This document shows, piece by piece, positions 1-64,000 of a stretch of DNA of 64,000 bases. Within the stretch, counting starts at the first letter, position 1, and each line of letters starts with the position of its first letter. The position numbers and the translations under genes are program-made. The notes below the pieces were generated by a model. The model was not told where the DNA came from and did not search any database. It worked only from the letters and a program-made list of their open reading frames with translations. The stretch is from Paragordius varius. Taxonomy: Eukaryota > Animalia > Nematomorpha. Location: positions 9,176,001-9,240,000 of the forward strand of contig OZ176050.1 of assembly GCA_964247055.1 (NCBI GenBank). Reading direction: 5' to 3'.

Positions 1-3000
1 ATAAAACTAAATATATTATATTTACTTGTGTGCTAAATGTCAGATCGTATCCGAGTGTTTGAATATCATTTTCAAGCAAATAAACAAGTCCTTGGTAAAA
101 ATCATAATCTTCACTCTCCATATCGGTATAACTTTAAAAGTTGAAAAATAAATTAATTAATCAAATATAGAGTATGGATTATTTTTATTTTAAGAGGGAT
201 TTCGCCAAGTTGGAAAGCTTTATGGATACTCTGCTCAGACCGACATTAATATGAAAAAATTGAGCAACGGAATTTAAACTTAAATAAATTGAAACAAATA
301 TGAAAATTTGACACTTAAAAATGCCTTTTTAATAGTTTATATAAATTTAACAAAATTATTTAAGTCAAAGTAGGTAGGGCATTAAACTTTTATACTATGA
401 ATGTGAGTATATGGAAGTTTAAAACTTTTAACTATATAATTTTTTTTCGACCATCATTTTCAGTTTTACAGGCGTTAAAGTTTTATGTTCCCAGTTATAC
501 AATTATGTCCTCAACTTTAGGGACAAATAATTTAAATCATTTTTAAAAATTGAAATAAAAAAGAATCATAATATATGAACACTGTTTCTTACTTGACGGG
601 TTTTCCAAGAATGTGTTTATAGAAAGATCTTGTAAAGTAGCATTCAAGATGTTTATTATCGAAAAGCGCTTTAGCTATAACTCGTCCAACAAATTTGAAA
701 TATGATAAATGATTTGAGTTGCAATGTGAAGCCGGATTAATCGTATAAGTTACTCTAAATTATTTAGGCATATAAAAATTTATGCGCATACATGATTAAA
801 AATTAAATAAATAATAAATTAAAATTAACAGACCTATCTCCAGGTGAGATACGGAAAAGGGCATAGTTTGGGTTAAATATTTCTCGTGCAATAATACTAT
901 ACCATTCACGTAATAATCCACCGGCATCTTGGCCTTCCTCGCCTATAAACAAAATAAAAATTTAGAAATGTTGAAAATCGCATCTTCAAAATAGGAAACT
1001 TTATTTTATACATTACCTTCAAAAACGATATAAAAACGACATTTCCATTCACTTGGTGGTTGTCTAAAATGTTTAAAATATAGTTATTACATCCATTAAA
1101 GTGAGTAATATTCTTAATAAATAAAAATATGAAACATAATTAGCAACATATGTGAAAACTTTATTATTGCATACAAAACTTTTTGATTAGCTGCGATTGC
1201 AATATATGTAAGTAGCAAATTTTAATGGGATTATTATGTGTAGAATATTACGCATTTTTGTTGAATAATACGTATATATTAATTTTTAAATTAAAATATA
1301 TAATTTATTAACTGAAAGTGACCATAAATATTTAGAAAATATATTATGCTTTATTACAACTAAAAACTAAATAATTTAACATAAAATATGTATTCTTTTG
1401 TTTTTATTAACACGCTTCTCATCAAAAAATATTTTAAAGACTCCTTAAACTTTAATAACAATTTTAATATGGCATTTTTTATTTGTGAATACCCCTTCGA
1501 AGTTTACTGAAACGTCCCCCCCCCCCAATGTATAATAAGTTGTTTAGACTGGAGATAATTTTATGCATATAGCAGGAAAAACCTACCTGTGTAAATCTCG
1601 GTAGGAATCCTCAAAAACTTGGGATCTCCTCACATGAACTGGTAAATCATCGTTTCGATGATGAGTTCCTCGACCACCATTTGCTGAAGCGGCAAGCGCA
1701 TCCCTAAAATATTTGCGTTTAACATCGAAATCCAAGAGGTGACTGTAAGGCGCTGTCGCAAGTATAGTGAATGGTTCACTCAACCAAGACGTGTTAAGGG
1801 GTCCCCCTGCCCTGTTGTTACGACCACCGGCTGAAGTGATGAGGGATCTTGCAGTGCGTGACCCATCGGCCCCTAAACTGTGGGTCTCATGAATGGCTTG
1901 TCGGAGAATGCGATTAAGGATTTGACGGTGATTACCTAAAAACGTTATAATTATGTTATAAAAATGCTAATATTCCCTCCAATTATAAATTATTCAAAGA
2001 AACATTTTGATTAGGAAAAGAAAATAATGGAACAAATGACTAAATAATTTAATTTTATTAAGATAAAAAAGACATACTTGCAAAACTAAGAAATTTTTTG
2101 GTATCCGATTTCAACGTATCATTATCGGATTCTCTTTCGGGCGTACCTTTATCTTCCATTGAAACTAAGATGTGAAGAAAAATAGAGTTAAAGTTTGGTA
2201 AAAATAATTTTAATTGTGCCAAATACAATAGAATCTGAAAAGGTAAGGCAAAAATAAGAAAGTTTTCAAAAATTTTTATATGTTTTTTGTTGTATATCAC
2301 GAAAAAGTGAATATAAAATATAAATTTGATGGCTGTCTTGACACCACATTTCACAATCTTAAACAATGTAGGTTATAATAAAAAAATCAAATATACTTTT
2401 GCGGACTTTTATTTTATAAACTTATTTTTTGTATAGATTTGTGCCTTATAAATTTTATTTTTAATTTTTGGAAAGCAAAAGAAGCTTATTATTATAAAAA
2501 CCATGATCTATCCCAGCAGTGACTGAATTGCTGCTATCATCCATGGCAAGATGACCAAGTTCCAAAAGATTGGAATCTTGATTTTCCTGTGTAGTTGTGC
2601 TCTCCGTCGTATCTGGAATATTTGTAACGCGAGTGTTAGAAGAAGGCGGTTCTCTTAATACACTAGCATAACTCCTATTACAGTAAAAATTAATTAGAAA
2701 GATAACACATAAAAATAAGAGACCAATATTAAAAAAAATTTTTTAATCCTTAGTTTTCTTACAGCCTAAATGCCTACAATTGTGAAATATATTTCAGTAA
2801 AAATTTCATCTCTATTACTTATTTCGCAATAAATCATTCTAAAAAACATATCCTTACTTATAAAAAACAGTCTTTTAGTTTTCTTAATTTTTATAACTGA
2901 ATATGAGAACGAAAAAACGTAAAACAATCTATCCATTCATTTAAATAGCAATTTTTACATAAATTAAGAATATATATTGATAAAGTTTATATAAATTTAA

Positions 3001-6000
3001 TTAAATATAAAAGGTAGACAGATTGAGTATAACACATATTTATTTTACTATATAAAATAGTATTAAGATTAATATTCATTATGAATCAGTTTATGTTGGT
3101 GGAAAAATGTCGTTTATGTTAATTTTCTAAATTACTCAAAACTTTTAATTGAGTTTTGTTGAAACACCAATTCTTTCTTACCTTGGAAGTGTGGAACGTT
3201 GTCTAGTTAATGCATCTAAAGGATATGATCCTGTAAATATTCGGAAAAGAGCTTCTACGCTTGGACGCAATATAAGGGTCCAATCATCGTGTCTTGAATG
3301 AGCTGTAGTTTGTGCATTCAAACCATCTAAAGTTTCTTCTTCATTGGAGGAATTCGTGTCTTCGTTAGTATTTGTGCCAGCGTTTTCTGGGCTTGTTTGA
3401 TTCGCACCCTATAATTTACACCATATAATTATTAACTTTAAACAAAATGATACAAAACGCAAATTATATACATTAAAGTTGTAAAGCATAAGGGATAAAA
3501 TATGCAAAAGCTATAGATATTCATTTTAAGGAGGTGTTTAATGTATAATGATTTTTTATTTATAGCCTACATAATTATGCTGTTACGTATGGGTAAGGGA
3601 TGCTTAACTCCTTTTTTCCGTATTTAAAATTCTTAGTCCTATTGGCAAAAGAAAAAAACTAAACTTATGGTTCTCTTTTGTGTTTGACTTTACATATGTA
3701 TGTCTTAATTAAAATTCACTGTCTATATATAACAACTATGCTGAATCTCAAATTAAAAAGAAAATTTTTAAAAAACCTCATTCATAGATGTTGAAGGGAT
3801 TCCCAAATTTTGCTCAGTGGCATTATTTTCGCCATCATTAGCGTTCGTAGTTAATAATTCATCCTCAATGAGAAGATCACTGTTCTCAATAAACGCATCT
3901 AGGATATCGTTTATTGATTCTCCCGGGGTGTTATTTAACATTGAAGCAATCTTTGAATTTTTCTGCTTCAAATTGGTATGAATAGCAGTTAAATTGGCAA
4001 GGTGGGAATTACAAAGCGTTTCCAGCATGTCCAAGCATGAACTAAGTGCGTCCCATAAACCGTCCAAATCAGAGAGGTAGATTGATAAACTTTTTTCTGT
4101 AAAAACATTAATAAAAATAAAACTAGTTGTTAATTTTATAAATTTAGAGCGAAAGAATAAGAATGTACCAAAAAATCTGCTAGGATTTGTGGGAGATTCA
4201 TTTTCTCCCAAAATCAATTGATTTTTTATGTCTTCCTTCTGATCAAGGTTTAACACTGATCTCCCATGCTTGTAAATTGTTTGCAAAGTTTTTAGCAAAT
4301 TTAAAAAAATATTTTGATGAGGCAATATAATAGTTGCTGTTAAAGTTTTCAGGTATTTGAAAAAATTGATGGAGATATTAGCTGTTTTCGCAGAAACTTC
4401 CTCCGTAGTAAAAGATGTTGTTCTAGGCCTATGAAAAAAATATTATTTGAAAGTAAAAATTATAATTATAAAAAAAAATTTGGAAAATATATACCTTGAT
4501 TCCGTAGGTGTTGAATGAGTAGGTGTTACATTTACCGTTTCGGGTAAAACGGGTTTTTCCATGTCTGGCATTAAATATTGCTTAAGATTAGATTCAAAAG
4601 TTGTAATTTCAGTTTGTAAATATTTGCCACAATGGAGGAGGGCTTTAACCAGTGGTTCTATAACGTGCGGACCTATCCACATATCCAAGGGAACGAAATT
4701 GCTTTGAACCTTATTTTGAATGTTTATGTCAGATTCGATGGGAAAATTTGTGCCCAATTTCAGACGAATGTTTGCTAAGGAGATGAGTGCTTTATTAATA
4801 TTTTCCAAAGAGCTATTAGTTATCTCATATATTTTAATATTGTCTGTGTTGTTGCTAATGTTTGAGTGTGTTTGAGGTTTTATTAATGCCATCAACATGT
4901 CCACCAACCCGCGTTGAAATAATTGTAAATCAACTAAAAAAACAAAACAAAAAAGAATAAAGGTATTAAAAGGTTATGGAAAATGACTGAGTAGCAAAAA
5001 TATATAAACCAAATTGTGTGTGATAATGTACATCCCCATAATTTTTATATTGATCCCAATTTTGAATAGGGCGTGCAAAGTATCTCCCCAGAACGGTTTC
5101 AATGTACAATTTTTGTTTTAATTTGGGTTCTGTGTTTTTCGTCGATGTAGAAGTTGCAGTTTGTTCTACCTTAGAAGCTATTTCTGTTTCAATATTGGGA
5201 TTAAATGAATGTGATTTATCTTCAGAAATTTCTGAATTTTTCTTCTCCGTATTTAGCATTATTGATTTTTCTGGGCTATTAGTAACACGTGGTAAATTAA
5301 TTTTTATAGCCAAATTTCCAACTGTGGTTTGAGCGATAGCTTCACTCAATGAAGCCAATGTTCGTGTAATTTTGTCCAAATGTTCGTTTTCCATTAGGGT
5401 TGGTCGGACCTAGAGTTATTACGTGCAAAAGATGTAATACTTTTAACTATCTATAAAATAAGAGTTGCATAAATAAAATATACAGTTTAATTTTCCCTCT
5501 AAAAACACTGGAGAAGATATTTGGTTTTATTGAACCTATAAAAGCTATAACAATCGCCTGCTCAGGTGCTGGCAATGATAATAATAAAAAAATAGAATGC
5601 ATTTATATTATAATGAAAATTATAACAAACCCTGTATATTAACTGGTGTTTGCGCGCATTATCATCACATGTTTGAGTAAAAGGCATTATACGCCTGCAT
5701 ATAATTCGTATCAATCGATAAATCGAATTAAGTAAATGCCACTCAATCGCAATTTCATCCGTATCAATTTGTGAGGTAGTAGCCTTACCATCTATCCCCA
5801 CATTAATGTTTGTGTTGTTATTAATGACTCTCATAAAGGGAGATACTGGTGTGGGGAAAGGTAAAGCCCTCCGACATACATCATCTAATAAGGTTTGTGG
5901 ACCCAAACCTTGAGTTGATACGTCATGTTGGTTATGTGGTGAATGATGTGAATCAATATTCGAAAATACGCTGATTCCCTTATCAAGTCGGTAAAATGTA

Positions 6001-9000
6001 TCCCAAATGTTATAATCGTGATGCTTTTGCGGTCGATGTTGATTAGGACTATCTTTTCGTAGGCTCTTTTCTTTTTGATGAATGTTGTTAGTATTATTAC
6101 TATTATCCATATTTTGAAAATTACTAATGATATTAGTTTTACAATCAAGTGTTATGGGATGTAGGATGTAATATGGTGCATATAATAAAGGTAAACTACT
6201 TAAAGTTTTGACACGTTCAACATTATTAGGTATAATCACATGTGAGTCTTTAATGTTCAAAGCATCCTTTGCCTTTTCCTCATCATTTAAATCGTTAACC
6301 ACGCCAGTTTCCTTGTCTTTGTCGGGTACTAAAACTTGACGTAAACTATAATGATTAAGGTGGGCCGAAACAACGGACCCCAGAAGTAAGCCCAAAACAT
6401 CCATACAAACTTGATGTACGAGATTAGTGTAATTTTTATCAATTAAAACGGTTTCAAAGTACAGGGGTGGTAATATATGAGTTGCCTTAGATTTATGGTG
6501 TGACACTACGTCTCGACCACATTTTTCGAAAGATGTCAATGGTGATTTGGGGGATAAATTATTCAAGACATACTGTTCAATGCTATTGGCATACTTCAGT
6601 TGAGGATAATATTGATGTTGAACTGCAATGTGACAACGCTTAAAGATTCGGACACTTTTAGTGTTAACATTGGTACGTGGTGTAAGGGTTAACCATTTGC
6701 AAGAGGTATGTGTAGATTTTTTTCTGTCAATATATAGAAAATATTAGGTAAAATTACAATAAAATCATGTCAAAAAAATCAGAAATACTCTTTGTGAGGA
6801 GAATGAGAATATTTAGGGCATGAATCCAATGCCTGTATCTTCATATTTTCGGTTATTTCGAAATCGTGTCCTTGATAATCACTAACTTTGGCATCTGTAA
6901 AAAACAAAATAAAATTTTATCATTAAAAACGTTAAATAAAACTTTTGGCTAAATGACAGAGATAATAATGCAATTATTGTTATACTAGGTAGGGCAAATA
7001 TTGGACACTCCATCATATCTAATAGCGCCAACAAAAACCACTTGAATGAAGGAAGATATTTGCAAGCCTCTCTAAGCACAACAGCTAAATGAGACCAAAT
7101 ATTGGTTGATAATAACTCATTCATGGCCGATGTTACTTTGGGCGGCTCATTAAATGTTATAGGGTTTGTTGATGTGCTATCAATAAGGTTACATTGCCTA
7201 CATAAAATATATATTAATGGTATTTCTTATTGTATTAGTAAATGATACTTTGTATAATACATAGTATGAATAAACATTGCCAGATTACATTTACAGCAAA
7301 AAGTAATATTTATTTAACAAATGTGTTTTTAATCATGTAAATGAGGAAAAAAATTTTCTGAAATCGAAGTTATGATTTTTGACTCTCGTATTTGACCAAC
7401 AAGCAAAATTAAAAAAATAAAAACTCAAAATTACCCTAAAAATGAAAAACTTTTTGCCCCAAAACCATACCATGAAAAATCATGATTAGCAAAAATTATA
7501 AAACCAAGATTTCAGTAATTTTGAGTATTTTATCACTATCGCAAAATATAATAAGTCATACCTATAAAACGCAAAAATAAGTAATTGCGCTAAACTAAAC
7601 GTGTCTAAGACACGCTTCTCCTGTACAGCCAAAGCTACTGTTTGTGCATTCTTTATAATGGAATAGGTCGAATGTTGTGCCGTTTGTGATTGAACAATGT
7701 TTGTTTGTTGCTGATTTCCCCCTCCTGCGGTTGTAGAATTAGGACCTATTGCTGTACGTCTCGCCCCAGCCGAGACATTATTTTGGCCAGATGTTCCACG
7801 ACGAGCAGCACTTCGAGAGGTGTACCAATGATGATGACCACCATTTGCGTAGCCACCTTATAAGTAATTTTAATTTTTATCATATATATATAAGTGCAAA
7901 TAAAGTTATGATTGTTTATTCATGGCATATTTTCCGATTAAAACAGTAAGTTCACTATATGCCAACACAATGAATCTTCACTTCTTAGGATATGTATGAG
8001 TATATATCTTATATCCTGAACGTTAAAAATAGGTGTAGATAGGCTGAATGTATTCATGAATACAAAGCATTAAGGTATATTTACCAGAAAATTTTCACAC
8101 ATTTGTTTACCACGTGATAAAATTAATATATATCGAAATTATCAAATTTTAACAAAACTAAGAATGTTTTGGCTTAATTGGAACTTGATATTTACATTTG
8201 TTGTAATGACCAATAGTTAAGACCATGGACTGTATTGTAAGCGAGGTAATTGATTTTAACAAATCAAAAATTCAACCATAGTTGTGACTTACGCAATACG
8301 TATTAAACAATAACAAAAATTTAAATTCCCTTGTGTATGAAACAATTACTGTGTGTTAAGCAAAGCAGGAGAATTAACTACCTATAAGACTTTGTTGAAA
8401 AGTACGGTTACGAGATTGAGCTCTTTGTAGATTCCGCGCCTCTCGAGCTAAATCATCGGGCAAAACTGCAATCACACTTTCTTCAAGATCTAACAATACC
8501 TAAAAAAGAACAAATATATCTTTTATGTTTATAATATCAATGATAAAAAACATTATCAAAAACCGGTTCCTATATAAACATACATGGGTCAGTTTTAGTT
8601 TTATAAATATTGGAGCTTTTAACCAAGATAAAATATGGAATCGCATTAAATTTCAACACAATTATGGTAGAAAATACAGTTAATAAATAATGTTAGACAA
8701 TTGAAAAGTGGCATAAAATAAAAGCGATGCCAATTAACTACTTTTACACATTTTTAAAGCCGCTCTTTAAAATATTTATTCCCATTATTAAATGACGTAA
8801 TTATTCTTTAAATTATTTGAAAAAAACTCTTGTTAAACAGAATCCCCCGAAACCAACTATATATAGAGTGTGAGTAAAAGTCCATTGATAATTTTTCCTT
8901 TACGATGCCATAGAGCATTTACATTAAAGAGTATATTGACTTAAAATTAGTCTATAAAATTATTTATTAGTTCTTTTTTTACTTTTAACCAATAATATCT

Positions 9001-12000
9001 CTGTTGTAAATGCTGATATCCTGGCGTTATTAAATGAAATATTTATTATCCATGTATTATTACATGATATAAATGAAAAAAATCGAAGCAAACCACCTTA
9101 CCTGTTGTCTTAGGTGATAAGGTAAACTGTGTATAAAGAGGGCAGGATCGAAATCGGGATTTGTGGAATTGATATTAGCACCCGTTCCTGATCCAGTTGA
9201 ACCTGATTGAGTAACTGGAGTTGTTGCGACCGTTAATGCCGCCACTCTCCGCCTTTCACCCAAAACGTTTTGTCGTTCTTGCTCTTGTTGTTGGAGAGTT
9301 GTGATCTAGGAGAATTAGCCAATCAAATTACAATGAATAAAATGAATTAGTTTAAATAGTTAGACAGATAATTTTTTAGAATAAAGTATATAGGGAAGGA
9401 CCTAACAATTCTAAATAAATAAATAATTTGTACGAGTATAGGAGACAAAATATAATGTTTATACTAATTAAAAAATACAGTAAAAATTGAAACTATACAG
9501 ATACAGATAAAATGTAAATACTAAAAGATAAATATTTTTCTAAAGACAATCATACTTTTTCAAACGTTATTATTCCTATAAAAAATTTATTTTACATTTC
9601 AATTCCTTCTTTAGTACACGAAACGATTATAGTTGTCTTTAATGGAATATATTTGTCCTTTGGTTTTTACATTTTGTCTGCGTATAATTTCAATTTTTAC
9701 CGTCAAATTTTTTACATCATAATGAATTCTCTATATTCCTAATTAATTATTTGAGTCCAATCACCCACCAAACTTTTATGTATGTTTGTGAAAACACTAT
9801 ACTCACTTCGTGTTGGAGAGAGGACGGGAGACCAGCCAAAAAAGTAGGACATACGTCAACTTGAACAGGACCAATAAGGGGTGGCGCTATGGGGGGATTT
9901 ACATTATGTGCATTCGTATTAATCTTTTCAATCTCTTTATTGATTTCAACATTCCTAAGCCTAATTTGTTCACCCATGACCTCTTGCCTAAGGTTTTCAG
10001 GTAAGGCGGATAGAAATGAAGGATCTAACCCATCTAATATTTATTTTGATTCAAAAAATTAATTTATATTTAGAGATGGATGTTATGTAATATTAAAATT
10101 TATAAAGAAAATATAATTTAACCTCCAATCACAATTTTGAAGGTTGGAACGGTAGATTCTATATACATTCAATAAATATAAATTATTATTATAATATATT
10201 TGTAGCAAGAATATAATTTAAATTTAAAACTATTGTATAATTTCTCATAAGTTGCTATAACCTTGAGTTAAAAGAAATGGATTGGGTTCTTCAGGCATTG
10301 TTGTGTTAGATGTTGAGGGCATATCAACGTCCATGGGTACATTATTCCCACTATAAAAATAATATTGTAAATTATATATGTGATCGTTTTTAACCTGATT
10401 TATTATTATAGATTATAAAATTGAGGCTTAGCATTTTTAACATATACATAATGCATTTTAATGGTTGCTTATTTCACACTATATTAGGGCAATGTGCAAC
10501 ACAGTATATGGAAAAAACAAGAAAATGTTGAATATACAATTATTTCCTTTCTTTTTTCCATACACTCCTGTATTGCAAATAGCCCTACTATAGTGTCATT
10601 AAAAGGCATACTGTATAATAAAAATCAATTATATCAAAATGGAGCATAGAGACATACTTATCCTTTTTGTCTTTATCATTCTGGTTTTCTGAAAATGTGG
10701 TAGCATCTATCAATGCATAAAAAATTTATATAAGTAACAGAACTTATAAAAACATTAAAAAATATATATGTGATACTTTGGGATGTTGTCGGTTGTTCAT
10801 TTTCACTATTTTGATGTTCATTATTGTCCACATTGTTATTTATATTATCACGTTTAAGGTTCTCATTATTTATATCAGAATTATCCATTTCAGAAGAGGA
10901 TGAGGAGTTTGAGGAGTTATCATCGTTATCTGTATAAGATTAGAAAATTTTAGATTTAACTTTAAAAAGGTATATGTGGTTTAAATTTTAAGGATAATAA
11001 TTATATTCAATATATAATATGGTGGTACTTATTAAACATAACGCCAAATGTTGATATTGGTAATTAACCATCTCAAAAAAAATTTTTTTCATTTAATTTT
11101 ATAAATTATTTAAAAAATTAGATCTAATAGTGTCAATAAAGACTAGTAGAATAAAAATATGATATGACCCAAAAAATTAAATATTTTAGATTATAGATCA
11201 AATAACCTGGAGCAGATATTTGTTGATTAACTGATGTCGATGTGGATTGAGAGGTAGTTGCGTTAGTAGCATTGTTTTGGCCAATAGGTACATTGATAGG
11301 ATTAACGGTTTTTTTGCGTTTATCTAACATAAAAAATTGAAAATATAAGGTAAAACTTAAAAAATTAAAGGTTCATGTTTGTTTCACAGATAAAGTTTAA
11401 ACACTTAAAATATATTAATATTAAAAACTCATGGTGTGCATTTAAAGCGTATTACTAGAAATACTTTAATAATAAAAGTCAGAATTGTGAAACGCATAGG
11501 TAAATAAAAAAGGCGCTAAATTTGTTAAATTTTAAAGAAAGGGTGGATATGTTTATATTTACTTTATCAAACAGACCTTTTAATTTACATTTATATCTTT
11601 TTATGCTGTATGGTAATAATAAATTTAATTTAAGTATACAATAAAAATTAGATATGAGACATTATAAAAAAATATAAGATTAATAATTCTTGCAAAAAAC
11701 CATATTTTTTTCCATAATTTATTTTGTCCATACGACATATATATTACAATTGATACAAATGTGTAAATTACCAATTGGCATTTCTATTCCTCGTTTTCCC
11801 AAAACGTAGATTACATTACAATTTATATGTATGTTTTTTTTGAAAAAACCTATTTGTCCACTATTTTACAACATATCTTTATACCTTTTTACTTTTACTG
11901 CTTTTCCATTCTTTACTCAATATATATAATACAACAAACTTTTATTTCTTTTATTTTTAGCTGTTTTGTTCAAAGTAGTTTCCTTGTTGGTGTTTTCATC

Positions 12001-15000
12001 CTTCATTTTTTGGGCCAAGATTGCGGCGGCCGCGGCCTCTTTTTCTTTCCTTTCTTTTTCCTGCTGCAATGCTAATTTAAGGGCTGCCTCCTTCTCCGCC
12101 AAATAAACGGTACGGCGTTCATTATAATCGCTCATTAGTTTTTGGAGTATGGCTCCTTTCACAGCTAATATTATCATGGAGAAAAAAAAATGGTAATTTT
12201 GAATTTATTTTTACTTAATACTTATATCATTTGATAAATATATGTCATATTCAGATTTAAAATCACTTTAACTTAATATATTTAACACTTATCGATTATT
12301 TTATGTTTTATCGTTTTTACAAGCGTATTAAAATTTTCAACGAAAGTTTAGTAGCCGTGTGAAATTTTCGAAAATCTGCATATACAACTAAACTGCGATC
12401 ACAGAATTAAATACCCAACATATATATAAAGAAAAACGTTTGTAAAAATATTATCTTTTTTGATAAAGAAATATTAAAAATGCGTAGCCAATTATTCTTA
12501 CATGCTACATAACAATGCATATAGGGACCATCCAACAAGGTTATTTCTTGACACCAATAATATAGTAAAGTTGAAGGAATATATTCATTCGTAAGTATGG
12601 ATGAAATTATGGTTTGATATTGAAGACGTTCATTAGCTTCTGAAGGTGTAACAGACGTATTGTTCTGTAAAAAAGAAAAGTAAAAAATATCATATTAATA
12701 TTTTAAAAAATGCCAAATATGTTTGACAAAACAGTTATTAAAAAGAAATCATACCTGGTTTATGGGCACATCCATATTAAGTGATGATTGCATAATTCTG
12801 TGTGATATAAAATTTTAATATATTATATATATAGATAGAGTTCTTTTTCCAATTTTTATGTAGTTTTTACCTTTTCATATTTATATATAAAAAATAAAAA
12901 AAAACAGGAAATCGTACTGATGATTTAATCCAGTTCCCAAAAGTCGGTTTGTGAATGAATTAATGCATTCACACCATATGGCATCAGGCCTATTTTGGGC
13001 ATATTCATGACGTTCAATTGGATTCTTTATTTGACGAAGAGCATAATCCGCATAGTAATTCTGTAAATTTGATTCTTGAATTCGTGATCTAATATGAAAA
13101 AAAACAATTTCGAAAGAAAGTTCGGAAAAAATATACATTTAGATATTTGTTTATTTCAATATAAAATAAATTAGCTTACATGGATTATCTATAATGCCAA
13201 ATTTAGCATATAATTCTATTAAATAGAATTTTTTGTGATACAGGTAATTTTTTCAACATTATTTTATATAAAAACTTTCCCAACTCCCGACAAATATTTT
13301 ATATATAACTCGCAAAAAAATAAAGCCAAATACTATTGCTACAAAACAATACAAAGACTTTTGATACACCCATTATACGAATAAAATAAAATCATGTTAT
13401 AGCCATAGTACAATAATATATCATAGACTACATATTCGAATATTTCCATAATATTTTATATTGTCGTCCGGAATTATATACAATATTAATTATCACTGAA
13501 TATTCATTCCTATATTCTATCATCTCTTGATTACACTGCTCAACAAGGTTTTGCACCACCCCATAATTTTTGCATTTTCTGATACCTAATGGCATGGAAA
13601 GGCCAAGACAAAAAAGAAAATTGAGGCCACCAATAGGATTTTTCCGAAATTTAATTTTTAAATTTGTATTTAATTTAAAAATAACAATCATTCCTCGTGT
13701 ACATATGTTTAAATATTCAAACGAACAAGTCGATAAAAGTAATGTTCCATGCATGAATAACAAAATTCTAGGCTTTAAATAAGATACTAAACAAGCTAAG
13801 AGCCAAAGTATTAAAAATCTAAAAGGGGCTTATGTATAGTGTGATAGATCGGGGCGGCTGCACAAGCTCTGCATATCCCCCAAACGATCTAATTATGCCA
13901 GATATGGCAAAGATAACAATAAGTAATAGTAAAGCCCGATAAGAGAGACTTGCAAGCAAAATCCAGGCAAATTAACATGTCAAATTAACCAATTCACAGA
14001 ATAAAGTTAGTTAGATAAATTCTCAATTAAATTGAATAAAAAGATTAGGTAAATACAAATGGTCTAATTCCATAATAGTAAATTCTACTAAAAGTGGCTA
14101 CACAACATCCATCTGAAATTAAAAATACAAAACAACCAATAATTTTAAAAAAGTATATCCACTAGGTATAAATGAAATTTTTTTTGTAAGAACCAACTCA
14201 AAAGAAAAAGCCTAAAAAATACTCGAAAGAACAAAAACTAACAAAAAAAATATAGCCTATCTGAAAGCCGAAGGTTTAAACCATAGAATGACTTTTTTAG
14301 TATTTTTTTAAAAATTGTTTATACGTATTAAAAATTCACTTGAAAGAAAAAGTTAAATTTTGACGTTTAAGTCCGTACTATTTTTTTTCTCTCTGATATT
14401 TAAATGACATATTTATATTCAAAAGATAGAGTTTAAAACGCTTTAATAAATGATATTAAGTTTATAATATAATAACATTTTATTATAAAGTTATATTTAA
14501 TTTTCTCTCGATTTTCTCTTGTTTTTGAAAAATTGAAAAACCTATAATAATTGAAAATTCATATTGGCGGGATCAAAATTTTTTTCACATTCGGTTTTAA
14601 AACACTGAAATTAGTCATAATTTAAAAGTTTGAGTGGTGGTGCTCAAAAATGTCTAAATTTGTCGACTAGTGTTATTGACCACACAATTGACAACACATA
14701 CAAAATCATTTATAATTTTTACTACCGATTAGTCCTGGATCTATCATTATTATTGTTATATGTATTGTCCCAATATGAATCCTCATACGTTGAAGCAAAT
14801 AGCTCACGACGTCGACCCGATGATAATGGATGAACTGAGCCAATAACACCGCGTGGATTGTGGCGATGTTGTCTGAAAGACATGTTTCGCCGAGAATTAC
14901 GTCCAGGGATTCGTGATACACCGTTGTTGTTTGCATTTGTGTTGTTGTTTCGTGGAGAAATAATTAAGGGACCGGATGGATGATCAGCGGCGGCTGCTGC

Positions 15001-18000
15001 TGACATATTTATAATTATTTCTGTTGTCGTGTTATTATTAGAGGATCGGGGTAGGGGTGGTGTTCGACGCCCAGAAGCTACAAATATGTAAAATAAAGTT
15101 TGATTATACAGAGAGAGCCATTTAAACTGCTGCTATATATTTTATGATACACTTTTCGTGCTGGTTTTTGGTTTATAATATTAAGTTGAACCTGCATTAC
15201 CACAATATTACTATATGGTAGACACAGTTATAATGAGGCAAAAATAATGGAGATAATTAAAATTAAATTATTTTTTTTTACAATAAATTTATAAAAAAAT
15301 ATTTTAATAGTAAAAAACGAAATATTAATCGAAAAATTCTCTATATTTTCTCATTTAATAAGGAAATCAAATTGGAAATAAATTTATATATATATATATT
15401 TTATAAATTAAATCATTCAAATATTTTTGGGTTAATGCAAAAATTAATACCTCGTCTACCATCCCGGTTACGTAAAATTCCCGGTCTCACAGGTCCGAAT
15501 TCTATAAGTGTGGAGGAAGTAGATGGTCTCTCATTAGTTGAGCTAGTAGGCGCTGGATGATTGTAATAATCCGAAACAATATAATTATATTGGTAATTTT
15601 CGTCTTCATCTAAAAAATATTACAAACAGATATAACTCTATATCTGTATATAATTGTGCAAAGTGTAATTTAAAAAAAATAAATATTTCAGTAAAATTTA
15701 CTGTTTTTATGCTATTTATCAAATAATGTGCCTTAAAGTTCAACAATGGGCTTATATAATCTCTAAATGTTAAAATTCTTTTAACTATTTGTAAACAATT
15801 GTTTACTCTTTAAACACATACCCTTATCAATAAAGCCCAATAATATTTCAAATTCATTGTGGATAAATACATCGAAAATCTTAAATTAAATTTCTAATAC
15901 ATAAAAACTAAACGGTTTAATTTATAATATTTGTAAATACTCAGTTTAGAGGAGTGGTATAAAAGTTGTTTTTTTATAGCCCTTTCGATTTAATCTTATT
16001 TAAAGTGTAAAAATCTGCATATGTGTCAAACAGCAAGGCTTGTCGGAATAATTTTTATGAGATTCTTTAAATTTTATTGCTTACAATGGTTTAGGTGTCT
16101 TTTTTCCTTTTATATTAAAGGGTAAGGACTTTTGTATTTCAACTTGTAAAAGCTTAATCAATAATTTGCCCAGGGGCTGACAGTGCTGAAAGGAAAAAAA
16201 TACGGGGTTCAAACTCTTGCATTCTATACAAACAGGGTAAAAGTTCAGCGCCCTACCTACTATACCTTTATGAAAAAATTACAAAAATTTAACATATTCA
16301 CCAAAAAACCTTTTGCAATACCTACCCCGTGTATTAATAATTATATTTGTCTTACCTTCGTCCTCTTCATCAATGTATTCATCATCCATCCAAGCATTAT
16401 TATTATGGCTATTATTATTAAAATAGTATATGGTTTCGTGTGAGCGATGAGGCGGCCTTCTACGCCGTGTTGTGTTATTGGCACTATTTTCACCTTGACT
16501 TTGATTACTTGTTGCACCAGACGCATTTGTGGTAACAGTTACAGTATTGTCCATTTCCCCATCCGATGAAGTGTAAGAGTCTATAATAAGGAATTTGATT
16601 GATATCAAATAAATGGGTAGATTATGACTGATGATATATCTTTTACGGAAAATATTTGCTTGAAAGATTGATGATAATTTTATCTGATTATTTAAATTTC
16701 TTTAAAATTAAGAGCCATTTAGTTTTAATTAAAAAACCTTTGAATTACTACCAATTAATGAGTTATAGTTGTCGATCTTTTATATAAAAAATAAAGTTCC
16801 TTTGTATATTTTAAACTAAAAAAAGGTTTTGTAAAAAATTTATGTTCGAACCCGAGGTATGATGTGATGATAAGATGTTATTACTATTCCCAGATTCCGA
16901 TGAAGAGGATGACGACGAGGATGAAAAATGATTATAATTGTTGGTGTTTGTATTATTTGAAATATAATTTGAATTGTCTAATATTGCATGAGTGTCATGA
17001 GCCATATAACTATTGATGGGATTATCAGACTCGTTTTCCCTCAAAGGAAGAGCTAGGGGTCCTAAAACGGTGCGAACATCAAACGTGTCACTCAAATCGA
17101 CATTTGACCTTTCTATACTCAATGGAAAAATGCACAACAAAATATATATTATATATCTGTCAATGCAAAACTAACAGCCTTAATATAATGTTTATAACTT
17201 AAATATCAAAACATAAGTGCTTCAACAATTGCAAAGAATAAAACAGGTGGATAGTTATGCGTTTCATCATTAAAAGTAGCAGAGAAAATTAAAGGTAATA
17301 ATGTAAAAATTAAAGGTAGAGATAGACCTTGTACTCTATCACGATAATATGAAGATGAATGGGGCAAACCGACATTTCTCCCATTAAAAATGGGATACAC
17401 ATCGTTTCCAGATTCATTTAACGCAAAACTAATTCGAACGCTTGGTAAATCCATTTGATTGTTTTCTTCGTCGTTGCTTAAAGTAGTTTCACCGGTTGGT
17501 GGTAATGAAATACCTCTGCTAAAAATTATGGTAATAAAAAAAAATTGAGCATTTTATAAACATAAACCCCAACTGTTTGTATTATAAATGATGCGAAAAT
17601 GAACACATATTATGCGTGAGGTTTCAATTTTATTTCAAATACTGATCTAAAAAACACTGTTCTTTAACATTTAAAAGGATAATAACATTTTTAAAAAATA
17701 ATTTATGTCTATCATATAATACCGACGAGTACGTTCTTGTAGATTAGGAGAATTGTCTACGCCTTGAACATTCCTATTATAATATTTTATGATATTGTTC
17801 TCAGTATAACAGTTTTAGTAAAAATATCATTAAACAAATAACAAAAAGCAATCATACCTTTGAGGAATGTCTGCCATGAATTCACTATTAATGTCATCAA
17901 GCATTTGATCAATACGATTAAAAACGTTATCATCCTAAAAATATATATTAGAGTGGTTTAAAAACTTTTGCATTATTGCATATTTGACATTGTTACAACT

Positions 18001-21000
18001 AAACTAAAATTAATTTTTTACAGTTAATATAACAATAATTGGTCTCACAACTAATGAATGCCGTCAATATAATCACAGCTAACAAAACGGAATATACCAA
18101 TAGAAAGGATTCAAAAAATATTAAAAAATTTAATTCAATTTTGATTCATTATTTATATTTTTAGACCATTATTTTATATAAATTTAAGTCACGAAATAAA
18201 CATATCTTTAAACGTTTTTTTTGCTAAGGTCATAAATGCATTTACAACCACTAAATCCAAGCTTTACCTCAATACTCACTCATATTGTGTCCAAGAAATA
18301 ATTTAATTCCTCCAAAAATAAAATATTTTTCCTATACTTACCCATGTTAATCTCTGAGCATTAGTATCGTTACTAGGGATGTCAGATTGATTATATAACA
18401 TATCCAAATTATCCATAGCCACTGAACTGATGATACTATTTTGATAGGCTGTAGAGTTTGATGTGCCTGATATAGGTATTGTGCCGGTATTACTTGTCCC
18501 AGAACGTGACCCTATGCCAAAGTATATTTTTTATATAAAAAAATCAAAATGAATACAACAGGTTTAATGTTAGATTCATATAATTTTATATATTAAAGCA
18601 TTAAATTTTTGAGTACTACAAGTATCTTTGTCAAACTTAAAAAATTAAATATATAATAATATTGGGTAAAATTTATTCATAAAACAGCATTATTTAAAAT
18701 TCGACCAGACCATATGATTACAAATATAAATTGTACGTATTACTAATATACATTTTCATTCTTATTTTGCAAAAAACAAGAAGAGAGGTGTATATACTTA
18801 AAAAATGAAGGATTTAAAATAAGATTTTCCTATTAAAATTTTAATTTTATTTTGTATTTGTTTTTGCTGTATCTGATAGCAAATAAAAGGTATAAACCTC
18901 TTGATGGTGCATTATATCGCCCGATTCTCCGGGATGGGAAAAATGAGAGCCCTAAATCCGTATCCAACAACGTGTGTAATAAATCCAAATTCATTTCAAA
19001 CTATCATTAGGTAAAATATTTGTAATATATTGCGTTGATTATCAAAAACAATATAAATATGGAAATCGACATAAATATAAGTATGTTTAAAAATATCTAT
19101 ATTGGTGTATATGCCCATTATAAGAATAATTTTGGAAACTGAAAAATTGCATAGATATAATCAGCTCAGTTACAAAATTTTTTTAAAATTATTAAAATAT
19201 TTGCAAATAAAATATGCTGTAAACTATGAATGAGATCAATCGTCTCAAATGCATTTAATTGTAAATAAAGAAATTATTTTAAAATTATGCTGCTTGTTTC
19301 ACATAATGAATAACATTTTTTAACAAAGCATATATTCATTTTATTACAAAATTATAAAATTTCGACTCAAAAATAATTCTTATCTCAAAAAATATATATG
19401 GGCGTCTTAATACCGTATGTATGTTTCCATCTGAAAGGGCATGACTAGCAAGACTATTGCGCAAACGTGAAGAATTATCTATCAGAGTATCAGCACGGTC
19501 TAATAAATCATCAATGTTGTAGGCATCCTCTGAATCTATGAATTAATTTGGATAAATCAAAATTTTAATTGGCTCTAAAATATCGAATATCATAATTTTA
19601 GTACAATTATGTCAAATAAATAATTTTATTTACGATTCATTTTACAAAAAAATAGGATTTGTTCAAAATATACTGTCGACGGTAGCATTTCTGTCCCGTA
19701 CTCTAAAAGCTGTTCGTCTACGTCGCCCAAACGAAGAAATATTGTTATCATGATTCGCGCTTGATTTAATTAAAAAAATATTTTATTTATTTGAGAAGTA
19801 AATTCATTGTAAAGACAATGGATAAAATATAATAAAATTACCCATTTTGTCGATTTTGCATAGTTGTACGAACACCTTGAAAAGCTTCCCTTAAAACACT
19901 ATCAATCCAATCTTGTCTTGGCTCTACAAATATATTTATAATTTAATCGAAATACCGAGAATTCAATATTTTACTGAAGAACGTTTAAAAAAAAATTTAA
20001 ATTTATAACATGTTTTTGCGTAATGGAAACAATTAATACCCACGGTAAAATGTTAAATATAAACTTAAAATTTATGTGGTTTTTTAAATCTATTGAAAAA
20101 AAATAATATTGACTCAATAAAATAAAATTTATAATGCAAAAAATAAAACAATAACACAACAATGTCGAGATAATAAATAAGTCATTATATATCATATTCG
20201 TGTCGATCAGAGAAAATATTTTTAATCAATATTGATTTGACTAGAACCAAAATATTTAAATAAACCTATAATTGTTTAAGATATACTTTTAACATTAAAC
20301 TTTCAATAATTATCAAAATTTAATTTGTAGTATTAGTTTAAAAATAATGAAAAAAAATTCTTTATGCTTTTTTTCGAAAAATTAACCCGCTGTTGAAGTG
20401 GATGTTGATGGTAGATTGGATGTTGGTGGGATTGAAGCATTTTGTGATTCTGATACAGCAAGGGTTGTAGTTGGAACATTTTGGCCTATGCAATTCCATA
20501 TTACAAAATTATAGAGTAATTAAAATCTTTTGACCAAATGCCACAAAAAAGCTAAAATATTAGTCGCATCAAATAGTAATATAAAACTATTTTTATAAAT
20601 AACAATACAATAAATAATCAAAATTTATATATTATGTAGTATACAAATTTTTTAATAAAGCTGAGTTTTTATCATATATATTAAAATCAGAATTCGGCAC
20701 AAACACCCCATAATCAAGTAAATCTATCATATACAAATTACATAGTTTGATTATATAACAAATATTCGGTTCGTTCTTGAAATATTAACTAGTACCATGG
20801 CTTGCATAGTTAAACTACTCATCAGATGCTTCTTAACAATCAAAAAACTAATAAATTAAATATTATGCAACTAAGTCCAATATTCAACAAGTGTCATTAA
20901 TAAAACACCATTGTTGCCCAAGTAACCACTATAGTCAAACTCGACTTTATTTGGCTCAACACATGATAATTTCAAAAACGGTTCCAAATAAAAAAACACC

Positions 21001-24000
21001 CAAACCCAAAAATGTCCAATTTCCTTACCATTGGTGACTTCATTATTGGTGGTGGTCGAGGATGTAATTGTGTCATGATATTGTTCATTATTACCCATGG
21101 CATCGGTATTGTTATTATTAGGATTGCTATCATCCATCATAATAACCATTTCATATCGATCGTCATCATTGTCGTTCTCATCACCATCGTCCTCGTCATC
21201 ATCATCATCAAAATCTTGTTCTCGTTCATCATTGTGAACACTATTATCCTCATCGCTCGTTAAAACGGTTCGATTACGTCTACGATTCCTTCTTTGATGG
21301 GCAACACCCCGGTTTCTCCTAAATAAAGAGCATTATTTTAAGCAAAAGTTGAAATAAATACGGGGAACTTTAGAGTCGGTCATACCCATAGTGATTAGAT
21401 GTATTTTAAACAAAATTGTACAAATAAATACAAAAAAAACCTCATGTTACAATAATTGAACACTGTATCTTCACAATTCGAGTATGTAACTTATTAAATA
21501 AAAATCTTATACGTACCAACATACATGTTATATAAACAAACCCATTTTAGCCAATTCAATACCCAAATAATCAATATTGGCTCTCTTTCTCGATAGCCTC
21601 AAATCAGCAAACCTTACCCCTCCCCCAAATAATTCGGGAGTCCCGAATCTGAAATGGAAAAAGTTATTATCTAGGTGAAAGCTAAAAGTCGTTATGCGAT
21701 TAGAGCTTTTATAACCCATTCTTGACAACAATTGTACATACCCGTCCTGAGTCCTTTCATTGTTCCTTGGAGCAGAGTTGTTGTTGTTGTTTCCGTGCGT
21801 AGCTGGAGTGGCAGTTGTTGTGCCATCATCATTCAAAGTATTATCTTCATCATTGTCATCATCCTCTTGATCTTCCTCGTCATCATCGTCGTCGTCATCC
21901 ATGTATTCATCTTCATCTCCATCTTCATCATCAACCTCGTCGTCCTCATCATCTTCGTCCTCTATACATATATGCGTGTAAAATGTGAAAACGTAATAAG
22001 CTACTAAAAGGAAAATGCGCAAGACCAATGATTTTGAAGGGGTACTACCTAGGGCTTCGAACAGGAATCATATATAACCAGAACCCGGTTCCGACCGTCC
22101 AGAAACCACAATTCCGGTTCCACCACCAAAATAAGTGGATCCCAAATGTTTTTAAATTTAAGTTAAATTAATTTTTATAGATTTTATAATCCTTTTTTTC
22201 AGGTTTCTCATTAATATAAAATAACAATCATAATTTTAAAATATGTTTTGGTTGGTCATATAATAACTTTTTTCTCGTATCCAAATGGAACATGTTAACA
22301 TTTTTTTCTGAATCTATCTTTTACCTTGAAGAGAACAACATTCATAATTATTTATTATTTTAATTTATATATTAAAACATTAACTTTATTAATCAATAAA
22401 ACAAACATATGGAAAAAATCCTAAGCTATATATTGGGATCTCATACTTGGAAAATTCCAGGTTTGACTGCTTCTAAAAAATTTATCTACTTTAAATAATT
22501 TTAAAATCCTTAAATTTTAAAACCTGAAACTATGCGTCCATAATCGATTACCCATAACGATAAAAAATAGGTCACACTATATATCAGTGGCATTTAACAC
22601 GGGCCGCATGAGGACCTCAAACAGGTTTTTTCTGGCCACAAATTTTGCAAAATTTTTAATATTTTATCATGTAAGGTTACATTAGTGGTATATATTGCGG
22701 CTCACAACACAATGATATATATGAATCTAGTGCCAATGATAAAAAAATCATTATGATAAAAATGATGAAAATCATTAAATGAAAAGTCAGGAACCTAAAT
22801 GGAATCCGGTTTCAATGTAAGGTACCGGTTCAAAAAGCGTTAATTTTAAAGAAACCAACCCGCCACGGTTCCAAAATTTTAGAAACCACCTAGGTCCATT
22901 TTAAATTCTTAGGAACAACTCCGGTTTCTACTTTTTTCGCCCAGTTCGAAGCCCTGGAAAAAACCCTAAATTGATAATTTTTTGAAATATTGTTTTCGTG
23001 GATGTACTTTTAATACAATATAGGGTTATAATTAAAAATAATATTACGGGTGGTGCTAATGGATCTGATAGGAAACCATAATAGATTTTTGAAATTTAAA
23101 AAATGCAGGAAACAAAATTAGAGTCGTATCTTTATGACGATGGTATCAAAAATAATAATCAGTTCCCTCTCAAATATTAGGATAATATCAATATGTAAAA
23201 CATAAAGGTAAAATTATTTAGTTGATTATAGTTTTTTATATTACAGATAGCCTCTGCAAAAATACAATGCCAAACAATATATTAAATTTCGCATTTTCAA
23301 TTATTTCATATAATGTAATATTTCGGTTATTCTATATTTATAGGGTAAAAAATATCAACAACTATCAATATCTTAAATTGATACATATGTTAAAAAAGTA
23401 TTTCTCAAATCAAATTACCTAAATCATCATGTGCATCTACAAAGGTGTCATGCTCCATATCATCCGTAGTAAGATCTGTCCTATTGTGTTGTTCATTCTC
23501 AGAATCTATGTGGCTGTAATCATTAGTAAGTCCATCTATTTCAGATTGATTCATTTCTCCAACAGTTGCGCCATTATTTGCTAAATTATCAGTAAAATTG
23601 TCGTTTTCATCATTTGGTGTATTGGTGGGAGCTATAATATTTTAATTAAAAAAAATGATGCATTTAGCATATGAGCGTTAATACAAATATGTAGAATATT
23701 ACTTATCGTTGAATTGTATTGATCCTAAACATATCAAAAAAAAAACATATAAAATATTTTTTATCAATATATGGTTAAGATATAACAAAAGCAAATAAAA
23801 AATTACCGTTGATGTCTGAGCAGGATTCTCTAAAATGTTAAAATAAAAGATAAAAATGTTAAAAACAAACTTTAAATACAAAAATGCAATAATTTGTTTA
23901 ATGACTAACAAAAATATAAAATTAAACTATACTTTTGAACAAAAAGGCGTACGGTTTTTGCTTGGGAAGTGAGTTCAACATCTTTACGTATGATTCCATT

Positions 24001-27000
24001 GTGTGGAGTGAGCTTTCAACTAAAAAAAGAATTTGCATTTTAGAATAATAATTGTTTCATAAAGGACAAAAGTAAATAAATTAATTGCAAAAATATCAAA
24101 TGCTAACTTAGTTGACTAAATGAAGGATCATCCATGCGAACTAGTCTAGTTAAGGAGGCTAAATGCCCTAACAATTCCATCCCAGTAAATTTTTTCATGT
24201 ATTTTAAGCCTATGTAATGTAAAAAATAATTATTATATTTGGTAGATTTAAATAAAATAAACTATTTGTAATTAAGTAATAAAATATTTATCATTGTATA
24301 TTAAGATAAAAAAAACTTACAATTTAGGTTACAACATTAAAAATATTAAAAAATTATAAAATCAAGTGTATCAAACTGTATAAAAAAGCACCAATAAATG
24401 AATATAAACACATGTTGTTTTTGTAAAATATATTGTTTTATCTTTAAAATAATATAATAACTATTAGTATACCGTCTGCAGAGAGCTGTTCAATTGGTAT
24501 TCGACACCCATAATCCTTAATTATGTACATGCTTATAAGATTGTAAATACAACGCTTTTGGAATTTCGTGCTATTTTTGGTTTGTTCATTGAAAAACGAG
24601 TAGACATTAGGCATGATTTGTCGCAATGAATCATTCTTGCTATTACCAGTTATGTTGTTGTGCATAGATTCGTGAATGCTTTTAAGGGCATTATTAATTT
24701 TTGAGGATAAATTACTCGTTTCCATTAACATTGAAAAGAGATCTCTAGCTAACCGTGCGCAAACTACTTCATTCAAATTGTATGGAATCTGTAATCATAA
24801 AGGTATTAGGAAAAAAACACATTAAAACCTATCAATTAATAAATATTAAAGAAAATAATGTGGGTAATAGCACAAAGATTTGTAAGATTCAAAAACAAGT
24901 CGCAAAAATAAATTTATTTAAATGTTTAATTTTGGCACAGTTGAATCGTCAATTAAAAAAAATAAAAAATAAGTATAGAAAATAAAATAATTAAAATTAT
25001 GGACTCCTGACAATGCCTATGGGTGAAAATTTAGGATTTTAAATATTTTTATTTTATCCCATCTAGACGCACCAATGAATTTTATTTAAAGAAATAATTA
25101 TAATTTATTAGTCCATTGCATGATAAATGACATTAATCGAATAAAAAAATCCTACATCAGTAAAACTAGTATAGTAGATTTGTGCTTATTGCATTTATAA
25201 TTATTTCCCACTAATACTTGGGGTAATTTGAATATAGTTTATGTCATAAAAAATTGAACTAATTTAATTTAGCCTAATCCTCAATAAATGTATAAATATT
25301 TTAATAATATTATACCACATATCTTCAATAAATGTATATGCATTTTAACAAATGTAGACATGGTAAGAAAATTAGCGATAAATATTGGTTATACCATATT
25401 CGTTGGTTTGCCATGTAAGGTTGCATCAATAGCGACTGAAAATTCTAAAATAATATCCCTGTGGTGCAACATTTTATCGGTTTTTGTTTGATGTTGTAAT
25501 GGTGATTTTATTTTTTCTGACATGTTATTAATACTATCATTATCATCGCTTTTATCGTTAATATTGTTGCTAAAAACGGAACTAACGCACAAATATAAAA
25601 TGTGCGCTCGTAAAGTTAGGTACATTTCATGAGCAAATGCCGAAATTAAACCATTTATATGACTTTTTTCTTTAGATTTAATTTCATTATTCAAGGTTGA
25701 TGCTTGGTTAAAAGATGAAAGTCCATGCAACTTTAAGGAATCTCCGCCGCTATTTTTCCCATAAACTACGAGGTAGTAATCTCGTGGTAACAAATGACAT
25801 AAAAGAAATGATAGATATGAACAACCACTAAAACGCTCAGTATTCATGGGTGCCTATAAAATTTATTTGTAAGAAAAATTGTTAAATTTGAAATATATAA
25901 ACGAAAGTTAAATTAAAAATCAACCGAAAATAATATGAAAATTAAATTAGGAATCAAATAAACTAAAACTATTAAATCGGGACTAGAGTCATGATTATTA
26001 GCACTCATTAGTACGATTATAAATTATATGTGCTGTATAACACATCAACTGGCCTTATTTAAACTTTAATTAGAAAAGATAAATTGAAACTATGTGTAAT
26101 TTAAACAGCATACTTTTGTATCCATCTTAAGGTTTTGAAATATAAAGTGTAAGAGATGTGAATTAACGTTTTCATACGAAATTGATAATTCTACTAAAGT
26201 TTGTAAGAGTCCAATCTGAGAGTGATAATATTGGTAGATTTCTAAAGAATTAATGATAAAAAACATATAAACAATCAATTAATTAATAGGGCAATATTAG
26301 ATTAACTATACTTTTGATATCAGTTGAGTTGGTGTTCATAATTGGATCAAATTGCAAGAAATTTTTTGCTAATTTATTGATAAAATAATCTATAAATTGG
26401 ATAAGAAATCTATTTTGTTCATTCTTTTGCGAAGTTGCAACTTTAACGTTTTTAGTAGAATCTAAATCCTTTTTTCGTACAAATAAGGGGAAATTATCAG
26501 TAATTGCAGGCATATCTATGAATAAAATATATTACAAAATATAAAAAAACTTGAAACAAACAACTCATTATTTTAAAAACAGTTTGTCATAAAATTATAG
26601 ATTTACCATTTTTGGAAAATGTATTAAGTTCAAGATCATTGGTTATTTTAGTGTAAACTTGTTCCCCCTTTTTCCACACAAGCGGGGTTAAACTTCGCAT
26701 TAAATAATTGAATTCTTTATTGTTAATATTGTAGTTATCCATCTTCCCGGGCACGGCATTATAAATTGCTTCTATAAACTGTTTAAAAAAATCATTATTA
26801 ATGATAAAATATTACGAAATACTAAGTATATATATATCAAGCAATACCATTTTATTTTTCACATGTTTTATATAATTGATTTTAGTGTTTTAACAATAAA
26901 ACAAAAGGGTAAATTCATAACAAATAAGTTAAATCTTTTTTGTAAAATAAAAAAATACTTTAATCACAATGTTTTCATCTTGGGCATAATGATCGACCAA

Positions 27001-27105
27001 TGTGTGATACAGAATGGCGGTAATTTTATTAACAACTTTCATAATATTCAAGGATTCAAGATACCGTGATTTTTTGAACTGAATCAAATTTTCTAACATA
27101 TATGA

Positions 27106-27140
<35 letters not shown>

Positions 27141-28546
27141 GGGTCAAATCTTTTTAACCATTATATACCGCACAAAAAATTAATTAAATTGTTAAAATTT
27201 AATATTTATTTAGATTGTGCCAAAAATGATTCTTTTCATATAATAAGAGTTATAAAAATAGATGTTAAAAATAGTAAAAACTAATAAGAGAAATATTGTA
27301 CATACCATTACAAAAGAAAGTGAGAGTAGCATCGTGATAATCAAAGAAATTTGCGAGTGTTCCTTCCATTAAAGCTTTATGCGCATATTCTTTGTTACGA
27401 CAAACCCGAACAAAATTTATTAATACTGAAAGCATTAGTTCAGGAGGATAATAACTATAATCTTTGGTTGATAAATTATCACAAAGGAAGGTTATCAAAT
27501 TTGGTATGATTTTAGGATCCAAAAATGTAGAGCATAAACTATTTGAATATAATGATAAAACATTTATTTTAGTTCATTAAATAAAATTTTGTTTATAAAA
27601 CAAACAATAATTATAATAAAATATTTTTTATATTATTGGGTTAAGACACCCTTATTCAATTGTTATTACACATAAACTTGGTGTATGTTAGCATATATTA
27701 AAATTTCCCTATTATCGTTTGAAATTAAACATTAAAAAACTTAAGGAAAATATATTACTTGTATAGCATTTGTATGAATTCTTCCGGCTCTCCATTATGA
27801 TCTGTGAGATAAAATAAAAAAATTTCATAATAAAACACCATTAATATTAAATGTGTAACAAATCTAATATCTTAAATTAGACCCATTGCATTAAAATTTT
27901 GCATATTTGCTAAAAAAGACAACAACAAGCATACCGTGTTCATGTTATCTGAATACGATCATTAATAAAATAACAACAATTATATTTGTACAATAAATTT
28001 AATCTTAAGTACATGGATTGGATTTTTACAAAATGTATATAATCTGCAAGAAAACATAATTTTTATACCGTCTTCATGTCCAAACCATATGGGATCATTG
28101 AAATCATTAAATCCATCTGCCAGATCAAGGCATATTTGCTTAAATTTTCGATTATCCTCAGTAGTGTCATTGTCTGTGTTGTTGAAAGAAACATGTTTAT
28201 GAATATTTCCATTATTACCCAATAAATTAATATTTTTATTGATGTTGAAATTAGCAGGGAGATTTGATTGTAAAAAGTTCCAAATATCTACGCAAGAATT
28301 ATTTCGTTGAGTAACTCCAAGCGTTGTAGAGTTTCGATTGTTTGACGATGTTCTTGAAGATACGGTGTTAACCGTATAAGTGACTGAATCATAAATAATT
28401 TTTGTTTCGTCACAATTTCCAAGTCCATGAACGAAAAAATGGGTGGTTAGATAACTAACAATAAATGTATAAAAATCATAACATTGTATAACAGAGGAAG
28501 AAAATTTCCGCACATTAATGGTAATAAATAAATCGACAACGTTTAA

Positions 28547-28579
<33 letters not shown>

Positions 28580-31500
28580 GAAGTTCAAAGAATTACGACT
28601 CACCAAATTAACTCGTTTATCATGGACAAAATTGATAAAAAACATATGGTAAATTTAACTTTCCATGTTATCAATATCATAAAATTTGCAATATATTATT
28701 TATTATATTTTATTTAACTTTTTCAAGGGGCCTTCTATGCGAACCCAAGTCCCAAGTTTATCATCATAAATTTTCCAAACAAAGGGGGTGCAATCATGAT
28801 CAATATTCTTTTCTGAATTATTTTCCCTTTCAAGCTGATACATTTTCCATTTATTGAGTGCAAGGTTATACTTTTCATAATATGTTAGGCGTCTCATAGC
28901 TTTACATAAATTATCAATGAGTGAAAATCCGGCTATAAATGTAGGGAGTATTAATTCTGGAAGTTTTATTTTATTATTCGCATTCAACGTGGGTAGGGTT
29001 GTTAATAGGTTATGTAAAAGTTCACAAACTTTGACGAATAAAATGTCAAGCGGCAAATATAAAAACTTAGGGTTATTATTATCAATGTCTGTAGATATGG
29101 TTTTAGATGTCATGAATTCGGAATTATACATGTGCTATAAAAAATATATGTTAATAAATTAATATAAACACCCTAAATTTTTTTATAAATCAATCATATT
29201 AAGAATAAAAAAACCTACCTTAATTAACGATAAAGCATATTGGAAACGTATGACTAATGGAATATGCTCTTCCATGAAAGAATCTTGAGACAAAATCCAA
29301 TTCTATATATATAATGTTAATACATATTTTATGTTTTTAGAGACGATTTTAATCATATATGTAGGTTGCATTAACTTATATATAAAGAATCAAAATTATT
29401 AAGATATAATATTTCGGACCTAAAATGATCCTTTATTAATTAGGTATTTAATAATATAAAATGTAAAATTCTAGGGATAAAACTGAAACCATTTAGGCAA
29501 TTTTTTGTTAATTTGGTTTATATCCATTTATTAAGTTTTTCCATGTATTTTAAATATTCATTATTTGATTAATTTGTAACAAAACGTAAATAAACCATAA
29601 AAATATAAGCCTAAAAAATTTATATGCTAGTTTCTAATCAAAAAATATACTTTGATCCCGAAAAATAAAAACCAAAAAATAAGGTAAACTATATATATAT
29701 ATACCATTTACACTTCAAATTCACCCTTAAACAATTCGAATTCACCCTTCAACAATTCAAATTCACTCTCGAGCAATTCAAATTCAACCTGAAATTAATT
29801 ATGTTTTTATTATTAAAAATTACCTATATTTTTATAATTTTTTAAAAAGAAATTTTGTTTAAAATCAAAATTATACTGACAATAAACCAAGCCATAAAGA
29901 TATATTTCATATTAATAATGAGTTATATTAGTTCAAAAACACATAATTTATTTTTAGGGTAAATTTGAATTGTAAATGCTATAGCAAATTTAAAAACGAT
30001 ATATCTATCCCGTTTCAAAAAATCTAAACGATTGCATAACCGTTTCAGGTTCCATTTGTATTAGGTTCAATAAATATTTTAATTAATTGAAACCTAATAT
30101 TTACACAAAATTACCATTAAGGTTTCGTCATTATTGTGAATGCGTTTTGTATCAATCGGTTCTTTAGCTACTATATTTCGTTGTAATTGCAGGTAGAGAA
30201 GGGCCAAAGTTTCGATTTGTTCCAAATTAATTTTACATTTGGAGGAATGGGACCAACAATGAGTAAGTGATAACATTATGTATGGTATAGCATCTGATTT
30301 CCATTGTAAAAGCGTTGTGAATAATTGGTTTAATGATTTGTCAAATGCATAATTCTATGGATATAATATATGGTGATAGATTTGAATTTTGAATTATATT
30401 ACTTAAATAAATTGATATAATTATCTATTTTAAAGAGAAAAAGGAAGAAAATTAAATATAAAAAAAATAATAACAAAAACAACAATAAACTCACCGTTGT
30501 ACATGGAATAAGTAGAAATAAAATATTTTTTTTACACAAGAACATATATAGTTTTAAAAAATTAATACTTCAATGGTAATGGTTGATTTAAGGGCTATTT
30601 GATCTTGAGGTACAATCTTTTCGTTAGGATTGACTTTTTCTAAATTTCAAAAAATAATATATATAATTATGCCTTTTGCTATCTTATATGTGTGCCAAAC
30701 TCAGGGTCAAAACTTTTTGTAATTATAATATTTTTGAATGGAGAAATTTACCATTTTTCAGAGTCTGAAAAAAAATATTTGGTGTCACTTTGCTAATACG
30801 GAAAATAAAAGCTAAAAACTTCTAAACTATTATATATATATAGATGCATTTTGCAATACATTATACCGTATGAATAGATATCATCTATATTGGGGGTTTT
30901 ATCCTTGTACAAATCCAATATTTGTTTCGTAGTAGTAGGTGTATCCACTGTTGAAGGCAAAAGACCCATATCACGATAACTTGCATCAATCTATTTGTAA
31001 ACATATTTTTAATAACTATAGTTAATATTAGGGTTGGGTCTTACGGTTTATAAATGTTATATTTCTTTATAACTGGACAGTAATCGCTTATAAATATGTT
31101 TATAACGTAATATTTAATGTGAAACTTTTTAAATCTTTAAATTATATCAACCTTGCAATAAGTGTTTTTATAATATAAAATTTAAAACCATATAACATAT
31201 TAAAAAGTTAACTATATTGGTTAAGATCCATAATATCAGATCGGTTACTAATTTTAACTGCGGTCAAGTTTAAAAACCTAACCTAATCAACATATATTCA
31301 TCAAATAAAATTTTATAATGCGCAAAATTGTGTTTACTATACTTGTGATAAACATTCAAGCAATCTCGTTTCTATCAAAGTTGAATCCGTAGACAATGCA
31401 ATATTTGTGTCATTATTTGGGTTATTTTGTGTTACGTTAGCGTTTATATTGGCAGCATTATATTGATTTTCGGCATTTGTGGTTGATGATGTAGTTGAAC

Positions 31501-34500
31501 TATTATTAACTTGGGAAGTAATGGTATTAGTTGATGCATTCGGATTGAGTGTTCTGGATATTGCTTGAGCTAAATCTGTTGCTCGCTGTATAGCTACCTA
31601 TAAGTGAAAAATGAATTAAACAAAAATGTTCCATATCAATTATTTTATAAGAGTGATGATGCGGATAATGAGCCAAATATTGTTGATAGAATCCAAAAAA
31701 TATAAAAAATGATTAATAGCGTAACTTAACTAACTTTGAAAACTTGTAAGAATTTATTTATAAAATCTGTATTTGATGACTAAATGATTAGAGTTATTGA
31801 TAAACGCTTACTTCCGCTTGTTCCAAAGACTGGAATATATCATTAAGAGTTGAAACATCGTCAACCGACATAATAATTGGATCTTCATTATTGTTGCTGG
31901 CTATAGATAAGTTTAACAAATATAATTTATAATTAGCACCTAGACATTTTTTAATATAAAAATTGACTTATTACCGTTTTATTAAGATATTAGGTTATTT
32001 ATAGAAAATATGGATAGAATAAGATATTTCAATTCGTCAAGACGACATATGAAAAAATAAATCAAAGTTTACATTTACACTTATGCAAAAATACAAAAAT
32101 TTAGTCTGTTATAGAACAACTTAAACATTATATTATAACATCATCTAAAATAATTACAATATGGATGATCCGATAATGTTGAATTATAGATTGGTTGATG
32201 TCTGTTTGCAGTAGTTTCTGATTGCTGAGCTATCGCCATTTCAACATTAGGTGCCTGTTGTTCGCTTGAATTGACTACTTCGAGAAATTTATTTATGGGT
32301 TTTAAAATAAAATAATCAATCAAAAATAATTTAAATAGTTAATTTGTCCTAAAATACAATACTTACAGTAAAAATTAAATAAGAACTTACAATTTAAAAA
32401 AATGTTTTTATTAAAGTCAATCATATTTTATAAATTTTGAATCTTTTAAAATAACTTATTGTTTTGAATCGGAAAATAAGGAGTAGTGACATAAATTGGT
32501 AACATCCTGTAGTATATATTTCAAACTTGCAATTATTAATGTTATATAGTAAAAAATCAAGGTGTTAAAAAAGAATATAATTGTTTTTATGAATAATATT
32601 GTTGTTCCTTAGTTTGTAATTTAATTATCATGATAAAAAGTATGTTTTATACTTGTTAAAGGGACACTAATTGTCGTCGTAATGTTTGCATCATCATTTA
32701 TAGTAACTAGAGGTTCTGAAACAGGGTTAGTATCCTCGATGGGTATTGATGTGGTGGGACTCAGATTTAAAAGATACTCAGTAGCTTGTTCCAAACTGGT
32801 CGTATGCCTCAACGCTTCTAACGCATGTGATCGAGCAAAACCCATATCTAACAAACTTTCTAACCGTCGAGTGTGATCCGAAATCACAGAACCCACTGAA
32901 TTATTAATGTTATTACCATTATTGGTATTATCTATTGTTGTAACAACAATATTATTATTATCTTCATTTGCTACACCCATGTTTGAGGTGTTGGTTAAAT
33001 TTTGGATAAAATTTCTGGTGCTATTGTTGACATTTGTCGTTGTTACATTTGTTGAATTATGTGTGGATGTGATTACATTGGCAGAAGTATCGGTAATTGG
33101 TGTGGCTCTTACTCGACAAACCCGAGGGTCAGATCCTGCTGCGTTCCCAGCACTGGATGTGGATAATGTTGTTTCAATGCCTAAATTTTGGAAACCTCAT
33201 TAATTACACTTCAGTTCACCGTTCAATACAACTCTCTTAAACACTTTTTACCAGGAAATATTTAAAATGACACTTGAACATTTCTTAATCCTTCCGAATT
33301 TAACAAATCGAGCTATTAAATATTTTCAAATCCACTCTTGAAATTTCCAGTTGAACATTTCAAACCCATCCTTATAGATTTTAAATTAGATTTTAAACAT
33401 TTAAATTCACCAAAAAAAAATATGTTTTCATAAAAAAGTAGGGAAAATCAAAACAATATTTAGATTTGATAATTTATTTCAAGGCTTTTATCACGCACAT
33501 ATGCGATTTATGTTAAATATATTAAAGATGTTTATGTATGAGAAAGGACATATTGTGATTTAATCAATGAAATTACCGTAGCTATATATAAATATATATG
33601 TGCATGTAAATATTGATAAACCACCGAGGCAACTTTTAAACAAATAAAAAATGTCATCCATAGTAAAAAAAAATATACAATTATTTTATTTTATTAATTA
33701 CTGTACTATGATGTTAATGTTAAATCTGTTTTAAATTTTTTTCATTTTTTAAAATATCAAATAATATAAATAATTTTATGTCTCGTTTAAATTATATTTC
33801 GTTTTGAACACTTTTTCAAACAAGGAAAATAATAAGAAACAATTAATCATATATGAATTTTTCCAGAAACAAAAAAATCAGAATTATAATTATGAAATCT
33901 TCGAGGGTATTTAAAATGAGGTTTAATTGAGAATTCAAGGGTAAATTCGAAGCGATCAAAGTGAGATGTAAATTTCATATCCATATTTTTAAACTATTTT
34001 AAGGATTATCTCCTCGTTGGGAGAAAAAAACCATAAAGGTTGATTGATATTAAACTATTTTATTAAAAAAATTATCTTTAACTTAATAAATATTAGTAAG
34101 AGACACAAAAAATGTACGAAATAAAATATAAGAAATTGTTTAATATGATTTGATTTGCGTTATCAAATCAAAAACAAGGTAAGAGTATAAAATATGGAAC
34201 ATAAGGAATCAAAATTAAAGTTTTTATAAAAGAGAAAAATACTTGTTTGTGGCTTAGTGGTTAAAAGTGTTGGCAAATGATAATTTTGTAATTCTTTCCA
34301 GATTTTCAAGCGGTTTTTAATGACTTTATCAATGTTCATCAAATATATAAGGATTTGAAGACAACATTTGGATATGATTTGAAACTGCAAACATATAATT
34401 AATACAATAAAAAAAAGTAATATTTTTTATATTAAATAATAATGTAAAAAATGTATGATACAAGAATTTTTCAAAAATTGAAATAAATGAGTGGCAATTA

Positions 34501-37500
34501 TTTAAAAAGTCCATTATCTTACCAATTTATTTTTTGTTTTATGTGGTGCTACGTTCTCTCCAAACACATGATTTATTATGATAAAACTATGTTCTGCAAT
34601 GTATAAAGCATATCTAGCCTGATTTAAGTCATGATTCAAACGTAATTTTTCCACATTTAAAACGGCTTGTGATGTTATATAGGAGGATAGAGGAGGCAAA
34701 TCTACAATGTCAGAACCGAGGCGTAATATTATGTTTGGATTCGTTAACATAACCCAGCATTCCAACAAAACGTTCAGCATTTTGTCTTGTTCTATTGTAA
34801 TATGTTTGTTTTTTGTAGGAGTTGTCGCTATAAAAATTGATAATTACATATATATAACCACAAAAATGTTGAACTTGATTATGGATGGTACGAATAAAAA
34901 TTTGAGATTCTGAAAGAGATTTTTAAATTTAAAGGAATGGTTTCCTATAACGGTAAAATGATTTACGTTACAGTATATTTTTATTTAAATATAATGCTAC
35001 TAATCCCTTTTCTAAAACTTAGGGATTAACCTCGTGTTAAAGTTATGTTTTTTCCACCATACTTAATATTAGTTTGTATGTTACCATGTTGTCCATTATG
35101 ATTATCCATTTCCATAGGTTCTTTAATGAATGTGTTGCTTCCTTCTCGAATATTCTTTAAGGCAACAGTTAACATGGATCCAAGCAAATCAAAAAAATAA
35201 TTTAAAGTATTGTGTTGAACACAATGTTTAATCGATAAATATCTATTGTTGAGGGCCCAACTTAGTTTGTAATGATCTAAGCTTGATGATACAGAAAATG
35301 AATGACTAGACGATATCATCCGACAAAATATTCGAAGGGTATGGTTAACAAACGGTTTAATCGCTTCCATTTTAGAGGCATCCAATCGCATACAACAGAT
35401 TAAGCGTGAAGGACTAAAAAAGGCGTTGTATATAATACATTACATAAAAATATAAGCATGCATATACTTTAACATGCAACAAGGGTTCAAATTTCATCAC
35501 TTTCCTAGGCAGCGGTCAAACGATAATATTTTTAAGTAATAATCTTTTTCTTTATTTAACACAAAGGGAAAATTCTATAAACTCTCTATTTTTTATATTT
35601 AAAAGGGAAAACTTCGTACTTATTTCCTAGCAGGTTCGTTTCACAGTTATTTTCCGTAGTATTAACTGAATCAATATTTTCTGTTATCCCAGCAATTGTT
35701 TGAGATGACAATTTTGATAACCGTTCAAAAATGAATTGAAAATCACGAGTTACACAAAGTGCTAACGTTTCCATCACATGATTAAGGTAGGGATTAATGT
35801 TTCCCATGCTATTACTCATAGTATTAGAATTGTTTAAGGCTGTGGTGGTAGGATAGATCGAAGACATATTTTGTAAATTATTTATGGAGCCGGAGGGCCC
35901 ATTTCTGTTTACACCTAAATTATTCGATCTCTGATTATTGTGATTGTTAGAATTATTGTTGTTATTTATAGTGTTATTAAGCGTGGCGCCATTTAATGGG
36001 ATAATATTTTCACTCGTAGATAGTGATTGTGTGTTATTATTTGATGATGTTCCATTAGTTGCATTTGTGTTTGTTGATAATCTTATTGCATTGTTGGAGT
36101 TATTGGAATTTCGAGGGAGTGGAAGCGAATTCGTTTGTTGTGTTGTAAGATTTGTGTTTGTGAATATGGGACGAGGTAAATTTGTAACTACACTACCACC
36201 TACAAATAAAGGGTTTGTTAGAAATAAAAGACACAATAAAAACGTATGTAAAAATAAAAAAAAGAATGTATGGCCCCTTTGTTTTGAACCCGCAATCAAG
36301 AACTTCTTTTATGTAGAGCTTAAATGGAAAACAGGTCGGTTTTTATATTAACAAAAGGAAATTATTTTCAAAATTTTAAAAGTTTTACCGGTTGTATTAT
36401 TGGATCTTGTGGTATCAATGAATAGCATATTTGTATGAGATCTACTAGATGTATTTCCATTGTTACTCGTATTACCTATACAATATGTAAAAATGTACTT
36501 TTTATGATTTTACTGAATAAGTGTATTGATATAATATTCTTTGGAATAAAAAATATATGATAAAAACTTTCCCCTTGTTTTTCTCTGTTAATTAACCACA
36601 TTCAAATATTTTTAATAAATATTTGTAAATGTAAAGCTCATCGTTAATCAATTTATTTTCGGCGTTAGTTTGTTTTACAAAAATATAAATTTAATATAAG
36701 AAGCAAGAATAAATAATATATCACCAATTGAGATATTGTTAAATGCGGGAGAATTACAAACATCCACCAAACCAATAATAAAAGCCAGGAATACATCGTT
36801 AAAAGTTCGACATAGGGCTAAAATATATGAAACATACATTCATCAAAAATTTTGTTCAATTGTCTATAAAAAATTGATGACTGTAATATATAAAAAAATA
36901 AAAAATTTACAAGAAGTTTATAGTATGCAAAACTTTTAATTAAATTAATAATATTCCAAAATATATTTAATATAATTAGCGAAATAATATTTACATATAA
37001 ATGTTTTTATTTCATCCCGCTGTTTAATAATCATAGGTGATGGGGTATTAGTCTTTGCGGTGCTTTGATTATTATTACAATTATTATTATCGATTTGTGT
37101 AAAAGTTGGTGATTGTTTTGAATTCCAATTGGAACTGAAAAACGGGGTATTTCGACATTTCTGACTATGCGATATGAGCAACAGATTAATGTAATTATAT
37201 TTCATCAATTGCATTCGTCCAATCCCAATAACCGGATTCATATTGGCTTTTTGTTTTTCGGTCTCAAATTTGTGCTTGAAAGTATTGGAACACCAATAAT
37301 TTACAATCGATTTCTTTGTTTCCATCTGCGAAAACAAGCAGAATATATATAAGTATCAATATCAAAATTTTAAATTATTTAAACTACGGCAAAAATTATA
37401 ATTATAAATCTAAATGAAACACTAAACGACAAGAATTTTATTAAAAAGACACCCATATCCTTATAAACCTTTATATATTATGATATTTACAATAGAGCGT

Positions 37501-40500
37501 GTTAGCAATCAGCATTATAGTTTTACGTGTGGTTTATATAATTACATTTTTACAATAATATAAATATAATACCTTGGGTATTTTGTTTAAACTTTTCAAC
37601 AAGCTTATGAGCGTTGTTAAATGTGATAAGTGATGCAATTTGGTTGGTGTTATGATATAAATGTTATTTGTAGTTTTGGGTTTAGAATTGGGGGATTCCG
37701 ATGCTAAAATATGCTTTCTGATTGCTAGTGTATCTTGCAATTTTAAGCAAGTCAAACTGTGATCAAATTCATCAATGCACATTTTCATAATGGTGTTATA
37801 TTGGGAATACGTCTAACATAAGTATACCATATAATGATAAATCGTGAAAATAACCCAAATATTATATTTTAAATCTCAATTATATAATCATTAAATATTA
37901 ATTGGTAATTTTTCCAACAAAACTATTAATTAACACAAAAATGTTAATTATTTTTCAAATAAGCAAAATGTTTCAAGTATATATATGTGAAAGATTTTCA
38001 ATTATTTAAAAACAAACCACAATCCATTTAAATACTGAAACAAATGCATTGTAAGTCTTTGTATGAATAAAATCATAGGGTAGAATGGGTAGGGATATCA
38101 GTTTCATAAGTAAGGACGGTCCACCTTTCGATATAAAAGCTTGACAGTGTTCGCTACTAAAACCATTACTTATGATTGATTCCAAAAATTTGAGCTAAAT
38201 TAATATAATCGCATTTAATTGTAAAAAAATATTTTCCCTTTATTATTTTATTAAAGATACTACCTTGTATGTAAAACTTCAATACCATTTACAATTCAAA
38301 TTAACCCATGACCATTCAAATTCTCCCTCGAACAATTCAAATTCACCCTAAAAATAAATTATGTGTTTTCGGGCTAATATAAGTCATCATTAATATAAAA
38401 TATATTCTTATGGCATAGTTTATTATTTTTTCAGTATTATATTAATTTTAAACAAAATTCATTTCATAAAAATATAAAAAAATATAGGTAATATTTCATT
38501 TTAAAGAACACATAATTTATTTTAGGGTAAATTTGAATTGTTCGAGGGTGAAATTATTCGAGGGTGAATTGAATTGTTCAAGGGTGAATTTGAACTGTAA
38601 ATGGTATATTAGTTAAAAATAAATTTTACAAGAATCAAAAATAGCTCTAGTTGACAATATTAATACAATATATTAAACCAAATAAGTAAAATGTAAATCA
38701 AACGTACCACATTATACATGTATTCTGTGAATTGGCGTTGCCGTTGTTTTACAGAGTTGAAATCATCATTTTTTAAAGCATTTTGATCGGTACTATCAGT
38801 ATGCGATCTAGACGATAAATTTTCTCAAATTAAAAAGTATCTGATCAATAGATTAACTTTGATAAATATAATTTTTAAAAATAATATGATTCCATTTTAA
38901 AAATAGACACATACTTTAATGGTCTGTTATCTTTTTGTAATTGGTTTTCTATGGTTGCTGTACTTGTATCTGCTAATATATATATGGGAATTTCGATTGA
39001 TTTCCAAATTTAGTTCATATATTGTATAAAAATATTATTGTAGATACCTGGAGCGGAAGTGCTATTATCAGAATCATTGGCCATCAAAACATCATTTTGC
39101 GTTGAAATGTCTGATGTAGAGCTATTTCTTCGAGAAACTGGTTCTTGTGTATCGCTAAAACACATGTTATAAATAAACGTCCACAAATCCAGTTTAAATA
39201 AAAATAATGATTCAAAAGTAAAGAATGATTGAAAAACATTTATATGTTTCGGAATTAATAATAAATTCCGCTATTAAACATTTAGTTTCATCAGAAACAT
39301 GTATAAGCTTTGATTCTATATTTCTAAACTCCGGTTTTTTAAATTTGCGTTTGTGATCAAATCGGTGAATAATAAATGTTAAATCAATAAATCATTTTCA
39401 TCCAAAGTTTCATAGGATTTTAAATATTAAAGATCTGAACATTTCATACCAAGTTTTATATAACTTTTGTTAAAATAAATATAATATTTTTATATTAAAA
39501 CATTATATTTCTTAATCAAATCGAGAATTACATACCTCATAGGACTAAGATGATAATTTGTTAGATTGGTACTACCAAAGTTTGTATTTGGGTTGTTATT
39601 AGAATTGGCTGATTGCGTGTTGTTTATATCTAGGTAAATATCAAGGGTTATTTTCGGTAAAAATACCTTTGAAATAACTCATACAGTACCATTTTATATA
39701 ATTATTATTTCTGTACAAAAATGATTTTTAACGTCAAAAAATTTTAAGTACGTATCAGAAATATTTTAGCTGACAGCACCATCTCTATACATGTTAAAAA
39801 TTGGAAGTTGATATTGAATATGCATTTGGTAAACCATCTTATCTCAAGTCATAACATATTTAACATTTTTGTTCAATAAAAATATATTTTGTCTCATATG
39901 GAAATTTACCATTAGAATTAGAGGTATTAGTATTTATATTATTGTTGGCCGCAATATAAAAGTTACTATCAGTCAGTGTTGTAGTCAAATGCGTAGGTGC
40001 CGTATTCGTCGCAGTGGATTGTTGAAATATATCATCAGTAATATTATCATTATTTTGGGTAGATAGATTTGTTGAATGGTTAGATAAAAGTTTTCTACAG
40101 GCATTTACGTAATATCGCGTTTCTAGCGTACTGCTTTCAAGGGCTTCTAATTCACCCATATCAATTAATTCTTGTATAATCTAAGATTATTTATTATATA
40201 TATGTAGGGTATGAATCATTATTTATATAATTTTAATCAAAAGAGTGAAAGCCCCTTCCCTCCTCACCGATAAGGAGCCCAAATATGGGGTGCATAGCCA
40301 AAATATGTACATTTTATTTATCTAATGTCAATTAATATTTAGTTTTTTTGTAATAATCAATTATTTTAAAAATAAATTAATAAAAATTTATTTTTTATTA
40401 TTTTTGACTCGTGATCCAAAAAAACCAGGACCGTAAACTTAACTTTGTACAATTATGACTAAAAAACAGAGCTTTTATAAAAATTGAAATAGTACATGAT

Positions 40501-43500
40501 GATGGGCATGAGCTTAGTCTTATATATTTATCAATCTCTAAAACGATCGTTCAAAGGGGGCCCTTCTCTAGATAAATGCCATGTAAAGGAATAAAAATTT
40601 AGGAAAATTACTTTGCAAATTGATGACATAGCGTCAAGTTTTAATGTCGGTTGATGTCTTAATAATTCGTCTATCATGGCGCCAAATTCACGAGCAGGTT
40701 CATCTATAGGTAACAATATTTCATAAACTTATAAATTATTTTGTAATTATGTATGCATCAGGGTTCACAAAGGATAATTTTAGCGTAAAAATGGGAATAT
40801 AAAAAATAAAAAAATTTTTAATTAATTGTCAAATTTGTATTGTTTCCGTTTATTAATTGGACAATATAGTTTGAATTTAAAAAAAGGAAAATAAGTTGTT
40901 TTTAATTAATTAATAAATTTAATGCTGTTACGTTTTTAATTAATACATACATTTATTGTAAATTGTAAATTTTTTTATAATGGTATAAAATATGTAAATG
41001 ATGAAATGATCTCAATTTACAAAAGCATAATTATGATCAATATCCGCACATTCGTACCAAGTTAGTATTAAAGTTAAATATTTAACTAACATTTTTGTTC
41101 AAAAAGTGCGGAATATATAAATTTTTACTAATACAAGTAAAAACAAAAATTACTTAGAGCCAAATCGTTTGCATCATCACGATTTCTGTGATGCCTTGCA
41201 AAATGATGTGGATTAGTTAACGAATTTGCCGTATTCGTTGCCCTTAAAGCCGGTAAATATTTGGGTGTTATTAATATGCGAAATAATTTATCGAAAGGTT
41301 GTCGACTCACAAACGCTCGCATACCCCGATGATTGAGACAAAGACTCGTAAATATGGTTGGGAGTGAGGTCATAACTTTACGTGTAGCTGGAATCTATGT
41401 TTTATTATATTGAAATATTAAAATTTCATTTAAAAAAAAATTTTTTTTTTCATAAAAACAATCAAATTTATTTTAAAATAAATATTTGAATTCTCGTAAT
41501 ATGTATTAAATTAAACTATCTCCAAAATTTTCGATACATGGTAGTAGTATCTTTTTCAATGGATTAACTATAACAAAATTTGAAAAATATAATTATAAAT
41601 TATGATAACAAATAATTATTTTAACATAAAATATTCGTTCTGGTTGACAATATTAAAACAATCAAATTTATTATTTTGTTACTCCTTTATCCAAGAGTGA
41701 ATGTAACATGATGTCAGTTAGCCCAGTTTTTTGGATAGTTATCAATTCCGACGGCTCGGAGAAGATGTAATTTGACACCAAATCTAATGCTATATATGAT
41801 ATTATGCATATATTTATCTATCTACAGTCATGTATCCTTTATTTTATCAAATATTTAATTTTTTCTAAATGGGTATAAATATTTGGTAAATAATGGAAAA
41901 AACAAGAGTTCTATGGTAATTCTTTATTTTTTGACGAATATGATATTGTTAATACCATAGAGCTCTTGTTTTTTCCATTCAAATATTTATACCGATTAAA
42001 CGAAAAAAAATGTTGATAAAATAAAGGATAATGCCTAAGTATGCCCATATTGATTATTTATTAATTAATATGAAATTCAGTAAACTAGTTATGTGCTCTC
42101 AATTAAACATAAAAACCATCTTCTACGTCAAACTAAAAGGCCTTTTTGAAATTAAATAAACTTATTTTTTGCACTTTTTTCCACCAATTTATTTCGATTA
42201 TAATATAATTTCTGAAAAATTAAACTATGTAAAATTTCTTTGGTAAACTCTTGTTTTTATGAGTAAAAGATGTTTATTATATATATTATCGTTCTTACCC
42301 AATAAAAATAAAGTTGTCCCATAGTAATCCACGTTACTTATTATGTGTTTGAGGCAAGCAATAAAATCATCCGTCATCACTAATAAAAATTTAATAATAA
42401 TAATTTTTTATTCAATTCAAAAGCGATATTTTGAATCAAAAGCAATATGATTCATTTAAACTCGTGAAAAAACTGTTGTTTTAACTAATAATTGTAAATT
42501 TGGATGTAAAAAAATGATGTATATGGCTGAAAATAAAGCCTTTCAATGAAACATATTTATATTAAAATGAAAAAAACGTGATATTGTAGTACATTTCCTA
42601 ACAAAAATTCCATATATATTATATATATCTATGACATACTTAAACGGGCGAATTGATTTACGCTTGTAAGATCACTGATGACATTTTTCAACAGATTCAA
42701 AATTGATTTAAGCAATGCAGCACGGTGCGCTTGACAATGCAGTGGTGTAGAACTTGGTTTCACATCTTTTTATCATTCAAACAAAAAAATGCTACAAAAC
42801 GAACGAACATATAATTTTTATTTTAATCCAAAACAATTATACTTTTATTGGTTTCCATATATTTAGCAACTAATACGCAAGCGTTATGATCGTTTTTGGG
42901 CTTGAAAGTCTTAGAGATCCTTAAATTATTCTGATTGTTTGAATTTGTGTTTGTAGGTGTTAATGAATTGTCTTCTTCCACCCTATTACAAATATTTTTG
43001 TTAATATTGAAAAGGGGGTAAAGAATTTTTTTAAATCGTTTAGGCTCTAAAAGATATTAAAAAATATAAAAATATCCATTTTTTCTCTCATTTTAATCAA
43101 CATATATAACACGTATTAAACTACATACTTATAAATTTATGATAAGCATCTCAAAAATGGAAAACAAAATATATATATATATATTTATCATACTCATTTA
43201 TATCAACATCAGCATCAGTAACCAAGGAAGAATTATTTGTAGGGTCATTTACGACGTGGTTATCATTATTGACTGCGGTGGTAGAATTGCTGGGATAAAG
43301 GACTAAATGTGATAAAATATTTGTGCTTGGACCTATTTCTACTGCATTGCTATTACCATTTTGCACATTGGAAAAAACTTTGTTAGGAGGACCGGTATTT
43401 GATGTTGTAACATTCGCAGTATTTTTCGCCACAATTTGTTGTTGTGTAAAATACGATGACCAAGGACAATTATGGGCCATGATGTAGGGTACTTCTTTGA

Positions 43501-46500
43501 TACAAACTTCTATTTCTTTCTAAATTAAACGCAGGGGTGTAAATTTAATTTAGACTTTTAATTTCATATTTATTTATTTTTTTATTTATGTATGTATTTA
43601 TTTGTGCTAGAATTAGATGTGAAAATTTCCAAAATTATAATTGTTATTAAAATACTGTAAGAGTCACTTCCATCAAATTATGGAAATTTTAACAAGATAT
43701 AATTAAAAGCATTAACTATTTTATGAAATAAAACAGATAAGAAAGTAAAAATTAACTATGGAAAAAAATAATATATCTAATTGTTGTAAATTTTGAGATA
43801 AAATTAATTTTATTAGAACCATTCAAAAGTTCAGTTATATAATGGATAAATAAAAACCTGAAATCTTTGCAATAAAATATGTGGACCACCTTGATTAATG
43901 AACATTTGCAAATCGGCGACCGCTACATTATCCAATATTCGAACACAGCGTGTTTCATACTTTGTTTAAAAAATATTGGAATTATTTATCATTTTTTTTA
44001 AATTTAAATATATATATTATTATAATACCAAAATGAGATGAGGGTCAGATTTATATTTTGAGGCGCAAGCCAATAAATCCTTAATCATTCCATTGTTGCG
44101 AAACATTTCATCATCTATAATTCATTATAAAAAATAATTAAGCGTATATAGCTTCCAATATTCATGTATTATGAGAGCAATTAAAAAATTATCACATAAA
44201 GTACCATATCACAATGCTAAACTTTAAAACTTTTAAAATATTATATGAATTATATTAAAAACACCAAAAATAAAAGCATCATACCTTCGCCCAACTCGGT
44301 TAAATGAAAAACAAACGACAACAAACTCAATCCATAATTCTTGATTGCTATAGCTAACATCGTTTCATCAGAATTTACGGTGTTATTAATTTCGGGATTG
44401 TTAAATAAGTTCTTTAAGTCGGCATCTACGAAAACATAATTTATTTGTATAAATCTATATAAAAGTGTATAAAAATTATTATAAAATATAGTTAATTTTC
44501 TACTGTTTTGAGATGATGTAGAAAGGTATGAATTCACGCTATTCATATATGCGGAATTGTTAAGGAAATCTCGAATAGCTTTTGGTATTATGCCTGTATA
44601 AGATGCAATTTGAGTTGCTTCGACAATAAAACTCATGGGGATTTTACTGTAGTAAAATAAATGGTATTTTTGAAACATGGTACAATTGTTAAAAAAGGTT
44701 ATAATATAACTCCATTCACATTAAAATGCTATATAATACTAAAGAGCTCATATGCACTTTTTTCCGACTTCTAAATAAGCTCTGAGTTTTAAGGTGCTTT
44801 AACCACCAAAATATAAAAATAGATTGATATCTTCAAAATATAATTTTTATGAATTTTCATATGCCAATTAGTATTATACCTTTGAAAAGGTTGATGATTT
44901 GACAAAAACATCGTTAGGAACTGTAAAGCAGAGGTTTTGACCCGCTAAAAATGGAAATATATTCATTGCAACAATTAGAAAATATTAGGTTATGCATCAA
45001 AAAATATAAAAAGTAAGTATATACCAAATATATATTTTCGTTTGGAAGATTCAAGAGGTTACAAACATCAAAGATCAAATCTTTCGTTATGATTGAATGC
45101 AATTGATTTGTGTATTTTTTGCATTTCACTATAACAGATAAATATAATTGGGTAATATATAAATCAAATTAAATAAACCATGATAACGGTTTTAAATCTT
45201 TAAAAACAAATATTTTAAGAAGAAATGAATACATAATAATGCCAATGCTTTTAGACGAACAGATACAGCACATATTCGATTTTTTAGATTGGGAAACACG
45301 TAAGCCATTCTAACTTGACAAAATAATTCCATCTATTATATAATAAGAAAGGGTAAAAAAATTAAATTTATCATGAATAAAAATAATATAGCAAGGTTGA
45401 TTAAAAAACGGACGATGAAACAAACGATAGTTGCAAATTAATCATTACATCAGCACCGAGCACAGATGAATTAGTAATAAAATTTGTAAATTAGGAGTCT
45501 ATATTATGGTTATGTTACCAAATCTGACAAATTTTAAAACTAAGACTCATATTAGTGTAATTTATGTGAAAATTACGTACAATCATATGTTAAAATTCAC
45601 CACCATTAATAATAAAGCACCGTTTTATAATTTTTTTGTTAATTTCATCACATGTCTTCAAGATCAAAATGTAAATAATTACACAAAAAAAGAATTAAAT
45701 AAAGGAAACTATTTTGTCATACATACCTTCCTATCATCCGGAATGGTAAATCGTTTAAAAAAATCATGCATCACATAAGAGGGTATTGGATCCTTGCCCA
45801 CTAACTTTATATTAAATCACAAAAATAAATTGATAAAATAATTATTATATTGATGTGATAAAATCTGTTAAAAAATAAATGAATTTCTATTTTAAAGTTG
45901 GTTTTTAACTGATATCAAAATATAAATTTTTTTCGATACAAAAGTTTATTACTTTGTTAACATTATCTACGTGAATGGTAATATTGGAATCACGCAAGGT
46001 TGAATGCTGAGTAGTAGTTTCTTTGATATCCTATTTATTGATTTATATAATTATCATTGTATTAATAGAAAAATAAATTTGTTTGATTGATTATCCTCTC
46101 CGAACGAGTTATGTTTTAATGCACATTTCGATTTCATATTTTTTATAATGGTTTTTAAAAAAATAATTCATAATAAATCCAAAACAATACCCTAAACCAA
46201 TATCAGTTAAAACTAATCATGAATAAATAATTTAAATTATAATATCCTATTAAAATTTACACTATATAGAAATGAACCTTCCTAATATAAAAAATAACTT
46301 ATGTAATCGTAATTTTTAATTATTTTATAAAGTTAAGCACGTGTATCTTGCAAAATAATTTAGTTTAAAAAAATTATAAACAGATAATTGATATCAATAT
46401 CATTAAAAAATAATAAAATATAAATAAATTTTAATAATAAATATGCGTATATTGATTCAATCATAATCATACAATTAAACATTATTGGTAATTAATATTA

Positions 46501-47317
46501 TAATTTTACGTAATTAAAAAAATAAGACTTGACAATACAAAAGGCAAAATTATTATTGGTTCATTGGGTCTTTTAGAATGTTAGTACGGAAAAAATGAAA
46601 AACATAATGACAGATTAAAATATTTTTAAAGAGGTTCCCATTGACCAATAATATGGCTTTTTACTGTATTTACTTAATTATAAAAATATATTACGGGAGT
46701 AGTTATTGCTGAAGATGGGGCAAACTCAAAGTGTAGCGAAGTGCATGAACTTGGATAATCCTTTAAAAGATTTTAATATATAATAATTCTTACGGATAAT
46801 GGTTGATCCAAACAACAATTGAATAATAAGACATCATACCAATTCTGTAAAAAAATAAAAAGCCAAGAATTTACCTGTGCTAAGTAAAGAAGAGTGCTGT
46901 ACAATTTATTTCGTATACTTCGAGGTAACTTTATTAGTATATTTGATTTTTTTAACATATGGACTAAAAAATCTAATATATATTCTACAAGTGCATAATC
47001 GCTAGATTCCAATAAATTTATTAAAGCCTAAAAAATTAAATTTATATGAACTTTAATTAATTTAAAATAATTTATTTTGTGCTTGAAATCTGAGTTGGAC
47101 AAATTTTCAATCGCGTTCATCAATATTATTTTATCCTTATCAATTACTTTATATATACCAGGGTGTTTTGGGTTAAATCACAATTTAATAACCATTGAGA
47201 ATTAGGAGCTTTTTGACTAGCATTTTGAAAAAATTTAATCATTTTGTTATAATTTTCGTCTATCGTTTGCTTTTCAGCTTTTTTAATAAGATTTGCAGAC
47301 TTATCAAAATTATCCAT
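1..47317 (-). CDS. HUWE1: HUWE1-like giant HECT E3 ubiquitin ligase, multi-exon, 3'-truncated by the window edge
   Basis: Spliced exons give HUWE1 landmarks in the expected order: N-terminal helical repeats ([60 protein letters not shown]), UBA, a WWE-like segment, an acidic tract, three UBM-like repeats, [12 protein letters not shown] and the HECT N-lobe. The probable start MDNFDKS at 47317 opens a 53-codon phase-0 exon; an extra upstream coding exon is not excluded. Not every internal exon was resolved. Confidence 0.95.
26..1935 (-). CDS. HUWE1: HUWE1 pre-HECT and HECT N-lobe exons (1587-1935, 1017-1063, 834-942, 593-754, 26-131)
   Basis: GT-AG joins keep frame and give [157 protein letters not shown], a typical HUWE1-type HECT. 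The catalytic Cys lies outside the window. Confidence 0.97.
8382..10033 (-). CDS. HUWE1: HUWE1 exons carrying three ubiquitin-binding (UBM-like) repeats
   Basis: Exons 9807-10033, 9102-9305 and 8382-8499 encode [34 protein letters not shown] and [38 protein letters not shown]. Confidence 0.9.
21020..21961 (-). CDS. HUWE1: HUWE1 Asp/Glu-rich disordered tract (two exons)
   Basis: [36 protein letters not shown] and [18 protein letters not shown] sit at the position of the acidic region of HUWE1. Confidence 0.85.
22050..22956. mobile_element. Probable non-autonomous TIR element (hAT-like ends) in a HUWE1 intron
   Basis: Left end tagggcttcgaacagg and right end ccagttcgaagccctg are inverted 13-16 bp matches; several subterminal ccggtt motifs; no ORF; no clear TSD. 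Confidence 0.55.
27106..27140. repeat. Compound (AC)n(TA)10 microsatellite in a HUWE1 intron
   Basis: Directly visible acacac... followed by tatata... Confidence 0.9.
28553..28579. repeat. (AT)n microsatellite in a HUWE1 intron
   Basis: About 13 AT units, directly visible. Confidence 0.9.
28700..28790 (-). CDS. HUWE1: HUWE1 WWE-like segment
   Basis: [19 protein letters not shown] resembles the W-x-W...DD...G-x-W start of the HUWE1 WWE domain and lies downstream of the UBA. Confidence 0.65.
29704..29979. mobile_element. Foldback-type MITE family A, copy 1 (HUWE1 intron)
   Basis: TA|CCATTTAC ... GTAAATGC|TA ends, arms built of ~21-bp AATTCAAATTCACCCTTGAAC units, and a core shared with the copies at 38285 and 50692. 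Confidence 0.85.
32765..32863 (-). CDS. HUWE1: HUWE1 UBA domain
   Basis: [33 protein letters not shown] carries the MGF and EYLL signatures of a UBA domain. Confidence 0.92.
38285..38604. mobile_element. Foldback-type MITE family A, copy 2 (inverted relative to copies 1 and 3; HUWE1 intron)
   Basis: TA|CCATTTAC ... GTAAATGG|TA. The core has tataggtaat and catcattaatat, the reverse complements of attacctata and atattaatgatg in the other copies. Confidence 0.88.
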
Positions 47318-47567
47318 ACTAACTATGAAAACTTAACAGATGCTGAACTAACTATTAGCAAAATTACCAAATGAATTTTGAAACACTAAATCAAAGCTCT
47401 TTATTGCGCATAAAATTTTCAATGTATATTTGGGTGTTGTTAGACTCCCATTATCATTTCGCCTAAAATAATATATGGCTATGTAATTAATTAACTTTAT
47501 AAAATTAGCCTATATTTTATCGGCAAAATCTTAATATATTTTTGTTATATCAGCTTGTTTTTAGATC

Positions 47568-47740
47568 GTTTTTTGGAGCTGTCCAAATTTTAGACTGTAG
47601 AAGTCACAAAACTATAAAAATATAAGCTTTTTTATCTATTACTGAGAACAATGTTTGATAGATTAAGTTTTAACTAAAAAAACTTTTAAATCTGTAATTT
47701 ATTTACAAACTTCTCTGGAATATAAATTTACCCCAATATG
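47568..47740. repeat. Diverged dispersed repeat, homologous to 56421-56560
   Basis: Collinear shared blocks ttttggagct, tagaagt..aaaact.taaaaatat and ctct..aatataaa..taccccaa; the last block also occurs near 48431. Confidence 0.6.
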
Positions 47741-49134
47741 TAAGCTGGGACAATAAGGTGAAAAGTATATAAGATAAATAATTTAAAAAAATGTTTTTGC
47801 ACTATATGCCTTAAAAGCTAAAGAGAGCCTATTTTAAAATTGGCCTAATGGTATAAAAAATTAAGTTGATAAAATATATATATTTTGATAGAAAAATGTA
47901 TTAGGAATATCATGCTTTTGCTTTTAGGGCTAACGAGAGATATAACACTTCATTACCTTTTTACTTTTTACCCTAGTTTACATTTTTGGCCATTTGATAA
48001 CCCAGAGCTCAGATTTGATAACCTACTGTTTTGAAAGATATTTTAGTTGAAATTTAATTATCAATTGTTCGTATGTGGTTGATAAAAAAGCTAATATTTT
48101 TAACAGTTTTGTGCAATCGGGACAGCTCCAAATTAATTGAAAAAACAGCTGCTATTAAAATTAAAATTTATTGTGTTTTGCTGGTAAATTATAGCCTCTT
48201 TTAGAAGTTAATTATTTACTTTTTTAACCATAATATACATTAATTTGCTTGTTGCATTAGCGATTTAAAAAATTATAGAAAAAACGGTGAAAAAATTAGA
48301 GATGAGGATATTTTACAATTTTACATTTTTTAAAAAAAATATGCATTATGGGCCTAAAAGACCAAGAGCATATTTTTAAAATCGGCAAAATATTTTAAAT
48401 ACTTTTAAGGATCTTCAAATTTTAAATCGCTCTGGAATATAAAACTACCCCAAAAGATCATGGATAGTTAAAATATATACTTACACAATTGTGGTAATGC
48501 TCTAATTTAGAGAATGGCCAAATTGGCGGATATTTTTTCCAAAATAATCTGAAATATATCATATACTAGAAAAAAATAAAACAAGTTTTTTTTTAGATGT
48601 GTGCTTCGAAAGTGTCAAATTTTAAACCCCCTAAAAATGGGTAGGTTTTCTTTAACTTAGAGCGAAGCTGAGATAAAACCTTAATTTACATATATATGCT
48701 TGATTTTTATATCAAAAAATATTTTAAAAATATATATTTTGATATTTTGGTGATGCGAGTTGAAAAGTCTATCGCTTTAGATTTCTTAGTAGTATATTTA
48801 TTTCAAATTTTTGCTGGATTTTCGTAACTCAATTTATATTTAACATGAATCTGAGGTCGAAAAATATTTTAATTAAAATTCTAACCTGATAGAAATTTCA
48901 GCATCATCATATATCGAAAAAAGGTTTTTATAATATTTTTTAAATCTTTACATTGTTTCCATAATGTGTAAGAAGTACCTTTCAATACAATTTTACTAAA
49001 AATTATATTTTTAACAAAAATATGCTTTTTCAAAATAAAATTTTTGTCACAATTTATATTTGATATTTTGATCGCGCAATCCCGGCGCTTTTGCGTTTAT
49101 TTTAACACTTGGATACAACACACTCATTTTAGTC

Positions 49135-49683
49135 CTTCGATTCAAATTGGGGTAGTTGGATACCCCAGGCCTGTTTAAAATCAAATAGTTTAAAAAGTAT
49201 GGAAGCAATCGAAACCATGGCAAAATTTTCCACTTATATAACATTAATAAACCGAAATATAATAAAAATATTATTTAAAAATACTTGATATTACTTATTA
49301 TGACCTAAAACTGAAAGGTAAAAATTTAGTCAACGTGACATGTGTCAAATTATAAAATTAAAAATAATACAAAATAAACCGCTTTTTTATTTCTATCAAT
49401 GTTAGATGTAATTTATATAAAAAATAAGCTCTAGTTTTACCCCTAAAATCAAATGAAGATGACATTTTGCTAAATTTTTGTAAAATAAAAATGGCGTCGA
49501 AGTAGTTTGAGGTGGAACTTTTTTTACAATACAAAATTTTATCAAGATATTTTGGCATATTTATATAATATTTATCAGGATAGAAGCATAAATTTAAATT
49601 GGGACCGTTTTCTTCAGTAGTTTTTTAAAAATTTTAATTTAAACTTAGTCTGGGGTATTTAGATACCCCAATTTGAATCGAAG
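49135..49683. mobile_element. Inverted-repeat-bounded element of about 550 bp
   Basis: cttcgattcaaattggggta...taccccag (49135-49168) and its reverse complement ctggggta...taccccaatttgaatcgaag (49650-49683). Each arm is itself a small tggggta/tacccca hairpin. No TSD seen. Confidence 0.65.
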
Positions 49684-49689
49684 TGTTCA

Positions 49690-50178
49690 GAGAACTAGCC
49701 CATTTTAGGAGCGCCGAAAAATTTAGGATTTTCGGAGCTTACATCAAAAAATTAAGAAATTTTAAAATTTTAGCCTTTATTTATTGTAAAGAATTTATTT
49801 TTCTCCAAATAATTTTTTTTTTAATGTGCACAAATGATACCATTTTTTGATATGCACTTATCACAAAAGTGTTAATAACTTTCTTATATCACTTGTAATG
49901 ACCAAAATCACCATAATAATTCTGATCTATTTTCCTATTAAAATATATATATTTCCATAGGTTATATTATATGGATATTGTAATATTGGAAAATGGCATA
50001 ATTTGATTCTATTTAAATAATTTTTTCAGTGAAGCTAAATACTTTTTCCCAATATATATCACTAAAATATATATTAAACTAACTATAAAACGCAAAATAA
50101 TATTTTAAAAAATTTATTTATAGATGCGGGTTCCGAAAATTTTAAATTTTCCCGCTCCTCTAAAACGGGCTAGTTCTC
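49690..50178. mobile_element. TIR element (MITE-like) of about 490 bp
   Basis: Imperfect ~55-bp TIRs beginning gagaactagccc (49690) and ending gggctagttctc (50178). A diverged copy of the left end and interior starts at 56089. Confidence 0.72.
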
Positions 50179-50691
50179 TTAAAAAATGCTTATGCCGAGA
50201 TTGCTTAATTTAAATACATGCTACATTTTGATATCAACTATACATATTTTTTTAAATATGTAATTTTTAACCAAATTTTGTTGCATATTAATACTGTTTT
50301 GAGGCATGCTGGAAAAGGTATGAAAACGGTATAAGATATTATAAAAACACTTTGGGTGGGGTGATAAAATTGTTTAATGATTTTCAAGTTTTTCAAGTGG
50401 CTAGCTTTCATGTAAAAAAATGGAGTTAAGTAAAGCAAGAAAAATTGAATCGGATGTGATAAAAAATCATAGATCAAATAAAACTTAAAGATTTTTCAAT
50501 GGTGCAGGGCACCGTTGACGGTAACAAAGATATGTGTAAAAAAATTTTGGCAGCTATATATGCATATAATTTAGGTTTTATATAATATCGAAACCTTTGT
50601 AAATGTTATAAACTGTTTGATATTTGGCTAATAAAATACTTAATCTATGTGGATACAAAAGAAGATGATGAGAATTTTTTTGCGTATTATA

Positions 50692-50994
50692 CCATTTAAA
50701 ATTCAAATTCACCCTTGAACAATTCAAATTCCCCCTTCACCATTCAAATTCACCCTTGAACAATTTAAATTCTCCCTAAAATAAATTAGGTTTTTTTAAG
50801 ATTAAAAATTACCTATATTTTATAATATTAAAATATAAAATTCTGTTCAAAAGTAATATAACGCTGAAAAAATAATAAACAATATCGTAAAAATATATTT
50901 CATATTAATGATGAGTTATATTATCCCGAAAACACAAAATTTATTTTTAGGATGAATTTGAATTGTTTAGGGGTGAATGTGAATTGGATATAGG
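50692..50994. mobile_element. Foldback-type MITE family A, copy 3 (intergenic)
   Basis: TA|CCATTTA left end, four ~21-bp subrepeats, the same core as copy 1, and a degenerate right arm ending ..tagg|TA. Confidence 0.82.
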
Positions 50995-51676
50995 TATTAA
51001 AAACAACAATGCATCTAAAAGTTTTATAAATTCATCAGTTCCGCGAACCCTAAAAAACATTTGCATAAATCAATAATATATTTTTTGAGCATTTTTGAAA
51101 ATTAATCCCACAAAGATTCAGTAATGGGATTCCTAACGTACTTTGTACATCAAAATATGAATAGGAAGAATTTTTTCATTTTAAAAGTTAATAGTTAATC
51201 AAAAGTCAATATGTTGATATGTTTTATAGACATCCGATTTTTATTTGCAGACCCATCAAAATTGGTAGCAAAACGTGAAACGGACACGGGGGAAGTTATT
51301 GATATTATCAATTGATAAAATGGTGCAAAATATCAATCGAAGCATTTCCGATGAAATGATTTATAAGTTAAAATTTATTCATTTTATATATAATAATTAT
51401 AACTATGATTTTTTATTTTTAACTGGATATTAAACATCAAAGCTGTAGAAGTAACAAAAATGTTTAATTGTTTAATTTTTTATATTATAGGTACATCAGG
51501 ACCTAAACTACTTGTGATAAATAAAGAAGTAACAAAATCATCCCAAGATAAGAGAACTAAAATGCATTTTGGAAAATAAAGTGTTACAGCTTCAAAAAGA
51601 AGTTTTAGTTCAAGAAAAACATTAAAATAAATATTTATAATAATTGATACTGCAATAATTTATTTATATTACATTA

Positions 51677-54600
51677 CTAGCGTGAATCTCGTGCTGCTAC
51701 GCAGCCCGAGGAAGTCCTTCGGACTTATGGAGGGGGGGTTCGAAGTTTGGATTTGAATGGGTCTACCGTTTTTCCTGTACAAGATCACAAAGCCAGCATT
51801 TTCCATTTTTATAAATATATAGATGAGGATAAATAATGTATTAATATCCATATATCTTTTAACATGCTATGCATATGATAGATACTCCTTACTCAGCATC
51901 TATCATCAAAGAAACGCTTGACTAAAATTTTTGCCTTTTAACAGGCAATACGAAAAATCTTTCTCGAATTTTTACAGTCTCATACCGTGGACAAAAAAAT
52001 ACAATCAAAAAAATATTTTTGTGGACTTTGTTTTTTTTGAAAAAAATGGCATTTTACGGGGGTAGCGGGTAAAAAGAGGGCCTAAATCAAAAAAGTGACT
52101 CGACTATGTTCAGCGCGATCAAAAATAAGTAAACAAAATTCATATTTGAAATTGAATGGTCCAACACGTTCTCCAAAAAATTGACTTAACCCATTTTTCA
52201 CACGGGGTGGGCCCGAACTGGGGACCTAATTCCAAAAAAGGGCGAAGCTATTGTCGGGGCATTCATTAATGATTATATTTTTTCGATATTTGGATTTGAT
52301 TGGGATCACCGGTTTTCCGGAAACAGTTCACAAAGTTATATGAAAAATCAGTTTTTAGCGGGTAGCTCCTTACCCAGCAGCTATCATCAAATAAACGGTG
52401 GACTAAAATTTTTGCCTTTTAACAGGGAATACATGGAATCTTTATTGAATTTTTACGGTCTCATACCTAGGGCGAAAAATCGATTTAGAAAATTATTTTT
52501 GTGGACTTTGTTTTTTGAAAAAAATGGCATTTTACGGGGGGAGCGGGTAAAAAGAGGGCCTAAATCAAAAAAGTGGCTCGACTATGTTCGGCGCAATCGA
52601 AAATAAGTAAACAAAAATTATATTTGAAATTGAATGGTCCAACACGTTCTCCGGAAAATTGTCTCAAAAACACGATTTTGTGGACTTCTGTTTTCAAAAA
52701 AACCCGTTTTTCATACGGGGTGGGCCCGAACTGGGGGCCTATTTCAAAAAAAGGGCGAAGCTATTGTCGGGACATTTATTAATGATTATATTTTTTCGAT
52801 ATTTCGATTTGATTGGGTCTACCGGTTTTCCTGTACCAGATCACAAAGCCAGCATTTTCCATTTTTATAAATATATAGACTAGCGTGAATCTCGTGCTGC
52901 TACGCAGCCCGAGGAAGTCCTTCGGACTTCTGGGGGGGGGGGGGGGAGTTCGAATGCTATACATATGATAGATACTCCTTACTCAGCATCTATCATCAAG
53001 GAAACGCTTGACTTAAATTTTTGCCTTTTAACAGGCAATACGAAAAATCTTTCTCGAATTTTTACAGTCTCATACCATGGGCAAAAAAATACAATCAAAA
53101 AATATTTTTGTGGACTTTGTTTTTTTTTGAAAAAAATGGCATTTTACGGGGGGAGCGGGTAAAAAGAGGGCCTAAATCAAAAAAGTGACTCGACTATGTT
53201 CGGCGCAATCGAAAATAAGTAAACAAAAATCATATTTGAAATTGAATGGTCCAACACGTTCTCCAAAAAATTGACTTAACCCATGTTTCACAGGGGGTGG
53301 GCCCAAACTGGGGACCTAATTCCAAAAAAAGGGCGAAGCTATTGTCGGGGCATTCATTAATGATTAAATTTTTTCGATGTTTGGATTTGATTGGGTTCAC
53401 AGGTTTTCCGGAAACAGATCACAAAGTTATATGAAAAATCAGTTTTTAGCGGGTAGCTCCTTACCCAGCAGCTATCATCAAATAAACGGTAGACTAAAAT
53501 TTTTGCCTTTTAACAGGGAATACGTAAAATCCATATAGAATTTTTACGGTCTCATACCTAGGGCGAAAAATCGATTTAAAAAATTATTTTTGTGGACTTT
53601 GCTTTTTGAAAAAAATGACATTTTACGGGGGGAGCGGGTAAAAAGAGGGCCTAAATCAAAAAAGTGGCTCGGCTATGTTCGGCGCAATCGAAAATAAGTA
53701 AACAATAATCATATTTGAAATTGAATGGTCCAACACGTTCTCCGGAAAATTGTCTCAAAAACACGATTTTGTGGACTTGTGTTTTTTAAAAAAACCCGTT
53801 TTTCATACGGGGTGGGCCCGAACTGGGGGCCTATTTCAAAAAAAGGGCGAAGCTATTGTCGGGACATTTATTAATGATTATATTTTTTCGATATTTGGAT
53901 TTGATTGGGTCTACCGGTTTTCCTGTACCAGATCACAAAGCCAGCATTTTCCATTTTTATAAATATATAGATGAGGATAAATAATGTATTAATATCCATA
54001 TATCTTTTAACATGCTATACATATGATAGATACTCCTTACTCAGCAGTTATCATCAAAGAAACGCTTGACTAAAATTTTTTTCTTTTAACAGGCAATACG
54101 AAAAAACCTTCTCGAATTTTTAGAGTCTCATACCGTGGACAAAAAAATACAATCAAAAAAATATTTTTGTGGACTTTGTTTTTTTTGAAAAAAATGGCAT
54201 TTTACGGGGGGAGCGGGTAAAAAGAGGGCCTAAATCAAAAAAGTGACTCGACTATGTTCGGCGCAATCGAAAATAAGTAAACAAAAATCATATTTGAAAT
54301 TGAATGGTCCAACACGTTCTCCAAAAAATTGACTTAACCCATGTTTCACAGGGGGTGGGCCCAAACTGGGGACCTAATTCCAAAAAAAGGGCGAAGCTAT
54401 TGTCGGGGCATTCATTAATGATTAAATTTTTTCGATGTTTGGATTTGATTGGGTTCACAGGTTTTCCGGAAACAGATCACAAAGTTATATGAAAAATCAG
54501 TTTTTAGCGGGTAGCTCCTTACCCAGCAGCTATCATCAAATAAACGGTAGACTAAAATTTTTGCCTTTTAACAGGGAATACGTAAAATCCATATAGAATT

Positions 54601-55029
54601 TTTACGGTCTCATACCTAGGGCGAAAAATCGATTTAAAAAATTATTTTTGTGGACTTTGCTTTTTGAAAAAAATGACATTTTACGGGGGGAGCGGGTAAA
54701 AAGAGGGCCTAAATCAAAAAAGTGGCTCGGCTATGTTCGGCGCAATCGAAAATAAGTAAACAATAATCATATTTGAAATTGAATGGTCCAACACGTTCTC
54801 CGGAAAATTGTCTCAAAGACACGATTTTTGTGGACTTCTGTTTTTTAAAAAAACCCGTTTTTCATACGGGGTGGGCCCGAACTGGGGGCCTATTTCAAAA
54901 AAAGGGCGAAGCTATTGTCGGGACATTTATTAATGATTATATTTTTTCGATATTTGGATTTGATTGGGTCTACCGGTTTTCCTGTACCAGATCACAAAGC
55001 CACATTTTCCATTTTTATAAATATATAGA
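51677..55029 (-). mobile_element. Composite non-autonomous Helitron-like element: two units joined head-to-tail (55029-52880 and 52879-51677)
   Basis: The minus strand begins A|TCTATATATTTATAAAAATGG at 55029 and ends CACGCTAG|T at 51677: an A-T insertion site with no TSD. A GC-rich hairpin lies 7-12 nt upstream of each CTAG. The internal junction reads CTAG|TC at 52880/52879. No Rep/helicase ORF. Confidence 0.82.
51865..55029. repeat. Dimeric tandem array, (A about 0.49 kb + B about 0.52 kb) x3, period about 1056-1092 bp
   Basis: A monomers start near 51865, 52955 and 54013; B monomers near 52358, 53449 and 54507. A and B are homologous (shared gtggactttg, gagggcctaaatc, gaatggtccaacacg and gggcgaagctattgtcggg blocks). 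Confidence 0.95.
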
Positions 55030-56088
55030 TTAACCATTTAAATGTAGCGTAGAATAGAAAATAATTTTAGCAATAATTGGAAATAATAAATCGCATGTTT
55101 TCCTCTATCTGCGATTCTTTTTTCTTTCAGATAACTATAATATCCACAATATCTTTTATTTTTAATACCTCTTCAAAACTGTCATCATTCTTTCAAAAAA
55201 TGTCCCATGTTTAACAAAACTGACAGATTCTAATAAAATTGATTAATGTATCTAGGAATTCTCATTTTATTATAATGGGAATCGGCGTTTTAGCTGACCT
55301 AAGATCACCTGATTTTGCCATGCATCAGTTAATAATAATCTTTAGCTATAAGTAAATATCGCCCTTAAAATATTTAAACACTTTTTAAGATACTGGAATA
55401 TCTTATAATAAATTTTTAGGAAATGCTGAACTCGTGGTAAAATAATAGGACAGTGATTTTAAGGGCAAATTATCTCAATAAGGTGACGGGTTAAATATTA
55501 AAAACTATCTATATTTTATAATTTTAACATATTTTCAATTGGTTAACTTGAGTAAGTGTGATTGTATTGAATGTTTATCTTTTAGGTGGCTTGTTTCATA
55601 AATTTTGAGTGTAAATGATGAAAATAAATTCCGTAAAATTTTAATTGTATGGCTAAAAATTGACTCGGTATTTTTATCACCTTCAAGTGTAAACTTGCTG
55701 GCTTAACTAAATCTGGGCGTATTTTACCCGACCTTTATCTATATAAATAATGCTGACCATTTCTATCACACAAAATTTGATTTAAATTTTCTTTCGTCTT
55801 CAAATTTATGTTAAATAAAAATGGTTTTTTTAAAATTCACCAAAATTTAAAATAAAAGATTCTTAAATCAAAATGAAGCGATAGCGTTCAGCATAATCGG
55901 TATAGAAAAAGTGTTTATGAATATATAAATCGTTGTTATACCGTTTCCATAATGCTTCCAATTGAAGTATGAACAAAATTTTGCTGAAATTAAATTATTG
56001 AAAAAGCGTAAAAAATAATTTTAGTTAGTAAATTTGACATTGTATTAAAAAGTTTTAGAAATCTTGGTTTTTGTGCGCTTATTTTAAT

Positions 56089-56560
56089 AGAACTAGCCCA
56101 TTTTATAAAAGCGAAATAATTTGGGGATATCGGAGTACACATCAAAAAATAAACTCTTATTAGAAATATTGTTTTTTTATAGGGAGTTATTGATAAATTT
56201 CATTGTAATCTTTAAAGTTTAGCTTTAATTAAAAAAATGTGTATTTGTCCAAATTTTTTCAATTTGATATGGAGAATACAAAAGTGTAGAATCCTCTCTT
56301 AAATCGCTTGTAAGGGATAAACACAAAAACACCACGACAATCCTGCATTTTCCTATAAGAATATATATAATTTCATCAGGTGTTTTTTGTATTCATATGT
56401 AATCACTTGTGTTCAAACGTGTTTTGGAGCTATCCTGTATTAGAAGTTAAAAAACTGTAAAAAATATGCTTTTTTTCATCAGAGTGGTTGAAATGAGTTT
56501 CAACCATATTCACAATTTATTTACAAGTTTGCTCTATAATATAAAACTACCCCAAAATGT
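56089..56560. mobile_element. Diverged partial copy of the 49690 TIR element plus the 47568-type repeat
   Basis: Starts agaactagcccatttta. The interior matches 49820-49960 (tttgatat..caaaagtgt..cttgtaa..cattttcctat); the distal part matches 47568-47740. Confidence 0.6.
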
Positions 56561-56774
56561 AATCATTTATAAAAAAATCAAATAATGATGTATTTAAATG
56601 AAAGACAAAACAAAAATTTTTATTAAATATATTATATATATATTTAATGAAGACAATATCCCCCCCAATTTTCGGCACTGTATATATTAGTGATACTCGA
56701 CCACCCCCAACGAGCTGCATGTAGCACTAAAAGTGCGTTTTTATGCCCTAAGTTATTGTTTTTTTGTTTTGAGT

Positions 56775-56889
56775 AAAATATCTGCAAATGTGTCAAACAG
56801 CTATAAAAAATTTCTCGGTATTATATGGTGCACTGCCCTTGAGACAAGATAAATATATTTTGCGCCCTTTTTAAATTTTTGGTTGCTAC
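56775..56889. repeat. Short dispersed repeat, with a second copy at 60233-60339 downstream of HSF exon 7
   Basis: Shared tgcaaat.t.tcaaacagctat.aaa, gtgcac.g.cctt.agacaagataaata and ttttgcg blocks; a partial match near 16010. Confidence 0.65.
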
Positions 56890-57064
56890 GACTAGTGTAT
56901 ATGATTCATATTAGTGTAAGAATATAAATAAAAATAATTGTTTCGAAATATAATTACATAATAAGTCCAAATTAAAAAATTTATTTGGATTTGCAGTGAG
57001 ACCGGACTATCGCTAAAATGTTCATTAACTCGCCCATTTTTTCGTTCGACCAAATAATATTCTG

Positions 57065-60000
57065 ATGACTGCGACTATACCAGCCTTTGTTGCTAAATTA
57101 TGGTCTTTGGTTGAAGATGCGAAAACAAATCAGTTTATTACATGGAGCGAGGTTTAATTTATATAATTTATTTTAGAACGGCAATAGTTTTATGGTTTAT
57201 AATTCCACCATATTCTCCAAACTTATTTTACCTAGATATTTTAAGCATAATAACATGACTAGCTTTATCAGACAACTCAATATGTGTAAGATAATTTTAT
57301 TTATATTATAAGATGGATTTCGAAAAATTGCAAATATCGATCAAGGAAGTCTGAATTCTGCCAATGAAGATTTGGAATTTTTTCATCCATATTTTGTGAA
57401 AGGACAGCCATCACTTCTTCTAAATATAAAACGGAAAGTATTTTTGTTTATAATTGTCTATTTAGACTTTGCCGGAAAATAATCGTAATACCTCCCTCAA
57501 TTTAATAAGCGACATCACAGAAGTCAAAGAAAAACAATATGAAATTGACAATAAAATAGATGATATAAAGCGTGAAAACACAGCTCTCTGGGATGAGGTT
57601 TTATACCTGCGACAAAAATACAATAAACAACAATTAGTCATTAAAAAGGTTAACATTAATATTTATTAAATATTAGTTAATCCAATTTCTTCTAGCCATG
57701 ATAACACCTTACGGTAACATAAAAGTCAAACCCAAAATGCCAATTTACATCAATAATTTATTTAACAATCCTCGTAATTTAAGAGCTGTGGAGAATGTAT
57801 CAAATAGCGAAACTGAATATCATAACAAACTCTGTGATGGAACAAAATCTATTTTATTAGGTATGTGTGCAGGTTAATCAATAATAGAACGTTTAATTTG
57901 TACAGCAAATATTGGTAAAAATCCAATATAATGTTACAAAAGTTTAATATTAAATAATTAATATAAAGTGTTTTAACACTTCCTTTATACCCTAGAGACA
58001 TTAATAAATTTAAATATCTTAAAATATTCATCCGATCAAATTTTAGAATAGGCTTTGTTTGACCTTTTAGGCGCATGACATTGTAATAACTTCATCTCAT
58101 TTTTCTCTGCTTTTCGCTAATACACAAGGCAAGTATAGGTTTATTATGTCTAAAATATAAAAATAAATAACTTAAAAAGCTTTTACAAGCTGTATTTTAC
58201 CGGAAAACTTTGGATATTTATTAAATTAAATACGACTTTGCTTCAATCGTGTTATAGAGCTACCCAAATTCGAGACTATAGAAGTTTAAAAATTTTAAGT
58301 TATTTTATCTGATTCATTGGAAGAGGGTTTGATAATTAAATTTTAATTACAACTTATAAATCAGTAGTTTGCTTCTTTGAGCGGGGTAAAAAACTACCTC
58401 AAAATCGCGTACAAAAAATGAAAATATAATGAATTGTTAGAATGTTGTAGTAACAAAGTTTTGATCAGCGCATAAAATTGTTTTTTTAATAATTCCTTGT
58501 TATTTTGATTTACCAAGAAAGTTATATCGCCTAAATAAAATTAACTCTTTTATATAACATTAAAAAATGGAAATTTTAGTCCTTTAATTTAGCTTTAGAA
58601 TGAAATAAGTGACTAAACTAGTTTAAATTACACTTTTGAATTCATTTTTTCAATTAATTTCTGATTATAAGTTTGCACTTCAAGAATAATATATTAATAA
58701 AAAAGTTAATTTGTTTTCATTGTGCAATAAACCTTTTATCCTTACAGTTTCATAAATATATAATTTTATATAACGTTAATTATGTAGAAGGACATCAAGA
58801 AAGCCATCCCAAAAAATTAAAGATCAATGTATCACAAGTTGATCAAAATGACACCATGCAGTTGTTGGAGCCTGCTCAACAATTATTGTTGGATCAAATT
58901 ATGAGTCAACAATCACCCTCAATGGAAATTGAAGTAAATACCGAACACGATGATAATGCTGACCAGCCTACGCAAAAGGAGGATTTATTAAATTTAATAA
59001 CCACAAATATTCTCCCTTCATTAAACAAATCTAATATGGATAACATGAATAATGCACCAATATCTAAAAAATATAAAAGAGTAAATGATTACAATAATGA
59101 ATCGGATCTTAATATGTTTGATGATTTTGATATCCCGGCCGCACTCAAGGATCATGTCACATTTTCGATTAACCCTAAAACGGAGCATTATAATGATAAA
59201 AATATGGAGGAAGAAAGTTGTTCACTTTACAATTGTCCAGATGGTATGTATAATATTTTTAATTTAAAAATTGGTTTCAACCACTATGGGTTTCATAAAA
59301 TTTTTATCTATAAATTTGTTGGAAATTTTATTGGGGATAAATGTAATTCGTACAAAAATTATGCAAAGAACTTATAGACTAAACTTTTTAGACATATTTG
59401 ATTATCTATTCTATGATAAAGCACTATGATGTTATTTGAAAAAAACTCAGACTAGCTTAATACGTTTTATACCATTTTTTATTTTTTTCGAAAAAAATAT
59501 AAAAATATAGGCCTTTACGATCAAATATTTCCTATTTTAATCGTTATTAGTTTCATTCCCTTTTTATCAGTTTATAAAATTTAATATGTAATACAGAAGC
59601 TAAGATTAGCAAATAGGTGGAAATAATTAACAATTTATATCGAAATTATCTCTAGTTTGGTACAAATAAAGTTTTATTCCTTTTTTATATTGTTTATCAA
59701 TAATTTAATATACAGAAGCCAACAGGTTTAACAAACAAGTGGATCCAACAGTTAACAACAATTATATAATGAATCCTTTGGCCCTTACCCCTTCTATGGT
59801 GGTGGAAGGAAGTGGTTTTGATTTCGATGACGTTTATGATCAAATTTATGATTGGCTCGATTTTGATCAACCTACCGCTATTAATAAAAACAACGGGAAT
59901 GCCATGATGAATAGTATTCAAACACCGAATACATACAATGATGAAAGATCGCTCATATCATCTAATAGCACTAATCTCAAAGATCTTGTGGGCAAGGGTG

Positions 60001-60674
60001 GGCTTTCATTAGATGCTAGTTTGCTAGTCGATTTGGTATGATAGATAATAACTATATTATATAAAATTAACTCATATCAGTCTGAGTGAGTTTAATTCAT
60101 ATAAAGACTGGGTATGAATGCCATCACGAACATGATTATCACCGTTTTCAAAAATGGTCGAAATCATGCCATACAAAATAAAAATAAGATTGGTTTATAT
60201 ACAACAAGGGCTCTAAATTTATTTTAAATAATTGCAAATTTATCAAACAGCTATGAAATTTTTATCGATTTTATATAGTGCACGGTCCTTTAGACAAGAT
60301 AAATAATTTTGCGACACTCTAAAATTTTTTGGTGAGTACCTATAACTTAAAATTAAGGTAAAAAATGTTTAAATTTAATATCCTTGATTATTATTACACT
60401 TAATTAATTGATCGATTATTTTTAATTTGTTGGATACATTTGTTTTTGGTTAAAAATGGCTAGACCGTGATTGACTGCTTTTAACCCTTAGTTAAATTAT
60501 TTTTGGCCTAATACCTATTATGTGTAAATAATATCCTATATCTGCCTTTAGATGCGAAATATTGAAAATAACGATTTGGATTACTCAAATTTAATGTCAT
60601 CCAAACTTGATGAAAACAGAGAAGAAAAAGCAACACAAATCGCAAAAGTCACACCTAAAAATATTAACTCTTAA
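57065..60674 (+). CDS. HSF: Heat shock transcription factor, about 528 aa if the last exon is used
   Basis: Exons 57065-57151, 57177-57285, 57313-57437, 57466-57648, 57677-57860, 58788-59243, 59716-60035 and 60552-60674 splice in frame. The DNA-binding domain reads [63 protein letters not shown], and HR-A/B reads [31 protein letters not shown]. The final exon is less certain (alternative stop at 60041). The paralogue cannot be assigned. Confidence 0.93.
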
Positions 60675-60771
60675 TTTCATCCCTACTAATCATATTACTA
60701 CATTCTGCAATATAAATTATAATAGTTTCTAGATTTAGTTGTGAAATAAATCTATAACATTTATTAATATA

Positions 60772-62547
60772 TTATGTTTCTCGTAAATGCGGGAATGTTG
60801 GCATAAATTCAGGTTTACACGGGTAAGGACTTTCACGAAAGTATGGGCTTTCTAAGGCACTTGCAGCAGTTATTCTATAAAGTGTAAAAAATATTAGCTT
60901 TAATCAAAAATGGTTTGTTTATTGATGAATGAATGATATTGTATACCGTTTTTTGGGATCATAAGCTAATAATGAAAAGAGAAGGTTGATGCCGTTATCG
61001 GATAACCATTGAAACGTATTTTTAATGCTATTGTATTTTTGCTGTTTTAGTTCAAATTTTTTGATCATGGGTAATGTGCTAAACCCTTCCCATATTTTTT
61101 CATTCGGTGTTCCCAGTAAATCAATAATCAAGCTAATTTGCTGTAATTCAGATTTTCCTGGCAGCAGTGGCTTATGTAATAACAATTCGCCCAAAATACA
61201 TCCAGCGGCCCTAAATAAAAACACATACATCAAATTAAAACGATTACTTCTTCGAAATAATATAAAAAATATGGTACACATATTTTGAACGTATCGTATT
61301 CTCGATTTATTAGACAAATTATTTTTTATGCACAATGTTATTATTATTTCTTAAAACCACTATGCATTCTGTTTTAATAACCAGTCAAAAATTTTACACA
61401 AGTTATATAATGTGGTATAAAACTTTATACAAATTTCAAAATGCGAGTTTTTAAGAATCTTCTTATTAATGATATTTTAAACCAATTGGATGGATTAATT
61501 TATTTGTTGTGTTTAATTATAATGTAAAATGACTGGGTATGACCGTGAATTTATAACGGTGAGCCGGCTGTTAAATTTGTATAGGCCAAAAAACCCCATC
61601 AAAAAAATATTGTGAACCTTAAACCGGTTTCAAAATAATATAAAAATAAATGGTTATATTTCCGATGTAGTATAGTGACATTCATAGTGGTTTAAAGCTA
61701 TCAATAACTAATCCAATTAATTGTTAAATAATTAGGCATAAAAAGAAAAAACCAAATGTCAATCGCCGTTGTTTGAGCCTTTGAGCCAAACAAAAGTTCT
61801 GGTGCTCTATACCACATAGTAACCACGTTCGGTGTTAACAATGATTCAGGAGGATTGCCAAACTTGCGAGCTAGACCAAAATCAGCTAAATATTATTCAC
61901 ATAAATTAACCAATTTTTACGGATCCAAAATCATTCATTAAAAGGTTTGAAACTTTTATATCACGGTGCAAAATATATTTAGAGTGCAAATATTTAAGGC
62001 CATTTAACACTTGAATCATAATACATTTGACCTGATATATTTGTATGAAGTTATACCTGTGCCTCTGTAAAGGGCTTTTGCATATAATCCAATAAGCTTG
62101 CCAAATCTTGTTCACAATATTCCATAACTAAATATATACTCTGTAAACTATAAATCAAAAGTTTAACTTATCATAATTTTTCCCAATCGCTATATCATAA
62201 ATTTTAATTATATTTGGATGAGGGTCATCATCCTTAAAATAAAGAATAAAAAACCATGGACAAATGCAGCAGTAAAGATATTTCTCGCAAAGAAGTAAGG
62301 GGAATTTCTTTATCCGACAAATTTTCACTATTTGTTCGAATTTTTTTAAGTGCGACGATTTTCTGACTTTCCTTATCAAGAGCCTTATATACAACTCCAT
62401 ACGTCCCTTCGCCAAGTCTTTTTAATTTTTTATATTTTTCAATCGATTTACAATTATTATGCTTGAACTATAATTAAAAAATGCGATTACTAAAAAATTC
62501 TTATCTAACAAATATAATTTATTTGAAGAATCCTCCATATCTAACAT
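60772..62547 (-). CDS. CDK10: Cyclin-dependent kinase 10, 348 aa, 8 exons
   Basis: Exons 62491-62547, 62255-62467, 62168-62232, 62057-62147, 61911-62031, 61753-61885, 60947-61210 and 60772-60874 total 1047 nt in frame. Motifs are [65 protein letters not shown] and C-terminal [12 protein letters not shown]; the set favours CDK10 over CDK11. Confidence 0.9.
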
Positions 62548-62733
62548 GTGTTCTTATTTATTTGCGCAAGCTCTATTTTTTTGCAAACCTAACCTGGTTC
62601 CGTTTACATTAACTTTGATTTGATACCATTTGCTGTTTATAATTTAATTCTTGGCTATTTCAATTATGGACAAGTAAATATAAATAAACTTAATATTTAG
62701 ATCTTTGTGTTTATTGTTTGTTGTCTATTTATT
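62548..62733. promoter_or_regulatory. Probable bidirectional promoter and 5' UTR region
   Basis: Only 186 nt separate the divergent ATGs of CDK10 (62547) and the right-hand ORF (62734). Inferred from gene arrangement, not from motifs. Confidence 0.6.
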
Positions 62734-64000
62734 ATGAGCGTATCTGACAAAAAACAACAGAAAAAACCTCATACTCCTTTTTCACTTAATCATTTTTCTA
62801 ACTATGGACAATTAAATGGCGAAATGATAGCGTTACAGGTCAATTCGCAGCAAAATAGCCATCCTAAGTCACATTCAAATAATACACATCGACCAAATCA
62901 ATATTATAAAACGATAGAATCAGATATGAATGTGATTCAATCCGCGAATCCTTCGTTGGGTATTGAAAAAAATAATTTTAAAACAAATGGATTACCCTTG
63001 AACAATATAATGGATTCTAACATGATGAATAATTTGAATTGCTTACACATTATACCAGTTAGTCAAACACCACTCTTTTACGTGCCAACTATGAATAATT
63101 TTAAGTTTTTACAATCACCAAATAATCAATATCCCCCACAATTCCCATATCCATTGAATGCGAATCCCAATTTATTATTTGGCAATGTACCTCAGCAACT
63201 TTTCCCAGTTAATCTTGTTGCAGTGTCATCACATACAACCATTCCGAATTCTACCTATTCTTATGGACAATCTATGGCTATAAATGGCAATGAATCAACG
63301 ATAATTGAGTCCTCGAATTCTGGTACCATTTCCTCCGTCGCTCAAGTGGTTGGAACCATGAGTTTACCCTTTAACAACGATAATAGTAAAAATGTTTCAT
63401 ACATACCAAATCATTTGCAACAATCGCAATCATATGCTGCACCAGCTTTTCCCACTCAAATTCCATTTCCCTTGGCATACCAAAATATACCGTCCCCACA
63501 CAACACAAATAATGCCCCATCATTGGGATATCCTAATGCTCCTTTCATAAATTTGTTGCCGGTTGGGAGCGTGAGTGGAGCGCCCGTGGCACCATTTATA
63601 CCCTCTGCATTTACTAATCATCCCCTTATACCTAATTTACAGAACCTTCAAACTTTACCGGTGATAGCTTCAGCTGGAGTTGGATCAACCTACAATGGTA
63701 GCGTTAATAATGGTATGGCTTTGGGTACAACAAGCCTAATATCGTCCTTGACTACAACTACGCATACGACAACGTTATCAGCTATGATGAATTCTAGCAA
63801 CATATCCTCTTCCATCATATCATCCCAGCATAATCACCATCAACAAGCGCCGCCCCCTTATGTTATAGCTTCTTTAGTTTCAACTCTGCCACAAAGCTCA
63901 ACAACTATGCTTATACACAACAATAATGCTAATATTGTTCGGAGCAAAGCAGTCAATGCATCATCGAGCGGCGAGGAAGGTGGTATACATGTTTTGCCTA
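62734..64000 (+). CDS. Unknown protein, N/S/P/Q/T-rich low-complexity N-terminal region of at least 422 aa, open to the window end
   Basis: Stop-free frame from MSVSDKKQQKKPHTPF to EEGGIHVLP, with higher GC than the flanks and PPPY at 63850-63861. It is absent from the ORF track, presumably because it has no stop in the window. No domain recognised. Confidence 0.85.
   Translation, partial: MSVSDKKQQKKPHTPFSLNHFSNYGQLNGEMIALQVNSQQNSHPKSHSNNTHRPNQYYKTIESDMNVIQSANPSLGIEKNNFKTNGLPLNNIMDSNMMNNLNCLHIIPVSQTPLFYVPTMNNFKFLQSPNNQYPPQFPYPLNANPNLLFGNVPQQLFPVNLVAVSSHTTIPNSTYSYGQSMAINGNESTIIESSNSGTISSVAQVVGTMSLPFNNDNSKNVSYIPNHLQQSQSYAAPAFPTQIPFPLAYQNIPSPHNTNNAPSLGYPNAPFINLLPVGSVSGAPVAPFIPSAFTNHPLIPNLQNLQTLPVIASAGVGSTYNGSVNNGMALGTTSLISSLTTTTHTTTLSAMMNSSNISSSIISSQHNHHQQAPPPYVIASLVSTLPQSSTTMLIHNNNANIVRSKAVNASSSGEEGGIHVLP

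Follow-up and report, generated by a model that had tools for sequence, protein, structure and literature searches.

Introns of 20–33 nt near the start codons of three multi-intron genes of the hairworm Paragordius varius

How short an intron can be is generally taken to be a constant of the spliceosome of each species. In the 64-kb window of the Paragordius varius genome analyzed in this study (the whole stretch of 64,000 nt, AT-rich with a G+C content of 27%), the multi-intron genes HSF, CDK10, and HUWE1 each open with four or five introns of 20–33 nt, which raises the question of whether these segments are spliceosomal introns and why they are gathered near the start codon. These three are all the multi-intron genes in the window and constitute the sample; a fourth gene is intron-free in its first 1.27 kb. 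The window also holds a 1-kb tandem repeat, and an Rfam search of the whole window, including for snRNA, 5S, or spliced-leader genes in this repeat, gave no match.

Intron lengths along the three genes

Direct reading of the sequence reproduced the coordinates and lengths of all 13 mini-introns that the initial annotation had placed at the 5′ end of each resolved gene (25, 27, 28, and 28 nt in HSF; 23, 22, 20, 25, and 25 nt in CDK10; 23, 24, 30, and 33 nt in HUWE1). All 13 are bounded by GT and AG as had been claimed, have an A+T content of approximately 84%, and lie before approximately +650 nt from ATG.

HSF (+ strand):
57065, +: start codon (ATG)
57152–57176, +: mini-intron 1, 25 nt, phase 0, GT-AG; Pfam HSF_DNA-bind positions 1–22 are in exon 1 and 23–58 in exon 2
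57286–57312, +: mini-intron 2, 27 nt, phase 1, GT-AG; profile positions 23–58 are followed by 60–100, the split codon being 59; in-frame stop if retained
57438–57465, +: mini-intron 3, 28 nt, phase 0, GT-AG; exon 3 reaches profile position 100 of 100; retention gives a frameshift and a stop in a few codons
57649–57676, +: mini-intron 4, 28 nt, phase 0, GT-AG; stop after 7 codons if retained, 61 further open codons if spliced
57861–58787, +: first long intron, 927 nt, GT-AG, phase 1; connects exon 5 with exon 6 of 152 codons
59244–59715, +: second long intron, 472 nt, phase 1, GT-AG; found by the gene parse whichever penalty was set
60036–60551, +: candidate third long intron, 516 nt; possible, not needed, as the frame also stops at 60041

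CDK10 (− strand):
62538, −: start codon (ATG)
62490–62468, −: mini-intron 1, 23 nt, GT-AG; upstream ATG exon required
62254–62233, −: mini-intron 2, 22 nt, GT-AG; Pkinase positions 1–56 are in exon 2, exon 3 fills 57–70, and exon 4 resumes at 71
62167–62148, −: mini-intron 3, 20 nt, the shortest of all 13, GT-AG; exon 4 is Pkinase 71–98
62056–62032, −: mini-intron 4, 25 nt, GT-AG; Pkinase 71–98, then 101–139
61910–61886, −: mini-intron 5, the last of the gene, 25 nt, GT-AG; donor at +628 from ATG; Pkinase 101–139, then 141–180
61752–61211, −: first long intron, 542 nt, GT-AG; frame continuous; the parse returns the full gene model at all penalties
60946–60875, −: conventional short intron, 72 nt, GT-AG

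HUWE1 (− strand):
47317, −: start codon (ATG)
47158–47136, −: mini-intron 1, 23 nt, GT-AG; weakly supported, lies between a 62-codon and a 49-codon open frame
47051–47028, −: mini-intron 2, 24 nt, GT-AG; its final three bases are an in-frame TAG
46874–46845, −: candidate mini-intron 3, 30 nt, stop-free; strong GT, T-run, and CAG signals; read-through possible
46793–46761, −: mini-intron 4, 33 nt; in-frame stop inside; a 10-residue gap of the tblastn alignment to P0038 falls here
46694–46031, −: first long intron, 664 nt; GT at 46694–46693, AG at 46032–46031
41682–41395, −: downstream intron, 288 nt, from the gene parse; flanking exons are HUWE1 profile 541–581 and 581–655
1016–943, −: HECT-region intron, 74 nt, hand-read GT-AG; flanking profile 3444–3461 and 3456–3497
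833–755, −: HECT-region intron, 79 nt, hand-read GT-AG; profile 3456–3497, then 3497–3551
46030–1, −, running off the window: rest of HUWE1, approximately 57 modeled introns of 65–746 nt, none shorter, from gene parses and profile anchors

A further 61 introns were identified in the window, all of them at least 65 nt long (65–927 nt), in agreement with the size given earlier for later introns, and all located after approximately +620 nt from ATG. The length class of 34–64 nt is empty (0 of 74 introns in the window), and downstream, minimal introns form a separate cluster made up of 16 introns of 65–104 nt. Two length floors are thereby apparent, approximately 25 nt for the 5′ introns and 65–90 nt downstream. 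Among the long introns of the initial annotation, those of 927 and 472 nt in HSF, 542 and 72 nt in CDK10, and 664 nt in HUWE1 were reproduced, but the 516-nt HSF intron proved dispensable.

Across the three genes, the donor of the last mini-intron is at +524 to +628 from ATG and that of the first long intron at approximately +623 to +796. All three therefore switch intron class near the start as had been proposed, with a measured range of 0.52–0.80 kb past ATG in place of 0.4–0.7 kb. This 5′-polarized layout, with small introns preceding large ones, is present in three of three multi-intron genes. The chance of the observed short-then-long order is 1/15 for HSF, 1/21 for CDK10, and 1/210 for HUWE1 when only its six homology-anchored long introns are counted. 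Jointly this gives approximately 1.5e-5 by the conservative count, or 6e-9 with the 57 modeled HUWE1 introns.

The downstream evidence consists of nine hand-checked introns (72–927 nt; nine of nine GT-AG) and the modeled HUWE1 introns, with no mini-intron among them; in HUWE1, this absence comes from a crude home-made gene parse combined with profile anchors. The parse, based on dynamic programming, recovered CDK10 exactly but mis-parsed HSF, part of which it missed, and the 5′ end of HUWE1, missing the mini-introns there. Adding splice-site scores produced spurious micro-exons. The parse was used only for introns whose flanking exons are at least 80 nt long, and it perhaps detects 50–60% of the mini-introns that lie between short exons. 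De novo scans for GT…AG segments joining open frames were non-discriminating in such AT-rich DNA, with antisense controls scoring nearly as high. A strict-score scan of the rest of HUWE1 yielded 22 sense candidates versus 13 antisense controls; all 22 are inside or at the edge of modeled long introns, and many reuse the donor or acceptor of that intron.

Conservation spans the whole of CDK10 (kinase domain), and the HECT and DUF913 regions of HUWE1 are conserved far downstream; introns in these parts are 72–542 nt long. The polarity is therefore not an artifact of where conservation reveals introns, and CDK10 together with the HUWE1 HECT region argues against an ascertainment bias from the placement of conserved domains.

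Support for the mini-introns and their splice sites

Homology searches were run exon by exon, and exons were joined only for frame checks and codon-table training. Seven of the 13 mini-introns (HSF 1–2, CDK10 2–5, and HUWE1 4) are fixed by homology, either because Pfam profile positions run on from one exon to the next or because an alignment gap is combined with an in-frame stop. Four others are required by frame continuity into a validated exon or by an absent start codon. The initial annotation had regarded all mini-introns except the 30-nt one of HUWE1 as necessary to restore conserved frames, which holds for these two groups but is weak for HUWE1 mini-intron 1; the 30-nt intron itself is optional, and the homologue alignment fits about equally whether it is kept or removed.

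In HSF, exon 4 is a 61-codon coiled-coil-like frame, and the junction at mini-intron 4 presumably matches the HSF oligomerisation helix. A search of solved structures with HSF exons 4 and 5 did not find an HSF chain and returned only coiled-coil noise. In CDK10 exon 2, the kinase glycine loop is not preceded by an ATG, and an in-frame TAG lies ahead of the exon, so the upstream exon with the ATG at 62538 is required. Exon 3 (21 codons) shows no Pkinase match itself and fits the gap at positions 57–70. Only 196 nt separate the CDK10 ATG from that of a divergent neighbor, so transcription starts no more than approximately 0.2 kb further upstream. A protein word search with CDK10 exon 2 for a junction-spanning product reached a best identity of 66%, with no match from P. 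varius or close species.

For HUWE1, homology searches with exons 1 and 2 individually gave no significant match, and Pfam returned only one sub-threshold DUF908 match for ten 5′ exons and open frames. Exon 3 matches HUWE1 profile positions 117–168 (iE 1.7e-5). Because this match starts right after the TAG, the acceptor of mini-intron 2 is fixed, and its donor is the nearest solution. Removal of mini-intron 4 gives a CC-to-HFEF stretch of 21 residues in both HUWE1 and P0038. The best-scoring named relatives of HUWE1 are from arthropods and Trichuris.

At all seven homology-fixed junctions, where exon ends are fixed to a few bases, GT and AG are present exactly where required; the estimated chance of this in DNA of 27% G+C is below 0.05 per junction and below 1e-9 for the seven jointly. 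A T-rich tract precedes the 3′ AG in both classes (T 69–77% at −4 to −7 in mini-introns and 54–69% at −5 to −7 in long introns), and is weak evidence given the AT-rich background. No difference in core donor or acceptor motifs was detectable between mini-introns (n = 13) and long introns (n = 61), and there is accordingly no mark of a second machinery. The spliced HSF and CDK10 frames are complete and contain no internal TAA or TAG, which indicates the standard genetic code.

Several other identities were considered and rejected. U12-type introns would carry the donor [AG]TATCCTT and the branch-site motif TCCTTAAC; none of the 13 donors begins with GTATCC or ATATCC, and positions +3 to +6 are merely A or T. 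Ciliate-like excision of segments at the DNA level is opposed by the GT-AG ends and the standard code, and programmed frameshifts or assembly errors by GT-AG ends at the required places in 13 of 13 cases. The mini-introns thus appear to be spliceosomal introns of the U2-type GT-AG class, reduced to 20–33 nt and confined to the first 0.65 kb or so after the start codon of multi-intron genes, the later introns being a conventional class with a minimum of approximately 65 nt; judged from the DNA, we give this reading a probability of roughly 0.85–0.9. The mini-introns would accordingly be excised from the RNA.

Possible causes of the positional sorting

The initial annotation had proposed two splicing regimes within one transcript, the promoter-proximal one relying on intron definition and possibly assisted by the cap. 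Two discrete length classes split by position were indeed found, and two length floors in one transcript fit the prediction of two recognition regimes, but the core splice-site motifs of the classes do not differ. In the mechanism considered here, the splicing machinery would accept introns shorter than approximately 35 nt only as long as the transcript remains near its 5′ end. During early elongation, in the promoter-proximal zone, very short introns could be spliced by intron definition, and downstream splice sites would be paired by the usual route, needing approximately 65 nt or more. Under selection and deletion, 5′ introns would then shrink to the lower limit and 3′ introns would stay at the higher limit or above it. 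We hold this gating by 5′ proximity only tentatively, at somewhat less than even odds, and the whole statement, shrunken 5′ introns and position-gated mechanism taken together, comes close to an even chance without reaching it. A second, distance-gated splicing mode, accepting 20–33 nt in the first 0.6–0.8 kb or so of the transcript and requiring 65 nt or more beyond, is conceivable and leans toward doubtful.

The cap, the promoter, or the state of the polymerase may play a role. Izaurralde et al. in 1994 and Lewis et al. in 1996 are said to have found that the cap-binding complex stimulates splicing of the cap-proximal intron through recognition of the first 5′ splice site, an effect that is likewise position-dependent and linked to the transcript's 5′ end. 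However, it concerns the cap-proximal intron only, whereas in P. varius the short introns form series of four or five that extend over 650 nt, which argues against a cap-based cause, and we know of no link between this effect and minimal intron length.

The same layout could also have arisen through position-dependent intron evolution, in which introns of 20–30 nt are spliceable anywhere, those far from the start have all been lengthened by insertion or duplication, and insertions that land within approximately 0.6 kb of the transcript start are eliminated, for instance because inserted repeats would silence or disturb the promoter, or are lost through a local deletion bias. The many long introns alongside tiny ones and the similar splice-site motifs of both classes, as one machinery would give, are in keeping with this account. 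Random lengthening, however, should yield a continuum and leave some unexpanded mini-introns downstream, whereas none of the 61 downstream introns falls below 65 nt and 16 cluster at 65–104 nt. Shared-word and self-BLAST tests found no common insert in the short downstream introns, and a tandem-repeat scan found no tandem arrays in the introns of the 40–64 kb stretch. Long introns are not built from repeats within the window, and the long HUWE1 introns are almost free of them. We consider this explanation rather unlikely but still a serious competitor of position-gated splicing.

Intron-mediated enhancement, which depends on proximity to the transcript start, would retain start-near introns for a boost of transcription or export and trim them to the shortest spliceable size, with downstream lengths left to drift. 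The mini-introns are indeed dense (4–5 per 0.65 kb) and strictly start-near; this explanation is nonetheless improbable, as it leaves the downstream floor of 65 nt unexplained and does not accommodate the fourth gene of the window with its intron-free beginning. A mis-reading, in which the segments stay in the RNA (pseudogenes, assembly errors, or frameshifting) or equally short downstream introns were overlooked, gains some ground from the imperfect downstream model of HUWE1 and from its exons 1–2 without detectable homology. It is very improbable in view of the GT and AG at the seven homology-fixed junctions, the complete frames of spliced HSF and CDK10, and the downstream introns of CDK10 and the HUWE1 HECT region, which are conserved throughout and contain only introns of at least 72 nt.

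Comparison with known systems and significance

In animals, first introns are usually the longest; intron length depends on ordinal position in P. varius as well, with the direction reversed. Berriman et al. reportedly described small 5′ introns in Schistosoma mansoni genes in 2009. As in P. varius, small introns occupy the first few positions and large ones lie downstream, in a repeat-rich parasite genome. The two belong to unrelated phyla, sizes are smaller in P. varius (20–33 nt, against a minimum of approximately 26 nt in S. mansoni), and its window shows a sharp switch with an empty 34–64-nt range. The flatworm parallel drawn in the initial annotation is confirmed by the same polarity in S. 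mansoni, in which RNA-seq assemblers miss small 5′ introns and agreement between gene models returns once the first four exons are excluded (Protasio et al., 2012; PMC3254664). Our literature search found no mechanism for the small 5′ introns of S. mansoni and no report of 5′-polarized tiny introns for hairworms. The layout thus appears to have been published so far only for blood flukes, the P. varius case being more extreme.

Paramecium introns are approximately 25 nt long. Dicyema japonicum has introns with a mean of 38 bp (PMC6736024). These introns, which show that a spliceosome can work at lengths of a few tens of bases, resemble the mini-introns in being spliceosomal with GT-AG ends. 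In dicyemids and ciliates, however, practically every intron is short and the genomes or genes are compact, whereas in P. varius, which unlike ciliates uses the standard code, tiny introns share transcripts with introns of 65–927 nt and are restricted by position. With 61 of 74 introns in this longer range, the window does not represent a uniformly tiny-intron genome.

Because standard gene-finding and RNA-seq alignment programs disregard introns under approximately 30–50 nt, most gene models in such genomes are likely to have broken 5′ ends. BUSCO completeness is reported as 71.6% for a hairworm assembly whose G+C content is the same; we speculate that missed tiny 5′ introns may contribute to such low scores.

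If a distance-gated mode exists, minimal intron length would be set by the position of the polymerase or the transcript and not by spliceosome geometry alone, and the introns of 20–33 nt would be among the shortest of any animal. Two sharp minima in one genome (approximately 25 versus 65–90 nt), sorted strictly by how far the introns lie from the transcript start, would allow the question of minimum intron length to be tested directly, and blood flukes, with the same polarity independently, would provide a comparison case for what sets this minimum.

Genes of the window and their introns

Four genes were recognized in the window, the G+C content of which is 24–37% and mostly 25–30%; for comparison, 26.93% has been reported in a genome preprint for Gordionus montsenyensis.

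Genes of the window, with their introns in order
47317 (ATG) to beyond window position 1, minus strand: HUWE1, a very long gene whose 5′ end carries mini-introns; introns of 23, 24, 30, 33, then 664 nt (46694–46031)
57065 (ATG) to 60041 (stop), plus strand: HSF gene; introns of 25, 27, 28, 28, then 927, 472 nt
62538 (ATG) to near 60772 (stop), minus strand: CDK10-like kinase gene; introns of 23, 22, 20, 25, 25, then 542, 72 nt
62735 to window end, plus strand: fourth gene, open without interruption for at least 420 codons

The proposed exons were joined locally and the sequence was read directly to test the frames. Joined exons of HSF, CDK10 and HUWE1 gave stop-free frames, and every intron listed for these genes has GT at its start and AG at its end. 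The intron lengths proposed in the initial annotation were recovered in this way, except for an uncertain third long HSF intron (516 nt, 60036–60551, plus strand), which would bring an extra exon of 40 codons. HSF may have this further intron and last exon or may equally end at the 60041 stop; the possible last exon overlaps, in antisense, the region just beyond the CDK10 stop codon.

Among the named relatives of HUWE1, proteins of arthropods and Trichuris scored best, and not those of flatworms. In the frame of the fourth gene (62735–64000, plus strand), the residues N, S, P and T are abundant, and its first 1.27 kb contain no intron. Its ATG lies 196 nt from that of CDK10 on the opposite strand, which suggests a common bidirectional promoter and, because the neighbour is so close, places the CDK10 transcript start no more than about 0.2 kb upstream of the ATG. 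GT..AG segments with good splice-site scores were also identified 34 nt upstream of the fourth-gene ATG (27 nt, 62674–62700, plus strand) and 5 nt upstream of the HUWE1 ATG (45 nt, 47323–47367, minus strand), and they may represent mini-introns in the 5′ untranslated regions of these two genes. A tandem repeat at about 51900–55100 consists of units of ~1058 bp (37% G+C) with identical ORFs at 53246 and 54304. No RNA gene was identified in it by Rfam, so that a 5S or spliced-leader array was ruled out.

Support for the individual mini-introns

Exons were searched singly, not as joined spliced proteins, in the homology tests of the 13 mini-introns (20–33 nt). The Pfam profile HSF_DNA-bind is covered at positions 1–22 by HSF exon 1, 23–58 by exon 2 and 60–100 by exon 3, position 59 being the codon split by intron 2. 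In CDK10, the Pkinase profile is covered at positions 1–56 by exon 2, 71–98 by exon 4, 101–139 by exon 5 and 141–180 by exon 6, and the gap after exon 2 is filled by the 21-codon exon 3. Through this contiguous coverage, six junctions are placed to within a few bases. CDK10 also needs intron 1, since its exon 2 lacks a start codon and has an in-frame TAG before it. Retention of HSF introns 3 and 4 shifts the frame and leads to early stops, and their removal gives 61-codon frames; HSF exon 4 resembles a coiled coil.

The HUWE1 N-terminus is divergent and its 5′ single exons matched almost nothing in Pfam; therefore, full-length HUWE1 relatives were retrieved with the HECT exon, and a profile built from 20 of them was run against every minus-strand open frame in the window. 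Exon 3 corresponds to profile positions 117–168 (iE 1.7e-5). The TAG at the end of intron 2 is followed at once by the open frame of this exon, which fixes the acceptor. When the homologous protein P0038 was aligned by tblastn, intron 4 coincided with an in-frame stop and with a gap of 10 residues; once this intron is removed, CC to HFEF spans 21 residues in both proteins. The stop-free 30-nt intron 3 fits the homologues about equally well spliced or retained, and the sole basis of intron 1 is the joining of two open frames. The proposal that the mini-introns are needed to maintain the frames is strongly supported for seven of them and adequately for four; of the remaining two, one is a weak case and one is optional.

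At this base composition, GT is expected at roughly every twentieth position, and so is AG. The chance of both falling at the places required by homology was estimated, with some slack allowed, at <0.05 per junction, and jointly at <1e-9 for the seven homology-fixed junctions.

Position of the mini-introns within the genes

Counted from the ATG, mini-intron donors occupy positions +48 to +628 nt, the one furthest downstream being at +584 in HSF, +628 in CDK10 and +524 in HUWE1; the first long-intron donors follow at +796, +786 and about +623 (GT at 46694–46693), respectively. Across the window, 13 introns are of 20–33 nt, none of 34–64 nt, 16 of 65–104 nt and 45 longer. The empty range thus separates two minimal-intron peaks, which are sorted by position.

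Because it has dozens of introns, HUWE1 provides a strong test of confinement to the 5′ end. Its gene model is approximate 3′ of exon 6 and not suited to serve as an annotation. A simple exon-chaining parse, based on codon usage learned from the window, returned 56 exons for the gene, with all introns at 70 nt or above; with splice-site matrices, 57 introns of 65–746 nt were obtained, counting only those with flanking exons of at least 80 nt. The parse admits introns of at least 18 nt at equal cost for all lengths and recovered all five CDK10 mini-introns. It missed small exons and failed at the HUWE1 5′ end and in part of HSF, and its sensitivity for mini-introns was therefore put at roughly half. 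A targeted scan of downstream HUWE1 with strict site scores returned 22 sense candidates versus 13 in the antisense control; all 22 lie inside or at the edge of a modelled long intron, and many share its donor or acceptor. In an earlier scan, the candidate with the highest score sits within a conserved 10-residue protein motif and is clearly false.

The kinase domain spans the entire CDK10, including introns 6 and 7 (542 and 72 nt), and HUWE1 is best conserved tens of kilobases from its 5′ end, in parts with introns of 74, 79, 288, 450 and 461 nt. Ascertainment bias is an unlikely source of the pattern because the downstream introns of these conserved regions all measure 72 nt or more. By chance, the short-before-long order would have a probability of 1/15 in HSF, 1/21 in CDK10 and 1/210 in HUWE1, the latter counting only six homology-anchored long introns (664, 288, 450, 74, 79 and 461 nt). 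The product is ~1.5e-5, or ~6e-9 with the modelled HUWE1 set.

Other features of HUWE1 were observed on the minus strand. Two large exons at 20900–22000 consist almost wholly of D, E and N runs; other HUWE1 proteins matched them through their acidic region in many overlapping low-complexity hits. A 159-nt intron (27910–28068) opens with a 25-nt unit resembling a complete mini-intron (28068–28044) and closes with a second such unit (about 27934–27910). In the ~109 nt that separate the units, each frame meets a stop ahead of the second donor, and this stretch may represent either a decayed exon or a poison cassette exon.

Interpretation and relation to known systems

Judged from sequence, these segments are probably real, very short U2-type introns with strict 5′ polarity (probability roughly 0.85–0.9); that they are an artefact is highly improbable. 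The initial annotation went further and proposed two splicing regimes within one transcript, with cap or promoter assistance as a possible cause. The idea of two regimes gains some support from the presence of two length floors with an empty interval between them, a pattern not expected had downstream introns simply lengthened at random. The splice-site motifs hint at no distinct machinery: donor and acceptor composition showed no detectable difference between mini-introns (n = 13) and long introns (n = 61, partly selected by the same splice-site matrices), with G at +5 in 15% versus 36% and T at −3 in 54% versus 74%. We regard the two-regime mechanism as tentative, at somewhat less than even odds.

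The main rival is evolutionary, namely that promoter-near introns are kept from growing or are actively shortened while one spliceosome processes all sizes. This is a little less likely than the two-regime mechanism, and in its simplest form, random lengthening downstream, it would not produce two floors and a gap. No common insert was found in the short downstream introns, the long introns are not built from repeats found within the window, and no tandem arrays were found in introns of the scanned 40–64 kb stretch. A variant invoking expression enhancement seems quite improbable.

A comparable pattern in blood flukes was reportedly first described by Berriman and colleagues in 2009. The blood fluke Schistosoma mansoni has the same layout, with small 5′ introns followed by large ones (Protasio et al., 2012; PMC3254664), whereas dicyemid introns are uniformly short, with a mean of 38 bp (PMC6736024). 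The word "intron" is absent from the Gordionus montsenyensis genome preprint, and no paper mentioning a 5′ mini-intron pattern was found in the hairworm literature. Given the blood-fluke precedent, the layout in P. varius is a known one; what appears to be new is its presence in an animal unrelated to the flukes, where the introns are smaller (down to 20 nt) and the edge is sharper.

Follow-up and report, generated by a model that had tools for sequence, protein, structure and literature searches.

Two abutting non-autonomous Helitrons in a horsehair worm genome, probably joined by consecutive insertion

We analysed a 64,000-nt stretch of the genome of the horsehair worm Paragordius varius (hereafter the window; positions given without a contig name refer to it). 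On its minus strand, a 3353-bp block runs from 55029 to 51677, that is, from the T of a first TC to the G of a last CTAG. The block starts with TCTATATATTTATAAAAATGG right after host A 55030 and closes with ...GAGATTCACGCTAG right before host T 51676. Within it, the assembly sequence has the 3' end of one Helitron, ...CACGCTAG, abutting the 5' end of another, TCTATATATTT..., at 52880|52879, and no spacer separates the two. An earlier note on this DNA had described an exact tail-to-head join with no intervening base, inside a 3353-bp block between host A and T, and both descriptions were correct. The parts of the block, read in the direction of the elements, are the following.

55030..55030, minus strand: host A on the 5' side of the block
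51677..55029, minus strand: whole block, two abutting non-autonomous Helitrons with four heads and two tails, between host A and host T
52880..55029, minus strand: copy 1 (upstream, 2150 bp), head-body-linker (u1, 1058 bp) followed by head-body-tail (u2, 1092 bp); 'direct-tail' subfamily
53972..54011, minus strand: 40-nt linker, GTTAAAAGATATATGG...TTATCCTCA, leading from u1 to the second head; an internal join without a tail
52880..52953, minus strand: tail module of copy 1, made of TCGAAC, T plus 15 C (52946..52932), twin GNA-triloop hairpins, 11 nt and CTAG
52878..52883, minus strand: CTAG|TC junction (CTAG 52883..52880, TC 52879..52878), the sole true tail|head join genome-wide (25-mer, up to 2 mismatches)
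51677..52879, minus strand: copy 2 (downstream, 1203 bp), head-body-linker (u3, 1056 bp) followed by partial head, poly-C and tail; the majority architecture in the family
51824..51863, minus strand: 40-nt linker as in copy 1, here leading from u3 to the partial head of copy 2
51744..51823, minus strand: partial fourth head, 80 nt, ahead of the copy 2 tail
51677..51743, minus strand: tail module of copy 2, made of TCGAAC, C7-T-CC, twin hairpins and CTAG, with one mismatch to the copy 1 tail
51676..51676, minus strand: host T on the 3' side of the block

The array structure of the block was taken from a repeat search in the window. Tandem Repeats Finder left the array unreported, its period of 1058 bp being longer than the 500-bp limit of the program. 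The 51-nt tail matched the window twice, exactly at 52880-52930 and with one mismatch at 51677-51727, and the 27-nt head matched it four times, with starts at 55029, 53971, 52879 and 51823. When the sequence was shuffled 100 times, neither motif was matched once. Folded as single-stranded DNA, the tail is predicted to form two adjacent hairpins with three-base loops, which end 11 nt upstream of CTAG; the fold had an energy of -15.3 kcal/mol (z = -4.8), and 0/200 shuffles folded equally well. A fold spanning the tail|head junction brought no gain over the tail alone. An Rfam scan of 51400-55300 with E up to 1 returned no match, so the body holds no recognisable captured RNA gene. Between TCGAAC and the first hairpin of the tail lies a poly-C tract (window 52932-52946, minus strand) that ranges from about 7 to 23 C across approximately 50 other copies, often with a single T interruption; the position of this homopolymer within the end signal is fixed, whereas its length is hypervariable.

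The surroundings of the block were searched as well. Its 300-nt 5' flank is unique in the genome. The 3' flank, from about nt 7 onwards (window 51377-51670, minus strand), belongs to an old dispersed repeat, of which six contigs hold eight other copies (68-76% identity), so that the Helitron block borders on another dispersed repeat. With a unique 5' flank and an old repeat as the 3' flank, a search of the genome with both flanks for a paralogous empty site found none. Seven ORFs around the block had no Pfam match other than a weak kinase fragment at 60919-61335. Two short tandem arrays with a 21-bp unit, AATTCAAATTCACCCTTGAAC or a related one, are present at 50700-50777 and 50946-50986, about 0.7-1 kb from the block.

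Next, we placed the two copies within their family. The genome (110.5 Mb in 44 contigs) is very AT-rich, and it contains 868 family tails (31-mer, up to 3 mismatches) and 2228 heads. Both copies in the window have canonical Helitron termini: TC at the 5' end (TCTATATATTT...) and a CTRR-type CTAG at the 3' end (...CACGCTAG). Terminal inverted repeats are absent on direct reading, the first 15 nt (TCTATATATTTATAA) being unrelated to the reverse complement of the last 15 nt (CTAGCGTGAATCTCG). Among the loci read, all 41 distinct sequences that follow tails begin with T (41/41), and all 23 distinct outer sequences that precede heads finish with A (23/23); the termini therefore mark insertion boundaries elsewhere in the genome too, as had been proposed for a genome search to check. 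The complete copies L002, L003, L010, L017, L020, L021, L024 and L025 have paired flanks without a target-site duplication. Canonical Helitron1-type features are all present, namely TC/CTRR ends, a subterminal hairpin, an A|T target, no duplication and no inverted termini, and they confirm a canonical non-autonomous Helitron family of this type. The identification as Helitrons with an A|T target, also made in the earlier note, is borne out by ends, hairpins and flanks alike. A Helentron or Helitron2 assignment, which would call for short terminal inverted repeats, subterminal palindromes at each end and insertion between T and T, was considered and rejected, since this family lacks inverted termini and uses an A|T target.

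Internal heads behave differently from outer ones. In the genome loci read, they are preceded by the conserved 40-nt linker (...ACATTATTTAT-GGTA/CCTC-A) and not by a tail, and the linker variants found before internal heads genome-wide end in ...CCTCA or ...GGTAA. About a quarter of the tail flanks read are (TA)n tracts, and TA microsatellites look like preferred targets of the family.

We then compared the two copies with each other and with the rest of the family. Their architectures differ at the tail. In copy 1, the tail is joined directly after the body, which ends ...CATATGTATAGCAT (...ATAGCAT), while in copy 2 it is joined after the 80-nt partial head. The direct body-tail join (CATATGTATAGCATTCGAAC) occurs at nine dispersed places in the genome, and one of these, in L010, is a solo 1085-bp direct-tail element with its own A and T flanks. 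The eight others are at C1:13922820, C2:5587007, C2:12751675, C2:11011930, C5:1036836, C6:1773675, C6:2833334 and C4:10181624. Dispersal of this join over nine places, together with the solo element, indicates a sublineage that transposes on its own. The layout of copy 2 is that of most of the 29 tail-centred loci.

The units also differ in sequence. The two units of copy 1, u1 and u2, are 98.4% identical, while u3 of copy 2 is 96.5% identical to u1 and 96.4% identical to u2; approximately 3.6% of the sites differ between the copies. Thirty sites, at positions 74 to 1011, separate copy 1 from copy 2, and we compared them with 25 units from other parts of the genome. For 28 of these 30 sites, each of the two states turned up among the 25 units as well, and these differences are thus inherited polymorphisms of the family. 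Unit u3 has the majority state at most of the separating sites, and its closest matches lie far away: a unit on contig C1 at 10.9 Mb, 1.7 Mb distant, is 99.4% identical to it, and units on contigs C5 and C8 are 98.9% identical. Private changes are few (none in u1, one in u2 and two in u3). Seven states are common to u1 and u2 only, and the marker 972C of u2 is also present in the solo direct-tail element of L010. Since the differences are mostly shared polymorphisms, and since no unit has more than two private changes, the divergence of about 3.6% predates the juxtaposition. Thus, the two joined elements belong to different sublineages of one family and differ in architecture, both have hardly mutated since they arrived, and the divergence between these neighbours is far older than their juxtaposition.

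The join itself is unique in this genome. Only one of the 868 tails abuts a head, and a genome-wide search for further tail|head joins (25-mer with 2 mismatches; 15-mer with 1 mismatch) found none besides 52880|52879. Whatever else matched in the junction search was a tail with (TA)n behind it, except for one look-alike (L072), in which something other than a head lies downstream. At these mismatch limits, the further CTAG|TC joins for which the earlier note had recommended a search were thus not found in the rest of the genome. A close counterpart is a pair on contig C6 (L069, G000:C6:2544074-2547098; C6:2545590), in which positions 307-2217 of the locus hold two family Helitrons of the same orientation, 16 nt of (TA)n apart. 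The first element (307-1512) is composed of head, body, linker, partial head and tail, like copy 2, and the second occupies 1529-2217. This pair shows that plain insertion of neighbours in the same orientation does occur.

No autonomous Helitron lies within the window, as had been stated before our analysis; matches to Rep (Helitron_like_N) and to the Pif1 helicase were found elsewhere in the genome, and all the good ones are broken by stop codons. One of the loci is a decayed Helitron of autonomous type on the minus strand of contig C8 (G000:C8, 2816973-2828000; L083/L084), with the order Rep, Pif1, tail. Its parts are as follows.

C8:2827626-2828000, minus strand: body-like 5' region upstream of Rep, matching body positions 143-529 of the non-coding family at 87% identity
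C8:2823927-2824424, minus strand: Helitron_like_N (Rep), E 4e-45, with stop codons
C8:2819377-2820008, minus strand: PIF1 helicase, E 4e-41, with stop codons
C8:2816973-2817020, minus strand: family tail of the C8 element, 47/48 nt matching

This element is a decayed autonomous relative that shares the family tail. A search for a Rep/Pif1 element with the ends of the family, suggested together with the search for joins, thus led to the C8 element, whose tail matches at 47/48 nt and whose two genes carry stop codons. The C8 element also contains an inverted extra Rep fragment at 2817195-2817719 (plus strand) and a head-like piece of the non-coding family at about 2822517-2822701. Just past its tail, positions 3291-6185 of L083 on the minus strand (G000:C8:2811290-2814184) contain an open frame of 964 codons with Exo_endo_phos and RVT_1 domains, apparently an intact ORF of a non-LTR retrotransposon. 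A second Rep-bearing remnant was found on contig C1 (L085, G000:C1:10588000-10597999). There, an open frame of 259 codons (L085:7373-8152) spans the C-terminal half of Helitron_like_N (E 5e-29), a Rep fragment in the opposite orientation lies 2 kb upstream of that frame, and body-like sequence of the non-coding family is present at L085:3051-3441.

Which process could have formed an exact join between two such elements? We consider it probable that the two elements, separate non-autonomous members of one abundant Helitron family, inserted consecutively, a reading that is favoured by the origin of the two copies from different branches of the family. Copy 2 (52879->51677) would have been the first resident, with a host A in front of its 5' TC. 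Copy 1 (55029->52880), from the direct-tail sublineage, would then have integrated canonically between the host A and the opening T of copy 2. The product would be A, copy 1 (TC...CTAG), copy 2 (TC...CTAG) and T, without a spacer. We infer this order of arrival, copy 2 and then copy 1, from the A|T rule alone; the reverse order is disfavoured because it would require a G|T target, which was never seen in the boundaries read. The earlier note had mentioned insertion of one copy at the A|T in front of another as its alternative, and this alternative fits best with the differing architectures, with the separate sublineages and with an identity of 96.4% between the neighbours vs 99.4% to a distant unit.

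How often such an adjacency should arise by chance depends on the model. If each of 868 insertions chose A|T sites uniformly, 0.013 exact same-orientation adjacencies would be expected. A position-weight model of the target, derived from the observed flanks, raises the expectation to 0.13-0.23, although this model is rough, built as it is from 41 + 23 flanks and a 64-kb background. The expectation is higher here because heads start with TCTATATATTTAT and because the 5' flank of a resident element is an already chosen half-site; the TA-rich head boundary may thus be a somewhat favoured target. When internal heads are counted as targets too, the expectation becomes about 2.6 times higher. Judged by these models, one observed adjacency would be unremarkable to mildly surprising. 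What counts against consecutive insertion is that the modelled chance expectation stays below one (0.01-0.6 by model), and an extra pull towards the head boundary, or some other joining mechanism, may have contributed.

Adjacent Helitrons with a CTAG|TC junction have been described in maize, where they were judged to be consecutive insertions because the elements differ (2008, BMC Genomics 9:51, PMC2267711). The maize study weighed both explanations, and its canonical option was an A|T target made of a host A and the first T of the resident (PMC2267711). As in the horsehair worm, TC follows directly after CTAG in the maize pair, the join is G|T and the elements differ. The maize elements, however, contain captured gene fragments that are unlike each other, and they were tested by PCR across inbred lines, whereas the horsehair worm pair belongs to one non-coding family with internal tandem units and is known from one assembly.

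The strongest competitor of consecutive insertion is that the join was formed in an intermediate, either as a hetero-dimer ligated by Rep and inserted once, or by a circle of copy 1 that recombined homologously into copy 2 within the first ~180 nt. In the former route, the freed 3' CTAG of one mobilised element would be ligated by Rep to the tyrosine-linked 5' TC of another. Either route would yield exactly the observed sequence, an HUH Rep does join a 3' OH to a 5' phosphotyrosine end, circles exist (PMC4778049), and a chance expectation below one for sequential adjacency also speaks for it. Moreover, the first diagnostic difference between the copies lies at position 74-184, so that a crossover in the head would be invisible. 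When the units were tested for the mosaic that homologous integration of a circle would leave, no switch of similarity was seen along them beyond the first ~180 nt, and the homologous route therefore needs a crossover within the first ~17% of 1 kb of homology. No such hetero-dimer was found in the Helitron literature examined, there is no second example among the 868 tails, and the pair spaced by 16 nt on contig C6 demonstrates that plain neighbouring insertion happens. We regard an origin in an intermediate as unlikely.

In a broader form of the same idea, the join would come from the chemistry of a Rep that handled two elements simultaneously, and not from a chance insertion next to a neighbour. 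This could take place in one of two ways. The host-A|TC boundary of the resident, nicked by Rep to start transposition, might be the preferred acceptor; or Rep might ligate two mobilised elements to each other, the tail of the first to the head, linked to its tyrosine, of the second. We hold this to be doubtful. If it were true, tail|head joins between unlike Helitrons would offer a natural readout for how a eukaryotic HUH transposase joins ends in trans.

A further possibility is that the composite was built at another locus and moved here whole, in a transposition that read through the internal tail and stopped at the following one. Bypass of the terminator is documented for Helitrons (PMC4778049), and the whole block has canonical A and T flanks. 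However, outside this block the junction 25-mer has no counterpart in the genome except in the look-alike with its non-head downstream sequence, and a moved composite would merely shift the origin of the join to another locus. This scenario is improbable.

The main proposal of the earlier note was a fossil rolling-circle concatemer, in which a single circular intermediate would be copied more than once and the multimer integrated between A and T. Several observations from other systems make such an event conceivable. Helraiser, a reconstructed bat element, forms circular intermediates with a CTAG|TC join (Grabundzija et al. 2016, PMC4778049; 2018, PMC5876387); the join in these circles is precise and the circles are active donors (PMC4778049). 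Perfect head-to-tail joins and tandem Helitrons were reported from Myotis lucifugus (Pritham & Feschotte 2007, as cited in PMC2267711 and PMC5876387), and according to the same two citing papers the bat joins were interpreted as concatemers. Data mining of plant and bat genomes has likewise uncovered head-to-tail joins and tandem Helitrons (PMC5876387). The junction at 52880|52879 is likewise exact and contains no host base. But replicas of one circle are expected to be each other's nearest relatives and to have a single architecture. The two copies are 2150 and 1203 bp long, their tails are joined differently and ~3.6% of their sites differ; u3 is 99.4% identical to a distant copy vs 96.4% to its neighbour, with at most two private changes per unit, and the differences are almost all polymorphisms inherited from separate sublineages. 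Real tandem arrays of this family are joined by the tail-less 40-nt linker, and only 1/868 tails abuts a head. Given the unlike architectures, the identity of 96.4% and the presence of both states elsewhere at 28/30 sites, the concatemer proposal was not supported, and we assign it a very low probability. The least probable explanation is an assembly artefact that mis-joined two separate elements: the region is repeat-rich and includes a 15-C homopolymer, but mis-joins fall in shared sequence while tail and head have no homology, the outer flanks follow the A|T rule, and copies 3.6% apart are easily distinguished.

Comparison with the animal systems points out where the horsehair worm pair stands. 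The joins of Myotis lucifugus, as described in the papers that cite them, are similar in that a 3' end meets a 5' end exactly and without a host A, which was taken as a trace of rolling-circle replication; by the same descriptions they are tandem repeats of one element, whereas the partners here come from different sublineages. Helraiser has in common with the family the CTAG|TC join, the 5' TC, the 3' CTAG, the subterminal hairpin and the A|T target, but its joins were observed in episomal intermediates of a single element from cell culture, in contrast to a chromosomal join of two unlike elements here. Tandem arrays of Helitron origin are known from Xenopus (PMC12001565). With regard to arrays of many heads and one tail, each copy here is a small example, with two heads and one tail and with joins made by the 40-nt linker; those arrays have no internal tail, whereas the block contains the single place where a tail meets a head. 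Both the arrangement and the two explanations for it are therefore already in the literature, from maize and bats, and with consecutive insertion as the preferred reading the present case is resolved as the maize one was.

For annotation, the block should be recorded as two elements and not as a single element of 3.35 kb; beyond annotation, its significance is small. An exact CTAG|TC join in an assembly is not by itself evidence for a rolling-circle multimer, and replicas can be told from neighbours by comparing the partners with the rest of their family, as was done in maize. In conclusion, the horsehair worm, in which every Rep/helicase copy found is broken, provides another animal genome with a very abundant and recently active family of non-coding Helitrons.
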